A DNA stretch of 61,633 bases, counting the filler, from Stramenopiles sp. TOSAG23-2 (taxonomy: Eukaryota): assembly GCA_900128395.1 (NCBI GenBank). It is 8 parts of 8 records of this genome, joined end to end, with 100 filler letters (N's around TTAATTAATTAA, not from the genome) between each part and the next. Parts side by side here need not be neighbours in the genome. Positions count along the whole stretch, not along the records: positions 1 to 11,324 come from LT649944.1; 7 more parts are not named here. One strand, written 5' to 3'. The notes below the pieces were generated by a model. It saw only the letters and a list, made by a program, of their open reading frames with translations. It was not told the origin of the DNA and searched no databases. This document shows positions 1 through 61,633 of the stretch, piece by piece; position 1 is the first letter of the stretch, and every line of letters starts with the position of its first letter. A program made the position numbers and the translations under genes.

Positions 1-1256
1 GGTGTGGGTGCGGCTTGTTCGTGTGGTAGATTGTTTATGTTGGTGTATTTGCTGGTAGGAAAGTGTAGTATATTTTGTGAATGGTCAAGTCCGAATGGGG
101 ATAATTTGTTGTGTATGACTTTTGAAAGACTTCTGGGGTGGTCAATGGGTAGGTCACCATCGATGCTCCAAGACATGGCTCCACCGAGTCCTTTGGAGAT
201 GATATAGTCCATTTTCATTCCAACAGATTCTGGGTTATCATATGACCAAAAAACGCGTGTTTGATTGTTGGAGCAATAAGCTGCTCCTGCTTGTTTATCT
301 ACGGATTCTACCCCGTCATTTCCTGAAGACGCACCCATATTGATTCCTCGGTAATCGGAATTACCTTTTGCCCATTTATATTCTGCTTCATTTGGTGGTG
401 GTATTCCTTGGAATTTGGATCCCCAACCGCCTTGAATGTTACTGAATCCACGAGCGTAAAATGGTACACCAATGACTAGTCGATGTGGTTGTATTCCTTT
501 GGAGACGTATCGATCAACAGCACTAGACGTGGAAAAGGTGCTTCCAGGGGAGGAGCTATTATGTAAATTAGAGTGGTGTCCAACTGTTTTTGACCAACTT
601 CCTTCATAATCGTAAGCCATAATGGAGATGTGATCAAGGTATTGATGCCACAATTCAATTTTAGAGATGTCTATTTTTTCAATTGCGGCTGGTCCAGCGA
701 TTGTGACTAGGAATTTTCTTTTGGGTGTGATCAAGTTCATTTTATCTCGCAATTCTTTAAGGAATAATGCGAAATTGTTTCCATCATCTGGTCTAGGTGG
801 TTCATTGTGTGATGCTCCTAGAGCTCCCAACCATTCCCAATCGTAATCTAATCCATCAAAGCCGTGTTCAAGCATGAATTGTATGGAGCTATCAACGCAT
901 TTGGTTCGGGTTGTGGGGTTAGCCATGACACTGGGAAAGTGTTTTGAAAGAGTCCATCCTCCGACACTGAGAAGGATTTTGAGGTGTCTGTTTTGTTTTT
1001 TGAGTTCAAATAGGTGTTTGATATTTCCATATACGTGTCCGGCGGGGTCATTCCACGAGTCTCCTCGTTCTGCGTATCGTTTGTCTAGGTCGCTCCATGT
1101 GTCATTCCATGAAAGTTCACCAGTGGGTGTGACGTTTGCGAATGCATAGTTGATGTGAGTAAGTTTATCTACTGGAATGTTCCAAGGGTAGAATTTACGT
1201 CCATATACTCCCCAACTAGGAAAGTAACTAATAATTTTGATATCTTTGGTGGTCAT
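1..1256 (-). CDS. GH18 chitinase, fungal subgroup A-like; 3'-partial (418 codons, runs off the window); absent from the ORF track
   Basis: Manual translation from ATG 1256 is open to position 1: MTTKDIKIISYFPSWGVYGRKFYPWNIPVDKLTHINYAFANV...LKILLSVGGWT...FDGLDYDWE (catalytic DxxDxDxE)...IMAYDYEGSW...LVIGVPFYARGF...SYDNPES...GLGGAMSWSIDGD...LDHSQNILHFPTSKYTNI...AAPTP. Confidence 0.95.
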   Translation of the reverse strand, partial: MTTKDIKIISYFPSWGVYGRKFYPWNIPVDKLTHINYAFANVTPTGELSWNDTWSDLDKRYAERGDSWNDPAGHVYGNIKHLFELKKQNRHLKILLSVGGWTLSKHFPSVMANPTTRTKCVDSSIQFMLEHGFDGLDYDWEWLGALGASHNEPPRPDDGNNFALFLKELRDKMNLITPKRKFLVTIAGPAAIEKIDISKIELWHQYLDHISIMAYDYEGSWSKTVGHHSNLHNSSSPGSTFSTSSAVDRYVSKGIQPHRLVIGVPFYARGFSNIQGGWGSKFQGIPPPNEAEYKWAKGNSDYRGINMGASSGNDGVESVDKQAGAAYCSNNQTRVFWSYDNPESVGMKMDYIISKGLGGAMSWSIDGDLPIDHPRSLSKVIHNKLSPFGLDHSQNILHFPTSKYTNINNLPHEQAAPT

Positions 1257-1272
1257 TAAGTATCTCTGATAT

Positions 1273-1551
1273 TTATTTTTTTTGATCTTTACGCAACTCC
1301 CATTTGTTACCACTTTGATCAAGTTTCCAAGTATGTGTGATGGTCTTGTTGTCGACGAGTTGTACTATAAAGTCTTCTCCGGTTTTAAAGATCCATCGTT
1401 TTTTTTCGACAAGAATGTATCTATAGAATTTTTTGCGTGTAATGGGTATTTCTTTAACAATGATATTACCTTTTGGTGTATACCACATCCATTTACGTGT
1501 CTTGATTTTATTGAAACGTAATCTGAGCTCCAATTTAAAACTGGTTTTCAT
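1273..1551 (-). CDS. Hypothetical basic protein (92 aa)
   Basis: ATG-started ORF that fills the gap between the chitinase and the next gene in a densely packed contig; no recognisable motif. Confidence 0.55.
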   Translation of the reverse strand: MKTSFKLELRLRFNKIKTRKWMWYTPKGNIIVKEIPITRKKFYRYILVEKKRWIFKTGEDFIVQLVDNKTITHTWKLDQSGNKWELRKDQKK

Positions 1552-1595
1552 TACTATTACGAATTAAAAAAGGTATATGGTAACACAAAAAAAAA

Positions 1596-2267
1596 ATGAT
1601 TTTTCATGTGCTTATGAAAAAAGTCATGCAAGGTTATATTGCCATAGATATCGAGTTTACGGGAAGTGGGAAAGATGATGTAATATTTGCGTATGGTCAA
1701 GCTGATTCTAGTATTACAATTCGTGATGAATGTAATGCAAAGAGTGTATGTTTAAATTTGTTCAAGCCGAAAGATACAACATGGGAAGAATATTGGATTG
1801 AAAAGAATTGGGATCCAGATACATTCAAGTTTTGGAATACATGTATAGATATATTGGATTTTCTGCAAGATCCGTCCAAAGTGCACCTTGTAGATACTCA
1901 AGAAGAATTTGTTGAAACAATCAATGATTTACTAATTGAAGCCGAGGAACGTTATTCAAAGAGTATTATTCTAAGTGATACTTTACTTGTAGATACTCCT
2001 TTTGTTTCAAATTTATTGACAATGTTTGGTCACCGAGGATTACATCAAACAAGGCAAGGAAAATATAGATATGGTTTAGAAGTGTCATCATTTATTACTG
2101 GTGCTTTGAATTGTACTCCTGAAGATGCAGATTACAAGAGTGTAAAAGACTTTAAACAGTCTGATGAAAATTCCACAATGACTACAGTTCATAATCATGA
2201 TCCCAAAGAAGATGCCAAAAACATTCTACACTTGTTTTTTAAAACACTCTCATTCGTTGGGAAATAA
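1596..2267 (+). CDS. DEDDh/DnaQ-like 3'-5' exonuclease
   Basis: Exo I motif IAIDIEFTG near the N-terminus and Exo III motif HNHDPKEDA near the C-terminus. The true start may be a downstream Met (1614 or 1626). Confidence 0.7.
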   Translation: MIFHVLMKKVMQGYIAIDIEFTGSGKDDVIFAYGQADSSITIRDECNAKSVCLNLFKPKDTTWEEYWIEKNWDPDTFKFWNTCIDILDFLQDPSKVHLVDTQEEFVETINDLLIEAEERYSKSIILSDTLLVDTPFVSNLLTMFGHRGLHQTRQGKYRYGLEVSSFITGALNCTPEDADYKSVKDFKQSDENSTMTTVHNHDPKEDAKNILHLFFKTLSFVGK

Positions 2268-2288
2268 TAAAAATATCGAGTACATTAT

Positions 2289-2567
2289 ATGACTCTTACA
2301 ACTAAAAGTAAAACAGGTGTAGATTTGTATTACGATAATAAAAAAGTACAAGGGTTTGTGGACTTTACGACCGTTCAAGTGTACTTGTCTAAAGATACGT
2401 CCAGATCATATTGGGTATTAAGTAAAACAAAACCGGCGATAAGTGTAAATGATTCTACTCAAACTATACGTGTGTCTTCTAAATGGAAAGTTGTATTCAA
2501 AACTAGATCAGAATATTCAAAAGCTAAAAAGGCGTTGAGTATACATTATCCGAAATTGCGTGATTAA
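2289..2567 (+). CDS. Hypothetical protein (92 aa), possibly PH-like fold
   Basis: ATG-started and tightly packed. A pattern of beta strands followed by a C-terminal helix is only suggestive of a PH-like fold. Confidence 0.5.
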   Translation: MTLTTKSKTGVDLYYDNKKVQGFVDFTTVQVYLSKDTSRSYWVLSKTKPAISVNDSTQTIRVSSKWKVVFKTRSEYSKAKKALSIHYPKLRD

Positions 2568-2589
2568 AGGCAACTGTATTAAAAAGTAA

Positions 2590-3411
2590 ATGGAGCGTAA
2601 TGATCCTTTATCTATTAATGTAAACACACACGAAAACGGAAAAATTAGTTCTAGTGAGAATAGTGTAATGACTGATTCTTTTTCATCAGAAAACGATCGT
2701 GTGGGTGTAAAGATGAATACGTTCAAGCTTAATAATTATTGGAACAACAAGAATGAAAAGTTGGTTGCCGAGTTGGGTGAAAAGTCTAATGCGTATCAAT
2801 GGTTACATAACAAGTCTGCGAGGAGATATTTTGGTTTGGACAAGATTATAGGTGTGGTGATTACTATATTGGCGGCTATAGTGTCTATTGAATCACAATT
2901 ACCTCAGAACGAGTCGTTTCGTATTATAACGAATATTTTAAAGTTTATGATTTTTGTGGTGAGTTCTATTAATATATTCTTAAACTATCAAGAGTTGTCT
3001 GAAAAGCATAAACAATCTGGTGTAAAGTTTCAGAATTTGTACAATAGGATTGAGGAAGAGGTGTCTCAATACAAGCAATTGCGTAGTAATGCGGTGGAGT
3101 TTTTGCGTGATTGTAACAAGGTGTATACGTCTGTGATATCAGAATCTCCAAATATTTCTGCGCGTGAATTAAAAGAGTTTAAGAATACGTTCAAGAATAG
3201 TTCTATATCAAAGCCTACTATTTTGGATTCATTGACTCATATTGTACCGGTGAAATCAAAAGGTATAGAAAGAGGTACACCATTGCAAGATATGGCTGAG
3301 AATTTGTGTACGGTTGTAAAGATAACGGATGATATAACGGACGAGGACATTATTAATATAAAGTCTGAGCAATTGAAATTTCAGACAGAGAGACTAATGA
3401 ATCAGATCTAA
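2590..3411 (+). CDS. SLATT-like two-transmembrane protein (type common in giant viruses)
   Basis: W..K.EK...ELGEKSNAYQWLHNKSARRY, then two hydrophobic helices (IIGVVITILAAIVSI; ILKFMIFVVSSINIFL), then LSEKHKQSGVKFQNLY. Confidence 0.65.
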   Translation: MERNDPLSINVNTHENGKISSSENSVMTDSFSSENDRVGVKMNTFKLNNYWNNKNEKLVAELGEKSNAYQWLHNKSARRYFGLDKIIGVVITILAAIVSIESQLPQNESFRIITNILKFMIFVVSSINIFLNYQELSEKHKQSGVKFQNLYNRIEEEVSQYKQLRSNAVEFLRDCNKVYTSVISESPNISARELKEFKNTFKNSSISKPTILDSLTHIVPVKSKGIERGTPLQDMAENLCTVVKITDDITDEDIINIKSEQLKFQTERLMNQI

Positions 3412-3460
3412 CTTGCGAACTTGCGTTAGATACGTAGTAAAAAAAAAAGTACATCAATTA

Positions 3461-5215
3461 ATGAAGTTGATTTACGTACACTTGTCTAAATCTCAGGATC
3501 CGCCGGACTATTTATATACTAGTATATATCAAACATGTTTGATAAGCAAGATACATATTGTGATATTGACTAATGAAAGGCACGTGCAAAAGATTAATAA
3601 GCGTTTGTGTTTGATAGACAAACTGCATGATAATGAGATTTCGGTTGTATCTATTGAACACGTTGAAGACAAGAATTTTTTGACAGATTTATTTAGGGAC
3701 GAATTTTGGAGGTATACAACTGAGCGTTTTTTTACTATTGAAAAGTGGTTAAAGTCGTTTGGTATTACAGAGTCTTTTATTCATATTGAGAATGATGTGT
3801 TGTTGTATTCGGATCCTCTTGCTCTTTCATTTACAAAGGGGATGTATATAATCAAGGATACACCTACTAGAGGTATTGGTAGTGTGATATTTTCAACAGT
3901 GAGTGATTGGCATGCATTTATAAAATACGCTGAAGGGTGTACTCCACCAAAGAATGATATGGAGATACTTGGGGGTTACAAGGATGCGTTTTTGTTGCCG
4001 TGCGATCCAAATAATGCTTCTAGATTGGTTTTTGATGGTGCTGCTTTTGGGCAATACATAGCGGGTGTGGATTCTAGGAATATAAAATCAAATACCGAGT
4101 TGACATTGTATGCGAATCCTACTGTTGGCTTTGTAAATGAAACATCGGTGGTCAAGGCGTGTGATTACAAGATTATACGCAAGCTTGTAAACTATAAAGG
4201 AAAGCAAATATTCAAGTATTATATAAAATCAAAGGAAAGAGTGATTGATTTTTTCAATCTTCATATTCATTCAAAGAATCTAGCTCCTTGTACGAGTAAT
4301 TTTGATATCCAATACAAGGATATAATAACGGGTGATCGTATATTAGAGAACTGTGATATAGTCTTTTGTACATATCCGGTGTACATGTATCACAAGGGTA
4401 TAAACGAATTCAATTCCAATGTGGTGGTGATAAACGACTTTAAGCATATAAATAGGAAAAACTTGTACAGGTATATTACAAATATAAAAAAGTACATTAT
4501 CAAGATACACGTTTACACGCACTTGTTGGAAGATTTTACAAGGTATATTTTGCCATTGATTCAATTATTCAACAACAAGTTTGTGTTTTACATTCACAAC
4601 AGTGATCATTCATTTAATGGTACGTACACTTCTTTACTGCATTCAGAGTCGGTTATTAGGGTATATGCTCAGAATATAAGTGTGTATCATGAAAAATTGT
4701 CATTGTTACCTATAGGTATAGCAAATAGTATGTTCAAGCATGGTGACACGCTGTCACTGTACAAAACAATGTCGAGTACGTTTATAAATAAAAAGGAATC
4801 AAATATATTTATGAGTGCATTACAACCAACGCATCGTGTTCGTACATTGATAGACATTACCTCTACTAATTTCAAGTTGTCTCCAAAAATGAATTACAAA
4901 GACTATTTGGTAGAGTTGAGTCGTCATTATTTTTGTTTTTGTCCGCGTGGTAATGGTATTGATACTCATCGTTTTTGGGAGGCATTGTATCTAGGTGTAA
5001 TACCGGTAATTGTAAATACACCAGAAAGTGACATGTCAATTTTTGTGGAATATCTAAAGGATCTGGGTTTACCATTTTACCAAGTTACTGATTTAGATTT
5101 TTTTAAAAAAAACACAAACGAGTTCTTTTCAAAGGACCTTTACGATAGTATTACTGGTAACAAGTTTATTCAATGTAACCAAAATCTGAAATTAACAAAT
5201 TATTTAGCTACATAA
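3461..5215 (+). CDS. Two-domain glycosyltransferase: N-terminal GT-A-like domain plus C-terminal exostosin/GT47-like domain
   Basis: N-half: RFF...HIENDVLLY...FDGAAFGQYIAGVD...GFVNETS...NLHIHSK. C-half: FCFCPRGNGIDTHRFWEALYLGVIPVI. First ATG is at 3461; the ORF track starts at TTG 3413. Confidence 0.75.
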   Translation: MKLIYVHLSKSQDPPDYLYTSIYQTCLISKIHIVILTNERHVQKINKRLCLIDKLHDNEISVVSIEHVEDKNFLTDLFRDEFWRYTTERFFTIEKWLKSFGITESFIHIENDVLLYSDPLALSFTKGMYIIKDTPTRGIGSVIFSTVSDWHAFIKYAEGCTPPKNDMEILGGYKDAFLLPCDPNNASRLVFDGAAFGQYIAGVDSRNIKSNTELTLYANPTVGFVNETSVVKACDYKIIRKLVNYKGKQIFKYYIKSKERVIDFFNLHIHSKNLAPCTSNFDIQYKDIITGDRILENCDIVFCTYPVYMYHKGINEFNSNVVVINDFKHINRKNLYRYITNIKKYIIKIHVYTHLLEDFTRYILPLIQLFNNKFVFYIHNSDHSFNGTYTSLLHSESVIRVYAQNISVYHEKLSLLPIGIANSMFKHGDTLSLYKTMSSTFINKKESNIFMSALQPTHRVRTLIDITSTNFKLSPKMNYKDYLVELSRHYFCFCPRGNGIDTHRFWEALYLGVIPVIVNTPESDMSIFVEYLKDLGLPFYQVTDLDFFKKNTNEFFSKDLYDSITGNKFIQCNQNLKLTNYLAT

Positions 5216-5217
5216 GA

Positions 5218-6135
5218 CTAATATAGATAGTCTATTACAGGATAGAAATATTTGGTAGTGTTTCCATTATTTGTGTATATAACTCTGATTATTGTATTTG
5301 TTGGTATATAACTTCCTCCTATTTTTGAATCACCGAGTACGTATCTTCCTTGGTATCCAAATGTGAAATTGTCAATAACTTTTACAGACATTTTGATGTA
5401 TGATGGGGAGGAAGCTAAAAAACCATTTGTTGCTGGTGTTTTTACAGTTATTCTAGAATTAACAGAGTCTATGTTTGTTATGGTACCAAGATTGTCACTA
5501 TTTATTCCATCTGATACATGTATATAGTATCCTAATTGAGCATTTTCAATTACTGTTGAACTTGCATTAATTATTGTATCTGAAGCAGTGATATCTGATG
5601 TAATACTTCCTATTATAGTTTCTGGAGCTACTATTACTTCGAGTGTGTCATTTTGGTTTTCTGAATGACTATTGAATGATATACTTAGAGCAGAGATTGG
5701 ATAGTCAAATGTGTAATCATGTATTGATTCTCCACTTACACAATCGCATTTGTAACTAACTGATTTGTAATTACCACCTGTAGGTGTTGATTCCTCTACT
5801 ATTCCAACATTAATATTGGAAATCTTGCTTACAAGTTCAGGGATTGAAGAAACTATGTGTGTATTATTATTAAAACATATTTCAGGATAATGTGAAGAAT
5901 TTGTAAATCCTATAACATGTGTTTTTTCAGTATCACACAAGACATTCCATTCATACAAATCGTATGTATTGTCAGGTATTCGTTCAATCAGATTATTTTT
6001 TGAGATGTCAATAGAGTGTGTATTATTATTAAAACAAGTTTGAGGTGATATCCCATCTTTTGTCTTGTAACCAATAATTTTTTGTGACTCTGTGTTACAA
6101 TATATTTGCCATTTTTCAATGATTCTATTTGTCAT
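5218..6135 (-). CDS. Putative virion structural protein with two N-terminal CxTE...PxxCxNNNxH modules
   Basis: 305 aa, beta-rich and S/T/N-rich; duplicated N-terminal module; co-oriented with the fibre-like gene cluster. Confidence 0.6.
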   Translation of the reverse strand: MTNRIIEKWQIYCNTESQKIIGYKTKDGISPQTCFNNNTHSIDISKNNLIERIPDNTYDLYEWNVLCDTEKTHVIGFTNSSHYPEICFNNNTHIVSSIPELVSKISNINVGIVEESTPTGGNYKSVSYKCDCVSGESIHDYTFDYPISALSISFNSHSENQNDTLEVIVAPETIIGSITSDITASDTIINASSTVIENAQLGYYIHVSDGINSDNLGTITNIDSVNSRITVKTPATNGFLASSPSYIKMSVKVIDNFTFGYQGRYVLGDSKIGGSYIPTNTIIRVIYTNNGNTTKYFYPVIDYLY

Positions 6136-6158
6136 TGAATAGTTCTTATAAAAAAAAA

Positions 6159-7793
6159 TTAGTAATCGTCAGTGTAAGTTACTGAAAAGTTAATTTCATT
6201 TATATTTTCAGACTCTGCTGTTATTATAAAACATTCGTTTTGATAAAGATACAACTTGTCTGTGAAATCTATATATACTTGATCTTCTTTTGGTATGTAT
6301 ATGGATTCCAAGAGTAGTCCATTTGTAAATGTGTTTGAAGAATAACTGACTAACCCAATAGAATTAGTTTCATTTATATAATTGTAATTTAGATAATCAT
6401 CTGTTTCAAGTAATGAAATAGTCTCTGGATTTTTATAGATTCGTATAATAACTGGTTTGGACCCATGTGTTATAATGGAAATACGTTTTACTATAATCTC
6501 ACTTTGGTTAGAGAAACCATTGTATGTGTTTCTATTTTTTAAAGTAGATAGAACGACTTCTGTTTTTTTCGGTATTGATATTAGATTTGAAAAACTATGT
6601 GTTGGTGTATATAATATTTTTTGTCCTAAATATCCAGCATAACTTCCAGAAATAATAATAGTAATGGGTGTGGTACTTCCAAGAGATGCTACACCTTGTT
6701 GTAAATACATATTTGGAGATGTTAAACTAGGGGTAGTGGATGTGTTTGCGAATGAAAGAGTGTGTACAGTTTCATATATGCTCGTATCTGGATTATAGAC
6801 CTTGAATAAAACATTTCCAGACCCGTACCATGAATATTCTATAGCGTACATATTTCGTTTAAGAGGATCTAGTACACTTACCATACTACTAGATCCATTC
6901 CAATTTGTTCTATTAGTGAATGATGTAGATAGACTTGTTCCTTGTGTTTTTTGAGAAAATGTACCTGTAGCATTACCGTTGGAAGTAAATGAAAAGGTGT
7001 TTGTGTTTGGTCCTACATGTCGTGATTGAAATATAATAGTTGTTCCTATTGCCTCTACATTCCATCCATCATACGTAGTTCCATAAGCAATTTGTGATGT
7101 TGTGTAGTTTAAATCCCCATTTGCGTCGTCTAAATCAACTGTAAATTCAGTACCGTTAAGAGTAACTGTACCTGTTTTATTATTACTAGATTCATCATTG
7201 GTTATTGTTAATATACGTATTTCGGATTTACCATCTGTTGATATTCTAGTTCCGAATTCCGTACCATTGTAACAAAAGTATAAATCACTATTTCCATTAC
7301 CAACTCCTCCGAATTGCAAAGAATTTGCAATTGGTGTATCAAATATCATATTTACACGTATAACGGTGGAAACACCTGGTCTGTATTTTATGACTTTTAG
7401 ACATCTTATGACTGAATAACTATATAGATCATTTTGGATTGAAACATCAAGTTCGCAACCATTAATATTTGGGGAACTAGTACCACCATTTGAACAAAAA
7501 CATGTTGTTAGTTGCGTGTTTAATATACCATACAAGAAATAAGTTTGAAAAATTGGTGCTGTTTGGTTTATTTGCAATTCTCCAAACATGTTTTTTTCAC
7601 CAGCATTTACTGACAGTTCTCCATTTATATTTGTATTACCTTGGCTTGTGATTGTATCTATAATGGTTGTTAATGAACTATCTATTGAATGTCCGTTATT
7701 GTTTGGGCAAACTGTGGGTGTTGATTCATCCCAAACATATGTGTAAACTGTCTCGGTGGTACAATAAATACGATAGCGATTTAGTGTGCTCAT
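6159..7793 (-). CDS. Putative virion structural protein (544 aa) with one N-terminal CxTE...PxxCxNNNxH module
   Basis: Beta-rich, with YRPG, FCYNGTEFG and YSWYGSGNVLF segments reminiscent of phage/NCLDV structural hypotheticals. Confidence 0.6.
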   Translation of the reverse strand: MSTLNRYRIYCTTETVYTYVWDESTPTVCPNNNGHSIDSSLTTIIDTITSQGNTNINGELSVNAGEKNMFGELQINQTAPIFQTYFLYGILNTQLTTCFCSNGGTSSPNINGCELDVSIQNDLYSYSVIRCLKVIKYRPGVSTVIRVNMIFDTPIANSLQFGGVGNGNSDLYFCYNGTEFGTRISTDGKSEIRILTITNDESSNNKTGTVTLNGTEFTVDLDDANGDLNYTTSQIAYGTTYDGWNVEAIGTTIIFQSRHVGPNTNTFSFTSNGNATGTFSQKTQGTSLSTSFTNRTNWNGSSSMVSVLDPLKRNMYAIEYSWYGSGNVLFKVYNPDTSIYETVHTLSFANTSTTPSLTSPNMYLQQGVASLGSTTPITIIISGSYAGYLGQKILYTPTHSFSNLISIPKKTEVVLSTLKNRNTYNGFSNQSEIIVKRISIITHGSKPVIIRIYKNPETISLLETDDYLNYNYINETNSIGLVSYSSNTFTNGLLLESIYIPKEDQVYIDFTDKLYLYQNECFIITAESENINEINFSVTYTDDY

Positions 7794-8381
7794 TTATGTT
7801 TGACAATATATTAATTCGAAAGAATTTACGATAATACCTCCAGTTGTATTTGTGGAGTCTAGTTTTGCTTGTATTTCAAAGATGCTATTTGTGTTTGGTA
7901 TATTGTTTAGTGTATTCAATGAAACATTTGATTCTTGTATATTGTTTAAACCAGATTGTTCTTGAATTACTTTTCCATTTGTCAAGTCTAGTATACGTAG
8001 CGAGTAATCAAATGTTTCTTTTGAATTTTTAAAGCTATTGATGTTGATAATAGATAAAGATCCTACATTTGGGTTAAAGCTAAAACTTGATACCTTGGTA
8101 TAATCAGTGGACACTATTTTTGTGGGAACTAATGGATATGTGTTGGAGAAATCTATGACTGGATCTATAGGATTAGTGTATGTTTTAACTGATGTGTTTA
8201 TAGCATCGATTGTAGTCTGATCAAGAATACTATTAAATTCTATACTAATACTGTTGTTTTGATTGTTTTTTCCAGTATCAATTACTGTGTAATTTACAGT
8301 GACTGTGTGATTATCAAGTATGTATTGAGTAAAATTGGATAATCTACTAATATATTTAGAATATTGTAAAATAGTTGTCAT
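7794..8381 (-). CDS. Hypothetical beta-rich protein (195 aa), probably structural
   Basis: Its stop codon abuts the ATG of the next gene; same composition as its neighbours. Confidence 0.55.
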   Translation of the reverse strand: MTTILQYSKYISRLSNFTQYILDNHTVTVNYTVIDTGKNNQNNSISIEFNSILDQTTIDAINTSVKTYTNPIDPVIDFSNTYPLVPTKIVSTDYTKVSSFSFNPNVGSLSIININSFKNSKETFDYSLRILDLTNGKVIQEQSGLNNIQESNVSLNTLNNIPNTNSIFEIQAKLDSTNTTGGIIVNSFELIYCQT

Positions 8382-8403
8382 TAGAGTATATATGTAAAAT
8401 TAT

Positions 8404-11324
8404 TCATGTTAATCTCCATATTTCAATTCGTGCTTCTTTAATGGACGCAGAGGTATTTGTGGATGCTACTTTAAAATCTAAATCTATGGTATGAACTCCT
8501 AATGTTAACGAGATATGACTAAATCCAGATGTTGCGATATCTTGGTTACTTCTTTGTGTACTTTCTGTAGTTTCATGGATTACTAAAGAATCATCTATTT
8601 GAATTCTACTACTAAAATCTTGATTAGTGTTATCTATTGTCCATATATAATAAAAACCTACTCTATATATACCAGATGGTATATTATCAGTGACTAGACG
8701 TATTTTTTGTACATAATTGGTGCTATTAGTGCTTGTAGTGCTGGTGCTTTCTACATAATTTAGTTCAGTACCAAATATTACGAGACCTTGTTCTCCAACT
8801 GTCAATGGTTCTAGACGTAATATAGAAATACTGGTTCCTAAAGGAGCTACTCTTAAATTATTACCATCAAGGATAACACTTTGAAGTTTTATAATAGTTC
8901 CTGCAGAGAATTGAAAAGATCCATTAATGAATGATTGTTCCGTTCCGGTATTTGTATTCGTATGATAACTACAACTTTCTGTTCCAGCGACTTCAAAAAA
9001 ACCTTGTCCATTGTTTGCTACTAGTCTAGTTTTTGCATTAGATCTAGTAGTTCCGGAAGATTTTTCAATAGATACCTTGGCAAAGATAATATAACGTCCA
9101 TCTTCTTCTAGAGTTATTTGTGAAGAATTAGGTGTGTGTGTGTATTCAGTGTCTTTAAGTCTTTCTGTTTTGATAGGTATATCTATATAATTTGTATTCA
9201 AGGTTGTATTTCCGGTATCATTATAACCATCGAAATATTTTACAGAGGACTGACCCAAAGTAGAGGATAATTTGAGCACATTAAAGTTGCATCCGTTTAC
9301 AATTGTGGATGAAAGATTTGCTCCACTTTCTGTTATTGCTTGTATTTTTACTTTATCTCCAGTCAATGCTGAATATACACAATTAAAGATTGCGGTTTCA
9401 TCAGAATCTGGAGAATCATCGTTATGTATATAACTTCGGGTTCCTGGGATCTCTGTATACCCAGAGCCTGAATCAATAACCAATCTAATATTACTTTGTG
9501 TCTCAGTATTTGAATTAGTTCTAGTTGAGATATTACAATTGATTATATATATACCATCTTCTGTAATATCAAGTATTCCCGTGCTTGTATTATATGTGTA
9601 TATGGAATCTACTAAACGAGTAGTATTAAATAATACATCTGTATAACTTGTTGAGATATTTTGCGATGATGAAACATATGATGAAAAGAATTGAGAATTA
9701 TCGTTATTAGTATCAATAGATGGTTTGATGATAAGTAATTCTGATCCATTTTGGAGGCTCTTGATAGTTGACGATCCCGAGTCTCTTTTAAACTGTATTT
9801 TAATTTTTTCGTTAGAGGCGGCTTGGTAAATAAAGATGATACTAGATGTATTACATCCATTGTCGTCATCACGATTAAACATAAATGCTTGTGTTCCTGG
9901 GATTTCTGTGTACCCTCCTCCAGTATCAGATACTAATCGTACACTACTAGTGGAATTATTATTACCTGTTTCAACGAATGAAGTCATTCTGAAAGATATC
10001 AAAAATTTTCCAGGTAAATTGAACTCTATAATATTTTGTTCCAACAGAGAATGTGTATATATATCATCAATGCGTCTATCTGAATCGAACAAAAGATCTT
10101 GATATGAATCAGAAAAAGTCTGGGATCCGCTACTATACAAATTACAGTATTTGTTGGAGTTTGGGTCAGATCCTGTTCCACCTGTACCAGACGAAACATT
10201 TGCCCATTTAATTCCTGTAGGTTGTGATGCATCTACAGTAAGAACTTGTGATTCAGATCCTACTGATAGTTTTTCCTGTGTAGCACCATTGTGTGACAAA
10301 ACATCTCCCTTTGTATTTGTGGGTTGGTAAGTTGTGATTATTCCAGAATTATTTATTGATTTGAATAAATTATCTGTGGTATCAAGATAAAAATGTTGTG
10401 AAGTACTTGTTGAATTACTGGGAGTAGATGTTTTATTAAGAGTCATTACGTTAAGAATATCAAGGGAGTCTCCTATGAATACGTTTTTTTGTACAGCCAT
10501 TCCACCATTAATTTGCAGTGCTCCAGTGGTAATAGATGTACTATTTGTCGTTTCTGTGACTATAATTTGTCCTTTTGTGATATTTGATGTACTTGTTAAT
10601 ATGAGATTATCAGATGCTCCTGTACCGCCAAGAGCTATTTGACCTCCAGCACGTCCACCTAGTAATAAATACTGTGTATGATCATCATCACCTAAACCTA
10701 ATAAAGAACCATGATCAAAATCATCCCATTCAATACCACTTGAAATTACTGAATTTGCTCTCAACACTTGTCCGTCAGTGCCTATAGGTAATCTAATTAC
10801 GTTGCTTCCGTCTTCAACTAATATATCACCTTTTGTGGTTGTAACAGTGACTTGGTCAATTGTAACAGAATGTGGGTTACCAGTGGAGCTGATGTGTGAA
10901 TCTATTTGTGCATGTGTGTTAGTGCCTGCCCCGGACAAGTTTTGATGTACAATGTTGCCTTCATTAAGTGTGAGATCTACTTCTAAAGTATCAGAAACAA
11001 CGGAAATACGATCAGTGGTACTTGTGATGCTTTTGAATTCGAGATCATTACCAGTTTTTTGTTTAAAGACTCCTATACCTGCTCCAACATTACTTGCGGT
11101 GGCGTTACTAGATTCTGTTCCCCAAACAAGTCCAGAGGCTTCGGATGAGTCTGCCAACAACACTTGTCCGTCAGTACCTATAGGTAATCTAATGACGTTG
11201 CTTCCGTCTTCAACTAATATATCTCCTTTGGTGGTTGTAACAGTGATTTGGTCAATTGTAACAGAATGGGGGTTACCAGTGGAGCTGATGTGTGAATCTA
11301 TTTGTGCATGTGTGTTAGTGCCTG
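8404..11324 (-). CDS. Fibre/spike-like protein, 5'-partial: tail-fibre-like stalk repeats, three tandem C1q/BclA-CTD-like domains and a terminal beta domain
   Basis: The frame is open to the contig end at 11324; the track's start at 11163 is an internal TTG. Repeats TTKGDILV...RLPIGTDGQVL.A.S...G..W and GNPHSVTIDQ. Three ~145-aa domains share F....D..YT...G.Y.I...RLV...G.G..E..GT...IK.Q. Confidence 0.7.
10762..11324. repeat. Intragenic direct repeat: 10762-10928 and 11158-11324 (167 bp matched, 396-bp/132-aa period)
   Basis: Near-identical copies (caacacttgtccgtcagt...tgtgtgttagtgcctg) with mostly synonymous differences. The contig ends inside the repeat. Confidence 0.9.
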
Positions 11325-11424
11325 NNNNNNNNNNNNNNNNNNNNNNNNNNNNNNNNNNNNNNNNNNNNTTAATTAATTAANNNNNNNNNNNNNNNNNNNN
11401 NNNNNNNNNNNNNNNNNNNNNNNN
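11325..11424. other. Artificial contig spacer
   Basis: N44-TTAATTAATTAA-N44; stop codons in all six frames. Confidence 0.98.
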
Positions 11425-13072
11425 CTACGTAATTATTTTGACCATTTTCATTTGCAACTTTTAATAAATTATTTCTAACGAATCGACCAGCTTGCACTAA
11501 TGTATCTTCGAAAACAAGCGCATTTTGTATACGATTCTCTAAATTCAATGCATGTGGCCCAACAAATTTTACTAAATAGTGGGATAAACCGTCTGGACTT
11601 TGTATTTTCAAGATTGGCCAGTGTTTTCTTAAATAACCATATTCACGCCTATACCAATCTAAAGGTGCCTCTCTAGAATGTGGCGCAGGATATATAGTTT
11701 TCTTTAATGCATTTGGTTTGATATTTATTTTATTAAAATCATCCTCGTCGATAAAACGTATTATTCCCATTAAATTGAGTCTCATTTGATCAACATTGAA
11801 TAATCTTTTAAATTCTATTGTCTTATCTACCCCCCATTGCAATAATCGTGGTTTTTCAATTGATAGCCGGGGCAAGATTAATGTTCTATTTAATACATGA
11901 CTGATAGCAATAAATTGAATAATTTCTTTAATTTGGTTGTTTAAACCACCGGAAGGGGGACGAAATATAATATATCTAGTTTCTTCTATTTCTAATATTT
12001 GTTGTTGATCCATAATTTGTGTTGGATATTCTATGTAATAATTTGGATCTTTGTTTCGTTCATTTGCATACGTCCAATTTTGTTCTTGTAATGGAAATTT
12101 TGATGAATCTTTGCTTAAATATTCATAATTCTTGAACATTTCATTTNNNNNNNNNNNNNNNNNNNNNNNNNNNNNNNNNNNNNNNNNNNNNNNNNNNNNN
12201 NNNNNNNNNNNNNNNNNNNNNNNNNNNNNNNNNNNATTTGCACTTTTTGTAGCATATGACGCTAATCCATTCCATCCATGTTTTTGTTTTATTTGACTAT
12301 AATCGTATAAATCTGATGGGTTTAAATTAAAATAATTTTCAATAGCTTTCTTTCTATGTGAAAAGTGATCCCATGCGAACCATACGGATGTAACACTTTG
12401 ACGCCCAAACCAGGTTTCAATTGGAAAATATTTATGTGGAGTTTTCCCACCGTCGTTAACAGCTGATGATGATGGCGGTATATAAATAGGTGCCATACGT
12501 AAAATATGATAACCAATACTTAATTCTAACGATCTATGTTTATAAGATAGAAATTTACCATCTTTTAATGGTGGTTTACTACTACTTGGATACATTTGAC
12601 ATATTTTAGATTGAGATACTATATCTTCATCTAATCGAAATACAAACATCAAGTCATCACATAAATTTGGCAAGTATTCTAATATCCAAAAGTTATGAGC
12701 AGCAAATTCAAAATGTAAAATTGATTTCAAGTCATGCGTTGGAAAAACAGTAGATGAAGGTTGAATGAATGTGACATCAAGTGCAAATGGAAAATAACCA
12801 ATATATTTGGGTTTTGCACATCGTTCTTCGTTTGTAAATGATTTGTCTAAATATTTATGATATTTCAATGACACAGGTAGATTTACATCGTTACTTGGAA
12901 TTATATTATCTATTTCTTTTTTTCTTTTCTTAAAACGCATGTAATTATGATTATGAAGTGCAATTATTATTGGTGAAGTGACAAATAATAATATGATGGA
13001 AATTAAAAACATATATAACATTACTTTGCATTTTCTTCTGTAGCAACAATGATGGTGAATATAACGATGCAT
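11425..13072 (-). CDS. Type II membrane protein with GDP-fucose O-fucosyltransferase-like domain; 3'-partial, with an internal N gap at 12147-12235
   Basis: Signal-anchor MLYMFLISIILLFVTSPIIIAL; motif GGLNNQIKEIIQFIAISHVLNRTLILPRL. Likely start MHRYIH at 13072; the ORF track starts at 13231. Confidence 0.7.
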
Positions 13073-13441
13073 GGCTAAATCTATACGAATGAAGCGAAAA
13101 AAGATGATGCTATTTATAATTGTGCCAGATGTATGATTTATTTTTTTCTTTTTCTTTGTATCCCTGCCCCTCGTATTATTAATAATAATATTATTTTGAA
13201 GTAATTCTAATACTAAAATTCGTTCAATCAATCATCAAAAAAATAATAAATAAACGACGAGACGCGTCGTCGTTTTTAAGTTGAAGAAGAAGGAGAAATA
13301 CTGTAGCACCAACAATGCAAGCACAGCAGAGACGAGAGGCACGCGTAGAAAATAATATATACATACATATACATACATAACAAAGATAGAAATTTAAAAA
13401 CAACACACCGCTATTCATATACATATATATTCTACTATACG

Positions 13442-14392
13442 ATGGGATTTGGAATGTTTGGCTTACTAGCTATTGTTGGCTTTGTTGGCAATTTATATAA
13501 AGATGATGGAGGTGTACCATTACCTTTTACGAATACGAAATTGCCAGTTTATTCAACACTGGTATATGATACAGCCACGACAAATTGGAAATCAATATTT
13601 ATTGAAAATTATATATTATGGTTAGTATTATATACTATAGCACATGTATTAATGTATGTTGAACCGCAACGTAATTTATTTAAACCGTTCAAATTGAACA
13701 AACAATATCCAAAAAATAAATTGATTGTAAAAGAAATATTACGTTCTGCGCGATCTGTTTTTATCGCTTCTACATATGAATATTTTGTGAATTATTTATT
13801 TGTGAATGGTCACATCAACTCGAATTTAATATGGGATTATTTAAAAATAAGTGAAGATGGATCATTAAGTTTTCAAACATTATTAGCTGCAGGAGTGCTT
13901 GCATATTTATGGGGGGATACGCATTTTTATTGGACACATCGCCTTTTACATACAAAATGGTTGTATAAAAATGTTCATAAAATTCATCATGAAAGTTTTA
14001 ATCCAGATCCATGGAGTGGATTAAGTTTTCATTGGTTTGAATCAGCAGTATATTTCAGCGCCGCACCAATGATTTCTATGTTTTCCCCATTGTGGTTGAC
14101 ACGGTTTATGATCAAAGGGTTATTAATATTCCCATTGGAAGGACATTCTGGTCATGGCAGTTGGGCATTAGAGGATACCTGGAATCATTATATACATCAT
14201 TCTAAATTCAATTGGAATTATGGCTCTAGTCCAATGTGGGACCATATCTGTGGTACAAATTATGATCCAGCTAAATTAAATAAAAAACGTGCCGCAGAAT
14301 CGTTGATACAAGCAAAACTAGTTGGTGCAACTATTGCAAAAGGATTAAAAGGTGAAGCTGGTTTTGTACAGGAAGGAAAGAAAAAAAATTGA
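13442..14392 (+). CDS. Sterol desaturase / fatty-acid hydroxylase superfamily protein
   Basis: His boxes HFYWTHRLLH, HKIHH, GHSG and HYIHH followed by NYG...WD.ICGT; several TM segments. Confidence 0.9.
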   Translation: MGFGMFGLLAIVGFVGNLYKDDGGVPLPFTNTKLPVYSTLVYDTATTNWKSIFIENYILWLVLYTIAHVLMYVEPQRNLFKPFKLNKQYPKNKLIVKEILRSARSVFIASTYEYFVNYLFVNGHINSNLIWDYLKISEDGSLSFQTLLAAGVLAYLWGDTHFYWTHRLLHTKWLYKNVHKIHHESFNPDPWSGLSFHWFESAVYFSAAPMISMFSPLWLTRFMIKGLLIFPLEGHSGHGSWALEDTWNHYIHHSKFNWNYGSSPMWDHICGTNYDPAKLNKKRAAESLIQAKLVGATIAKGLKGEAGFVQEGKKKN

Positions 14393-14757
14393 GAACACCA
14401 TTATTTTACGACGAACGTGTTCGTATTTACAGACACAGTATTTGTATTATTATATGTGTTCAATTTTAAATTGAAAATAATATTTTACCTAAAGAAAATA
14501 TTCGTATATGATACGAATAAAATAACAGTATATATAGCTTACGAGAGTATTATATATTATACGAACTTCGTATAGTTTTTTGTATTCCTCGCTTCTTCGT
14601 TGTATGCATGTAAATACGTTCGGTAAAACATAAAAATACACACTTAACACAAAAAGTATCAATTTACGAAAGTATGATACAGAATGTAGCTACTTCTTCT
14701 TTATCTTTCTGCTTTTTATCTTTTTAATATGACATATACAATGCATATGATATCATA

Positions 14758-16230
14758 CTAAATTCTTCTTCTTAATTCTACTCCATCATTATTATTATTG
14801 TTACGACTACCACCTACAGCACCTTCCATATCATTACCATATCCATCATTAGTTGTGTTATTCAAGAAAACATTATTATTTTTCTTTCTTTCATCATCAT
14901 CAACAATATCCCAATAATTAAATGTATAATACGATAACCCAATTAATATGAAACAGCCACTAATATAACATATACGAAAAGATTGAAAATAATCATAGGA
15001 AAAGGTCCAAAAAAACGAACCAAGACCATTACCAACAACCCATACATTAGACATAAATGTTTGTGAAGTATTTTGTAATGTTTTTGGAGCATTGAGTTTA
15101 GCATATCGAACAGCTGCAACCCACATTACAGCAAAACAAAATCCATGTAATAATTGTATAAACACAATCATATATGGATATTGTAATGGGGTTAAAAAAT
15201 ATAAAAACAAACGTAATGCACATGCTGAATGTGCAATAACAAACATTTTTTTAACTTTATATGTTTCCAATAAATAATCCGAGTAATGAAAAACAGGAAT
15301 TTCAAAAAGTACACTTATAAATATACATAAACCTTGTATTGTTTTACTTGCATGGTATTCTTTTTCCAATATAATAAATAATAAAGATTCGACTAATGAA
15401 AAGCAAAAACCATAAATAAGTAATATGAAATAAAATTGTTGTAAATCTTTATTGCAAAAAAAGATTTTCATATTACTAAGAGTGGAAGCAAAGGATGAGT
15501 TTCCATCATTATTAATAATATTATTCTCGTTGTTATTATTATTATTATTATTATTGTTGTTGTTGCTGCTACTGTTGTCCTCATTATTAGCATTTTCCCC
15601 CTTCTTTTCTTCTTCTTTTTGTAGTTCTACAATTTTATTCATGTTTTTCTTTTCTTCTTCTTCTTCTTCTTCTTGTGGTTGTTGTTCCGGAGATGGTATA
15701 AAAACAATCAATATTATGATATCCAAAAACATTATAAACCATGTTAAATAAAAAACTAAATTAATCCCATAGGATGAACGGTCTATAATATATCCAACAA
15801 GAAAAGAACACAATCCCCAACTAATAGCACAATACATTCTTGTTTGGCCATATCCTTTCCCTTTGATTAGTAAAAGAGCCATCGATTCAGTCAACGGCCA
15901 CACAGCATTTAATCCAGATCTTATAAATTTAATAAATATCAATAAAGCAAATGTATTTAATACATATTCAGAACGTAATAAAATTAATGATAATCCACAT
16001 AAAAAAATACTTGAAATTAATGTAAATTTAACATTTTGTGTATAATCTGAAATTAAACCCCATATTGGATAGGCAAATGCCTTTGCAAAAAATCCAACCA
16101 AACGCAACGTACCTATTTGTGTAGCAGAAATACCTTTGCTGACAAAATATGCAGTTGAAAATCTTCCCCATGGTACAGCAGATGCTGTTGTTATGATCAT
16201 TAAAATCTTGGCTGCAACTACTGCTGACAT
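14758..16230 (-). CDS. MFS transporter (MFS_1-like/MFSD6-like)
   Basis: About 12 TM segments; WGLISD, YGQTRMY..ISWG, EIPVF and QLLHGFCFAVMW motifs; central E/N low-complexity loop. Confidence 0.85.
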   Translation of the reverse strand: MSAVVAAKILMIITTASAVPWGRFSTAYFVSKGISATQIGTLRLVGFFAKAFAYPIWGLISDYTQNVKFTLISSIFLCGLSLILLRSEYVLNTFALLIFIKFIRSGLNAVWPLTESMALLLIKGKGYGQTRMYCAISWGLCSFLVGYIIDRSSYGINLVFYLTWFIMFLDIIILIVFIPSPEQQPQEEEEEEEKKNMNKIVELQKEEEKKGENANNEDNSSSNNNNNNNNNNNNENNIINNDGNSSFASTLSNMKIFFCNKDLQQFYFILLIYGFCFSLVESLLFIILEKEYHASKTIQGLCIFISVLFEIPVFHYSDYLLETYKVKKMFVIAHSACALRLFLYFLTPLQYPYMIVFIQLLHGFCFAVMWVAAVRYAKLNAPKTLQNTSQTFMSNVWVVGNGLGSFFWTFSYDYFQSFRICYISGCFILIGLSYYTFNYWDIVDDDERKKNNNVFLNNTTNDGYGNDMEGAVGGSRNNNNNDGVELRRRI

Positions 16231-17011
16231 TTTTGTTTTTTAATTACAATGTGCCAATCATATATATTATTTTATTTTACTTTTTTTCCTCGTCTTTCTT
16301 TGTTAAATATCTATATATCTATATATGTATATACACACAAAAAAGTTAATATCTCTATTCAATTGATTGTACATCAATAATATATAGATCACAATGCAGA
16401 AAATAATAAGATTTTAATATTGTTACTAGACGACTAACTATATATATCCGGAATATGTAAATGTATTTTTATTATAGTGATGAATGAATGAATGCCAGGA
16501 AGAATGGCCAATGCAAATAAAAAAATAATAATTGAGAAAAAAAAAAAGATTATTTTTTACATACTTTAAGGTATAAATCGATATTTTTTATAATATTATT
16601 CTAATTTCCCTTTCAAGTATAACTTATGGTCATTTGATATAGAAAATTTCAAAGAAAAATATCGGGGTCCAATAAGTATAGATTTAGTATACCATCTATA
16701 GATATTTGATAGGTAGATCTCGTGGAAAGAATAAATTCATAAAATCCAAAAATGGCCAATATGTTAATCTGGATGAAAAAATATCTAGAATATCCGATTT
16801 TTGTCATTAACATCATCATCAGTTGTCTCAGTCGACTCAGTCGACTCTTCTTCTTTTTTTTTTACTTTTTTTTTTAATTAGAAAAAAAAACAAAATAGAT
16901 ATGTCGTCTGTCTAGTCGTCTATGTATATATTAAAATACAGAATCATCAAAACGACACAATTGAACACACAGATATATATATAGATAGATACATTGTAAG
17001 AAGGATACAAG

Positions 17012-17758
17012 ATGTCAGCAGCAGCTGCAGCAACATTTTTAACGACGGCGAAAAAAAAACTCAATGTAAAATTATTAATATTGGATTGTGATGGAATTAT
17101 ATTTAATTCCAATAATTTAAAAACAAATGCATATCGTGAAGTGTTGAAAAAATTAAATGTATCCAACGAAGGTATTGACGCTTTTGTGAAATTGCATTTA
17201 TCAGATGTATCCGTCAGTCGTTTTGTAAAGTTTAGTAAATTTTTTAAAGAGATCTATACTGAATTATCAGATAATGATGAAAGCAAGGAAAAACAATTAG
17301 TGGAACAAGCATTAAATGGTTATAGTGAACAATGTTTAGTATTATATTCTAAATTAAAGCCAGTGAAACAAGCCATTCAGTTAGCACAGAAAATACCATA
17401 TACATACGTAGTTAGTGGTGGTGCACAAACAGAGTTGAACCATGTATTTAAAGAACATCAAATTGCAAATCATTTCCAAGAGATTTTAGGGTCTCCTATT
17501 ACTAAACCGGAACATTTAAAATATCTCTTTGAACAAACTGGAATTGAAAAAGAAAATACATTATTTATTGGTGATGGATATACAGATTTCAAAACCTCTC
17601 GTCAATATGATATTAATTTTTGTTTTCTTGAACAAATGTCAGATTGGAAAGATAATGTTGAGCAAATGAAAGGATATGAACATCATGTGACACGATGTAA
17701 ACATTGGGATGATATTATTAATCAATTTGAATTTACATCTGATGGAAGTCATTTGTAG
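17012..17758 (+). CDS. HAD-superfamily hydrolase
   Basis: Motif I LDCDG, motif II VSGG, motif III K (TKP), motif IV FIGDGYTD. Confidence 0.9.
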   Translation: MSAAAAATFLTTAKKKLNVKLLILDCDGIIFNSNNLKTNAYREVLKKLNVSNEGIDAFVKLHLSDVSVSRFVKFSKFFKEIYTELSDNDESKEKQLVEQALNGYSEQCLVLYSKLKPVKQAIQLAQKIPYTYVVSGGAQTELNHVFKEHQIANHFQEILGSPITKPEHLKYLFEQTGIEKENTLFIGDGYTDFKTSRQYDINFCFLEQMSDWKDNVEQMKGYEHHVTRCKHWDDIINQFEFTSDGSHL

Positions 17759-18080
17759 AGAAAGGTGGTGTAATTTTTTTAAAACACATTTTATATAATA
17801 AAATAAAACAGTAAATGCCCATTTTCACAAAAGGTTAAGATAACATCTCCTAGTTACCTCATCTCGGTAATTCCTAGTTATTGACGCACACATTATATAC
17901 CGTGAGATATAGATATTATGTTAACATATTGGCTTGGTGTTAAAGTTATTTTGATTGAAAGTAAGAAATATCCACGAGTAGAAAAGAAAAAATTAAAAAA
18001 TACGCGTACACGCACACATATAAATGTATATTTTTTACTCTTTGTTTAAAATATTTTTGAAAAAAAAATTATATAAAAAA

Positions 18081-18623
18081 TTACATAATTTCACACCCAC
18101 AACAATCATCATCTTTCTTCTTATTACTTTCTTCTTGTACATGTATGTTCTTCTGTTTCTTGTTAAGATCATTACGTGACATATGATTCACACTATTATA
18201 CGAATGTTGTGATATTGTATCATTTAATAATGGTTGTTTTAATGATTTATTATTGTTGGTGGACGGTGTTGTTATTGTGTTGGATGCGTTATTTGGTATT
18301 CGTACGTTATTATTATTATTAATATAATTATCTTCATAACTACCCGGCGGTGTATAATTATTATTATTTCTAGGCTCATCATATTGTATAGTATAATCGT
18401 ATTTTTCATGAAATTTATCTTGTTGATTGTTGTTATTGAGACTATTATTATCGTTTTCATCCGTTTTTCCATTTTCACCTTTATCATTATTGATCCTAAC
18501 ACGTATTGGCGAAGGACTTTGTAAGGATGGTGACGGTGTAGCAATAAATGCTTGGTTTACATCATCAAAATCTAATGTTGGTGACGTATTATTACTATCT
18601 CTGCTATTTGATGGTGTTGACAT
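18081..18623 (-). CDS. Low-complexity protein with C-terminal CaaX (prenylation/palmitoylation) tail
   Basis: N/S/P-rich, ends KKKDDDCCGCEIM*. Confidence 0.65.
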   Translation of the reverse strand: MSTPSNSRDSNNTSPTLDFDDVNQAFIATPSPSLQSPSPIRVRINNDKGENGKTDENDNNSLNNNNQQDKFHEKYDYTIQYDEPRNNNNYTPPGSYEDNYINNNNNVRIPNNASNTITTPSTNNNKSLKQPLLNDTISQHSYNSVNHMSRNDLNKKQKNIHVQEESNKKKDDDCCGCEIM

Positions 18624-19676
18624 TTTTTTTTGTAGCGTGCTCGTGGGAGGTTTATGTTACTATATATAGTTTCTCTCTCTCTTTTTCTCTAAACTATATA
18701 TATACATATAAAATATGATTCGATTAGAAAAAATAAAATGATATGTACTATACGAGGAATGTATTTCTATGTTTCTTATCTATTCATTAATTCATATACA
18801 AATGTAACTCAGTTTGAAAAATTATAAAAAATTTTTTTTAAATAAAATAAAAAATCTCACAAATTTCTGGTTGTTGTATTATATTCCTATCAAAACTACA
18901 ACTCTTAGTACACCGACATTGTATACTTATACCCATCCGAATTTTCACATTTCGGTACTTTTTGTTTATTAAGGTTAAAATTACAATTTTCTTTTTGCTT
19001 TTTGCTTGGCACTTTGCCAGTTTGCGATTTAGATTTATAGTGCAATAGCAAGTGTTATAATAACTTTTTGATAATAAATTTCGCACATTACAGATACGCA
19101 GACTACTAATTTGCGATATTGTACCAGATTTTATATTTCATATAATAATATCCGATATAGAACATTGATATCTAAGTAGAATAAATAACCTTAATTAAAA
19201 CGAAATTATGGTGTATCATTACGACGTCGCAGAATTACCATACGGAATTGGTTAATAATGGTGCTTTTTTCCATGAAATAAATCTGGTTTTTGAGTGCTA
19301 CCCATTGTGTTCTGGAACTTTAATTACATGTGTAATTCCTGTTGCTCGGTGTTGGGGGTATAAAAACATCCCAGGACAAGCTACCGTGGTAGTGGTATGT
19401 AATGCTATAATCTGTAACTTACTTGAAGATGCATCATTTTTTTGGATTTCTTTAATAAAAAAAAGATATTATTATACTAAATAGGAGGTGCAATCGATAG
19501 ATATATGAATGTAATGATGAAGAGTTTGTGTAGTATATATTGTAGCAATATATCTTATATACATATTACTTTATATTACTTTTAAAATCAACGAAATTTA
19601 TATATAACAATAAGACGATAGAGAGAAAAAAAATCGTATTTATAAACAAGATAAAAGTGTGAAAAAACAAACAAAC

Positions 19677-21945
19677 ATGGCAACAGTGCAAAATGCATCA
19701 CCATACAAAGATAATGCAGGTCCTACGGCAGGGGAAACAGTAGAAAATACAGACGATAGTTTCAATGATTCTAAAAGTATAGGATTAGACGGTGTAAGTA
19801 GAATAAATTACATATAATATATAATATATACATTAATAAATAAAAATAACTAACTTTTTTCCATATATTTATATATAATATATATATCAATAATAGAGTT
19901 CAGGACATTCACATTGTGATAAATGTAGATTTACAGCATACAATTTGGGCACAATTAATATGGCTGTCTTTTTAATAGGACTTCCCGGAATATATGTGCA
20001 GCAGCTCAGAGCCGATGCAAATTATATTGTACCGTTTGCGTTAACCTTACGAATTTATCTGATTTTCCTAAGCCTATTTCTAGGCTGGTTTCACGATGCT
20101 GAAATTCTTGCACCATGCTTGAACAAGATTGGGTGCGGACGAGAAAAAATGGGCAGACGTGCACCGCATCTGATTTATGCAACTATTTTCTTAACAACTG
20201 TTGGATTCTTTATGTATCGTCCTGCAAAATGGGCTGATCTATTAACAACAAGAGCGAGTGATGCTGCCATCTTGAAATATGGAAATGTGAGTTGGATACA
20301 ATATGGAAGTCATGACCAAATACCATATGATGTAAACGCTGCAATTCCTAAAAGTGGTTTTGATTGTAGCAAAAAAATGAAAGTTGGAACGAGTGATGGA
20401 ATCCTTCATTTCAATCGTACATTACCAAATCCATTTGGCGGCGCGGAAAATCCAGAAGCATTGGTATATGGAAATGATATTTGTGAAACGTTTGTATCAA
20501 AATTTTCTGTATGTTGGCCTGGACCATCAGGTGCAGAAGATGAAGGAGATGGTGGCAAGCGTGTATGTGCAAAAATTGCAAGTGATGTGCTTGGTATTCA
20601 ATTCTTTATAATTGGTCTATTTGGTTATTTTTTCCAAGAGACTATATGGCAAGCTGGAACTACTGCATCAGTTGAAGTATATCCATGGAAGGAAGAAAGA
20701 GTACAATTACGTGCATATGCAGCTCCAGTCTATGGATTCGGCTGGTTAATTTACCTTATTTTATTTCTATTTGTTGCTTCTCAACATGAAATTGCTGGGA
20801 GACCCAACGGCGCGATTGGATATCGAAATGGAATTGCCATAATTGTTTGCTGCTTTATGGTTTTCAACTTTTTATCTGTTGGACCATTCATGGATGCAAA
20901 GCAAGTATTTGGTAATGATGAAAAAGCAATTAATATATTCAGCGAATACAAGTCGCTCTTAACCGCAGAATCAGCAATACCAATACGATATCTTTGGGCA
21001 AATACTCTTTTAAGTAGTCTTGCATCTCAAATTTGGTTAACGTCATTCTGGTACTTGTGTTACTATGTATGGGGACTGAGCCGTGCGGAAGCACCGGGTC
21101 TTGTAGCGTTAGGATTCCTCTTAGCAATGCTTCTTAGCACGTGCTTCACATGTGTTTGGGGACAAGTTATATTTGGGACAAAATCAAAGAAAGGACGGGA
21201 GCATTCAAGAGATCCTAGAAAAATTGTTTTAATATCTGAAGTTTGTAGTATAATAGTAGGATTGATTGTATGGTTGACGTTATATCGACCAAGACCACTT
21301 GCTGATTTGAAAGCTGGAATAGTAACTGATGGATCGTTTCTTATACTTGCTTTTTGTATCAGTCCAATATTTGGATCCGTGTTAACGATGTGGGAAGCAT
21401 CTGCATATGGTTGGGCAAATGATTATGACAATCATTACCATGCTGATAAAGGAAGAAAAAGACGAGAATCGTATATTCGTGGGATATCTGCAACATGCAG
21501 GGGTATATGCACATTTATTGGACTAGGAATAGTGAATTCATTAACATTAGGTGAAAATCCTGTATGCAATACACAATTATCAACAAGACTACAAAACGAC
21601 GGGTGTCAAGGAGCTCTTTATACTATGAATATTACAGCTTTTCTTGTATGCCGCATATTACGTTTGTTTGTTATATATTTCTTTCCTATTCATGACGATG
21701 TTTTGCGAGAACTTTATAAAAATCAAGGTAAACATCATATGGCAAGACGAGATTCTAAGGCATGGAAGACGGTTAATGCTGACAAACCAGTTGAAATGCC
21801 TACTGCATCCAGTGCACCTGTTGTTGTAGTGAATTCAGCGCCAGTCATCGTTCAACAACCACCAATTATCGTTCAACAAAATGCACCAATAATTGTTAAT
21901 AAACAAGAGATCGCTAATGATGTAAAACCACAACAAGATGACTAA
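19677..21945 (+). CDS. MFS_2 (GPH, sugar:cation symporter-like) transporter; exons 19677-19793 and 19897-21945
   Basis: Multiple TM segments, GRRAPH and RKRRESY motifs, Cys-containing extracellular loop. Splicing joins a 39-codon first exon in frame to the large ORF. Confidence 0.75.
19794..19896 (+). other. Spliceosomal intron (103 nt, phase 0)
   Basis: GTAAGT donor, ACTAAC branch site near 19849, TAG acceptor; restores the reading frame. Confidence 0.85.
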
Positions 21946-22329
21946 AAACATATATATGATTATATTGTGTTTCAAGTCCTCATCGAATGAAGACGTCATC
22001 TAGGGATTTCAAGTAGGACAGAGATATAGATATTATTGCCTCAGTTATGTTATTGTGCCGTCAGTCACATTATTTTTTTTTGCAGCATAATATAAATACG
22101 AATATTTCGTATACAAAATTATATTTAAAATTATTTTCTACGTAATATATCTCGCTATTTTTAAAAAAAATACGTAAATTAATTTATTTTACGAACGAAA
22201 AAATATAATAAAAAAAAATACATTTTAATGTACATTTATATAAAAATTTTCTCTTTTACTCCTAATTTATATAAAGTTCTTTTACTCCCAGTAAGTAAAA
22301 TCCAAAATCATAAACGATTTAAAGGGTCA

Positions 22330-22625
22330 CTAGTAAAATATGTATTTATAGGTATGCTTAAATATTCTAATAGATAAATCCTCGTCCGAATTTGATGAAT
22401 TAGATTGACAATTCTTCTCATTTAGACAAACCACTTCTTTTTCATTCTTAAATGTATAAGGTTGTACATATGTTTCCTTTATCAATCTGTATTTTTTTCT
22501 TTGGTATCCATATCCAACTTAATTTTCAATTTCCTATCCTTACGTGTGGTTCCTTCAATAACCGCCCCTATACTTCCTGCTTTAAAAGTTTCATTGCCTG
22601 TTACATAGTCCTTCGTTAATTGCAT
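22330..22625 (-). pseudogene. Small frameshifted ORF (pseudogene or homopolymer error)
   Basis: MQLTKDYVTGNETFKAGSIGAVIEGTTRKDRKLKIKLDMDTK, continuing in another frame after an A-run near 22495 as KYRLIKETYVQPYTF...*. Confidence 0.3.
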
Positions 22626-22744
22626 GCGTCTTTACATATATATTTATTCTCCCCCACATTCCTTTAAATATATCATTTTCTCTGACTCATATATTTAAAT
22701 ATATATATATATATATATATCACTTTTTTTTTCTAATTCTCATT

Positions 22745-22844
22745 NNNNNNNNNNNNNNNNNNNNNNNNNNNNNNNNNNNNNNNNNNNNTTAATTAATTAA
22801 NNNNNNNNNNNNNNNNNNNNNNNNNNNNNNNNNNNNNNNNNNNN
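22745..22844. other. Artificial contig spacer
   Basis: N44-TTAATTAATTAA-N44. Confidence 0.98.
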
Positions 22845-23160
22845 CATGTAATGAACTGAAAAATCCATCATCACAACGATGAAATATAAGAATTTAGGTT
22901 GAAAATGTTGATTTTGAGAAAATTTGATGAAAAATATGCGAGTTGTAATGGTATGCAGTGCTAAATGGTCGATTTTTCGGCCTCTATTCTAAATATGAGG
23001 ATTTTGGATTTTGTTGATCACATAAAAAAGGGGGCCATATATGTATTTACTAGAAAAATAAAAACATATTCACTACGATTGACATTCATACTACATTGGT
23101 TTTACAAAATTGTGGAAACAAAAACAAGAAAGGAAAAACGTCACAACAATAACAGCAACG

Positions 23161-23631
23161 ATGTTTACGATGAAACAATTGACATCTGCGATCATTGTGT
23201 TTGCAACGATATTGGTCATCATATCAACCAATGCACATGCAGTGGACATGAAAGAAGATCTTAAACAATTAAATAAAACATATAGTGAACCACTTGAAAA
23301 ATTACATAAATTTGAACGTACAATGAAAATTTCATTACAAGCAGTTGATCATGCAACGAAAGCAATTAAATTTATCACAGAGAGACATGATACCACAAAA
23401 AATCGCCGTGTAGAATTGGACGATCAAGTAAAAGAAGCAAGCGAAGAGTTAAAAATATTGATGTCAGCATGTAATGGGAAAAAAGTGGAATTCGATCAAC
23501 GCCATACAAGTAGGAATGAAGAGCTTGAAACGATGGGTGATCTTGTACAATTTTTACACCAACAATTAGTAATACAACAACAAAAATTGAGCGATTCTGT
23601 TGAATTGTTAAAGTCAGGAAGTTTGAATTAA
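23161..23631 (+). CDS. Secreted coiled-coil protein
   Basis: Signal peptide MFTMKQLTSAIIVFATILVIISTNAHA followed by a heptad-rich helix; first ATG at 23161. Confidence 0.7.
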   Translation: MFTMKQLTSAIIVFATILVIISTNAHAVDMKEDLKQLNKTYSEPLEKLHKFERTMKISLQAVDHATKAIKFITERHDTTKNRRVELDDQVKEASEELKILMSACNGKKVEFDQRHTSRNEELETMGDLVQFLHQQLVIQQQKLSDSVELLKSGSLN

Positions 23632-23781
23632 ATCAAGATTCATAGATCTAGGTATACTAATGTGTATGTGAGATGAAGAAGAAGATGGAAGAAGAAGCAG
23701 AGGAAACAGCAGGTGTGTTGTGTTAAAACATGTTTTTATGAATAATATATCTTCTTTTGTATGATATATGATATAATATTA

Positions 23782-23834
23782 AATAGGAAAATCTGTATTC
23801 AAAACTATAACAATTAATAAATTAAGTACAAGAT
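23782..23834 (+). repeat. 53-bp direct repeat, copy 1
   Basis: aataggaaaatctgtattcaaaactataacaattaataaattaagtacaagat; 50/53 identical to 27828-27880. Confidence 0.9.
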
Positions 23835-24045
23835 AAAATTGACCTTGCCACAATATATATTTTCTATAATCTATGCATATCATCTCACTGAAATGGAAGA
23901 CAAATGATATATCGTGTACTGTTGTAGAATATGTTATATCATATGTTTCCTTATATATATATACGAATATATATCAATATTTAAAAATATTTATATGCTC
24001 GGCCAATATTATTTTTACCACAAATACTAAAATGTGTGAAATCGT

Positions 24046-25998
24046 TCACAACCCATCCGAATCTTCAGAATCTGTATTAAACCTTGGATCAAATAAAGTT
24101 GTTGCAGCATCTACCTTGACATCTAGTTCGCTATCAGAGTTGTTATAGTTGTTGACATTTTCAGAATTGTTAACATTTTCAAGAACACCTGTACATATGG
24201 AACCTTTAGAAAATTGGGCAAGAAAATGCCATCCACTTTCCTTCCTCTTGTATTCTATCTTCTCATTTTCTGTCAGGCTTTGCCATTGATGTGCATTTAT
24301 AAAGCATTTTGGCAGTTTTTCACCTTGGCTTTTTAATGCTAGTTTTGTTCGTCGCAATAAAACAGAATTGATATATCCTACGTTTCTCATATCTGTATCT
24401 TCAATATTTTTTTTGTCGGCACCTATCAGTTGTAAGTGAGCGGAGAAATCAGAAATTCTATTTTTCATGGGTGTCCCTGTGGCAGACCACTTAAAATCAC
24501 ATTTTAGCTGGCAGGCGTTGTCAAATCCATTCTTCATATTGTTGATCGCATGGGACTCATCAAGAATTAGCCGCCGCCAATCGATGGTCATAAGTTCAGC
24601 TGAATTATCACGCAGACGATGGTAGTTAGTGAGTACTATAGTTGGAAGTTCTCCTGCATTTCTCATGATAGTATCCACCGTTGGAAAATTCGACTTTGTA
24701 TGAAAATCGCCATGGTAAATAATAACTTTCATGCCAGGGATAAATTTCTTGCAGTCATCAATCCAAGAGTTGAAGACAGTTTTTGGCATAACAACAAGCG
24801 TGGGCTTGTTTTCTTGGTTAAGATCCAATTTAATAAGAGTAAGCAGCTGTAATGTCTTCCCAAGTCCCATGTCATCAGCTAATATGCCCCCTTTGATACC
24901 TCGTTGCCCTGGATTTTCTCCACGCTCCTGGCGTTGCATCCAGCGCACTCCGGTAAATTGATGGTTTTTGAGGGTAGCATTTATCCCAGCATTCAATATC
25001 TCAACATCAAACTCGCGTTTTAGAGAGGCATAATTGCTTCTTGATCTATATGTATGAAATTCAGCAATATCTACGGTATCTTCGGCAATACCAACGGTCT
25101 CTTCCCAGATCTTCTCTTTTTCATCCTGTTTTGCCTTTTTCATTTCATCGTTCAAAACTTTTACCCGAAAATGGTAGAAGTAGACAGCAGTGTGTGGTGA
25201 ACCAAGTCGCCAAATTCGGTCTCGAGCTTGCCATTCTAAGGCGGGACTCCATTTTGGATCAAGAATAAAAACAACATTTGCAGTTTGCAAATTAATACCA
25301 GCACCACATGTATCAATTTGACAAAATATAACTTGTGGTGAATCGTCTTTGTTGAATTTTTCTATAATTTTCATGCGATCGGAAGCTGTAACATCGCCAT
25401 CTATGCGTAAGGAACAATCAATATTTATTTTATTTTTGAAAGTTACCTGTGCTTGAGAGAGAACTTCTTTCCACGTCGAAAAGACAACAATTTTGTTACT
25501 AATTCCACTCACGCCTACATGTACTTTTCGTGGTTTAACAGCTTCATGAAAGTCTTCTAATGTTTTATTAGCCTCTTGTGACTTAAAGTGCCTCACATCA
25601 AGATATTCTTTGAACTCACCATCTTCTATATTATTGATTATTCGGTTAGCAATCTCAGCAGCTTCAAGTATCTTGCTTGTTGCTGCTGCAGTTTTCTTAA
25701 ATTTACCTTTCTCCCCAACTTCAACTTGTTTCTTGATGGTGTTGCTACTTTTTCGCTTTGAAAGTACTCTGCTTGGTGTTTCCATTTGACTCCTGTTGTT
25801 AATATTGTTATTACTTCCAACGTACTCTTCTAAAAATTCATACTTAATATTTCCAGTGATTTTCTCATCAATATTAAACCTACACGATTTATTCGCTGTA
25901 GAGTGTACAATTCCAACTTTACCTTTATATTTACCGTTTGTTATTATATATGTATCTCCTTTATTTACATTATCTTTTGCAAATCTTGGAGTTCCCAT
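24046..25998 (-). CDS. SNF2-family (Rad5/16/TTF2-like) ATPase with circularly permuted lobes and an N-terminal KOW-like motif
   Basis: N-to-C order: ITNGKYKGKVGIV; then helicase-C lobe (SKI, KIVVFSTW, RIDG, GAGINLQTANVVFILDPKWSP, QARDRIWRLG); then SNF2_N lobe (LKNHQ..GV.WM, GGILADDMGLGKT, TLVVMP, LTNY, ILDESH, ATGTPMKN, LLRRTK). Confidence 0.9.
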   Translation of the reverse strand: MGTPRFAKDNVNKGDTYIITNGKYKGKVGIVHSTANKSCRFNIDEKITGNIKYEFLEEYVGSNNNINNRSQMETPSRVLSKRKSSNTIKKQVEVGEKGKFKKTAAATSKILEAAEIANRIINNIEDGEFKEYLDVRHFKSQEANKTLEDFHEAVKPRKVHVGVSGISNKIVVFSTWKEVLSQAQVTFKNKINIDCSLRIDGDVTASDRMKIIEKFNKDDSPQVIFCQIDTCGAGINLQTANVVFILDPKWSPALEWQARDRIWRLGSPHTAVYFYHFRVKVLNDEMKKAKQDEKEKIWEETVGIAEDTVDIAEFHTYRSRSNYASLKREFDVEILNAGINATLKNHQFTGVRWMQRQERGENPGQRGIKGGILADDMGLGKTLQLLTLIKLDLNQENKPTLVVMPKTVFNSWIDDCKKFIPGMKVIIYHGDFHTKSNFPTVDTIMRNAGELPTIVLTNYHRLRDNSAELMTIDWRRLILDESHAINNMKNGFDNACQLKCDFKWSATGTPMKNRISDFSAHLQLIGADKKNIEDTDMRNVGYINSVLLRRTKLALKSQGEKLPKCFINAHQWQSLTENEKIEYKRKESGWHFLAQFSKGSICTGVLENVNNSENVNNYNNSDSELDVKVDAATTLFDPRFNTDSEDSDGL

Positions 25999-26485
25999 TT
26001 CTGTCGTTTAATTGATATTGTAGCAGGGTAAAAACGCTAGGGAATCAAGTAGTACTAGATACATATATGTTTAATATTTATGTTTTTAGATAACAAGTAT
26101 ATCAATTCAATTATGTCTATTAAAATACATATATATCTGTTTCTTATATTATTTTACTATTATTTCAACAATTATATTAAGCCTGGTAAGTATACCATAG
26201 TGCATATATTGTTGTTCCATTTTGAAGCCGGACATTGAGTGTTGAAGATTTGACCTTAAAAAGTCTCCGGGAAAAAAAAAAGTGTCCGAAATTTTAAAAA
26301 AGTGATATAGGAATATTAAACTGTTTATACTTAGTAGAATAATACAATTATTTTTCTTTTCTTATATATTAGGTTAGGCTTTAGCTAATTATTTCAATTA
26401 TTTCAATGCTTCAAAATGGAATAGCAATATATACTTATGAGTAAATAAAATCTTTAAAATTATAAATTATATAAGATTCGAAATA

Positions 26486-27535
26486 TTATGTTGCACAAGA
26501 TAAAGATTGATCCGCTTCGCATGTAAATCCAAATCGACCTCTATCTTTTTTGCATGCTTCGATTAAACCTTCATACGTTGCGGCGCATTTTCCATTTACA
26601 AATCGTGTTCCTTGTCCACAACATGTTTCTTTGAAACATTCATTTTTAGGATCACTTTCACATCTTTTCAAATCGACATACGGTATATTTTGTTCTATTC
26701 CTTCTTCCGGGATACATAACATCAATGTCATACCCCATGCGGAACTTTCTGCACCATTCGATTTCCAACAAAAAGTCTCCGAGTCTGTACGTAAAAAACA
26801 CTTCGGAGCACCATCAGGCCAAGAGTCACAATTTTGCATTGTAGCGCTACGCGTTGGATTCGCAGCTTTACATTCTTCTGCAGATGTAGGCTGTCTCCAG
26901 CCAGTTGGGCATTTGTTCGGCAACGCCCTTGAGCGTTGACCAGCCGTAGGACCAATTGAATTACATTTTACCTTTTCATACGGTAAAATATTTGATATTC
27001 GTTCATCAAATGTAGTCTTTGCGATACGAAAGGATGGAAGTTTCAAATTTTTATATGCTGGGGCACTGCATACAAATGAGTATGAATTATTTACCATATC
27101 TTCTGCTGGTGTCCCATAACCCGCGGCAAAGTAATCTCTTGCTACAACTTTATTGCAAGCTTCTCGATGACATGCAACTATGTCACTTCCGGACATGGCT
27201 GGTGTAGATGGATTAAAACCGAGTGCAACAAATGCCTGTGTTGTTGCCATAGCTACAGTAAGCTTACCCTTAGCAACATCTACCTTCCACATTGCAGTCG
27301 CCGCACTTCCATCCAAACCATTAGTAACGACAAGTTTTTGTTCATTGTAACCTGTATCATCAAAAGGCAAAGAGAATGGTAATTCATCGCCATGGGCGGA
27401 AGACAATGTTATTGGCATGAGTAAAAGCATGATCATAAAATAATAATACATATTGATATTATTATTTTTTGAACTACGATTATTTTTGAATAATTTCCAT
27501 TTATTATTATTATTATTATTATTATAATATTTCAT
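26486..27535 (-). CDS. Secreted protein with an apparently truncated DOMON domain and Cys-rich modules
   Basis: Hydrophobic signal segment, then W.V....LTVAM...FVALGFNP...MSGSDIV...RDYFA.GY..P..D (DOMON N-half), then a Cys-rich C-terminus. Confidence 0.65.
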   Translation of the reverse strand: MKYYNNNNNNNKWKLFKNNRSSKNNNINMYYYFMIMLLLMPITLSSAHGDELPFSLPFDDTGYNEQKLVVTNGLDGSAATAMWKVDVAKGKLTVAMATTQAFVALGFNPSTPAMSGSDIVACHREACNKVVARDYFAAGYGTPAEDMVNNSYSFVCSAPAYKNLKLPSFRIAKTTFDERISNILPYEKVKCNSIGPTAGQRSRALPNKCPTGWRQPTSAEECKAANPTRSATMQNCDSWPDGAPKCFLRTDSETFCWKSNGAESSAWGMTLMLCIPEEGIEQNIPYVDLKRCESDPKNECFKETCCGQGTRFVNGKCAATYEGLIEACKKDRGRFGFTCEADQSLSCAT

Positions 27536-27827
27536 TTCTTATTTATATTATTATCGTAAAATGAAAAATAAAATTGATTTACCATGTATAATATCCGAAT
27601 CAAAGGCCAAAAATACATTCACACAAAGTACAATATATTCTCGTCCCTTTGTTTCGAGAGTAACGATGTGGACATTACGATTTTTCTTCATTATAATTAT
27701 TGTTTTTCTTCATTTTTTCATCATCAATTAAATCAAAACAACCAATTCAAAATCAACAACAACAACAAAGAAAATACACGACTCGATCCTTTTCGTCTCA
27801 TCGTCTCCGTTTTACATAAATATAGCT

Positions 27828-27880
27828 AATAGTAAAATTTGTATTCAAAACTATACCAATTAATAAATTAAGTACAAGAT
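27828..27880 (+). repeat. 53-bp direct repeat, copy 2
   Basis: aatagtaaaatttgtattcaaaactataccaattaataaattaagtacaagat. Confidence 0.9.
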
Positions 27881-28219
27881 TTTTTTCTAAAAAAATATTA
27901 TTACGAAGTATATTCATTATTTTATATATAAAATGTACGCGTATTTTAATTTTTTATTCCTACTCATGACAATTCCTACTCTCATATTATTATTTTTTAA
28001 TATTAAAAAAATAATATTAATAATATTATACGTATTTAATACATTCGTATTATATACGAGAAGAGTAAAATACATTTTTCCCGTCATTGGTGTCTTTTGC
28101 TGGGTTCTTCTCATCGTATATATATATTACTATTGTATATATACGACAGAATAATTTTCAAGTAATAACCAAATGATTATAAATGATGTATTTATAAAAA
28201 CAAAAAACATATTTCTTTT

Positions 28220-29836
28220 CTAAAAATTCTCTTCGACAAATTTTTTCTGTGCATCATTTAATTGTTTTGGCATTTCTACTATAAATTTTACATGCAAGTC
28301 ACCAAATTCAGATGGAAATTGATGTATTGGCATGCCCTCCCCTTTAATAGTCTTGACGAAAAAAGGTTTTGTAATTCTCTTGCGAGATATTTCGACAGTA
28401 TGTTCATCCATATGCGTTATTGTTTTCGTAAATCCAAGCAATGCTTCTTTTAAAGTAATTGTCATTTCCATTTTTAAATCATTGCCATCACGATTGAACA
28501 AACGATGTTTCTTTTGACGCAATCTCATTATAACATCACCAGGTATCTGTCCAGGTCGCTGTTCAGACATACGTTCGAATTTTATGGTAGAACCATCTGC
28601 CATACCTTTTTCAATAACAGTTGCTAACGTAGTTGGTTCATTTTTACATCGATGTTTAGATGGTACTTCTTGCTGTTGCTGTACTTGAAATCCAGGCCCC
28701 ATGGTTCTAGTAACCATTTTAATTTCATTTGGACATCGATCACATTTAGCACATTTACCACGTTTTGGTTTATTTTTACAACCCCTGCAAATAACACGAC
28801 GTGTAATTTCAGCACTGATTTCATTGCCGTTGTACATGTCATCTAATGATACGGTTAAATCAACGTTTGCATCATTTCCTCGGTTACCACGTTGGTTACC
28901 ACCACCACCAAAAAATGCTGCAAAAGGATCCATAGCACCACCACCTTGTTCTTTCTTATCTGACTCTTTCACTAATTCCATACCACCTGTATCAAACATC
29001 AAACGCTTATCCTTATCTCCAATAATTTCATATGCCGTTCGAATATGTTCAAATATTTTTTTCGCTTTTTCTTTTTTCTTTGAATCACCCCTAATTTTAT
29101 CTGGATGCCATTTACGACTTAATTTCCTAAATGCTTTTTTAATTTTACCATCATCATCATCTGGATCAACGCCAATAATCAGATATGGATCATAATCATC
29201 ATCTTCCAAATCCGTAATCCAATGCTCTGGATCGACTGTACCATCTTCGTTCTTTTTAATTTCACCTTTCATTTCTTCCTTTTTTTTCGCACCTTCTTTT
29301 CGTATCTCTGCATGGCATGGATCACCATCCCGTACACGTTCACCAGTTAAACGTTTTCTATCATTGCTTAGTTTAACTTTATGTGTACCAGCATTACCCC
29401 AATCAATTATAACAAAGCCACCTTCTGCACGCCATGTACATTCTTCATGGTCGCAATTACCATCAGGTGCGTAGAATGTATGATCTTCACGAAATTCAAC
29501 ATCACGCCAATCATTCCAATACCACACACTCCCTTCCATAAAGTCCATCTCACCATAGACACAAACATCAAAACAAGTGAATTTATCATGATCACAGGTA
29601 GAAGCACCTGCTCTTCGTCCATTTTCACATTCACAAAAACCGGATGCACCAGGTGGTACTATTGATTTACATCCTCGATCGCCACCAGGTTCCCTTGGAC
29701 CATCTGGTGAACATCCACCTGTTTGCCTCCATCTTACGCAACCAGGTTTTGCATTTATAAATAAAATATTAAAATTGCATATCGTTGCTAATAATAGAAT
29801 AATACTATTGATTAAACACGAAGAATATCTTTTCAT
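28220..29836 (-). CDS. ER-type Hsp40 (ERdj3/DNAJB11-like) with extra N-terminal Cys-rich domains
   Basis: Signal peptide; J domain with WHPDK; G/F region; CRGC...CAKCDRCP zinc-finger remnant; DnaJ C-terminal domain (PGDV, LKEALLGF, GEGMP, GDLHVKF). Confidence 0.9.
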   Translation of the reverse strand: MKRYSSCLINSIILLLATICNFNILFINAKPGCVRWRQTGGCSPDGPREPGGDRGCKSIVPPGASGFCECENGRRAGASTCDHDKFTCFDVCVYGEMDFMEGSVWYWNDWRDVEFREDHTFYAPDGNCDHEECTWRAEGGFVIIDWGNAGTHKVKLSNDRKRLTGERVRDGDPCHAEIRKEGAKKKEEMKGEIKKNEDGTVDPEHWITDLEDDDYDPYLIIGVDPDDDDGKIKKAFRKLSRKWHPDKIRGDSKKKEKAKKIFEHIRTAYEIIGDKDKRLMFDTGGMELVKESDKKEQGGGAMDPFAAFFGGGGNQRGNRGNDANVDLTVSLDDMYNGNEISAEITRRVICRGCKNKPKRGKCAKCDRCPNEIKMVTRTMGPGFQVQQQQEVPSKHRCKNEPTTLATVIEKGMADGSTIKFERMSEQRPGQIPGDVIMRLRQKKHRLFNRDGNDLKMEMTITLKEALLGFTKTITHMDEHTVEISRKRITKPFFVKTIKGEGMPIHQFPSEFGDLHVKFIVEMPKQLNDAQKKFVEENF

Positions 29837-30571
29837 CTTTTGTATTATTGATATAATTTATTATTATATATCTATAATGTCTCTTTTGGTATATGTTATA
29901 AAAATACTACTATACGTTAAAAAAAAAATATATGGTACTACTATTATTGTCCAAACTGTTTGTTTCTGGTATGGATATACTATTATTCAAAGGTAAAGAA
30001 TTGAATGTTATTATTTTGATGTTATCAATTGTATATATGTATGTATGTTCCAGTGTTGTTGATTTGATCTGTTATAATAATTGATTGGGTGGGTACATAT
30101 TCATTTTGGTTTTATTCTTTCATCCTTTTTCGTAAATTCGCGAAGAAAGCATAGCATATAAATAGCACTATTATTTGTAAAATATTTATAGCTTTTTTTC
30201 ATTATTTTATATTATTAGAATTATGGACACGTGGACATGCTGCCAAGCTTTTTTGCTGATGGGGCTCTGCCGGCATATAAATTGTAAACATTAACTACAG
30301 TATTAGTATAATAAATTTGATAGGGAAAGTAGAAAATTTGTAGCGCGGGGCCGAGAACCTTAAACCTTGGTTTGAAACATTCTATCATGACTCCATTGAC
30401 CAACTTCACTCTAACTCTGCTAGCGACAGGCATGACTATATCTATAAGACATGTAGAAAAGCAAAACGTAGATTTGGACCTGGAACATTAAATAACCATG
30501 GTTAACCACAAAATAATGAATCTCTCCAAAGAAAACAAAAACTAAGTGTGTTCGTATTTTATATTTGAGCG

Positions 30572-33520
30572 TTATATTTTACTTCTTGTATCTTTGTGTT
30601 GATTTTTTATCTCGGCGCGTTCAACACTACAAATGTTAATATTTTTCAGTATATATTCCCCAGCTTGAACTTGATACACTTCCTTTCCAACTATGTCTAC
30701 AAAACCAATACTTCCATATGGAATTGAAAATGACCACGTAAACGTATCTCCGTTTTTATTATTATATCGCGTCCAATTGCTAACAATCTTACCACGTACG
30801 GTATTCAATGATATGTTAACACCTGGAAGACTTGGTGTTTCACATGGACAGCGTGGACGAAGTAAAATATGTGACCATCCAACACTATAAGATGCTTGAT
30901 TTATTCCACCTAAATAGCGAAACATCCATACAACAACAGATGAAAACATTGGATGATTATGGCTATACGTGTTATTTGAATAAAACCAACTTTCCCATAA
31001 TGTTGTTGCATTCATTTTCAACATATAACCATAGGACGGGTAATCCTCTCTTGTCATCATATTATAAGCAGTATTCAATGGAATTGATGATAATAACGGC
31101 AATATACAGAACATACCAACTGCTGATTGAGGCACCCCATTGCCTAATTCATATAAAGATAAATTTAACATCGACTTTACTGCAGGAACTGCATCTTTTG
31201 GAACTAGATCATAATATAGCGGCATGCTTTGGCTACATTGGCTTAAATTGAACGTTTTTGTATCTGTAAATGTTCCATTAGTTTGAAGAAATAACTGATT
31301 CATTCGATTTCTAACACGTCTCGCATCTTCTTCGGCAAGCTCTGCAATGTCCTTATATCCTAACACACGATTGATTTTGGACCATGCGTGGTAATTCATC
31401 CATTGAAATACATGCCCAGTTAAACGATGTACATTACCATTTGGTTCAACATTCATCCAATCCGAAAGCCCATTTTCAATTAACGATTCATCAACATGGT
31501 TTGAAAGCATATTCATCCACTTTTTGGTAGAATTATAGGAAGATTTTAAACTCGACGAGTCACTATAATAATCCCACATCCATGTTTGTAAAACTGGTTG
31601 GACAGTTGCCCATCCAATCGGCCCTGAACCATTTTTATCTACACCATTGTCATATATGCCAACATATGGACTTGTTTCTGTAAAACCACCATCGTTACGC
31701 TGTGCATCATTATAATCCAGTATTCGTTTGCGGTAAAAAGATAACATATTAAATATATGCATACCTGTTTCAGCTGTTGCTAATAAGTCACCACCATAAC
31801 CAAATCGTTCACGATGCGGGCAATCAGATTGAACAGACATCATATTTGAACTATGTGTGTTGTATGCCAAATTGAAAATTTTTTCTAATATATGTTTGTT
31901 TTCTTTCTTATCATTGCTTCTTGGAACTGAAAACGACCCATGAACATTGATGTCAGTGCGTAAAGCAATGCCAAAAATAGAGTGGATCGCAGAGCGAAGA
32001 TTTATCTTTTCATTATTTTTATTGTTGTTGCTTGTTGTTGATAGAGATACCGCAATATATCGAAATCCATGCCATGTAAATCTTGGCACATGGCTATATG
32101 TCTCATTTTCCCTTAAACCCTTTGTAATGAAAATATCTTTTTGATATGCAATATTTGGAGCACAATCCCCACCTTCACCAGGATGTTTAATTTGTCCAGC
32201 TACACTAGTCAATCCATTCACACTTCCATTACCCCATAACACTTCACCGTAAAGAAATTCAATGGATGTATTCATGGGTAATGGTCCTTGAAAAGTCACA
32301 TTAATGGTCCCAGCAAAATTTCTTCCCATGTCATACACAATTGCATCATCATCTTTGTCGTCATCTCCGTTGTTGCGATATGGAGATATTATTTTCCCAC
32401 TTAAATGTTCAAACGCTCGAATAGGTGGTAATCTTGATGCTTCTAGTACACCTAATGCACTCAAAATATGTTGTTTTACTACCATTACTCCCGTTTCTGA
32501 CCATATCTCCTTTTCACGACGCTGATCATATACACTTCCCAAATAAATATTGTTATTACTGTATGGCCCTGGGGATAACATCCATTTTCCATCTTCCTCA
32601 TCATTCCCTTTATTACTCGAGACAATTTTTTTTGTTCCATCATAATATTCTATCACAAGGTCAAGTCGAAACATTGGTGGTCCAGTTGCCAAGTCGTTTC
32701 GAAGATCTCTTTTACCCCACATTTTTAATGGGAGCAGGTTCCACCATCCATTACCTAATGATATCTTCAATGTATGGCTGGTATGTGTCTTATTAAGCCA
32801 TTCAGTAACATCAAGTGTGTTATAAGCTATACGTTTGGCAAACGATGTCCATTCCGGATCTAAAAACGTGTCACCTGGGACTGTAAAACCATTCAGCATT
32901 GTTCGGTAATAACCCAACCCAGCAATATATAGACGTGCACGTTTTACCTCCTTGTTTTCAGTCTTGAATTTTTTTTTAAAAATTGGATTCGGGTGATTTC
33001 CATATGGTGACGTGCTGCACTTGTTATTTTTACTTTCAGAATATCCTCCAGAATCGGTAGAATTGGCTGTTAACCAGATACCAGCCCAATCAGCTTCTTT
33101 TCTTGACATTTTAAACGTTTGTTTTCTGGACCATGCACTTGGTATATTTCCAGTCGTTTGGTCACCACCATGAATTTCTTTCCAAACTCTAACTCTCCAC
33201 TGAACTTCCTCATCAGCTTGAAGTTTTTTGCCTTGGTATGTTGCTGAGAGAGTATTATTAGTAACAACAAGTCCAGTTGTCCACGTTTCGTTATTTTCAT
33301 AGATTACTTCAATTTCATAAGCCGACTGTTTACTTCTTAAAACCCACGTCAAAGAGGGGGATTGCGTATTTACAACAACAAACGTTTTTGAGTATGAAGT
33401 TAGGGGAGAACGACCATCAACGAGAAGTTTATACGGCGACTTAATTGTTCTTTGGTCAACAGACCCTGCCATTGACATCAAGTGTACAATAATGAACGAT
33501 ATTAAAAACAACATTAACAT
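30572..33520 (-). CDS. GH78 alpha-L-rhamnosidase, secreted
   Basis: Signal peptide; ARLYIAGLGYY, DMGRNFAG, FTWHGFRY, SDCPHRERFGYGGD, ATTLWESW and SHNHPMF motifs. Confidence 0.92.
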   Translation of the reverse strand: MLMLFLISFIIVHLMSMAGSVDQRTIKSPYKLLVDGRSPLTSYSKTFVVVNTQSPSLTWVLRSKQSAYEIEVIYENNETWTTGLVVTNNTLSATYQGKKLQADEEVQWRVRVWKEIHGGDQTTGNIPSAWSRKQTFKMSRKEADWAGIWLTANSTDSGGYSESKNNKCSTSPYGNHPNPIFKKKFKTENKEVKRARLYIAGLGYYRTMLNGFTVPGDTFLDPEWTSFAKRIAYNTLDVTEWLNKTHTSHTLKISLGNGWWNLLPLKMWGKRDLRNDLATGPPMFRLDLVIEYYDGTKKIVSSNKGNDEEDGKWMLSPGPYSNNNIYLGSVYDQRREKEIWSETGVMVVKQHILSALGVLEASRLPPIRAFEHLSGKIISPYRNNGDDDKDDDAIVYDMGRNFAGTINVTFQGPLPMNTSIEFLYGEVLWGNGSVNGLTSVAGQIKHPGEGGDCAPNIAYQKDIFITKGLRENETYSHVPRFTWHGFRYIAVSLSTTSNNNKNNEKINLRSAIHSIFGIALRTDINVHGSFSVPRSNDKKENKHILEKIFNLAYNTHSSNMMSVQSDCPHRERFGYGGDLLATAETGMHIFNMLSFYRKRILDYNDAQRNDGGFTETSPYVGIYDNGVDKNGSGPIGWATVQPVLQTWMWDYYSDSSSLKSSYNSTKKWMNMLSNHVDESLIENGLSDWMNVEPNGNVHRLTGHVFQWMNYHAWSKINRVLGYKDIAELAEEDARRVRNRMNQLFLQTNGTFTDTKTFNLSQCSQSMPLYYDLVPKDAVPAVKSMLNLSLYELGNGVPQSAVGMFCILPLLSSIPLNTAYNMMTREDYPSYGYMLKMNATTLWESWFYSNNTYSHNHPMFSSVVVWMFRYLGGINQASYSVGWSHILLRPRCPCETPSLPGVNISLNTVRGKIVSNWTRYNNKNGDTFTWSFSIPYGSIGFVDIVGKEVYQVQAGEYILKNINICSVERAEIKNQHKDTRSKI

Positions 33521-34152
33521 GGCGATAAAGCAAATTTATACTACTATAAAAAAATGTCTTATACACACAGCAATATAATAATTTATACGTACAACAAATG
33601 TTTCTTCAGTATACCACCCTTGTGTATTAAGATTTGCTTTATATTATATTATACTTTTTTTACAAAGTACGAGTTAACCATGTAAAATAACAACACTTGT
33701 CTCTTTCTTTTTCTTATCGCAAATACATATATAGACTAAAGATAAAGATACGACGTGGTGAATTTGTGATTGCCTGATTGCCAGATTGAAATTATTACTA
33801 TCTATATCACAACAGCATTTTATTTATATTGTAGTACATATACTATTAATAGTGACTACCGGTGGTATTAATATAAACTATATTATAAGCTCCTATTATT
33901 TACGAATTATACGAATATCAAAAAGTTTAATCTCCCAATCTCCCAATCTCCCATTTTAATTTAACCGTTCTCACCATTATCATACGATCATCATATTAAT
34001 AAAAATTATACGATCGTAATTTATTTTTTCTCAAGTATTTTACACCAACTGAACACTCGCTCGACACACGACTGACAAACCATTGAAATCCGACCCCCTT
34101 TTTCTTTAAGAATCATACTCAATACCTTCATTCCATGCACCGCATTGATAAC

Positions 34153-34252
34153 NNNNNNNNNNNNNNNNNNNNNNNNNNNNNNNNNNNNNNNNNNNNTTAA
34201 TTAATTAANNNNNNNNNNNNNNNNNNNNNNNNNNNNNNNNNNNNNNNNNNNN
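34153..34252. other. Artificial contig spacer
   Basis: N44-TTAATTAATTAA-N44. Confidence 0.98.
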
Positions 34253-34262
34253 GTCTACCAAC

Positions 34263-37200
34263 ATGTGGGGTTCCTTATTTGACGATGACGACAATAATGC
34301 TAATAGCCAAGGCAGCACAACTGCTTCAACAAGAGATACGACTACAAACAATTCTAATAGTTTGTGGGGTAATTTAGATTTAAGCGACGATGGGGATAAC
34401 ACTGAAAGTGTATTTGGTAACATAACGAGTACTGATACAAAACCAGCCTTATCAATTTTTGATAGTTATGGTAAATCTGATAACGCCGAGTCTCTCTTTC
34501 CCTCGTTGTTTGATAGTAACGGTACAACAAGTACTAAGAATAATACTAATAATGTAGATTCGATATTTGGTGGACCTTCATCTAGAAGCAATAATAATAA
34601 TAATAACAATAACGACTCACTTTTTCCATCATTGTTTGATACCGGTGACAATAATAAAAATACTACTACGAAGAATGCTTCATCTTCACTGTTTGGTAAT
34701 AATGATACCGCCGGGTCCTCCTCCATATTTGGTAACGATATAAATAATAGCAACAATAATACGTCAATGTCTCTTTTTGGTGAACCAGAAACCAATACAA
34801 ATAAATATAACAATTCTAAAAAACCGTATTCATCTATATTTGGAACATTTGATGATGATGATGATAATAATAATAATAACAATAGTAATAATAACAACAC
34901 GTTGTTCCCACCTTCATCTCCTCTTTTTGGAGAAGTTACAAAGAAAAAAGCTGGAAACATTGATTTGTTCGATAGAGATTATAATAATAACAGCGATATC
35001 AACGGCACGTCAAATATTTTCGGTGAACAGCAAGAACAAGACGATTATGTACATGAACATCATCATGGTGCAACTCATATGCAACGATTATGGCGTGGGC
35101 ATAGTGGACGAAAAGAACATTTTTCATTATTGTTAGAAAAACACGAGGAAGAGGAAAAAATACGATTAGAACGCGAGCAGCAACGGTTAGAAGATGGATA
35201 TGCATTATTAGACCACCATAAATCGAAGCAAGAAGATCATCATAATGAAATACTGAATCGAAATAAAAATTTTACAGAAAAAAATTTAAATGATCCTCAT
35301 TCCAATGTTGAATATCTTGACGTTCAAGAATCAGATCATTATTCAGATGAATTTGGGGAATTGTTGGCAAAAAAATTCAAACGTTGCCTTGTATTAAAAG
35401 CAAAGGAAGATCAAAATTCGCTTAATCTCAGAAAAGCATTTAAACAAATTGATAGCAATCATGATGGCATAATATCAAGAAAAGAATTCCATGAAGCAAT
35501 TGATTTATTGGATTTAGATTTTAGAGAACCAGAAATACGAGTGTTAATAGCATATTTAGATAGAAACAACGATGGTGACATAGATTTAGCGGAATTCAAG
35601 GTATTTCGAAACGTTCATGAAGAAGATATAAACGAAGAGCAAGAAAATCAACTTCGTCATCAAGTAGTAGATGTACCAGTAGATATACCAAATAGTCCAG
35701 AAACACGAAATGCAGCATTGAAGATACAGAAAACCATAAGAGGCCATTCCGGAAGAAAAGAGTTTAATCAGGCATATGCAAGTAAGATTGAAAAAGATGC
35801 ATTGCATGAGCAGAAAAAAGTACGACAATTAGCCGGTGATGTTGATACGGATGGTGAAAGTATGTATGATAGTGATAGGAATCACCAATATGATGAGATG
35901 ATGTATGGCGATGAGGATGAAACTAAAACAAGTCCAATGAAAGATCATCAAATTGCAAATACGACTATGAATATAGATGCATTAAAATCAAGGCTTGATA
36001 TTGCAGAAAAACGAAAATTACAATTAGAAACGGAATCATTATCAAATAAAAAATTAGCAAATGATTTAAAATTAAAAGTTGAAACACTAGAAAAAAAATT
36101 ATTAGCCACTTCTTCAACATTGACATCACCATCGAATAAAAACACGAAAATAAATGATGAGTTAAAATTGCAGTTTGATATTTTAAATGAGAAACATACT
36201 AAATTAGGCATTAAAGAAAAACAACAATTAGTGGAAATTTCTAATTTAAAGCAACAACTTGCAACGATGACAGATAATAAAGATTCAACAAATAAATACG
36301 AAGCTGAAGCAAAAAAGCATCAAACAGAAATAAATCAAATGCATGATGAAATAGATAATTTAACAAAAGAAATGGAGACAAAAACAAATGATTTTAACGT
36401 CAAACTCGATGAAAAAACAAATGAATTAAACAAGGAACATAATAATATAATAGCTGCAATGAAACATGAGCATCAAATTGTCAATACAAAATATACTACA
36501 CAAATTAATGACCATGCTATTAAAGAAGAAAAATTAAATTTACAGATTGAAGATTTAAATTTGCAATTAAAAGTTGAAAAAAACAAATATGAAGTTTTGC
36601 ATAAGCAAAAAAATGAAACGGAAGAAACATGGAAATTAAATGAAGAAAAACGAATAAATGAAATAAAAAAGAAAACGGAAGTGGAAACATTAAAAACAAT
36701 GAAAGAGATTGTTCAAAAAGAAGCAGATAGTAGAAATAATTTAACAAAGAAACAGGATGAATTAATTGCAACAAAGAAAGAATTAGACTTATTAGTTCAA
36801 TTGAAAGATTTAGATGTTGAGAAACGGAAAGAAGTAGAAACTAAAAATGAAAAGTTAGAAAAAGAAAATGGGATTATGAAACATGAATTAGTGCAACTTC
36901 AAGCAAAATTAGCAACATTCTTAAAAAAGCAAGGCCAAATAGAACAAAAGACAAAGGATGATATTGCATTTCAAGCATTGCATCATCGCGTAGAACAAGA
37001 AAAAGTAAAATTGATGTTACTCCAACATCGAAATAAAAAAATAGCAGATCATACTATGGATGATGATTTACGACCTTTATCGTATATAAGCAGCAAGAAA
37101 TCCAATGATACACGACAAGGCGAGGAAACGAGAAGAAACAATGTTCCAGTTGGGGGAGAAAAGCAATCGGTCTCCGCATTACCACCGAAAGAAGTTTATC

Positions 37201-37901
37201 GTCCTTTAAAATCATTATCCATTGCTGAAGTTGGTGTTTTATTACGACATTATGATTTAACATTATTCATAGATAAATTTAGAAAACACAATATAGATGG
37301 CCGTGAATTATCGGAATTTCAATTTGAAGAGGATTTGATGCCATTCCATGTCGGTAGACGAACGCAACATATGAAATTATTACATTTGATATCTGAGTTA
37401 ATCACAATAGGCGTAAATGATAAATTGTTCATAGAATTAAAACGACATAATGCTAGAATTAAACGTTTAACCAATCGTATGCGAACACCAGCAGGTCCAA
37501 TTTCACAAATGTCGATAAAAGCACGTTTTCAGGCGACTAGAGTTGGTGGTAGTACAAGTAGCAGGCGGCTATCTTTATCTCCAAAAGGGACGAACAAAGG
37601 AAAAGGTATCAATAAAAGGAAAGGTATGCATCATCCAAAAGGCAATAAAATTATACGTAGTGGTGGACGTAATTTTCATTTAAACATCAATGATGATGAA
37701 GAATATGCAAGTAATGATTATGATGATGATAATGATGATCTAGACCGCATGGACGGTTTAGAAAATAATAGTGGATTTATATTTACAAATGGTATAATGA
37801 TCGAGCCAAGAAATGGAAGTAAAAAAACTTATCGTAATGGTGGTATAAATAATCATTTTCATCGATCTCGTGGTGATCGTAATCCAATAGAATTTGTTTA
37901 A
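34263..37901 (+). CDS. Large scaffold protein: S[LI]F[GD] repeats, IQ, EF-hand pair, IQ, coiled coil, SAM domain (possibly 5'-partial)
   Basis: IQ-like MQRLWRGHSGRK and IQKTIRGHSGRK; EF loops DSNHDGIISRKE and DRNNDGDIDLAE; SAM-like LSIAEVGVLL...FIDKFRKHNIDGREL. The frame is open to the contig edge. Confidence 0.8.
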   Translation: MWGSLFDDDDNNANSQGSTTASTRDTTTNNSNSLWGNLDLSDDGDNTESVFGNITSTDTKPALSIFDSYGKSDNAESLFPSLFDSNGTTSTKNNTNNVDSIFGGPSSRSNNNNNNNNDSLFPSLFDTGDNNKNTTTKNASSSLFGNNDTAGSSSIFGNDINNSNNNTSMSLFGEPETNTNKYNNSKKPYSSIFGTFDDDDDNNNNNNSNNNNTLFPPSSPLFGEVTKKKAGNIDLFDRDYNNNSDINGTSNIFGEQQEQDDYVHEHHHGATHMQRLWRGHSGRKEHFSLLLEKHEEEEKIRLEREQQRLEDGYALLDHHKSKQEDHHNEILNRNKNFTEKNLNDPHSNVEYLDVQESDHYSDEFGELLAKKFKRCLVLKAKEDQNSLNLRKAFKQIDSNHDGIISRKEFHEAIDLLDLDFREPEIRVLIAYLDRNNDGDIDLAEFKVFRNVHEEDINEEQENQLRHQVVDVPVDIPNSPETRNAALKIQKTIRGHSGRKEFNQAYASKIEKDALHEQKKVRQLAGDVDTDGESMYDSDRNHQYDEMMYGDEDETKTSPMKDHQIANTTMNIDALKSRLDIAEKRKLQLETESLSNKKLANDLKLKVETLEKKLLATSSTLTSPSNKNTKINDELKLQFDILNEKHTKLGIKEKQQLVEISNLKQQLATMTDNKDSTNKYEAEAKKHQTEINQMHDEIDNLTKEMETKTNDFNVKLDEKTNELNKEHNNIIAAMKHEHQIVNTKYTTQINDHAIKEEKLNLQIEDLNLQLKVEKNKYEVLHKQKNETEETWKLNEEKRINEIKKKTEVETLKTMKEIVQKEADSRNNLTKKQDELIATKKELDLLVQLKDLDVEKRKEVETKNEKLEKENGIMKHELVQLQAKLATFLKKQGQIEQKTKDDIAFQALHHRVEQEKVKLMLLQHRNKKIADHTMDDDLRPLSYISSKKSNDTRQGEETRRNNVPVGGEKQSVSALPPKEVYRPLKSLSIAEVGVLLRHYDLTLFIDKFRKHNIDGRELSEFQFEEDLMPFHVGRRTQHMKLLHLISELITIGVNDKLFIELKRHNARIKRLTNRMRTPAGPISQMSIKARFQATRVGGSTSSRRLSLSPKGTNKGKGINKRKGMHHPKGNKIIRSGGRNFHLNINDDEEYASNDYDDDNDDLDRMDGLENNSGFIFTNGIMIEPRNGSKKTYRNGGINNHFHRSRGDRNPIEFV

Positions 37902-38212
37902 AAAAATAAAAAAAAAAGGAAGATCTGCTAGCGTGTAATAGAGGAGTGTGTTATAAAAAGTGTGTGAAATATGTGATGTGATGTAAAAAAATTTTCTGGG
38001 GTTGTGTGTGGTACGTTTTATGGTAAAGATGTGTGTTGTTTTGGTAAATATATATTAAGAATATGTTTTGTCACCACGCTATCTAATGGTATGTGTATGG
38101 TATAATATAATTTTTTATATGATACTGTACATATTTGTTAGATTATATTTTTATATCTTTAATACTTTATTATATTTTTATTATATATTTTATATCCTAA
38201 CACTACATTGCT

Positions 38213-38872
38213 TTAAAATACCATTTCATGTGGTGCATCTGCTTTAGAAAGGGAGAAGCGTGCATGTAAATAATCTTTCAAACCGTCAACTTTTGCTACA
38301 GCACCGTCAACAACTGCATCAACTTTTTGTTGTAAAGCTTTTCTGTCATCACCTATGGTAACTGCTGGGACTTTGCCAGCGTCCAAGAATTCTTGTTCTG
38401 CACTATCAACTGCTTGTGCACTACGTTTGAAGTATGAATCTTCAAGGCTGCTAACTGCGGATACAGCACCGTCGATACCTGCAACTTTGGTACTGGTTGC
38501 GATAACATATGCTTGGTTCACACGTCTTACTGGTACACCATTAGCTTTAAATGGACCGGTAACAAGTAATAAACCAGATGGCATTTGTCTTAAGAAAACA
38601 ACACGTTTTCCACGATGACGTCCAGCTAATAAGATTAATACAGTTCCAGTTGTGATGGATGAACGCAATTTTGCTGATTTTGGGTTGTGGTTGCGTTTCT
38701 TTGGTTGTGTAGTATCATCAGATGCATAATATTTACCAACTTTTGCATCAGCTTGTGCTGCTTTTGCTTTTGGTGCAGTTTTGCTAAATCTTAATTTACC
38801 TTTTTTGTAACGACGGTGACTACTTGCACTTTTAGCTACTGCATTTACTCCACGGGCTAATACTTTTGGCAT
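38213..38872 (-). CDS. RPL6: 60S ribosomal protein L6 (eL6)
   Basis: KLRSSITTGTVLILLAGRHRGKRVVFLRQMPSGLLLVTGPFKANGVPVRRVNQAYVIATST...YLHARFSL...PHEMVF. Confidence 0.97.
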   Translation of the reverse strand: MPKVLARGVNAVAKSASSHRRYKKGKLRFSKTAPKAKAAQADAKVGKYYASDDTTQPKKRNHNPKSAKLRSSITTGTVLILLAGRHRGKRVVFLRQMPSGLLLVTGPFKANGVPVRRVNQAYVIATSTKVAGIDGAVSAVSSLEDSYFKRSAQAVDSAEQEFLDAGKVPAVTIGDDRKALQQKVDAVVDGAVAKVDGLKDYLHARFSLSKADAPHEMVF

Positions 38873-39138
38873 GATTGTTGTTTTATTGATTTATAATATA
38901 TAAAAAATAGTGTTGTTGTTGTGTATACTGATATTATTTTTTATTTGTTGATATATGTAAAAATGTTGTCTATCTTGTACATACGTCTTTCTATTATTTT
39001 TACTTATTATAAATATATATTATTTTATGATATAAAAATGTCATTTGGATAGTATTCTAAAAAGTATATATATTGTGTTTGATAGGGGAATTGGAGCAGA
39101 GGATTTGGTGAAGGATTGGTGGAGGAGAGCCATTAAAA

Positions 39139-39234
39139 ATTAGCAGGTTCATACCACTCTTACAAAAACAAACAAATTGATGCTTGTATCCCCTGCTGTG
39201 TGAATGCTATTATATTAGCAGGTTCATAGCACTC
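39139..39234. promoter_or_regulatory. Duplicated 21-bp motif upstream of RPL6 (candidate cis-element)
   Basis: attagcaggttcata(c/g)cactc at 39139-39159 and 39214-39234; function is inferred from position only. Confidence 0.35.
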
Positions 39235-39642
39235 GCATTAGAACGAAATCCAAAAAGCCAACATACTGTGTCTATGGTAAAGCTACACTGTACTACACAG
39301 TATTGACGTATTTACTAAAATAAAGACTTGGTTATCATCCTTAATATATAATAATTATATATAAAACTGTATATAATGGTAGAATTATTTTGACGTGGGT
39401 GAATTCTGCTGCATCGAAAATACGGGTTTTACATATTACACTTATACTATTTATTTTCCATAATTTCCTTAAATTGATTTATAAAATTCTTTAAAAAATT
39501 ATTGATGAAAAAAATCAAAAAAGTCAAAACAAAAACAGTTATATAGTAAAGCTATAAAAGCAAATGAAGAAGTGCATAATGCAAAAGAAAAAAAAAAAGC
39601 AATAATATTCAACAGATTGTTTATATCATAATAATAACAACC

Positions 39643-40239
39643 ATGTGGAGTTCGTTTAAAACAGCAAATGCGGATGGGCATTATTTACATAATTCATGGA
39701 ATAAATATAATGAATCTACACCTGTGATTCATTTAATTAATAATGGGATAAAAACAATTGCAAATATACCAACATATATTAAAGAAATGGAATGGCCAAC
39801 AATACCAAACGAATTCAATGCAAAAGCAATGGAAGAATTTTTAACCAATCCTATCGCAATAGTCAGTCTTGTATTAATTGTATGGGGTATATTTGTATTC
39901 GTTGCTATAAAATGTAGTGGAAATAAGAAAGAGATTACTACTAGTAATAATAATAATATAGAATATAATAGTAATGTCAAGGGTGATGAAGATGATAGTA
40001 ATAATAATAATAATAATAGTTTTTCAACACCAAGTAATAAACGTGAAAAAGATGAATTTGTACGTATTTTTCAAAGCCGTATAAATGCATTGAAAGAATC
40101 AGAACGACAAGTTGATGAACGTATTGAACATTTAGAAGAATTATTAAATGAAAATAATGGATATCAAATGTGGTCCAATGTTTTACCAGTTGCATTAAGT
40201 GTTATTGCATTAATTGTTTCATTAAGACGAGGTAGATAG
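39643..40239 (+). CDS. Hypothetical membrane protein (internal TM, coiled coil, C-terminal TM plus basic tail)
   Basis: IAIVSLVLIVWGIFVFVAI and VLPVALSVIALIVSLRRGR. Confidence 0.6.
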   Translation: MWSSFKTANADGHYLHNSWNKYNESTPVIHLINNGIKTIANIPTYIKEMEWPTIPNEFNAKAMEEFLTNPIAIVSLVLIVWGIFVFVAIKCSGNKKEITTSNNNNIEYNSNVKGDEDDSNNNNNNSFSTPSNKREKDEFVRIFQSRINALKESERQVDERIEHLEELLNENNGYQMWSNVLPVALSVIALIVSLRRGR

Positions 40240-40507
40240 AGTATGATATAGAATTTTTTAAAAAAAGTAAAAAAAGAAAAAATAGATAATATATTATCGA
40301 GGAGTAGCAAGGAGAGGAGAGAAACTTATTTTTTTACACGTTCGTTCGGTACGAACTTCTCGTAAATATTTAGATAAAAAAGATGAAAGTCGTGTGTTAT
40401 TAAAAATTAATCTTTATGACCCTCTTAGCACCTTACACGCACACAAAATGTTTTTCCTCTCGTTTTTCGACGCTATATAGCTACATGGACTCAAATAATT
40501 AATTATT

Positions 40508-41110
40508 TTACGAATTTTTTATCGAAATGAATTTATCTAATTCCATTGCTTTTTGATCAAAATTTATAACAAAAACTGTACGACAACGTTTACTACCATC
40601 TTCAATTTCAACTGGTACTGCTCTGACTTCAGCGCCAAATCCAGCACTATCTAATATACCTTTAATAATACCAGCCATAAACGAAGCGCAATCCAATGAT
40701 CCCATTTCACTTGGTACGGAAATATATTTATTCACAATTGGATCGTTATCATGTATCATATATTCACTATCACGTTCAACACTTTTTTGTAAATTATCTG
40801 CTACTTTACCAAACATAGATTTCCAACAAATATCTTTAATAAATGATAACATGCCTACTATACCTCTCGTAGATTCTTGCGATTGCCACCATGGGGATAA
40901 CCCTGGCCTTTGCCTATATGCTATAAATTCTAACATGCGGTGACCAACTTGTTCACCAGCTTCTTGTAATTTATCTTGTAAATCTCCGATCCGACTAACA
41001 CGTCCATGGTAATAATGTACTAATTCACGAAAAACATATGAAAATGCAGATAGATTGACTTGCGGTCTTTGTTTTTGCAATTGTTGTTTTAGGTTGGTAA
41101 AGGATGCCAT
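40508..41110 (-). CDS. TRAPPC5: TRAPP complex subunit 5 (Trs31)
   Basis: VNLSAFSYVFRELVHY...WKSMFGKVADNLQKS...EYMIHDNDPIVNKYISVP...LDCASFMAGIIKGILD.AGF. Confidence 0.93.
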   Translation of the reverse strand: MASFTNLKQQLQKQRPQVNLSAFSYVFRELVHYYHGRVSRIGDLQDKLQEAGEQVGHRMLEFIAYRQRPGLSPWWQSQESTRGIVGMLSFIKDICWKSMFGKVADNLQKSVERDSEYMIHDNDPIVNKYISVPSEMGSLDCASFMAGIIKGILDSAGFGAEVRAVPVEIEDGSKRCRTVFVINFDQKAMELDKFISIKNS

Positions 41111-41411
41111 GTTGATTGGGTGGGTGGAATAATATATAGATTTATATGTAGAATGTGTGGTGTGTATGTATGAGTATATGTGTGTGTTTGTTGTTTGTTG
41201 ACTTTAAAATTCTGTTTTTTGTATTAGTGTATATATTTTTACCCTAATTGTAACATGAAAAATGGAAAAAGGGTGCTCATCATAGAGGCCGTTTTTAAAT
41301 ACATAGAAGGTGCATAGCATTAGAGTAGATCTGCAAAGAATTCAAAGTGAAAAAATCAGCCTTCAATAAAAAAGTAAAATCAGGGACTGCACAACCTGCC
41401 TGCCCCAATAT

Positions 41412-42035
41412 TCATATTGATATCTGCTGCATTGGCAATAACCATTTAAATAATGTTGCTTCACTTTCAACATATACTTTGAAAACCCAGCTACAAGCAT
41501 TGATCCCGAACACCACTCTATAAAAATGCATGTTCTGAAAATGAAATATTTCAGCATGATAACGATTATTGTAAGCCTCAAGATCATTGCCACAGAAAAG
41601 AAATGCTTGGTAATGTAACACCTCACAAATAATTTTTTCTACCTCCATTATTTCTTCATCACTTAAACTTAAAATATTAAGCAGTTCTTTACTAAGACTC
41701 ACAAACTCCTGCTTTTTTTCGAAACACAATTCTTTCATCTTTTCCATTGCATCAATTACCCCCTTTGCTTCAATTTCATTTTTACACTCTTCCTTACACT
41801 TTGTAAATAGCACCTCTGCTGCATCAACTTCTCTTATGGTCTTACATGCCATAGCTTTATTTGCACCATAGCCTTCATGAAGCTTAACCAACACTCCAGC
41901 AATATTTTCCAACCAGCTACAACAGTTACATTTGATAGCATCCTCTTGAAATTTCCATACTTTGTCCAATCCAACCTCATTTGTTGTTCCACTGCACAAT
42001 TCAATTGCAATACCTTTGTCTCCAACAAATGTCAA
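41412..42035 (-). pseudogene. Degenerating ORF inside a CpG-depleted island
   Basis: No ATG start (TTG), almost no CpG, and Cys at positions that read like former Arg in charged helices (TKCKEECKNE, MKELCFEKK). Confidence 0.4.
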
Positions 42036-42802
42036 AAAATGTACTGCTCCAGTGTTGGTGGGTGGAAATTATGATGATATATTGGCTCTCCCTATCAGTA
42101 TATCACAAAATGTAGCAGCAGCATTAGGAAGAAGAGTTGAAAATTTGGTGGTATTGGAAAAAGAGGAGAAAGAACAATTTATAAAGCACATAAAAGTTCT
42201 TGGGTCAACAGTATTAACATTGCCAGGATATGGTAGATTTGGTAACTGGTAAGAAAATAAAAAATGATAATACAATACCCAACTTCAGTTTTTATTTTCC
42301 CCTTACCAACCAATGGTTATTAATGTATGATATACTTTGACAATTTGCAGCCGGAATTGCAACAACATTGTAGCAATGTGGAACCACACCAACAGCTGCT
42401 CATCTATGGTTATTGATGTGACTACAGATGTACCTGTAAAATTCAATGATATTGTGAAATCTCACTTCACATTCACCATCAGTAATTTTTTAATAAAACC
42501 AAAAAATCAAAAGTACACAACAATGGTTAAAAATTCTTGGGAAACAAAGTGCACCATCAAAGCTGCACAAAATGGAATTAGCATCTACATAGCACTGAAT
42601 AATATTAATAGCATATAATTACCATTACCAATAATCAATACATATTAAAAATATATATATATACAAAAAGATATAGGCACATCATAGATACAAACGATAG
42701 ATATATAGAACATAGAACAACAACAACAACAATTTATAGTGCAAACAGATATACAATATTAACATACATACAAGAAACAAACCATTCATCATATATACCT
42801 AT

Positions 42803-43576
42803 ATGAACAATAATAAACGAAGAAAAGTTGATAGTAGTAGTAATAGTAATAGTAGTAATAATAATAAAAACAACAACAAGAATAATAATATGGCTTCCAT
42901 GGTTTTAAATGCAAATAGAATAGGTATTTTTAAGTCAAGAACACCTATAACACCATTAGGTTTGGTTTATAATAAAGCAACAACAAAATTTACAGAGAAT
43001 GCATTAGTTTTAGAATGTTTTGTTGATTTTTGTTGTCCATTTTCAAAGAAAATATGGGATAGATTGACAAAGGATGTATATGGGCATTATAATAATAATT
43101 CCACGTCTCCATTGAAAATTATTTTTCATCAAGTTCCACAACCATGGCATCCACAATCAACACTATTACATGAAGTTGCATTAGCATCTTTAATTGCTGG
43201 TGGGGATGATAAATATCAATTAATGTATCAAAATTTATTTGATATTCGTGACAAATTTACCGATATGATGACATATGATATGACACGAACACAAATATAT
43301 GAATCATTAGCCCTTGCAACTTCAACAAATGTTGGCATTGAAGCAAAAAATTTAATGACATTATTAGCTTTAGATACTTCAAATGGTCAAAAAAATTCTG
43401 GGAATGCAACAACACAAGCATTGAAATGGTATGTGAAGCAACATAGGCAACGTGGTATACATGTTTCACCAACATGTGCAATTAATGGTGTCGAAGTAAA
43501 TACAAGTTCTGGTTGGAGTTTAGATGAATGGAGAAAATTATTAGATCCATTAATTGAAGGTGCTGGAAATTGTTAA
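42803..43576 (+). CDS. Thioredoxin-fold (DsbA-like) protein
   Basis: FVDFCCPFSKK, QVPQPWHPQS and RQRGIHVSPTCAING...SSGW motifs; N-terminal poly-N/S. Confidence 0.85.
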   Translation: MNNNKRRKVDSSSNSNSSNNNKNNNKNNNMASMVLNANRIGIFKSRTPITPLGLVYNKATTKFTENALVLECFVDFCCPFSKKIWDRLTKDVYGHYNNNSTSPLKIIFHQVPQPWHPQSTLLHEVALASLIAGGDDKYQLMYQNLFDIRDKFTDMMTYDMTRTQIYESLALATSTNVGIEAKNLMTLLALDTSNGQKNSGNATTQALKWYVKQHRQRGIHVSPTCAINGVEVNTSSGWSLDEWRKLLDPLIEGAGNC

Positions 43577-43871
43577 ACAAATTTGTATACGGTACGAACA
43601 CGCATGTGTATATATATTATGTCACATGATGCAGTTAATTGTTGTTATATCAGGGAGAAGATTTGTATTTGAGAAAAGATGCAAAAAAAATAAAAAACTT
43701 TTTTTATAAAAACGGTCTCGCACGTGTGTGTAGGGTTTTTAAAAAGTGTTTTTTAATAAAAAAATTGAATAATATGATCCGCATTAAAGGTTTCTTATGA
43801 CTATAAATATACTCTCTCTCTCTTTTTTCTTTTCTTTCTCTCTACTTCACTACAATACTACCACACCAAAC

Positions 43872-45272
43872 CTATAATATTTTTTGCCATTCCGCATCAC
43901 GTATTGAACGTTCTTGTGATTCTTTTCGTTTCCTTTGTTCATATTGATTTTTACATTCATCGTATAATTCGATATCATCGGATTGATAATTTTGTATCAA
44001 TTGGGATGATAAATTTGTCACTGCAACATGCCAATAATCTTTACGTTCAAGCAATGCTGGTAATATAAATGGTAAAACAAAACCATTATGTTGTTTTTTT
44101 AATATTCCATCATTCATTAAATGTTCATTTTGCCATATTAATAATGTACGTTCAGCTACTTGAAAATTTTGACTTGCTAAACATTTTGCTAACGTACGCA
44201 TTAATAAATCTCCCACTTCATCTTTTTCCAATAAATCAAATGTAATGATTTCCATAATTTCCTCTAATTCATCTAACATTAATATTTGTTTCATCGATGA
44301 TGGCCATGGCCAATATGCTAACAACTTTTTTAAAATAATAATGGCAGTATTCATATCTTTTTCAATATATTGCGTCACGCAATAGCATAATTGACGATGG
44401 TATAAACTTAAACATCGTGGTTTATGCAATGGAAGCAATGCTTTTTCCATGAATTTTAAATGTTCTTTTTTCAATGGCAATGCAAATCCATTAATAATAC
44501 TACCTAAAATTTCTAGCAATTCACCGATACCATTATGGCGTTGCTCCTCGTATACAAATCGATAAAATACATTACTAATGGTGCGTCTTATGAAGGATCT
44601 ATGTGACATGAATTTACCATATATACGATGTAATATATTTTTCAAATAATCCCGTTCTCTATGATCCTCCGTATCAAATAAATCGACTAAACGAGCACAA
44701 AAATTATGAGATACGTATTTTTTAGCTGCCTTTGCAGTAACATCTGGTGACATGATAAAACGTAATAAAAATTCGTAAACAATACATAAATGTGGCCATG
44801 ATGGTTCAAACATTGGTGCATCTTCCTCCGGATTGTAATCATCATCAGCTGGCGGCAATGCACGGAATACGTTCGTTTCTACCATTGATATGACCCTTGG
44901 TAACATGGATTCCGTGAAAAATTTTTGACTTGTTGGGGATGATACAAACTCTACAAGTTCATTTAATGTATTTCGTTTAATTTCAGCGGAAGTACGTTGT
45001 TCATCCGTCATTGGATTATTAAAATCAAAACGTATTTCACATAATAATAACTTTTGTCTAAATACTTCTTGCCTTTGCGTTAAACTAACTTCTTTCAATT
45101 TCGGTAAATCTGGCATTTTTTTCGTTGGCAAACTACGTGCTGAATTACTACCACGTCTTTTTCGTTCTACTTTTGGCATAGTTACATCTGCACGTGGTGT
45201 TGATACTGTACCACCACTTTCACCTTCTGCACTACTAGAAGATTCATTTTTTTCACCTTTTTTACTAGACAT
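43872..45272 (-). CDS. PP2A regulatory subunit B' (B56)
   Basis: EPSWPHL..VYEFLLRF, LFDTEDHRERDYLKNILHRIYGKFM, HNGIGELLEILGSIINGFALPLK.EH and FQVAER motifs. Confidence 0.96.
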   Translation of the reverse strand: MSSKKGEKNESSSSAEGESGGTVSTPRADVTMPKVERKRRGSNSARSLPTKKMPDLPKLKEVSLTQRQEVFRQKLLLCEIRFDFNNPMTDEQRTSAEIKRNTLNELVEFVSSPTSQKFFTESMLPRVISMVETNVFRALPPADDDYNPEEDAPMFEPSWPHLCIVYEFLLRFIMSPDVTAKAAKKYVSHNFCARLVDLFDTEDHRERDYLKNILHRIYGKFMSHRSFIRRTISNVFYRFVYEEQRHNGIGELLEILGSIINGFALPLKKEHLKFMEKALLPLHKPRCLSLYHRQLCYCVTQYIEKDMNTAIIILKKLLAYWPWPSSMKQILMLDELEEIMEIITFDLLEKDEVGDLLMRTLAKCLASQNFQVAERTLLIWQNEHLMNDGILKKQHNGFVLPFILPALLERKDYWHVAVTNLSSQLIQNYQSDDIELYDECKNQYEQRKRKESQERSIRDAEWQKIL

Positions 45273-45541
45273 CTTTGTTATTGTTGTAAATAATATGATT
45301 AATATTATTGTATATTTCTTTATATATATATATATATTATTTATTTATAAAAAAAACTTTCTTTTGATGATGATGATATATATATATAACGTAGTATACG
45401 TTAAAAAATATTGTTGATTTTAAAAAAATGATCAAAAAAAAATAATTATATATTACTATTTAAATCTTTTTTTTCTAGAAAAAAAAAATGACGGGATGTA
45501 CTATATATATTTAAATACGTTAATATTATTCTACAAAAGGT

Positions 45542-45641
45542 NNNNNNNNNNNNNNNNNNNNNNNNNNNNNNNNNNNNNNNNNNNNTTAATTAATTAANNN
45601 NNNNNNNNNNNNNNNNNNNNNNNNNNNNNNNNNNNNNNNNN
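45542..45641. other. Artificial contig spacer
   Basis: N44-TTAATTAATTAA-N44. Confidence 0.98.
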
Positions 45642-45642
45642 A

Positions 45643-48318
45643 CCAAAACCGAGACCTAGACCTCGCCCAAGGCCAAGACCGAGACCTCGCCCAAGGCCAA
45701 AACCGAGACCACGCCCAAGCAAGAAAAGGAAGAAAAGGAATATTGAGAAGGATTGCATTCTTTTCACAAAATCGCAAGAAACAAAAACGCTCATAAGCAA
45801 AGGCAGCCGCGAAGAGTGTGTAGAAAAATGCCGCTCACTTCAAAGTCAGCGTAAAGCATTTCGTAGGTGTCTGTTTGGTGAAGAAGTATTGGTAAGGCAA
45901 AAAAGAAGGCGTTTGGTAATCAAGAAGAAACAATCAAAAAATAAATGTCGAAGTGACAATGATTGCAAGAAATTTCGTTCAAAAGGTGTACAATTTGGTT
46001 GTTTCTATCTTACGAAAACAGAAGGTGTGTGCAAGGCAAATGTAAGAAAATGTAAATCCAAGGCAGACTGTCCCAAAGGTCACAAATGTAGAAATAGACA
46101 AGGAAATGCATACGGTGTGTGTATACATCGTGGAAAAATACGCGGGGATGCTAAATACAATGTTGCAATAAACGTATTTTCGCGGTTAGCTGCAAAGGAA
46201 GGAAAAGACAAGAATGATAAGCAAGACCATACGTCATTGGACGCTTATTTTGCTGTACCTTTGATTGAGGAAGGGGATGATGATTTTGATATATGTGATG
46301 AGGGCGAAGAAGTTAAAATGATGATAGATGATAAGGAGGAAAACCAACAACAAAACCACAATCGTGATGGAGACGGCACGGCCAAAAATGATGAAGTTAG
46401 AGACAGCACGAATCAGATGAGACAAATGCTCGATCGTCGCTCAAACGAAGGAACGAATAAGATAGTTTCTCCGGTTGCCAGTACAATTGCAAAAAAAACA
46501 CAACTTACTGGCTCAATGAAAAGTAAAAATAACCATGCACCTGGAGCGTTCCAAAAGGGAAAAGAAAGAAAAAAACAAAATATTCGAGGAGACGATTTCA
46601 CTTTTTTGCAACTTTTCAAAAAGCAAAGTTTAGCAAGCTCAGACTTTTATGGTACTTGCAACGCAGCATTGCCCAATTCTGCCAAGCAGACGCTTTTCTG
46701 TTCTGACCCAGTGGAGCGTGATCGGTTTACAAATAGTAAACCGTTGGGTAGGTTGAAGTTAATTCACGTGCTTGTGGCCAATACTGCGGGTGAAATTTTG
46801 GGGGAATCGAAAATATCAAACATTGCTGGACTTTTGGAAGGAGGACAAGCAGATGCCTCGCGAATCTTCGAACGCAATCTTGGCATAACAATTGACAGTA
46901 AAATGGTGGTCCACGAAATTGTAGACAACGACATGTACAATTTTTACAATAAATATATAAATCAAATACAACTGTCCGATGACGCAGCGGCCGAAGTATA
47001 CAGTAAAGTGTTCGAACATTATGATGATGCAAAGGCGTCTTTGCTGTCTCAAGGGGTACCTGTTGACTCCGCGTTTATGATTTTCTGGAATATTGGCGGC
47101 TATGCTGGTTTAGCTACTTCAGCATTGCATACTGGAGTGCCAAGAATCTGGATGAATATAAATAATTACGCAAACCAAGGAAGCTGGACATATCCTTACA
47201 TGGGTAGGGTTCTTGCTCATGAAATTGCGCATGTGTTAGACATACACCATACTCATAAAATAGAAGATGTCGAAGGAAATTTATGTAAATGCACGTCGTT
47301 TGATGCAGAATTTTCTAACTTCGATGATATGCGTGGGGATTTGATCCGTGATACCCCTCCAGAGCCAAAAATGTCAAAGTTTAGAAATATTGTTACAAGT
47401 TTCATGGATACACAGGTCGATTACGTAATGGGCGAAGATGTTCGTATGGGAGTTGGTGATCATCCAGAAGCAGATGACCCAGGTGATTCTGAAGGAAATA
47501 AAGGGAAAGGAGGGGGAAAGAAGAAAGGAGGGAAAAAGAAGAAAGGAGGGAAAAAGAAGAAAGGAGGGAAAAAGCGACCAAGACCTCGCCCGAGACCTAG
47601 ACCTAGACCAAGACCAAGACCAAGGCCAAGACCTAGGAAGAAGAACAGAGGTAGAAGGTTGCTCTCCCGGCGACATACTAACAAGGCTGCTTTCAACGTG
47701 TTGATAAGGCAAAATTGGGATATACCAATTAAATTGAAAATTACAAATCAGCTGAAAAACGATGTGCAGAAATACATGGATGAGCTTATCATACCAGCTG
47801 TTTACATACCTCATATTCTAGATTTAGAAGCAAAATTTTTAGAACAAAGTGGATTTACTTATGGAATTCAGACCACTCGGGAGGACAACGATATTTGTTA
47901 TGATTATGTGAAGCAGGTAAAACATCCTCGTAAAGACATACTTTCGCTCAATATTATGAGCTATGGCGTTGGAGTGGGGCTATCCGATACTACAAGAGTT
48001 CGATTTACGAATCAACAAAAAGCCCGTATGTTCTGCGTTTTAAGCCAGGTTCCAGAACTAAAACAAATATTACCGACTACAACAACAACTGCTGACAAAA
48101 CAGTTCTAGAGAAAGACTGTTTGGAGGCTGCAAAAAAACAGTTTCCTGCAGATCACATAGTTACATTGAGCAGCGGGAAGTTTAATGGTGGTTCTTTGCC
48201 CAATGGGTGTAGTCATACAACAACCAACAGAATGCTGAGCACGATTGCATTCTACAACCGTGTGAAAACTAATCCTGGCACTGTCGATCCACAATACCAA
48301 CTAGTCACAAGGTTGTAA
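45643..48318 (+). CDS. Metzincin metalloprotease (M43/pappalysin-ulilysin-like) with poly-PR and Lys/Gly tracts; 5'-partial
   Basis: The frame is open from the contig start (PKPRPRPR...). Zinc motif LAHEIAHVLDIHHT, DLIRDTPP, Met-turn NIMSY followed by FTNQQKARM; Cys-rich N-terminal modules. Confidence 0.8.
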   Translation, partial: PKPRPRPRPRPRPRPRPRPKPRPRPSKKRKKRNIEKDCILFTKSQETKTLISKGSREECVEKCRSLQSQRKAFRRCLFGEEVLVRQKRRRLVIKKKQSKNKCRSDNDCKKFRSKGVQFGCFYLTKTEGVCKANVRKCKSKADCPKGHKCRNRQGNAYGVCIHRGKIRGDAKYNVAINVFSRLAAKEGKDKNDKQDHTSLDAYFAVPLIEEGDDDFDICDEGEEVKMMIDDKEENQQQNHNRDGDGTAKNDEVRDSTNQMRQMLDRRSNEGTNKIVSPVASTIAKKTQLTGSMKSKNNHAPGAFQKGKERKKQNIRGDDFTFLQLFKKQSLASSDFYGTCNAALPNSAKQTLFCSDPVERDRFTNSKPLGRLKLIHVLVANTAGEILGESKISNIAGLLEGGQADASRIFERNLGITIDSKMVVHEIVDNDMYNFYNKYINQIQLSDDAAAEVYSKVFEHYDDAKASLLSQGVPVDSAFMIFWNIGGYAGLATSALHTGVPRIWMNINNYANQGSWTYPYMGRVLAHEIAHVLDIHHTHKIEDVEGNLCKCTSFDAEFSNFDDMRGDLIRDTPPEPKMSKFRNIVTSFMDTQVDYVMGEDVRMGVGDHPEADDPGDSEGNKGKGGGKKKGGKKKKGGKKKKGGKKRPRPRPRPRPRPRPRPRPRPRKKNRGRRLLSRRHTNKAAFNVLIRQNWDIPIKLKITNQLKNDVQKYMDELIIPAVYIPHILDLEAKFLEQSGFTYGIQTTREDNDICYDYVKQVKHPRKDILSLNIMSYGVGVGLSDTTRVRFTNQQKARMFCVLSQVPELKQILPTTTTTADKTVLEKDCLEAAKKQFPADHIVTLSSGKFNGGSLPNGCSHTTTNRMLSTIAFYNRVKTNPGTVDPQYQLVTRL

Positions 48319-48712
48319 AAAATAATTTTTTTATTTTTTTAATTCGCTTTTATGATATGATAAAATAATTTTCTTCCCTTCTAAGCTATTTAAAATATTA
48401 AAATATAAAAAGTTCACCTTCAAAAACATGTGTGTATTAAATACGAGGAGTTTGTAATATAATTATCTTTAATAGGTAGAGAGTATCAATACTACTAATA
48501 GGTACCTCGAATTATACAATAAAAAATGGATACACAATATTAATTATTATAGTAGTACAAATACACAATATAGACCATCAATATAAATAACGGTATATAT
48601 ATATATATATCAACATCAACAAGATGAAATTTAATACAAAAACATATTCCAGGGTATATCAATGTTCACCACAATACATTGCAAATAAATGCTATAAAGC
48701 CATACCAATACC

Positions 48713-51700
48713 ATGAAATCATCACCATCTACTACAACCACTATCACCACCACCACCACATCATCATCATCAACGAGAAAATCATCACCATTTTTAATAC
48801 AATCTGGATATATGAAAAAACAAGGTAGACTTATGAAAAGTTGGAAAAAACGTTATTTTAATTTATATAATAATGGTATATTAACATACTCTGCCGAAGC
48901 AAGTGGTACTAAAATTCTTGGTGAAATTGACATCAAATGTGCAAAAATTGAAATACAAGGTGATCTTGAGGAAGACACCATCCCCAAGTCAAGATTAAAG
49001 AGACATGCATCTAGTTTTAGTGACCGCCTAAAAAAAACTTCATCTGAAATATTAATTGCAAAATTTGATATTAAAATATCAACTAGTAATGGAAGTCGTG
49101 TTTTAAAATTACGTTGTGATAGTAACTTTGATAAGCAAGCTTGGATTAGCGCATTAAACCGATCATCTAATTTATCATTGTCTGTGTCTGGTGATCAAGG
49201 GTTATTTATAGAAATATTTTGGGACTTAACAAACGATGAAAATGATTTTAGTGATAATAATAATAATAATGAAAAAAAAATTTCATTTTACAAAAATGAA
49301 ATTTTATTGAAAAACGAATTGTTACGAAATTGCGTATATTGCATTTCATTTACTACTACAACTATTTCAACATCTAATTTTTCGAAATTATTAGCAAAAC
49401 ATGATGATAATGACAATAAAAATACAGAAGATGGAAATGAGGCACCATGTACACTACGTCGTTGGTCATTTATATTTACTTCCGAGGAACTATTTTATGA
49501 TATTTTTAAGTCATCTACCTATATTTCAAAATGTTTTTCTTTAGGTTGTAAAATAAATCGATGTAATGTAGGTGGAAAAAGATTCAATTTATATATAGAT
49601 GAAAAAGTAAAATTATTAATTGCATTATTTAAATTGAAAAATGAATTTAATGATAATGATTATCATTATAATTACGTTGATAATAATATTATTAATATTG
49701 AACCAATGTCAGAAACAAATTATATATTGCATCCACAAGCCTTTTTTTTACCATCAAAAGGAACATTAATTAGACGTTCCTACGTAGCAAAACGTAATGA
49801 TCAGAAAAATATATTACAAATTATTCAGCAAATCGAATCATCTACTGCATATGTTGCAAGAGCAGATTATCCAAGTGTTTTGTGTTATCATGTATATACC
49901 GATAAAATAGCAAATAATACAAGAACACGATTAAATATAATTGAATTATACGCAAACAATCTTGCATTAAATACATTTTTAAGAGATGAACAAGTTGTAC
50001 GTTTAAAACAAAGTCAATTATCAATGTTCGAGAAAGATGTTATAGAAATGGAACGATTTTGTTTATATTCCACATTAGTACCACCATCAAATAGTTATAT
50101 TAATACAATTTCTAATTTAGGATACATAGGTAACAATATTACTACAATTATTAGCAATCGTGAAGATGATATTATGAAAAAAAGACTTTTTTATACTATG
50201 ATACAAAAAGATGGTGGCTATGTATTACATCAAACACCTGCATTGCCGTATACAATGACAAAATCAGTTGGTTGGATGATGAAACGAAGGACAAAAAAAG
50301 AATTATTTAAAAGGCGTTTTTTTGTTATTAATCCAGACGGTGCATGTTTAATGCGATATTATTTGAAATCAGGAAGCCATTTAAATGGTGAAAATGAACG
50401 AGGCTCATTTTCACTAGAAGAATTAATCATATATTTACATGGTGGTTCTAGATCTTTGAATTTTACATTGAGCTCCCCAAAGGAGCCTCAAACAATGTCG
50501 TTGAAGGCACGGACTGTAATTGAATACCATCGTTGGATACAAGATTTAACACCATATGCAAAAACTATTTACAATTTAGATACCGAAACATTAATAACAG
50601 GTGTTCAACCGAAAAAAGGATTAGATACATTTAATATTGATAATATTGTTATTTCTGCAATTGCATTACAATTGGATCAAATTAATATGTCTAGCAATGC
50701 AAATTATACAAAAAAGAAAAATATCATGGATAAAAATTCATTATTATCATTAGATACAAATGATAATGAAATAAATCAATGGTTTTTAACATATTCAGCA
50801 GAATTGAATCAAATTATAGCAAAAGACGCTAGAAATGCTGTTTCACAAACGATAGTGTGGTTTGTAAGTTTAAATGGTTACCCGCTTAATAAAAACAGTA
50901 AAACACAAAAATACTAACATTCTCTACTAATTATCTTCATTTGTAGCAAACAAAATTAGTTAAATATTTTAAAAGACATTTTGATTCAAAATTGAAACTT
51001 GAAAAAAAAAACAGTATGACAGAACATATTTATGAAAAAGTGCATGAAAATGCAAAAGATGCTAAACGGTTTATACGTAGAAAAGCTAGGTCAACATTTA
51101 AGGACTGGATAGAGCAAGAATACGCACCTAGTGAAAATGAAACGTTTTCCGATACATGTTCAAGACATGCCGATAGCGTACGTTTTTTTATTGAATGTGT
51201 ATATGAAATGTTAACAGATGAATACTCAGAAATATTAGATACGTACCATATACGATTGTCTGATTTATATGAAAATGAACGTGATAGTGATAATATCGAC
51301 GAATTATATGTTTCTACCACTGTCATAGCAGTTGAACGTCGAATTTTATCACCAATTTTTGATTACGTTGAATTTTTTGTGACATGTACTGGTGAAGCTT
51401 ATAAGATTGATGCAAAAGTGGTTGAATTGCGGGAAAATATACGGAAATTTACAAAAAAATTAAACATTTCCATCGAAGAAGTATTTGATGCTATAGAATC
51501 AGAGAGTAATTGGAAACGTCCTGTGGAGTTACTAAATACAATAGAAACCTTGAGACAACCAGCAGAAATGTTATCAAGACTTATGGCAGTCATGAATGCA
51601 TTAACAGATACGTATGAGGAGGAAGAACGGCAACGTGCAACAAAGGGAAAAGACAACTTATCCTTTCAACCAGATCCAATTGGAGCAGATGATTTTGTTC

Positions 51701-52281
51701 CGATATTAATTGCTGTAATTGTCCGTAGTAATTTAAAAAAAGCACAAACCATGTTACAAATGATGTCACATGTTGGTAGTTCATATATTACTAATGGTAA
51801 AACAAAATATTATTTAACTATGTTGGAATCCGTATTGTATTATTTGTCTACTAAAGGGGAAGAGGTTGTAAATGATTTAAAGGAAAAGATTGATATGAAA
51901 AAAAAGAAAAAAATTGGTATTAAAGAGTCCAGTTTTAGATTAATACGCTCAATTTCGAAGGCATCAAGTAATAGTAGCACTAATACAAGTAACACAAGTA
52001 ATTTAAATATAAATGATAGAGAAAGCAATAGTAATTTTGATGAGAAAAGGCAAGGTACATCTAATAATGATAGTAAACAAAGTTCAATATTAGAAAATGA
52101 AATGCATTTCCTAAGTTTATTAGAAGATAGGTTGACAACATTAAATGGAAACATTTGTACTGCACAAAGTCTGATTAAAATCAATCAAAGAAGTTTATTA
52201 ATGATGAAAAACAGAGGAAAGGGTAGAAGTCATCGACGAAATTCTACATTAAACAAATTACGATCATTTTTGGATGAGTGA
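48713..52281 (+). CDS. PH-PH-VPS9 protein (Rab5-family GEF-like), about 1161 aa; exons 48713-50863 and 50947-52281
   Basis: PH1 SGYMKKQGRLMKSWKKRYF...WISAL; PH2 GWMMKR...FKRRFFV...WIQDL; VPS9 IGADDFVPILIAVIVRSNL...YYLTMLES. The two ORF-track ORFs are joined in frame by an intron. Confidence 0.85.
50864..50946 (+). other. Spliceosomal intron (83 nt, phase 0)
   Basis: GTAAGT donor, TACTAAC branch site at 50912-50918, TAG acceptor; in-frame join. Confidence 0.9.
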
Positions 52282-52723
52282 AATATTTAAATATATTAAT
52301 ATAGAGTGGAGAGCGTTTTAGAAAGTGACGCGAAAAAACACACGTGTACGCTTCGTGTAGCATTTTGCATTATATATACGAGTATTATATATTATAATTA
52401 ATGTAATATATTAAAATTATTATTACGAATATTTGGTACGAACGTACGTATCATTATTTAAATACGTACACACGACGTGTCGTTTTTTTTTTTTATTTTA
52501 ATTTTTTTATATATAAAAAATATATATTTTATAATTTAATTAAATCTCAAAAGTTTTTATAAACTAATTCAAATTCTTACGATCTGAAAGAATACCATAC
52601 TACTTCTTCGTTTGTACAAATGTGTTAAGTGTGTTTACTTATTGGAAAAGAAGTCAGTATATGTATATATATACAATATTTTAATAACTCGCCAGCCGTG
52701 TGCGAGAAGATAACTTGTTTCTA

Positions 52724-54469
52724 TTACAAGCCCTGCATGGAATTGGCCCGTCCCCTTTTGTTGGAGTGTCCTCCACCTTCATCCTGTCCTAAATTCACAT
52801 ACCGCTTATCACTAAGAATCAACCTAAGCCAACCATTAACAGTCTCTCTAGGAGCTTCAGGACAAGCTAGTAGATGGTTTTTAATATGATCATTTTTCCT
52901 GGTATGCCTTTTCTCAATTTTTTTTTCAACTGCATGAAACATTTTTTTGCAGAATTTGCACTTAAATATGGGTGTACATGTTACTGCTGGGCAGCAGTCT
53001 TTATTGCCACACTTTACAGTAATTGGTCTTCTACTAGGCTTCTGGTTTACCCACTTTTCCAGTGCTTTTGCATTAGGACATATCCTATCAAGGCAGACCT
53101 TACCGTCACAATTGGCGAACCTTCTCGGGTTGCAATTTAGCCATTCTTTTGAAGAGGCCTTGTAACATACCGGGCACTGGATGGTATCGTCATTAACGCC
53201 AGCCTCTTCTGCTAAGTCCTTACATATCTTGTCCACATCTTCTGGTTTCATAATATTATCAGCTATATAATCCTTTAACTCAATACATTCCATATTAATA
53301 AATATTTCAAGTGACCACTTACGTTTTTTTTTTGACTGTCCATTGTTAGTGATTTGACTCTGACTTGCTTCAGAAGCTATTAACTCATAAAGATTATCAT
53401 GTGGTATATTTACATATACAATGGCATGGATTGGCCCATCGTCCTCGTGGGAATACTCCTCCAAAAGTTGTAATATGTAATCATTTTTTTTGTTTTGAGG
53501 GCAAATAAATTCCATATAATCCGTACTTTTGTTGTCTGCTACTCGAGCTAATTTTTCGATCCATAGAGAAGGCTGTAAATCATCAACCATTTCCATGAAC
53601 GTTTCCCGATTTTGTGGGAATCTTTTGTACCCGCCATATTCTTCATTGAGCCGTATTCCGGCTTCATTAGATTCAACCAAAAACCTAGTATTAAGATGAA
53701 TATGATACCATTTACAAGCCGTCGTATGTTCCTTCATATGTTTCTTTAAATTTTCCAGCTTCCTACACACAGGGACGGCTACTAGATCGAAATCCTTTAA
53801 CCGTTCAAAATAGTTTTTGTTACTATCTGTGGATGCTGGCAATTGCAACCAATTTAGTTCTTTCATTGCATCTCGTACAAGAGATAATTTTCTCTCCGTT
53901 AAAATGGTTTTAATCATTTTTGTCTTCTTTGTATCGTACCTTGACAAATCTCGAACCACGTTGAAGCCATTTAAGCCTAATATTTCTCGGAGAAGGCTTA
54001 AAGCTGATTTTTTTGAGTTTACATTTGATTCGTTCGTTTGCTCTTCAAATCTTTTCTCAAAATTGTCACGAGTCTCAAATAACTCGTTTTTGTGGGGTTC
54101 AGTGACAAAAAATTCAACAGCGTAAAGATTGCCAGTTTCTTCTAGGCTCATTTGCTCCAAAACGTATACCGGGGCGTTTCCTATATCGTAAATCATGCTA
54201 CCGGCTGCGAAAGAAAAAGGAAAATCTTCATAACATTTTTTAATTGTGGCAACAGCAGTTTTTCCATAGACAAATATTCTCTTAATGCAATATGGTGATG
54301 TATTAGAAATATTACATAAACAACAAATATGAAAACGTAAATTAGGAAAATCTTGGTGTAATTTTTGATTAAAATTATCAGCATGATTAATTTTTTCTTT
54401 TAGTACTAAGAAAATCAAAATATGGAAATTGATATCTGGACTAATAGAATACGATGTAGATGATGCCAT
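52724..54469 (-). CDS. Orphan protein with C-terminal PHD-like and BED-like zinc fingers
   Basis: CPVC...WLNC...CDGKVC...C...CGNKDC, then CKFC...NHLLAC; basic KKKRK; N-terminal two-thirds unrecognised. Confidence 0.6.
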   Translation of the reverse strand: MASSTSYSISPDINFHILIFLVLKEKINHADNFNQKLHQDFPNLRFHICCLCNISNTSPYCIKRIFVYGKTAVATIKKCYEDFPFSFAAGSMIYDIGNAPVYVLEQMSLEETGNLYAVEFFVTEPHKNELFETRDNFEKRFEEQTNESNVNSKKSALSLLREILGLNGFNVVRDLSRYDTKKTKMIKTILTERKLSLVRDAMKELNWLQLPASTDSNKNYFERLKDFDLVAVPVCRKLENLKKHMKEHTTACKWYHIHLNTRFLVESNEAGIRLNEEYGGYKRFPQNRETFMEMVDDLQPSLWIEKLARVADNKSTDYMEFICPQNKKNDYILQLLEEYSHEDDGPIHAIVYVNIPHDNLYELIASEASQSQITNNGQSKKKRKWSLEIFINMECIELKDYIADNIMKPEDVDKICKDLAEEAGVNDDTIQCPVCYKASSKEWLNCNPRRFANCDGKVCLDRICPNAKALEKWVNQKPSRRPITVKCGNKDCCPAVTCTPIFKCKFCKKMFHAVEKKIEKRHTRKNDHIKNHLLACPEAPRETVNGWLRLILSDKRYVNLGQDEGGGHSNKRGRANSMQGL

Positions 54470-55510
54470 TTTTTTCGTGACAATCTTTTAATATGTACAA
54501 TTAAAACTATTCAAACAACGACAATTATACAAAATAATCAGCAATATTACGCAACAATAACCAAGATAAATTAAGTTACAAGACCATAGGAGAATTTGTT
54601 AATTTTTGTTTTTATAAATATTTCTTGGCACCTTTAGCAATTTCAACTATAGACAAATATATCTAATATATCATGGTGCAAGGTACTGTATCCTCGTACC
54701 TCGTACCAGGTATATCAGTATGACATATAAACACTTATACCGGAAGCTAAATAATCTGATTTTGCCTTGATATTGCATGCTATTAATATTTCAATAATCC
54801 AAGTTCAATCTCAGTCCATCATATTATCACACTACACTATCATCTGCATTCTCTAACTAAGTACAAACTATACCACCTGTAAGACATAATAAATCAATAC
54901 ATAATAGTGCAATAAACTACCACGTATTGACGCTAATTTACCTCCCCTTCTTTTTTGCTTCGACACCAGACGACGACTACCTGCATTCTTTTTGGCCCCC
55001 GCGCGTTGAAGATTCATTTTTACACCAAAATCACCTCCATAAAAGTATATTTTTTTGTAGAGTAAAATAAACTATATTTCCTATATAAAAACCAACGCTA
55101 CGCACTTGTGAGCTATTGCTGCCGGCGATCGCAGTAGGCGATAATCTCAATTTCTACCTGCTTTCGCACAGAGCGAGCAATATACGGCGATTTCCGGACA
55201 TCTTTTTGTTAATAACCTAAACGTGTTAATAGTTTAATAAGTATAATATAATTTAGGATTGAATTATAACTATATCGAGATAAAGTAGATATATGTTAGA
55301 AAAAAGTGGGGGGGATAGAGAGCAATGATTAGCAAGGTTTACACGTAGTTGTGCATATTTCAAATGTGATATATTTCGAATATAAAAACATATTATTATA
55401 GCAAAAAAAATCAATAATAATACTACAGATATTTTTGTTGCTTCTTTATCTTATGGCATTTAAAAAATTAATCAACAAATAGATAAATGTTGCAAATCTA
55501 AAATAATAAG

Positions 55511-56110
55511 ATGAAGTGGCAAAATGAGGAAATTAAAAATTTAATCAATACTTATAAAAACGAAGGAAGTGGAAATGACCGAATCAACCGAACCGTGACA
55601 GGTTTCGTGAAATATCAGCGGGATAAAAAGTCCAAGCTTGTAAATGAAGTCATCACGCGGAAAAAAGAAGCCATTGAAAGGAAATTACGTGACTTGATTA
55701 GGTACAACTTTGGTTCAGACTATCAAAAGACGTTGTTGAAGGACAAGGAAAAGAAAAAAGAAGATTTTACGGACGATGATATCGATGCACTAATAAAGAC
55801 AGAGACAGCTTTTAATGCATCAAAAACAGCACAGAAAACAGATTTTACGGACGCTGATATCGACGCACTAATAAAGACAGAGACAGATTTTGATGCATCA
55901 AAAACAGCACAGAAAAGGTTTCTCTTTGATATACTATCTCTTACTTTTAATAAGAACGACGAGGAAAACATGAACAAGGTAAATAATAGCGTTGATGACT
56001 TTGACGTCCGCTATGGCGTTAATTGGAAGCCGGAAGTCTTTTTAAAATTCGATTTCGATTTCAACTTTATCCTAGAAATCAAAAAGTCAAAATGTGAAGG
56101 TATGCATTGA
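55511..56110 (+). CDS. Hypothetical protein with an internal 26-aa tandem duplication
   Basis: ATG-started, 199 aa; DFTD(D/A)DIDALIKTET(A/D)F(N/D)ASKTAQK occurs twice. Confidence 0.5.
   Translation: MKWQNEEIKNLINTYKNEGSGNDRINRTVTGFVKYQRDKKSKLVNEVITRKKEAIERKLRDLIRYNFGSDYQKTLLKDKEKKKEDFTDDDIDALIKTETAFNASKTAQKTDFTDADIDALIKTETDFDASKTAQKRFLFDILSLTFNKNDEENMNKVNNSVDDFDVRYGVNWKPEVFLKFDFDFNFILEIKKSKCEGMH
55763..55916 (+). repeat. 78-bp-period tandem duplication
   Basis: 55763-55838 and 55841-55916 are nearly identical. Confidence 0.9.
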
Positions 56111-56520
56111 AAATTATACACAATTCTCCAGACTGTAAACTCATGTTGAAAAATTATGTGTTGTCTATAGGATGTGTAGCCAAAATGCATATAAAAAATG
56201 TAGGAAGTATGTATAGCACGAAGTTTACATTCGTAATACAATTGTAAATATTAGTGAATTAATCTCTAAATGTATCGTATTAAAATGATACGAATACGAA
56301 AACGTACAAGTTTTTAAATGATCAATATTTTATGGAAATATCAAAAGAAGTATACTGTATGTCTCTCGAGATATAAAATTAAACGCTTCTATAAGAAATT
56401 TAAAAAATCAATGTGTCTTAAAAAAAACACAAATATATATATATTATATAATATATATATTATATATATTATACTCATCATATAAAAATTATTACGATTC
56501 ATTGTCCATCTTTCAGTTTA

Positions 56521-56906
56521 GTGAGATAGATATTACTGTCTCAGTTATTATATTCTTTCTGGAGAGTAGGAATTATCATGAGTAAATTAAAAAATAAATT
56601 ATGCATTAATTAAATATATTATGCATATGATAATATATAAATTTGTTTTACTCCCGTTCATTAACATCTCAAATCAAAAATGATTTAAACATATAATATA
56701 TATTAACTTAGATTTTAAACATCAATATATATATATATATAATTCTCTTATTTTATATATATATATATATATTTAACACGATAAAATACAAATAATATAT
56801 ACGACGATTATAATAATTTAATTTACGCATAATTTATTGTTTTAAATTTACTCATGATAATTCCTACTTTTCAAAAGAATACAATAACTGAAATAATCTA
56901 TCTCAC
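56521..56906. mobile_element. MITE-like element with ~85-bp imperfect terminal inverted repeats
   Basis: Arms 56521-56604 and 56827-56906, with a perfect 24-bp inverted core agtaggaattatcatgagtaaatt (56565-56588 / 56845-56868). AT-rich non-coding interior; related fragments occur on other contigs. Confidence 0.55.
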
Positions 56907-56914
56907 ACTAATGT

Positions 56915-57014
56915 NNNNNNNNNNNNNNNNNNNNNNNNNNNNNNNNNNNNNNNNNNNNTTAATTAATTAANNNNNNNNNNNNNNNNNNNNNNNNNNNNNN
57001 NNNNNNNNNNNNNN
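56915..57014. other. Artificial contig spacer
   Basis: N44-TTAATTAATTAA-N44. Confidence 0.98.
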
Positions 57015-58488
57015 CAGACCAATCATTCCATTTGCCGTCATGGGTCCATAAACATCCATACGGTTCACGGGCATTGCCATTTGGTTCCCCGCTATTCCAA
57101 TTAGAATAAGAAAGACTATCACCATTTGCCCATTTCCATGCACCGTTTTCAAAAGTCAATCCAATCCAACATTTTTTTCCCCCACATACTCCGTGCGCAT
57201 TATTTTGCTGTTCTTGACTTGTAATAATAGCCAAGGTGGTCCCTTTACCTGCACAATATGACTTTGCATTGTTAAAGCTCATTTCAGTATCTCCAATGAA
57301 ATAACTTTCTTTTTCAACAATTTGCTGAGGCAGATCAAGCACTTCATCACCTCCAACTTTTATTTTCGATATTTTCGCTGTACATTTTGTACTCATAGTT
57401 TGTTCACTAGAAAATAGACGAATAAAATCAGAATTGTCACAACCTATTGTATCCGTCCAAACAGCTGTGTTTGCGGGTTGGCCATGTATTGTTTTACAAT
57501 GCCCATATTGGTTGTTACTACAACATTTACCTGCACTAGTATCAGGTCTGGTAAAATCGCAAAATGCATCATCACATTCAGTACCTGATGAGCTAAACAT
57601 AAGTGCTGTGCAATCCCTCCCAATCACTTTAACACTTCGAATGGTATTACATCCAATATCATTTCGACCGCAAGCTTTTACATTTCCATCTACAACAATT
57701 TTATTCCCTTTCCCCTGCCTATCAAATGCTACAACTATTTGGCATTTGTTACCTGTATTCCTCGGGGTGTCGACTCTAACAGCACCTATATTAAGTTGAC
57801 AATTCGTTTTAGTATCCACCCAATAGTATTGAGTCTCTGGCTTATTTTGAAGCGCCGTACTCTGCTCATTTACAACTTCGCATAAACTACCATCGTTTGA
57901 GTAAATTCGTGCACTACATTTCCCAATTGTGGCACAACATATATCACTATCTGTATTTAACCCGCAGTTTGTTCCTTTACATGGTATTTCAGAAGCCTTT
58001 AATTTTGCTGTAGTTCCTGTTGGACAATTACCGTGAAAATCAGCAAATAGCGAATTACATTTAGCTGCACAGCATTTTAATTTATCATCGGTTGATCTAC
58101 ATCCATATTTACTTGTACACCGGACATTTGATAAATGTGATGGAATATCACCATCATTTACATACATTTTATTATTGAAATTAAATCTTTGTGCCATGTT
58201 ACATTCATCGCGATTTTGACAATTTGTGGCCGGTTCGATAATCAAAGATTTTATGATACTATTGTCGGCATATGCATTTAAATTTGCAACATAATCTTTC
58301 AACAGTGCATAACAATTTACATTTTTGTATTGGAAATTTAATTTCACCGTATCGTTGAAATATACCAATATTGTACTGGTATTAACTTCTATTGTTACCT
58401 TTGTAACAGCATTAAATGGTATTGGTTCCGCAACAAATTCTTTCATTTCAGATCGTGATGTGACAATGGTATATGTTTGTTCAGTCTT
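57015..58488 (-). CDS. Fragment of a large Cys-rich extracellular protein with a C-type lectin domain (partial at both ends)
   Basis: MSFNNAKSYC...LAII...CWIGL...WKWANG...YSNWNSGEPN...WNDW; the EPN and WND motifs are associated with Ca2+/mannose-type binding. Confidence 0.85.
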
Positions 58489-58588
58489 NNNNNNNNNNNN
58501 NNNNNNNNNNNNNNNNNNNNNNNNNNNNNNNNTTAATTAATTAANNNNNNNNNNNNNNNNNNNNNNNNNNNNNNNNNNNNNNNNNNNN
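58489..58588. other. Artificial contig spacer
   Basis: N44-TTAATTAATTAA-N44. Confidence 0.98.
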
Positions 58589-59200
58589 TGTTGTTGTTGT
58601 TGTTGTTGTCGTTCGACATCGATATCATTTTCAAATATATATACGTATTAGTATATGTATATATATATATATATATATATAAATGTTGAAAGGATGTATA
58701 ATATATAAACAATTATGTACACTTACCTACATCTGTTCATTAACTATATTTATTTTGTAATATAAATAATGTATAATAATATGTGAAAATGTCATTGTTT
58801 GGTTGTTGTCTGGTTGTATTATATCGTCGTGTATCATGTAATATTATATAAATATAATATTGTTCTCGACTGCTGGTCCTCCTTGTTGTATTTATAATAC
58901 AGTAATAGACCTGTGTCTAGACTAGTATAGTATTGTACTTAAATTAAATGTCGTTTTATTTCATCCACAGAATATCATCATTTTGCCAGGTTTGCATTTT
59001 TTTGCAGCAACAACTTTATGCCAGCTGGGCCAGCCTGGCCAGTATGTGCCTGCCCAGGGCCTGCACAAACAATATAATTAATAATAGTTCTTCTTTAAAT
59101 ATGGTATTAGATATTACAATATATTTACAGTATACGTAAAGATACAGACAGACAGACATATATATAAACATATAAAACGTATATAATATATCAACAAATC

Positions 59201-60061
59201 ATGCCATTGAAACAACAACCGTCAATATTTCAAGGCGGAACGCCAAAATTCATCAAACGGCGCCAAGATTATACCAATATACAAAGGCCAAAAGCTTCCC
59301 TGTCACCAACAAATATTGGTAATAATTTTAACTCTTTTAATAGCTTCAAAGTATATGGTACTAATGAAAATAATAATAATGGTTCGGCACGACGAAAAAA
59401 TCAACAAATGAATCAACGTAACGAGTCCTTTGTCGTATCACCACCATCCAAGAAAAGTCCACAATTTTTTTCAACATTTGCAAGAAACGAAAGTAATCGT
59501 AAAAACAAAGGGGATAATAATAATAATAATAAAAATGATAAAAGAAAATCAGCTAGGAAACCAAAATTTAATATGTCTACTCGTAAGTCTAAAATGACAA
59601 TCAAAGATATTTCGCCACGTAAAAGCAGTGATATTGGTGGTAAAAAACAAAATAATTACTCTCCTTACTACTCTTCAGATGTAGCCATTTTAAAGAACAA
59701 GCCGCCATCCCCAACTGGCATACCACCTGCAGGTACGAAACGTGTTATATTTCTCAACGAATCTGACTATTACAATAATAATAGTAATAATAATAATAGT
59801 AATAGCAGCGTTACGGCTGGTGCCAGTAATAAATACAACGAAGACGTTATTGATCTTGATCAAAAAAATCAGCAACAACCAGAACAATATAAATTTTTCA
59901 GCCGAAGAGAAAATACGTTATTAATTCAAAAGGGACAAATGGATAAAATGGGTGGTAATGGCCAAAAAAATAGGAATGGGTATCGTCATCATCATCCAAA
60001 TCACAGAGCACCAGAATATCATGATATAAATGACAGCGGTGGGAACGCATCACAACAACAA
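59201..60061 (+). CDS. Low-complexity N/K/S-rich protein, 3'-partial
   Basis: ATG after an AT-rich leader; open to the contig end; no recognisable domain. Confidence 0.55.
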
Positions 60062-60161
60062 NNNNNNNNNNNNNNNNNNNNNNNNNNNNNNNNNNNNNNN
60101 NNNNNTTAATTAATTAANNNNNNNNNNNNNNNNNNNNNNNNNNNNNNNNNNNNNNNNNNNN
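60062..60161. other. Artificial contig spacer
   Basis: N44-TTAATTAATTAA-N44. Confidence 0.98.
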
Positions 60162-61633
60162 AATTGGTCCGGTTCTTGGAGATATACTCAGGTTCCTCGC
60201 AGCGGCATGGTACACAAATGGCAACTTAGAAATTGAGTAATCCTGGCCATTTATCGAGACATCGACATCAACTTCACCAACACTATGGGGTGGAGTTGTA
60301 CAAGTTATATTAACACCAGATAATACAGTGGCTTTTACAGCAGTTTCGTTGAAACGACAATAAATAGCATCCGTATGATATGGCTGAAAAATAAATGGGT
60401 TCTTGTCGAATTCATCATATCTACCCAGAGCTATTGTTATCCTAGTATGTCCTGTGGACGGGCCAGTCAAAGGCTCTAATGTTCCCAACACAATGGATGG
60501 AACATATTCATATTGCGTAAAAGAATCTGTAAAAATAACACCATTATTTGTTACTTCGACCGCCACACTAGGCCCATATGCCTCCTTTACATTTCCTATT
60601 GTTACACTAGGTGATGTACCACTCAAACCTGCATTGTCGACAACAAATTTCGGGACGTAGCCAAAGTTGGGATTTTGCGCTGATCTGTACGTATGGAAAG
60701 TCACAGCCCAAATGAAGCCTTCACTCGAAGTTAATTCCGAGCGAGATACTTGCACGTTTTTTGCACCAGCAAAAGACCTTTCAATTTCTTTTTTCAACTC
60801 GTTTGCACTTACGCTGTAATTTAAAGGATTGGATTTCTCAATGTTGTTACCAGACAATTGTAATATAAAATTGCCAGATAATGGAGTGTAAGAAGCATTT
60901 TGGTAAACGTCTACCGTTACCATTGCATCTGTTCCCGTAATCAAATTGCCCAACGAGTGTATTTTGATATACGGATTTGACGACTCATACGTATATTTTT
61001 CAACGTACGAAATCGACCAAGTGATCGCACCCGTCCCTGCATTCTCAGATAAAAGTGCTACACTTACATTTAAACCTAGATCTTGAATAATTTTATTTTG
61101 CAGCCCAATTGCCCCTTCATTGTATGCTATGCTTGCAGTTGCTGTATTAGCATCATCATACAGTTGCAATTTAAACGAACCAGCAACTTTATCATTCCCA
61201 GGCTGGACTACGGTCACGTTCACATCTATTCCACTCCCGCTCAAGCCAGTTATTCCGACCGCCAATGGCTCGACATTACCACCCTGTAACAAGTCAAATG
61301 TAACAGTCCATTCAACTTTCTCTTGACCGGGCAAAAATGATTTGCGCGTGACATGGACAATTCCTGTTGTGCTTGGTAAATTTTCTATTGCATCTTTCAC
61401 AACCGCAGCTTCGCTATCGAAAAATATAGAATTAGATGTATGAGAATAGTGACCAAAAGTAACGTTTCCAAATAATGGAAGAGTGCCGGCTTGCTCAGCT
61501 GTTACTGCACAATCATAGCTTGAAATACTTTCCACACAATCTAACGTTGGACCAGAATTACCTATCAAAGCTACAAATGTAACGAACCATGCAAAACCTC
61601 TTTTCCCAACCGAATGTTCCCTAGACACGTGGA
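60162..61633 (-). CDS. Internal fragment of a giant surface protein with WxVTF repeats and IPT/TIG domains
   Basis: Repeated A..VK.A.E.L...V.V.R...W.VTF units; IPT motifs P.TGP.TGHT.I.I...CRF...ITCTTPP...VSINGQDY; open at both ends. Confidence 0.8.

Follow-up and report, generated by a model that had tools for sequence, protein, structure and literature searches.

A fungal-like GH18 chitinase gene on giant-virus DNA, probably derived from a eukaryote

The gene at the very start of the window (the whole stretch of 61,633 nucleotides analysed here, from Stramenopiles sp. TOSAG23-2) is probably that of a giant-virus chitinase, present with the first 418 of its 516 residues, fungal-like in type and derived from a eukaryote, not demonstrably a fungus. 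The window is not a single contig; eight pieces are joined by N44-TTAATTAATTAA-N44 spacers, and the chitinase is located on piece 1 (1..11324), where ORFs cover 0.89 of the length, compared with 0.50-0.72 for pieces 2-5. Genes for ribosomal protein eL6, TRAPP, PP2A-B56 and VPS9 were found on pieces other than piece 1 and are therefore uninformative about it. Because of eL6, TRAPP and B56 the entire stretch was at first taken for DNA of a compact cellular eukaryote, a reading abandoned once the spacers were seen. Neither tRNAs nor Rfam families were found in the window, and the mimivirus-type AAAATTGA motif showed no enrichment in piece 1. The chitinase gene comprises the following features:

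1..20, minus strand: beginning of the Pro/Thr linker, EQAAPT and an incomplete Pro codon, from the translation; the relative P0002 continues likewise
3..1256, minus strand: GH18 chitinase coding sequence, residues 1-418, truncated by the window edge (Pfam, phmmer against PDB, VIA-align, identical BFVD entry of 516 aa)
36..89, minus strand: C-terminal segment LDHSQNILHFPTSKYTNI, residues 390-407, typical of fungal-type enzymes (profile-end counts, fungal structure alignments)
834..857, minus strand: catalytic motif DGLDYDWE, residues 134-141 (D134, D137, D139 and E141 in invariant columns)

The enclosing ORF (3..1322, minus strand) is open at the window start, and an ATG at 1256 gives a product of 418 residues (P0001). 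An ORF list without open ends misses the gene because its frame runs past the window edge, which accounts for the remark in the earlier note that the ORF track had overlooked it; it is listed only when open ends are allowed. The Pfam family PF00704 matches residues 7-368 over profile positions 1-317 of 317 (E 1.8e-80, 271.4 bits, the curated cut-off being 29.6 bits), and as a sequence match this is far beyond chance. A 12-sequence alignment has invariant columns for the catalytic residues D134, D137, D139 and E141 of the GH18 motif DxxDxDxE, for S97 (in SxGGW), G99, G100 and W101 of the SxGG motif, for M213, Y215 and D216 of MxYD, and for R269 and W363. Judged by these positions, P0001 is a complete GH18 catalytic domain with all residues for the retaining, substrate-assisted GH18 mechanism, and the protein is apparently an active, chitin-cutting enzyme; the complete barrel with DGLDYDWE proposed from the first inspection was thus borne out. 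The same holds for the lack of a signal peptide, since the N-terminus MTTKDIKIISYFPSW leads directly into the first barrel strand (model strand 6-12) and no hydrophobic stretch was found in the 22 in-frame codons upstream of the ATG. The relatives P0002 and P0004 likewise start without a signal peptide.

In sequence and predicted fold, the closest enzymes are those of fungal subgroup A (class V), such as Coccidioides CTS1, Aspergillus ChiB1/ChiB, Trichoderma Chit42/Ech42 and Clonostachys CrChi1, which share with it the barrel, the alpha+beta insertion, the catalytic residues and the C-terminal segment. In the model (pLDDT 82.5, pTM 0.87) an alpha+beta insertion is set into a (beta/alpha)8 barrel. 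With VIA-align, nine fungal entries reached Z 50.1-51.1 at an rmsd of 1.8-2.2, with 381-385 residues aligned at 36-39% identity, while all others stayed at Z <=43.4. Only fungal structures align as far as residues 410-412. Likewise, phmmer against PDB gave the fungal entries 247-269 bits over residues 2-409, compared with 204.5 for Bacillus ChiA1, 169 for Serratia ChiA and 148 for baculovirus Ac-ChiA. The C-terminal segment, in which N395, S402 and N406 are invariant in the 12-sequence alignment, follows the same pattern: the end of the profile is reached by 118 of 121 proteins of the chitinase-homologue set, by none of 80 bacterial proteins and by none of 77 IMG/VR proteins. Assignment to the fungal subgroup-A type is therefore upheld by sequence, fold and LDHSQNILHFPTSKYTNI, and so is the view that this segment is characteristic of the fungal group (0 of 157 bacterial or IMG/VR proteins).

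Such closeness could suggest direct capture from a fungus with subgroup-A (Ech42-type) enzymes, the earlier note having proposed a fungus or fungus-like eukaryote as the source. The organism names among 120 listed homologues are all fungi except one plant-labelled row, the best fold matches are fungal structures, and the fungal-type C-terminal segment is present. However, identity to the fungal enzymes is only 34-40%, and the careful tree, built from 74 rows, places the chitinase outside both the fungal clade (27 rows, support 98/92, including Rozella and Paramicrosporidium) and the Dikarya/Mucoromycota clade that holds the Ech42 type (100/100). The chitinase also keeps an insert of ~10 residues after the catalytic motif (DxDxE), which is absent from all eight Dikarya, Mucoromycota and Glomeromycota rows of the alignment and present in Rozella, Paramicrosporidium and giant-virus enzymes. 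Direct capture from such a fungus is thus improbable, and this part of the proposal was not sustained. The preferred source of the gene would be some eukaryote that had a chitinase of the fungal-like kind but was not demonstrably a fungus itself; labelled non-fungal eukaryotes are hardly sampled, so that the nearest named relative should not be equated with the donor.

The same tree places the chitinase in a eukaryote-type clade of 45 rows (100/96) together with fungi, a giant-virus chitinase clade and environmental proteins that carry no label; within it, the chitinase is sister to unlabelled secreted chitinases. The window trio is grouped with P0006, P0009 and P0025 at 95/94. The bacterial clade (22 rows, 20 of them bacterial and 2 unlabelled; 100/94) excludes the chitinase, which does not nest among bacterial enzymes, and an outer IMG/VR group (L094, L096, L099 and L112), which we take to be baculoviral, branches apart without it (99/91). 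Together with the 148 bits of Ac-ChiA, this agrees with the original view that the enzyme is not of the bacterial or baculoviral ChiA type. Chlorovirus chitinases (vChti-1, PBCV-1 type) and baculovirus ChiA are virus-encoded GH18 enzymes tied to wall or cuticle breakdown. Nesting with the chlorovirus type had been named as an outcome that would count against the proposal, and in BFVD the GH18 entries of chloroviruses rank 30th or lower, with an identity to the window chitinase of only 10-12%. The best tree does not recover a single clade of giant-virus chitinases. Constraining the trio, P0004 and 11 IMG/VR rows into one clade, a group defined after inspection of the tree, cost 14.06 lnL (p-AU 0.113) on the careful tree, which neither establishes nor rejects a common clade; an earlier test of a giant-virus chitinase clade against the quick tree gave p-AU 0.654.

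In regard to the DNA that carries the gene, the chitinase is 100% identical to BFVD entry A0A1X9VNM7, a GH18 domain-containing protein of 516 aa labelled Mimivirus AB-566-O17, which is a species under Mimiviridae in the NCBI taxonomy. Piece 1 carries the following further features:

1273..1551, minus strand: small ORF, 92 aa, directly upstream of the chitinase (ORF listing)
1596..2267, plus strand: ORF, 223 aa, without family or PDB match
2590..3411, plus strand: 273-aa protein with a weak SLATT_5-like match (2TM effector domain family; 26.4 bits, below the cut-off of 29.5)
3461..5215, plus strand: GT47/RXYLT1-like glycosyltransferase (weak Pfam match; family common in giant-virus contigs)
5218..6135, minus strand: ORF, 305 aa, in which an N-terminal Cys/His module occurs twice (from sequence; module also in ORF 6159-7793)
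6159..7793, minus strand: virion-structural-type beta-rich protein, 544 aa (phrog_1645, E 1.6e-15; BFVD identity)
7794..8381, minus strand: ORF, 195 aa (from sequence)
8404..11324, minus strand: fibre-like protein, N-terminus truncated by the piece end (weak phrog tail fibre match; L091)
11325..11424, no strand: artificial spacer (N44, TTAATTAATTAA, N44) closing piece 1

The 544-aa protein likewise has an entry of 100% identity in BFVD, A0A1X9VNN2, labelled Mimivirus AB-566-O17, the next match being Bodo saltans virus at E 1.2e-40. In addition, 26 of the 80 IMG/VR loci of the GT47-like glycosyltransferase have a homologue of the 2TM protein (ORF 2590-3411) within 7 kb of that gene. By these identities and gene pairings, piece 1 is giant-virus DNA, labelled mimivirid, in keeping with the virus-like contig first suspected. 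The glycosyltransferase has 4489 relatives at E<=0.001 and 150 relatives in IMG/VR, many of the latter on GVMAG-named contigs, and it is 35% identical to that of IMG/VR contig L124. On L124 a chitinase, a 2TM protein and a glycosyltransferase occur within 4.5 kb, along with ERCC4 and DUF5832. Direct adjacency of chitinase and glycosyltransferase was seen in only 1 of the 80 loci. Scans of IMG/VR and metagenomes with P0001 found no relative, and a scan of metagenome contigs with P0002 yielded only three weak loci of 29-40% identity.

Alternatively, the chitinase could be a cellular gene of the host or of a co-sampled eukaryote, misassembled onto viral DNA. Clearly cellular genes do occur on other pieces of the window, and the chitinase has a GC content of 0.42 (GC3 0.37), compared with ~0.33 for the rest of piece 1 and a GC3 of 0.19-0.21 in its structural genes. 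Word depth in the one sequencing run that contains the stretch is 4-8 over 1-2886 and ~20 from 2864 on, and the 1-2886 region is broken into five short contigs. The step in depth, however, falls at 2864-2886 within the continuous ORF 2590-3411, and giant-virus homologues of that protein align across it (residues 41-218 of 238). The raised GC3 (0.35-0.37) is common to the chitinase, ORF 2590-3411 and the glycosyltransferase, the latter two being typical giant-virus genes, with 0.24 in ORF 1596-2267 between them. Furthermore, the codon usage of the chitinase is unlike that of the cellular pieces (r 0.36), L124 carries the same three genes together, and relatives of the chitinase share the linker-and-tail architecture of giant viruses. 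We therefore regard misassembly as highly improbable and treat the chitinase as a gene of the giant virus.

The architecture beyond the catalytic domain was followed in relatives. The translation ends in LPHEQAAPT, and the last two coding-strand bases are CC, inferred from the first codon of the plus-strand frame; the AAPTP reported at the edge is accordingly recovered as translated AAPT followed by what would be a partial Pro codon. In P0002, the nearest full-length relative (77% identical; on a 62-kb contig), ~95 Pro/Thr-rich residues are followed by a tail of ~25 residues. P0002, P0005, P0004 and 8 IMG/VR chitinases all combine a Pro-rich linker and a C-terminal tail with the lack of a signal peptide. 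Based on the identical 516-aa BFVD entry and on these relatives, most of the linker and the tail are predicted for the window chitinase as well. Both the linker, which starts in the window, and the short tail of the relatives are absent from the fungal enzymes. When 201 proteins were searched with a profile made from 6 IMG/VR tails, the best match was P0002 (E 0.0022), followed by P0005 (E 0.13), each at its C-terminus. Across 6575 ORFs from the loci and the window, the profile matched no ORF other than chitinases, so that the tail is not a general tag in that sample; for chitinases the search is circular. A homo-oligomerisation prediction with three copies of P0002 residues 496-540 scored 0.01, which is evidence neither way.

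The suggestion that the linker may lead to a binding module found no support in the nearest relative. No Pfam CBM was found in P0002, which has the linker and the tail, and the window chitinase, in the part present, shares with the fungal enzymes the lack of a CBM; among the more distant giant-virus relatives, CBM5/12 is present in 6 of 11 IMG/VR clade members tested and also in L124. These IMG/VR giant-virus GH18 enzymes (L087, L088, L090, L092, L095, L124 and others, four of the contigs being named GVMAG) form a GH18-linker-tail group, a grouping defined in the present analysis, of which the window chitinase is a candidate member. They have a Pro-rich linker and a conserved tail without a signal peptide, fall in the same eukaryote-type clade, and come from genomes that also hold a GT47-like gene. 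They differ in being only 30-34% identical to the window chitinase, in lacking the fungal-type C-terminal segment, and in that many carry CBM5/12 or are fused to other enzymes: L089 and L100 each include a GH46 chitosanase, and L089 a PL14 lyase as well.

For the host, the earlier note had proposed a chitinous wall, cyst or lorica, and for the enzyme a role in entry or egress; both are conjecture. As for the role of the enzyme, the protein, lacking a signal peptide, would be synthesised in the cytoplasm of the host, continue into the Pro/Thr-rich linker and the short conserved tail, and cut chitin of the host covering or of engulfed material, acting at entry if carried in the virion or else once freed at lysis. 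A different possibility is that it opens no host covering and that its substrate, within the infected cell or following lysis, is dissolved chitin or chitin from prey, with GlcNAc going to the host or to glycan synthesis by the virus. The missing signal peptide and the adjoining glycosyltransferase fit this, and Needham et al. 2019 (PMC6789865) argue for a GlcNAc-feeding role of the ChoanoVirus chitinase, chitin structures not being known from the host of that marine giant virus. On the other hand, the CBM5/12 modules and the GH46 and PL14 fusions among the relatives form a pattern that fits attack on an insoluble wall polymer, and we consider the GlcNAc-feeding role possible but rather doubtful. 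In the preferred reading, the gene may also have moved later among giant viruses in a block with the 2TM-protein and glycosyltransferase genes. In a wider and, in our view, unlikely scheme, a mimivirid-type architecture of GH18, Pro-rich stalk, optional CBM5/12 and ~25-residue tail would descend from one old fungal-like capture, the tail would anchor the enzyme to the virion or make it oligomerise there, as an entry tool against chitin-covered protists, and 1-5215 would be a glycan island (chitinase, 2TM protein, GT47-like gene) exchanged between giant viruses.

Similar enzymes are already known in other giant viruses, and the window chitinase is a further example, not a new kind. The protein is already public as a GH18-domain protein, and a literature search covering AB-566-O17 and GH18 chitinases of giant viruses, Mimiviridae and Nucleocytoviricota found no paper describing it. 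According to the ChoanoVirus report (PMC6789865), opisthokont-like chitinases have been reported in marine giant viruses, ChoanoVirus itself belonging to the wider mimivirid group and its chitinase branching with opisthokont enzymes. By that published description it resembles the window enzyme, and the same question about the role arises for both. Virus-encoded chitinases hint at the host covering and at the entry or exit of giant viruses, and they bear on how lysis turns chitin, a large marine pool of carbon and nitrogen, into small sugars. The window gene extends this set by a fungal-like enzyme from a marine mimivirid, and it points to a linker-and-tail design common to giant-virus chitinases.

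ORF 1596-2267 had no match by Pfam, phrog or PDB sequence search, a relaxed Pfam search added nothing, a pattern search of IMG/VR and GTDB genomes with ORF 6159-7793 gave nothing, and ORF 8404-11322 had no PDB sequence match. ORF 6159-7793, recorded in the protein database on a contig of 19,188 nt, is 25-28% identical to cyanophage structural proteins, and the fibre-like ORF 8404-11324 shares short tail-fibre motifs of ~40-60 residues with 6 phage records.

The chitinase lies in a frame that runs past the window start, and it is absent from the reader's ORF track because ORF lists omit end-crossing frames unless these are requested. Translation from the ATG at 1256 gives 418 residues (P0001), which end in ...LPHEQAAPT and a partial Pro codon.

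3..1322, minus strand: GH18 chitinase frame (open-ended ORF list)
834-857, minus strand: catalytic motif DGLDYDWE, residues 134-141 (translation)

A Pfam GH18 (PF00704) match spans residues 7-368 and profile positions 1-317 of 317 (E 1.8e-80, 271.4 bits). The residues D134, D137, D139 and E141 do not vary in a 12-sequence alignment with relatives that are fungal or unlabelled; nor do S97/G99/G100/W101, M213/Y215/D216, R269 and W363. The N-terminus leads directly into the first barrel strand (strand 6-12 of the model, pLDDT 82.5), and inspection of the sequence revealed no hydrophobic stretch either there or in the 22 in-frame codons upstream. The model is matched in BFVD by A0A1X9VNM7, a 516-aa "GH18 domain-containing protein", 100% identical over 418 columns. 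The earlier description of this gene, with its barrel domain, DGLDYDWE, lack of a signal peptide and start of a linker, proved right in all details that could be checked; judged from translation and model, the GH18 active site is intact and the predicted fold is of the chitin-cleaving type.

In regard to the type of GH18, a sequence search against solved structures gave 247-269 bits for fungal enzymes across residues 2-409, whereas alignments with Bacillus ChiA1 (204.5 bits) and Serratia ChiA (169 bits) both stop at about residue 369, and Ac-ChiA reached 148 bits. The top-scoring row, a two-domain Paenibacillus enzyme with 289 bits, is the sum of 130 and 164 bits from its two domains. In the fold comparison, nine fungal entries (CTS1, ChiB, ChiB1, CrChi1, Chit42) had Z of 50.1-51.1, aligning over 381-385 residues as far as residue 410-412; the matches that follow, from bacteria, insects, nematodes and mammals, had Z of 43.4 or less. 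For the C-terminal segment, a profile of the 12-sequence alignment was matched into its last 12 positions by 118 of the 121 library-search proteins, in contrast to 0/80 bacterial and 0/77 IMG/VR proteins, a count biased towards fungal-type sequences, as the profile derives from such sequences. There were 2461 homologues at E<=0.001; the 120 listed showed identities of 34-40%, and their organism names are, as far as known, all fungal save one plant-labelled row.

For the trees, matching ORFs of 80 bacterial and 77 IMG/VR loci were translated, and all proteins were trimmed to the GH18 domain. The groups were already separate in a FastTree of 276 rows, which left out P0005 and L160 as too short. 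A careful tree (IQ-TREE, LG+C20+F+G4, ultrafast bootstrap and SH-aLRT) was built from 74 rows hand-picked from 278 domain-cut proteins: 5 of the window group, 13 unlabelled library-search matches, 18 named fungi, 20 bacteria and 18 from IMG/VR. In it, 45 rows form a eukaryote-type clade (100/96) and 22 rows a bacterial one (20 bacterial, 2 unlabelled; 100/94), with 7 IMG/VR rows as an outer group (99/91). The bacterial clade excludes the window chitinase, in agreement with the earlier view that it is not a bacterial ChiA. Within the eukaryote-type clade, the first branch is the unlabelled homologue P0004. The window protein groups with its library homologues P0002 and P0003 (100/100), and the sister of this trio consists of P0006, P0009 and P0025 (95/94), which are unlabelled, carry a signal peptide wherever the N-terminus is present, and are high in Asn and Lys, like proteins from AT-rich organisms. 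Eleven IMG/VR chitinases (100/100) are united with fungi weakly (86/71), and the fungal clade comprises 27 rows (98/92) with Rozella and Paramicrosporidium basal. Since this clade excludes the window chitinase, the gene appears fungal-like without being fungal by descent. Of the proposed capture from a fungus, the likeness in sequence, fold and C-terminal segment stands, while a fungal origin is not supported. An insert of about 10 residues following the catalytic motif is found in the window protein, Rozella, Paramicrosporidium and the giant-virus enzymes, and is missing in 8 Dikarya, Mucoromycota and Glomeromycota rows.

The window is built of pieces joined by paired runs of 44 N flanking the twelve bases TTAATTAATTAA, which give a stop in all six frames.

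1-11324: piece 1
11325-11424: spacer (N44-TTAATTAATTAA-N44)
11425-22744: piece 2 (inner gap of 89 N)
22745-22844: spacer
22845-34152: piece 3
34153-34252: spacer
34253-45541: piece 4
45542-45641: spacer
45642-56914: piece 5
56915-57014: spacer
57015-58488: piece 6
58489-58588: spacer
58589-60061: piece 7
60062-60161: spacer
60162-61633: piece 8

Five pieces measure about 11.3 kb and three about 1.47 kb. Some ORFs run into spacers (e.g., 11369..13231 and 10952..11380), and no feature must be read across the joins; the chitinase is confined to piece 1.

Piece 1 is giant-virus DNA, as the earlier note had held in calling the contig virus-like. ORFs occupy 0.89 of its bases, versus 0.50-0.72 in pieces 2-5, and the following accompany the chitinase:

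2590-3411: protein with a weak SLATT_5-like match, here called the 2TM protein (26.4 bits, under the cut-off; family described as 2TM effector domain)
3461-5215: GT47/RXYLT1-like glycosyltransferase (weak Pfam match)
5218-11324: four ORFs on one strand, with gaps of 0-22 bases

ORF 6159-7793 matches phrog_1645, "virion structural protein" (E 1.6e-15), and T4-like cyanophage structural proteins at 25-28% identity; its homologue in phage S-T4 sits between the two terminase genes. Its model (pLDDT 89.6) corresponds to the 100% identical BFVD entry A0A1X9VNN2, labelled Mimivirus AB-566-O17, the same label that the chitinase entry carries. Second in BFVD comes a Bodo saltans virus protein (E 1.2e-40, TMq 0.77), with Pyramimonas orientalis virus and a large number of tailed viruses after it. 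All 108 sequence relatives of ORF 6159-7793 are unnamed or bear MAG labels only. Mimivirus AB-566-O17 is a species under Mimiviridae in the NCBI taxonomy, and one paper counts it among reference Mimiviridae. The representative library contains 4489 relatives of the glycosyltransferase at E<=0.001, and IMG/VR contains 150, many on GVMAG-named contigs. Homologues of ORF 2590-3411 occur within 7 kb of the glycosyltransferase in 26 of the 80 IMG/VR loci kept, on the same strand and upstream in 24/25 of the loci listed, matching the window arrangement. Several IMG/VR genomes, e.g., contigs of 412 kb and 472 kb, contain the glycosyltransferase plus a chitinase of the IMG/VR clade. On the 66-kb IMG/VR contig L124, a chitinase lies inside 4.5 kb together with homologues of the 2TM protein (26% identity, E 2e-14) and of the glycosyltransferase (35%, E 1e-64), adjoined by an epimerase, an ERCC4 nuclease and a DUF5832 protein.

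A misjoin of the chitinase to the DNA of piece 1 would agree with its GC of 0.42, compared with about 0.33 in the remainder of the piece, and with assembly depth in the one public run containing the stretch (share of words 0.97), where bases 1-2886 are split over five short contigs with word depths of 4-8 and an 8018-base contig of depth about 20 begins at 2864. However, the depth step lies inside the unbroken ORF 2590-3411, and giant-virus homologues of that ORF align across it. Raised GC3 is common to the chitinase (0.37), ORF 2590-3411 (0.37) and the glycosyltransferase (0.35); ORF 1596-2267 between them has 0.24, the structural genes 0.19-0.21 and the cellular pieces 0.16-0.31. Chitinase codon usage correlates with that of the cellular pieces at only r 0.36, and the three genes also occur together on L124, the GC of which is 0.40-0.47. 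We consider a misjoin highly improbable. The chitinase, 2TM protein and glycosyltransferase genes (window 1-5215) may be a block transferred among giant viruses.

The beta-rich structural family of ORF 6159-7793 is common to mimivirid-type viruses (Bodo saltans virus, Pyramimonas orientalis virus), tailed phages and haloarchaeal tailed viruses, and locus L004 has a member as well (5908-7491). An N-terminal module of about 45 residues, Y-x-I-Y-C-x-T-E ... C-P/F-N-N-N-x-H-S-I, is present twice in the 305-aa ORF 5218-6135 (minus) and once in the 544-aa ORF 6159-7793 (minus). Its residues C11, C29 and H35 are nearly invariant among 12 relatives, and it may serve in metal binding or anchoring.

Relatives indicate what could follow past the window edge. 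Beyond the domain, P0002 (77% identical, 540 aa) has a stretch of about 95 Pro/Thr-rich residues; its end reads ...KKIHISFDLNVDKSEIENGVLKFTN, and Pfam found GH18 alone in this protein. P0005 ends alike, P0004 likewise more weakly, and the IMG/VR chitinases have the same build, without a signal peptide and with a Pro-rich linker and similar tail. In a search of 201 proteins with a profile of six IMG/VR tails only, P0002 (E 0.0022) and P0005 (E 0.13) took the first two places, in that order, both matching at the extreme C-terminus. This common design suggests a common viral history, which the tree does not require: uniting the window trio (P0001-P0003), P0004 and the 11 IMG/VR rows, a group defined after the data were seen, could not be rejected with the quick tree as reference (p-AU 0.654), and with the better careful tree it lowers the log-likelihood by 14.06 units (p-AU 0.113). 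CBM5/12 is present in 6 of the 11 IMG/VR clade members tested and also, N-terminally, in L124. Two IMG/VR contigs encode GH18 and GH46 chitosanase as single proteins, L089 (1406 aa, 7884-12101) and L100 (1488 aa, 6399-10862), the former additionally with a PL14 lyase and a weak CBM5/12 match (24.9 bits, under the cut-off).

GH18 enzymes hydrolyse with retention of configuration, the nucleophile being the substrate's own N-acetyl group. The chitinase would be produced in the infected cell and, because it is made without a signal peptide, would probably meet chitin by being in or on the particle, or upon cell breakage. Attack on an insoluble wall would accord with the CBM5/12 modules and chitosanase/lyase fusions of the viral relatives. 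Alternatively, the role could be nutritional, on prey or dissolved chitin, as PMC6789865 argues in the case of ChoanoVirus, for the host of which no chitin structure is known. Runs of at least 8 A, 8-25 bases ahead of the start codons, precede the chitinase, ORF 1596-2267 and the glycosyltransferase. These are 3 of the 6 runs of this kind in piece 1 and hint slightly at common expression signals.

GH18 enzymes of chloroviruses and baculoviruses are known. The named viral entries closest by fold are those of the metagenomic giant viruses Marseillevirus LCMAC201 (29% identity) and Homavirus (28%), whereas chlorovirus entries in BFVD share 10-12%. The ChoanoVirus enzyme branches with opisthokonts, according to PMC6789865. 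The window chitinase is already public, machine-annotated as a GH18-domain protein; in the literature, we found no report of its placement, the common linker-and-tail design or its clustering with the 2TM-protein and glycosyltransferase genes.

A reading of the whole window as a cellular eukaryote was dropped, as the genes prompting it sit on pieces 4 and 5:

38213-38872: eL6, unbroken ORF (166.6 bits against plant eL6)
40508-41110: TRAPP subunit, unbroken ORF
43872-45272: PP2A-B56, unbroken ORF (Pfam 462.6 bits; 390 bits against human B56)
34253-56914 (pieces 4 and 5): PH-domain proteins and VPS9, unbroken ORFs (Pfam)

Unlabelled relatives of B56 are 90% and 78% identical to it, one of them from a eukaryote proteome set, and its best named matches are oomycetes and diatoms at about 50%. 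These genes, clearly cellular eukaryotic ones, neither refute nor support the viral origin of piece 1; they may stem from the host, or from co-sampled DNA, and have been filed with the virus. In codon usage they are close to the viral structural genes (r 0.81-0.88).

On pieces other than piece 1, Pfam also identified:

30572-33520, minus strand: GH78 alpha-L-rhamnosidase, 982 aa, with all five bacterial-type domains
56959-58446, minus strand: C-type lectin protein
60114-61628, minus strand: TIG-domain protein

In the 650-aa ORF 24046-25998 (minus), Helicase_C (residues 167-266) precedes the SNF2-related domain (346-529), opposite to the customary order, which could stem from rearrangement, from faulty assembly or from reading two genes as one. 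The DnaJ protein at 28220-29836 (minus) on piece 3 is the sole ORF outside piece 1 that matched the IMG/VR loci examined (2.26 Mb), with 8 loci and a best identity of 26%.

Follow-up and report, generated by a model that had tools for sequence, protein, structure and literature searches.

The protein P0001, encoded on the minus strand at positions 24046-25998 of the window (the whole 61,633-nucleotide stretch of DNA that was analysed), is probably a circularly permuted ATPase of the Snf2 family, predicted from its sequence to be a double-stranded DNA translocase and expressed from a nuclear, single-exon gene. SNF2/SF2 enzymes usually run motifs I-III and then motifs IV-VI, and members of the Snf2 family power the remodelling of chromatin as well as repair and the termination of transcription. 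In P0001 the lobe carrying motifs IV-VI (lobe 2) precedes the ATP-binding lobe (lobe 1). Because a small family of relatives has the lobes in this order too, the layout represents a real variant of a known enzyme.

Order of the lobes and parts of the protein

The original prediction of one stop-free reading frame of 650 aa was borne out: the frame begins with ATG and has no internal stop. From the N-terminus, the chain consists of a KOW-like barrel, a spacer, the helices that precede motif IV, lobe 2, the helix that follows motif VI, a linker some 30-40 aa long, lobe 1, the LLRRTK segment and an acidic tail, located in the window as follows:

24046..25998, minus strand: complete coding sequence of P0001, the permuted SNF2 ATPase, 650 aa plus stop, single exon
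25819..25968, minus strand: N-terminal KOW-like beta barrel, aa 11-60 (KOW scores below cutoff; four strands, pLDDT 82-86)
25687..25815, minus strand: low-complexity spacer, aa 62-104, predicted to be disordered and poorly conserved (pLDDT <50)
25504..25686, minus strand: helices before motif IV, aa 105-165, the first being TSKILEAAEIA (family profile 104-293 aligns with 8he5_O chain residues 618-818)
25159..25503, minus strand: core of lobe 2, aa 166-280, with KIVVFSTW (motif IV), RIDG, GAGINLQTAN (motif V) and QARDRIWRLG (motif VI; R261, R264) (Helicase_C)
24982..25158, minus strand: helix after motif VI, aa 281-310, and new linker, aa 311-339 (the profile as far as 304 aligns after motif VI in 1z63_A)
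24409..24981, minus strand: core of lobe 1, aa 340-530, with LKNHQ (Q motif), WMQRQERGENP, DDMGLGKT, motif Ia, DESH and TGTP (motif III) (SNF2-rel_dom)
24229..24408, minus strand: shortened helical segment after motif III, aa 531-590, with LLRRTK, LPKC, E579 and Y583 (the profile as far as 577 aligns up to 1z63_A chain residue 281)
24049..24228, minus strand: C-terminal tail, aa 591-650, Asn-rich, acidic and predicted to be disordered (identity 0.21; pLDDT 29-32)

Both Snf2 domains of Pfam exceed their gathering scores in P0001. Helicase_C spans aa 167-266, with 69.1 bits against a cutoff of 23.5 (E 4.7e-19), and SNF2-rel_dom spans aa 346-529, with 123.9 bits against a cutoff of 24.9 (E 8.7e-36); lobe 2 therefore lies ahead of lobe 1, far beyond chance. 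Solved SNF2 proteins align with P0001 in two swapped blocks: residues 341-525 of P0001 match residues 200-379 of DDM1 (7ux9_P), and residues 166-278 match residues 539-649, while positions 324-577 of the family profile match residues 29-281 of the Sulfolobus SNF2 core (1z63_A) and positions 155-304 match residues 339-486. When six canonical SNF2 proteins were compared with the window by tblastn, each matched the permuted gene alone, again in two swapped blocks, and no other SNF2 piece was found. The claim that the helicase-C lobe comes first is thus upheld by profiles and structures, and the individual motifs were found where they had been read: Walker A (DDMGLGKT) at aa 375-382 (24876-24853), Walker B (DESH) at aa 480-483 (24561-24550), motif VI (QARDRIWRLG) at aa 257-266 (25230-25201) and the SKI helix from aa 108 (25677). 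P0001 does not have the order that defines the Snf2 family, lobe 1 N-terminal to lobe 2, and is therefore filed as a permuted derivative rather than as a standard member.

The cut had been placed in the inter-lobe region where some relatives carry a RING domain, and a RING-bearing relative, P0149, agrees: aa 334-562 of P0001 match its residues 12-225, aa 149-266 match its residues 389-504, and its RING (327-367) falls in the gap between the two blocks that has no match to P0001. Once rotated, the segments of P0001 are colinear with those of DDM1, 1z63_A and P0149; the old termini are joined by aa 281-339, and the new termini map to the old inter-lobe region of P0149. By these alignments, aa 105-165, equivalent to the stretch that immediately precedes motif IV in canonical proteins, are the lobe-2 side of the old inter-lobe connection, aa 531-590 are its lobe-1 side, and aa 281-339 connect what was the C-terminus of lobe 2 with what was the N-terminus of lobe 1. 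It was not correct that the reading frame begins just before the SKI helix, since 104 aa (the KOW-like barrel and the low-complexity spacer) precede that helix; at the other end, the LRRTK..LP..E..Y segment is followed by about 65 aa more before the C-terminus.

The helical elements specific to Snf2 proteins, known as "protrusions" after motif III and "brace" after motif VI, have candidate counterparts in P0001. Both LLRRTK..LP..E..Y and the helix after motif VI, which we take to occupy the brace position of canonical SNF2 proteins, are conserved, the first being shortened and both being modelled with low confidence. Motif VI of P0001 ends in SPH, in contrast to the usual GQ. Either the SPH ending or the shortened segment after motif III could alter coupling.

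An N-terminal KOW-like module had been proposed as well, and this part of the original prediction holds with qualification. The N-terminus of P0001 scores below the Pfam cutoffs both for KOW (PF00467; 12.1 bits, cutoff 22.3) and for KOW5_SPT5 (18.2 bits, cutoff 27), but the KOW cutoff is reached by the aligned relatives P0002 (26.7 bits) and P0006 (23.3 bits), and AlphaFold2 models a small four-stranded beta barrel at aa 11-60; hence the label "KOW-like". Relatives P0005 (19.1 bits) and P0007 (14-15.7 bits) remain below the KOW cutoff. KOW is present in five of the 13 family members.

The genes flanking the permuted SNF2 gene are unrelated eukaryotic housekeeping genes (B56, VPS9, DnaJ and ribosomal L6e), and its composition (GC and GC3) and codon usage lie within the range of 20 neighbouring reading frames. 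The host is an AT-rich, intron-poor marine protist, and the gene is nuclear. Scans for tRNA and Rfam families across the window found nothing, NCBIfam gave the permuted protein only partial matches far below the cutoffs, and a scan for sigma-70 promoters and terminators, irrelevant to a eukaryote, found sites no commoner than in shuffled sequences. A 21-nt tandem repeat is present at 25060-25104, inside the part of the gene that encodes the new linker.

Assembly of the motor

In the mechanism proposed for P0001, both lobes of one chain would fold back together to form the usual ATP cleft, with Walker A and B contributed by lobe 1 and R261 and R264 by lobe 2; the order of the lobes along the chain would be immaterial because the cleft draws on two RecA-like folds that are separate from each other. 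The enzyme would hydrolyse ATP while bound to duplex DNA and track along the DNA like other Snf2 enzymes. The tether is what would have changed: the hinge that once linked the lobes is severed, its two sides now lie at the ends of the chain, and the helix that used to be C-terminal is attached to the Q motif. The KOW-like accessory module, which would now be terminal at the RING site, probably targets the motor.

The AlphaFold2 model of P0001 has a pTM of 0.44 and a mean pLDDT of 63.5, with values below 50 for residues 282-318 and 551-650, so that it does not establish how the lobes pack or what course the new linker takes. Helices are modelled at 284-301 and 320-336 in the connecting stretch and at 108-121 before motif IV. 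Lobe 1 of the model (residues 294-558) superposes on solved SNF2 ATPases with Z scores of 19.7-22.5 and rmsd of 2.4-4.0 A over 186-229 residues, and the best 50 rows returned by Foldseek are all of SNF2 type. Both structure aligners are sequential and matched only one lobe in each hit, lobe 1, which fits a permutation but does not show that the two-lobe assembly is canonical.

An alternative is a motor assembled from different chains, in which lobe 2 of one molecule acts with lobe 1 of another in a head-to-tail dimer or filament, so that the enzyme would be an obligate oligomer. The severing of the hinge that joins the lobes of canonical enzymes favours this arrangement, as do the partly low-confidence tether and the low pTM of the model, but we consider it unlikely. 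The distance from motif VI to the Q motif (R264 to H346) is 77-115 aa in the family and only 77-84 aa in ten of the 13 members, and so tight a spacing speaks for a definite link between lobes of the same chain; some 80 residues should also be ample to span two adjacent lobes. A homodimer prediction with two copies of aa 105-599 (score 0.00, mark 0.42) counts neither way.

Conservation, expression and descent of the family

The reversed order is common to all 12 of the closest homologues (30-68% identity), in each of which both Pfam domains exceed their gathering scores. These homologues were drawn from JGI, ENA, Logan, EukProt and MMETSP and include transcripts of the haptophyte Chrysotila carterae; an independent gene model in EukProt, also of 650 aa, is identical to P0001 at 635 of 650 residues (98%). 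The 357 proteins that were fetched include 20 with lobe 2 before lobe 1, 323 with lobe 1 before lobe 2, one tandem protein and 11 one-lobe fragments. A profile search recovered 11 family members at 648-868 bits, and the next match, at 283 bits, was canonical. The family is rare and patchy in distribution, ranging over at least haptophytes and a stramenopile-like protist. Its sequences are already public under automatic names, the Chrysotila member being called only "Helicase C-terminal domain-containing protein" in UniRef.

As had been claimed, the catalytic residues are retained, and the set of helicase-like motifs (Q, I, Ia, II, III, IV, V and VI) is complete, with the catalytic Lys, the Asp-Glu pair and the arginine fingers. 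The Q motif, Walker A and B, motif V and both arginines of motif VI are invariant in 13 proteins with identities down to 30%: in lobe 2, G232, G234, N236, Q257, A258, R261, W263 and R264 are invariant, and in lobe 1, H346, Q347, G378, G380, K381, T382, D480 and E481 are invariant and G508, T509 and P510 nearly so. Nearly invariant residues are also found before motif IV (E125 and F129) and after motif III (L548, R549, R550, T551, K552, L562, C565, E579 and Y583), and WMQRQERGENP in lobe 1 is a motif specific to the family. Mean identity is 0.48-0.50 in the lobe cores (0.50 in lobe 2), compared with 0.18-0.22 in the spacer, linker and tail; aa 1-104 have a mean pairwise identity of 0.18 and a gap fraction of 0.31 in the family alignment. 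Catalytic residues kept at 30-68% identity are therefore not those of a gene in neutral decay.

This conservation weighs against the possibility, which we judge unlikely, that P0001 is a catalytically dead or degenerating derivative, serving as a scaffold that binds DNA or protein or left as a relic of a rearranged tandem SNF2 pair, and retained for something other than translocation driven by ATP. The SPH ending of motif VI and the shortened segment after motif III could be signs of degeneration, as could the replacement of T507, the residue preceding the conserved GTP in motif III, by I in one 98%-identical relative, and the predominance of non-synonymous changes (12 of 18 variant sites) among environmental contigs. 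However, the non-synonymous variants cluster outside the lobe cores: although the numbers are small, residues 1-165 have nine non-synonymous sites and one synonymous, whereas the lobe cores have one non-synonymous site and three synonymous. The spread of the family over at least haptophytes and a stramenopile-like protist and the presence of the gene in RNA libraries of three studies are further points against a dead derivative. Contigs from these libraries cover the gene in colinear order, with no joints, between about 23980 and 26062, and the junction between the lobes, over which transcript mapping had been proposed, is tiled by record 14 of X17 (24986-25345) and by records 1 (23980-25072) and 2 (25049-25584) of X15. 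The stretch is present in 20 of the 24 runs listed, from 12 studies. None of the outcomes named in advance as refuting the original prediction was seen.

Separate trees of the two lobes, proposed with the original prediction, each recover the family as one clade with no canonical protein nested inside it (support 100 for lobe 1 and 95 for lobe 2; 99 in the concatenated tree), and the internal topology of the family agrees between the two. One clade in both lobe trees with matching topology points to a single permutation event: the permuted layout would have arisen once, in this small group of proteins from protists. Of the canonical proteins found, those with a RING and TTF2 are closest to the family. 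In the concatenated tree, which comprises relatives returned by the searches and no Snf2-like, Swr1-like or Rad54-like references, a split with support of 98 separates the family, together with RING-bearing proteins and TTF2, from 20 rows of bacterial type; the branches of its nearest sister group are long, with support of 82, and the lobe-2 tree does not resolve the placement of the family among canonical proteins. When solved structures are ranked by raw score, Rad5 comes below DDM1 or the archaeal core. P0187, with a RING at 382-427 that scores just under the cutoff (26.3 bits, cutoff 27), shares the block WM..QE.G.N..GGILADDMGLGKT with the permuted family. The Pfam RING family was not found in P0001 or its 12 homologues, but TTF2/lodestar is not known to have a RING either, so the missing RING alone does not exclude a Rad5/16-like grouping. 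Among the relatives sampled, the permuted family appears to group with Rad5/16-like proteins rather than with bacterial types. A ranking of canonical matches by lobe-specific score was rejected, its negative correlation being a product of how the matches were selected.

The nearest clusters in the ESM Atlas are of NCLDV and animal SNF2 helicases. They include Nucleocytoviricota SNF2 helicases of 550-600 aa (score 0.95, from language-model features), and together with the patchiness and rarity of the family they might suggest that the gene is a recently endogenised SNF2 helicase of a giant virus rather than a native protist gene. The Atlas matches carry neither an alignment nor a domain order, however, and the viral origin is very improbable given that the gene resembles its neighbours in GC, GC3 and codon usage and that those neighbours are cellular housekeeping genes. 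Among the matches listed for 80 related loci of IMG/VR and 80 of metagenomes, 153 were canonical, seven had lobe 1 only and none was permuted (0 of 80 in IMG/VR), and a scan of IMG/VR for the family-specific motif gave eight matches, none of them in an SNF2 gene.

An artefact, either an assembly chimera such as may arise in single-cell amplification or a gene model fusing the tail and head of successive SNF2 genes, is scarcely credible: although one possible source run (21 million letters) fits a small data set of single-cell type and the contigs of the DNA metagenome X3 are short and have odd joints, the same order recurs in 12 homologues from five sources, the 98%-identical gene model has the same length, RNA-library contigs of three studies tile the junction, and the window contains no second SNF2 fragment, the reading frame being flanked by unrelated genes. 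The X3 pieces, partly unlike the gene and with joints at 23935/23980, 23995/24390 and 25983/25773, were not weighed either way.

Comparison with known systems and significance

The Rad5/16-like group, which reportedly comprises Rad5/HLTF, Rad16, SHPRH and TTF2/lodestar in the Snf2 group names of Flaus et al. 2006, has the block W..QE...GGILADDMGLGKT before and at Walker A in common with the permuted family, and the permuted chain is broken where Rad5/16-like proteins insert the RING. In contrast, the permuted family has the lobes in reversed order, RING and HIRAN in none of its 13 members, a shorter segment after motif III, a motif VI that ends in SPH, and a KOW-like N-terminal module.

Among solved structures, the family profile is matched best (E 2.1e-69, 238 bits) by the SWI2/SNF2 core of Sulfolobus solfataricus (SSO1653; 1z63, 1z6a), a minimal two-lobe double-stranded DNA translocase core of similar size on which the modelled lobe 1 of P0001 superposes with a Z score of 21.1 and an rmsd of 2.8 A over 200 residues, but its lobes are in the canonical order. 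According to PMC1616948, lobe 2 in the crystal of the S. solfataricus core is turned through 180 degrees compared with zebrafish Rad54, which shows how far the lobes can move about the hinge that the permuted family has cut.

The likeliest route to the permuted gene would start from a Rad5/16-like gene and lead through tandem duplication, or through fission followed by refusion, with the cut placed where relatives carry a RING. The tandem protein P0127 (KAJ3321623.1, Boothiomyces sp., 1833 aa) has the order lobe 1, lobe 2, lobe 1, lobe 2, the type of intermediate needed for duplication followed by trimming. It is no specific relative of the permuted family, however, with 28-30% identity and a sister position in neither lobe tree; its internal spacing from lobe 2 to lobe 1 is about 290 aa, compared with about 80 aa in the permuted family, and it may be a fused gene model.

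Circularly permuted GTPases are a natural class of permutants among nucleotide-binding enzymes. Type I S subunits are also natural circular permutants that have kept their function, according to PMC3874165, and permuted DNA methyltransferases (methylases) have their motifs in rotated order with function kept, according to PMC7824862. In these known permutants the motifs rotate within one fold, or the repeats within one subunit, whereas here two whole RecA-like lobes swap. No description of a circular permutation of an SF2 or Snf2 enzyme was found in the open-access literature, nor was any source that could be cited for the inter-lobe region of insertion, and by that literature the permuted family is apparently an undescribed variant of a well-known enzyme. 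On balance, we lean towards regarding P0001 as the founding example of a new Snf2 subfamily in which the hinge is severed, the helix after motif VI is tied to the Q motif, the enzyme is still a monomeric translocase, and KOW occupies the RING site. By analogy with TTF2/lodestar, CSB and Mfd, the last of which has a KOW-like polymerase-binding domain, a more tentative and rather doubtful proposal is that the permuted enzyme may act on transcribing RNA polymerase.

Proteins of this kind may be misjudged as fragments or fusions by annotation pipelines that expect SNF2_N ahead of Helicase_C. With both termini at the site of the accessory domain, the permuted enzyme may be a compact scaffold for engineering, and studies of protein evolution would gain from it a clear example of a molecular motor circularly permuted at the level of whole domains. 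In the usual account of the Snf2 mechanism, flanking elements control the movement of two RecA-like lobes about a hinge that is conserved. A natural, conserved family in which the hinge is cut would test which covalent connections the motor needs; if P0001 works as proposed, a covalent hinge would be dispensable for Snf2 mechanochemistry, and the family would be a natural experiment on how the tethering of the lobes sets coupling and regulation.

Reversed lobe order and genomic setting

The protein P0001 (650 residues) carries its two SNF2 lobes in one intact reading frame, with the Helicase_C lobe (lobe 2, motifs IV-VI) ahead of the SNF2-rel_dom lobe (lobe 1, Q motif and motifs I-III), the reverse of the usual order:

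24046-25998, minus strand: permuted SNF2 ORF with an ATG start, 650 codons and no internal stop
Residues 167-266 of P0001: Helicase_C, Pfam E 4.7e-19, far over the curated cutoff
Residues 346-529 of P0001: SNF2-rel_dom, Pfam E 8.7e-36, far over the curated cutoff

The original prediction of this order is borne out by the agreement of the Pfam domains with swapped alignments to solved SNF2 proteins, and its motif coordinates were exact. Arabidopsis DDM1 (7ux9_P) aligns in two exchanged blocks (query 341-525 with chain 200-379, and query 166-278 with chain 539-649), and the Sulfolobus SNF2 core (1z63_A) does the same against the family profile (profile 324-577 with chain 29-281, and 155-304 with chain 339-486). 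A tblastn comparison of six canonical SNF2 proteins against the full window matched this gene alone, each time as two swapped blocks, and no further SNF2 exons were found near it. Its upstream neighbour, on the same strand, ends at 26486 and encodes an unrelated DOMON-domain protein; the gene on the downstream side is convergent.

The rival explanation of an artefact has to be weighed against contigs of three public RNA libraries that cover the gene in colinear order between about 23980 and 26062 (four runs compared) and cross the lobe junction with no joint over the gene in any RNA run compared:

X15, RNA library: contigs 23980-25072 and 25049-25584
X17, RNA library: contigs 24803-25012 and 24986-25345

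Additional pieces of the gene are present in X16, a poly-A library. These contigs attest to presence and colinearity, and say nothing of transcript ends or levels. The stretch is present in 20 of 24 public runs listed (from 12 studies; six recorded as RNA), with one run a possible origin of this DNA, and a EukProt gene model of equal length is identical to P0001 at 635 of 650 residues.

Compact, rich in AT and poor in introns, the window is a eukaryotic nuclear region whose genes include those for PP2A B56, VPS9, PH-domain, DnaJ, MFS and ribosomal L6e proteins. The closest named relatives of the B56 protein, at ~50-53% identity, come from oomycetes, diatoms and a pelagophyte, which faintly suggests an uncultured stramenopile-like protist of marine origin. 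Viral acquisition is a further rival explanation, on which composition and virus databases both bear: the SNF2 gene has a GC content of 0.372, a GC3 of 0.312 and a codon usage with r 0.86 against the rest, all inside the range of 20 other window ORFs, the permuted order was found in none of 160 IMG/VR and metagenome loci among the matches listed for a family-alignment query, and a family-motif scan of IMG/VR matched no SNF2 gene.

Elsewhere in the window, a 982-aa ORF (30572-33520, minus strand) has the full five-domain architecture of a bacterial-type alpha-L-rhamnosidase (GH78) in a eukaryotic gene neighbourhood and may be an old horizontal acquisition. A 273-aa ORF (2590-3411, plus strand) matches SLATT_5 below threshold (26.4 bits; cutoff 29.5); in prokaryotic conflict systems this domain is an effector with two transmembrane segments. 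For five long ORFs (544-919 aa), Pfam searches at E values up to 0.001 gave no family:

19945-21945, plus strand
8404-11163, minus strand
45889-48318, plus strand, itself the part of the window with the highest GC content
6159-7793, minus strand
52724-54469, minus strand

Range, origin and cut site of the permuted family

Among 5.8 billion clustered proteins searched, 11 colinear relatives (P0002-P0012, 34-67% identity) came first, followed by canonical SNF2 proteins. Scanning 1.84 billion representatives exhaustively brought in P0125 as well, along with near-identical fragments. Pfam places Helicase_C ahead of SNF2-rel_dom in all 12 relatives, and the order first noted in one gene is kept among these homologues. 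The 357 fetched proteins comprise 20 with lobe 2 before lobe 1 (the query, its 12 relatives and their cluster mates), 323 with lobe 1 before lobe 2, one tandem protein, 11 one-lobe fragments and two matching neither lobe. The family profile scored 11 members at 648-868 bits, versus 283 bits for the best canonical protein, and revealed no more permuted members among 8000 candidates scored. Members derive from JGI, ENA, Logan, EukProt and MMETSP, many of them on contigs of 2.2-3.7 kb. One, a complete transcript, belongs to the haptophyte Chrysotila (Pleurochrysis) carterae; UniRef names it no more precisely than 'Helicase C-terminal domain-containing protein'. The family's sequences are already public, under automatic names only. 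No description of a permuted SNF2 or SF2 helicase was found in open-access full texts; the permutation literature matched there concerns only methylases, GTPases, S subunits, RdRps and genomes.

Because the 13 permuted proteins form one clade in separate FastTree phylogenies of lobe 1 (support 100) and lobe 2 (support 95; 256 rows each), with identical internal topology and no canonical proteins inside, the trees indicate that the permutation happened once and that both lobes travelled together afterwards. IQ-TREE analysis of concatenated cores (53 rows, 370 columns) gave a split (98) between 20 bacterial-type rows and 33 rows that include the permuted clade (99) and all RING-bearing, RING+HIRAN and TTF2 rows. 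The group nearest the permuted clade, with support of only 82, consists of three short long-branched proteins including P0149 (SNF2-RING-Helicase_C). A Rad5/16-like affinity is provisional because this tree was built without references of other eukaryotic Snf2 groupings. The canonical relative P0187, which has the pre-Walker A block of the permuted family, has a RING at 26.3 bits, slightly below cutoff.

Residues 334-562 and 149-266 of P0001 match residues 12-225 and 389-504 of P0149. Because the interval between these P0149 blocks contains its RING (327-367), the chain was opened in the old inter-lobe region, at the place where this relative has its RING and where the cut had been proposed.

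A chytrid protein from Boothiomyces sp. (P0127, KAJ3321623.1, 1833 aa) carries a tandem pair of complete SNF2 cores:

Lobe 1 of P0127: 573-754 and 1327-1507
Lobe 2 of P0127: 934-1033 and 1676-1808

The protein is either a genuine double motor, and then a natural example of the intermediate required by a duplication-and-trimming route, or two tandem genes joined by the gene model; it has no specific relationship to the permuted family.

Conservation, predicted structure and possible mode of action

A dead scaffold, another rival explanation, is to be set against the residues invariant in all 13 proteins: Q motif H346 and Q347, Walker A G378, G380, K381 and T382, and Walker B D480 and E481 in lobe 1; motif V G232, G234 and N236, and motif VI Q257, A258, R261, W263 and R264 in lobe 2. 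Motif III (G508, T509, P510) and LLRRTK are near-invariant. Two blocks are specific to the family: WMQRQERGENP, which lies after the Q motif and before Walker A, and RIWRLxSPH, found where motif VI usually ends differently. The lobe cores have a mean pairwise identity of 0.48-0.50, against 0.33 for the post-motif-VI helix and 0.18-0.22 for the tail, the N-terminus and the new linker. Environmental contigs differ at 18 single bases, six of the changes being synonymous and 12 non-synonymous (chance expectation 21% synonymous); in small numbers, the lobe cores have three synonymous and one non-synonymous, and residues 1-165 have one and nine.

The AlphaFold2 model of P0001, built with a 13-row alignment, has mean pLDDT 63.5 and pTM 0.44, with lobe cores mostly at 70-90, an N-terminal barrel (residues 11-60) at 82-86, and values below 50 in the spacer 62-104, the stretch 282-318 and residues 551-650. 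The best 50 Foldseek rows all belong to SNF2-type ATPases, each aligned over just 218-346 columns. VIA-align matched model residues 294-558 (lobe 1; Z 19.7-22.5), a one-lobe result that is silent on lobe packing; one lobe per match is expected from a sequential aligner with a permuted protein.

Inter-chain lobe pairing, also a rival explanation, is to be weighed against the spacing between R264 and H346, which ranges over 77-115 aa and stays at 77-84 aa in 10 of the 13 proteins. The new linker of P0001 contains a 21-nt tandem repeat (25060-25104; 2.1 copies, 83% matches) encoding the near-duplicate heptads TVGIAED and TVDIAEF (aa 301-314).

A KOW-like module is at the N-terminus of five of the 13 members, two of them over the Pfam cutoff; the others have different N-termini. 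P0002 has two copies, both aligning to the single copy in P0001 (window 25773-25983), and P0006 has an apparent second copy by eye, Pfam giving the first only (residues 5-26). In the seawater DNA run X3, one contig jumps back by 211, from 25983 to 25773; a tandem KOW duplication in a related strain could account for it. P0005 and P0008 have a common conserved Cys-rich C-terminal extension of ~130 residues (CP.C....WP.WA...SAKETA.SQC), to which Pfam, searched to E 0.5, assigns no family. The KOW-like module probably serves to target the motor; that it might connect the protein with RNA polymerase is a guess, by analogy with TTF2, CSB and Mfd.

In the permuted chain, the old inter-lobe hinge would have become the termini, and the segment from the post-motif-VI helix to the Q motif would serve as the new tether. 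Known Snf2 cores tolerate very large movements of the lobes, which differ by 180 degrees in one pair of crystal structures (PMC1616948). The two lobes of one chain would close on ATP, and the permuted protein would track along duplex DNA as other Snf2 enzymes do.
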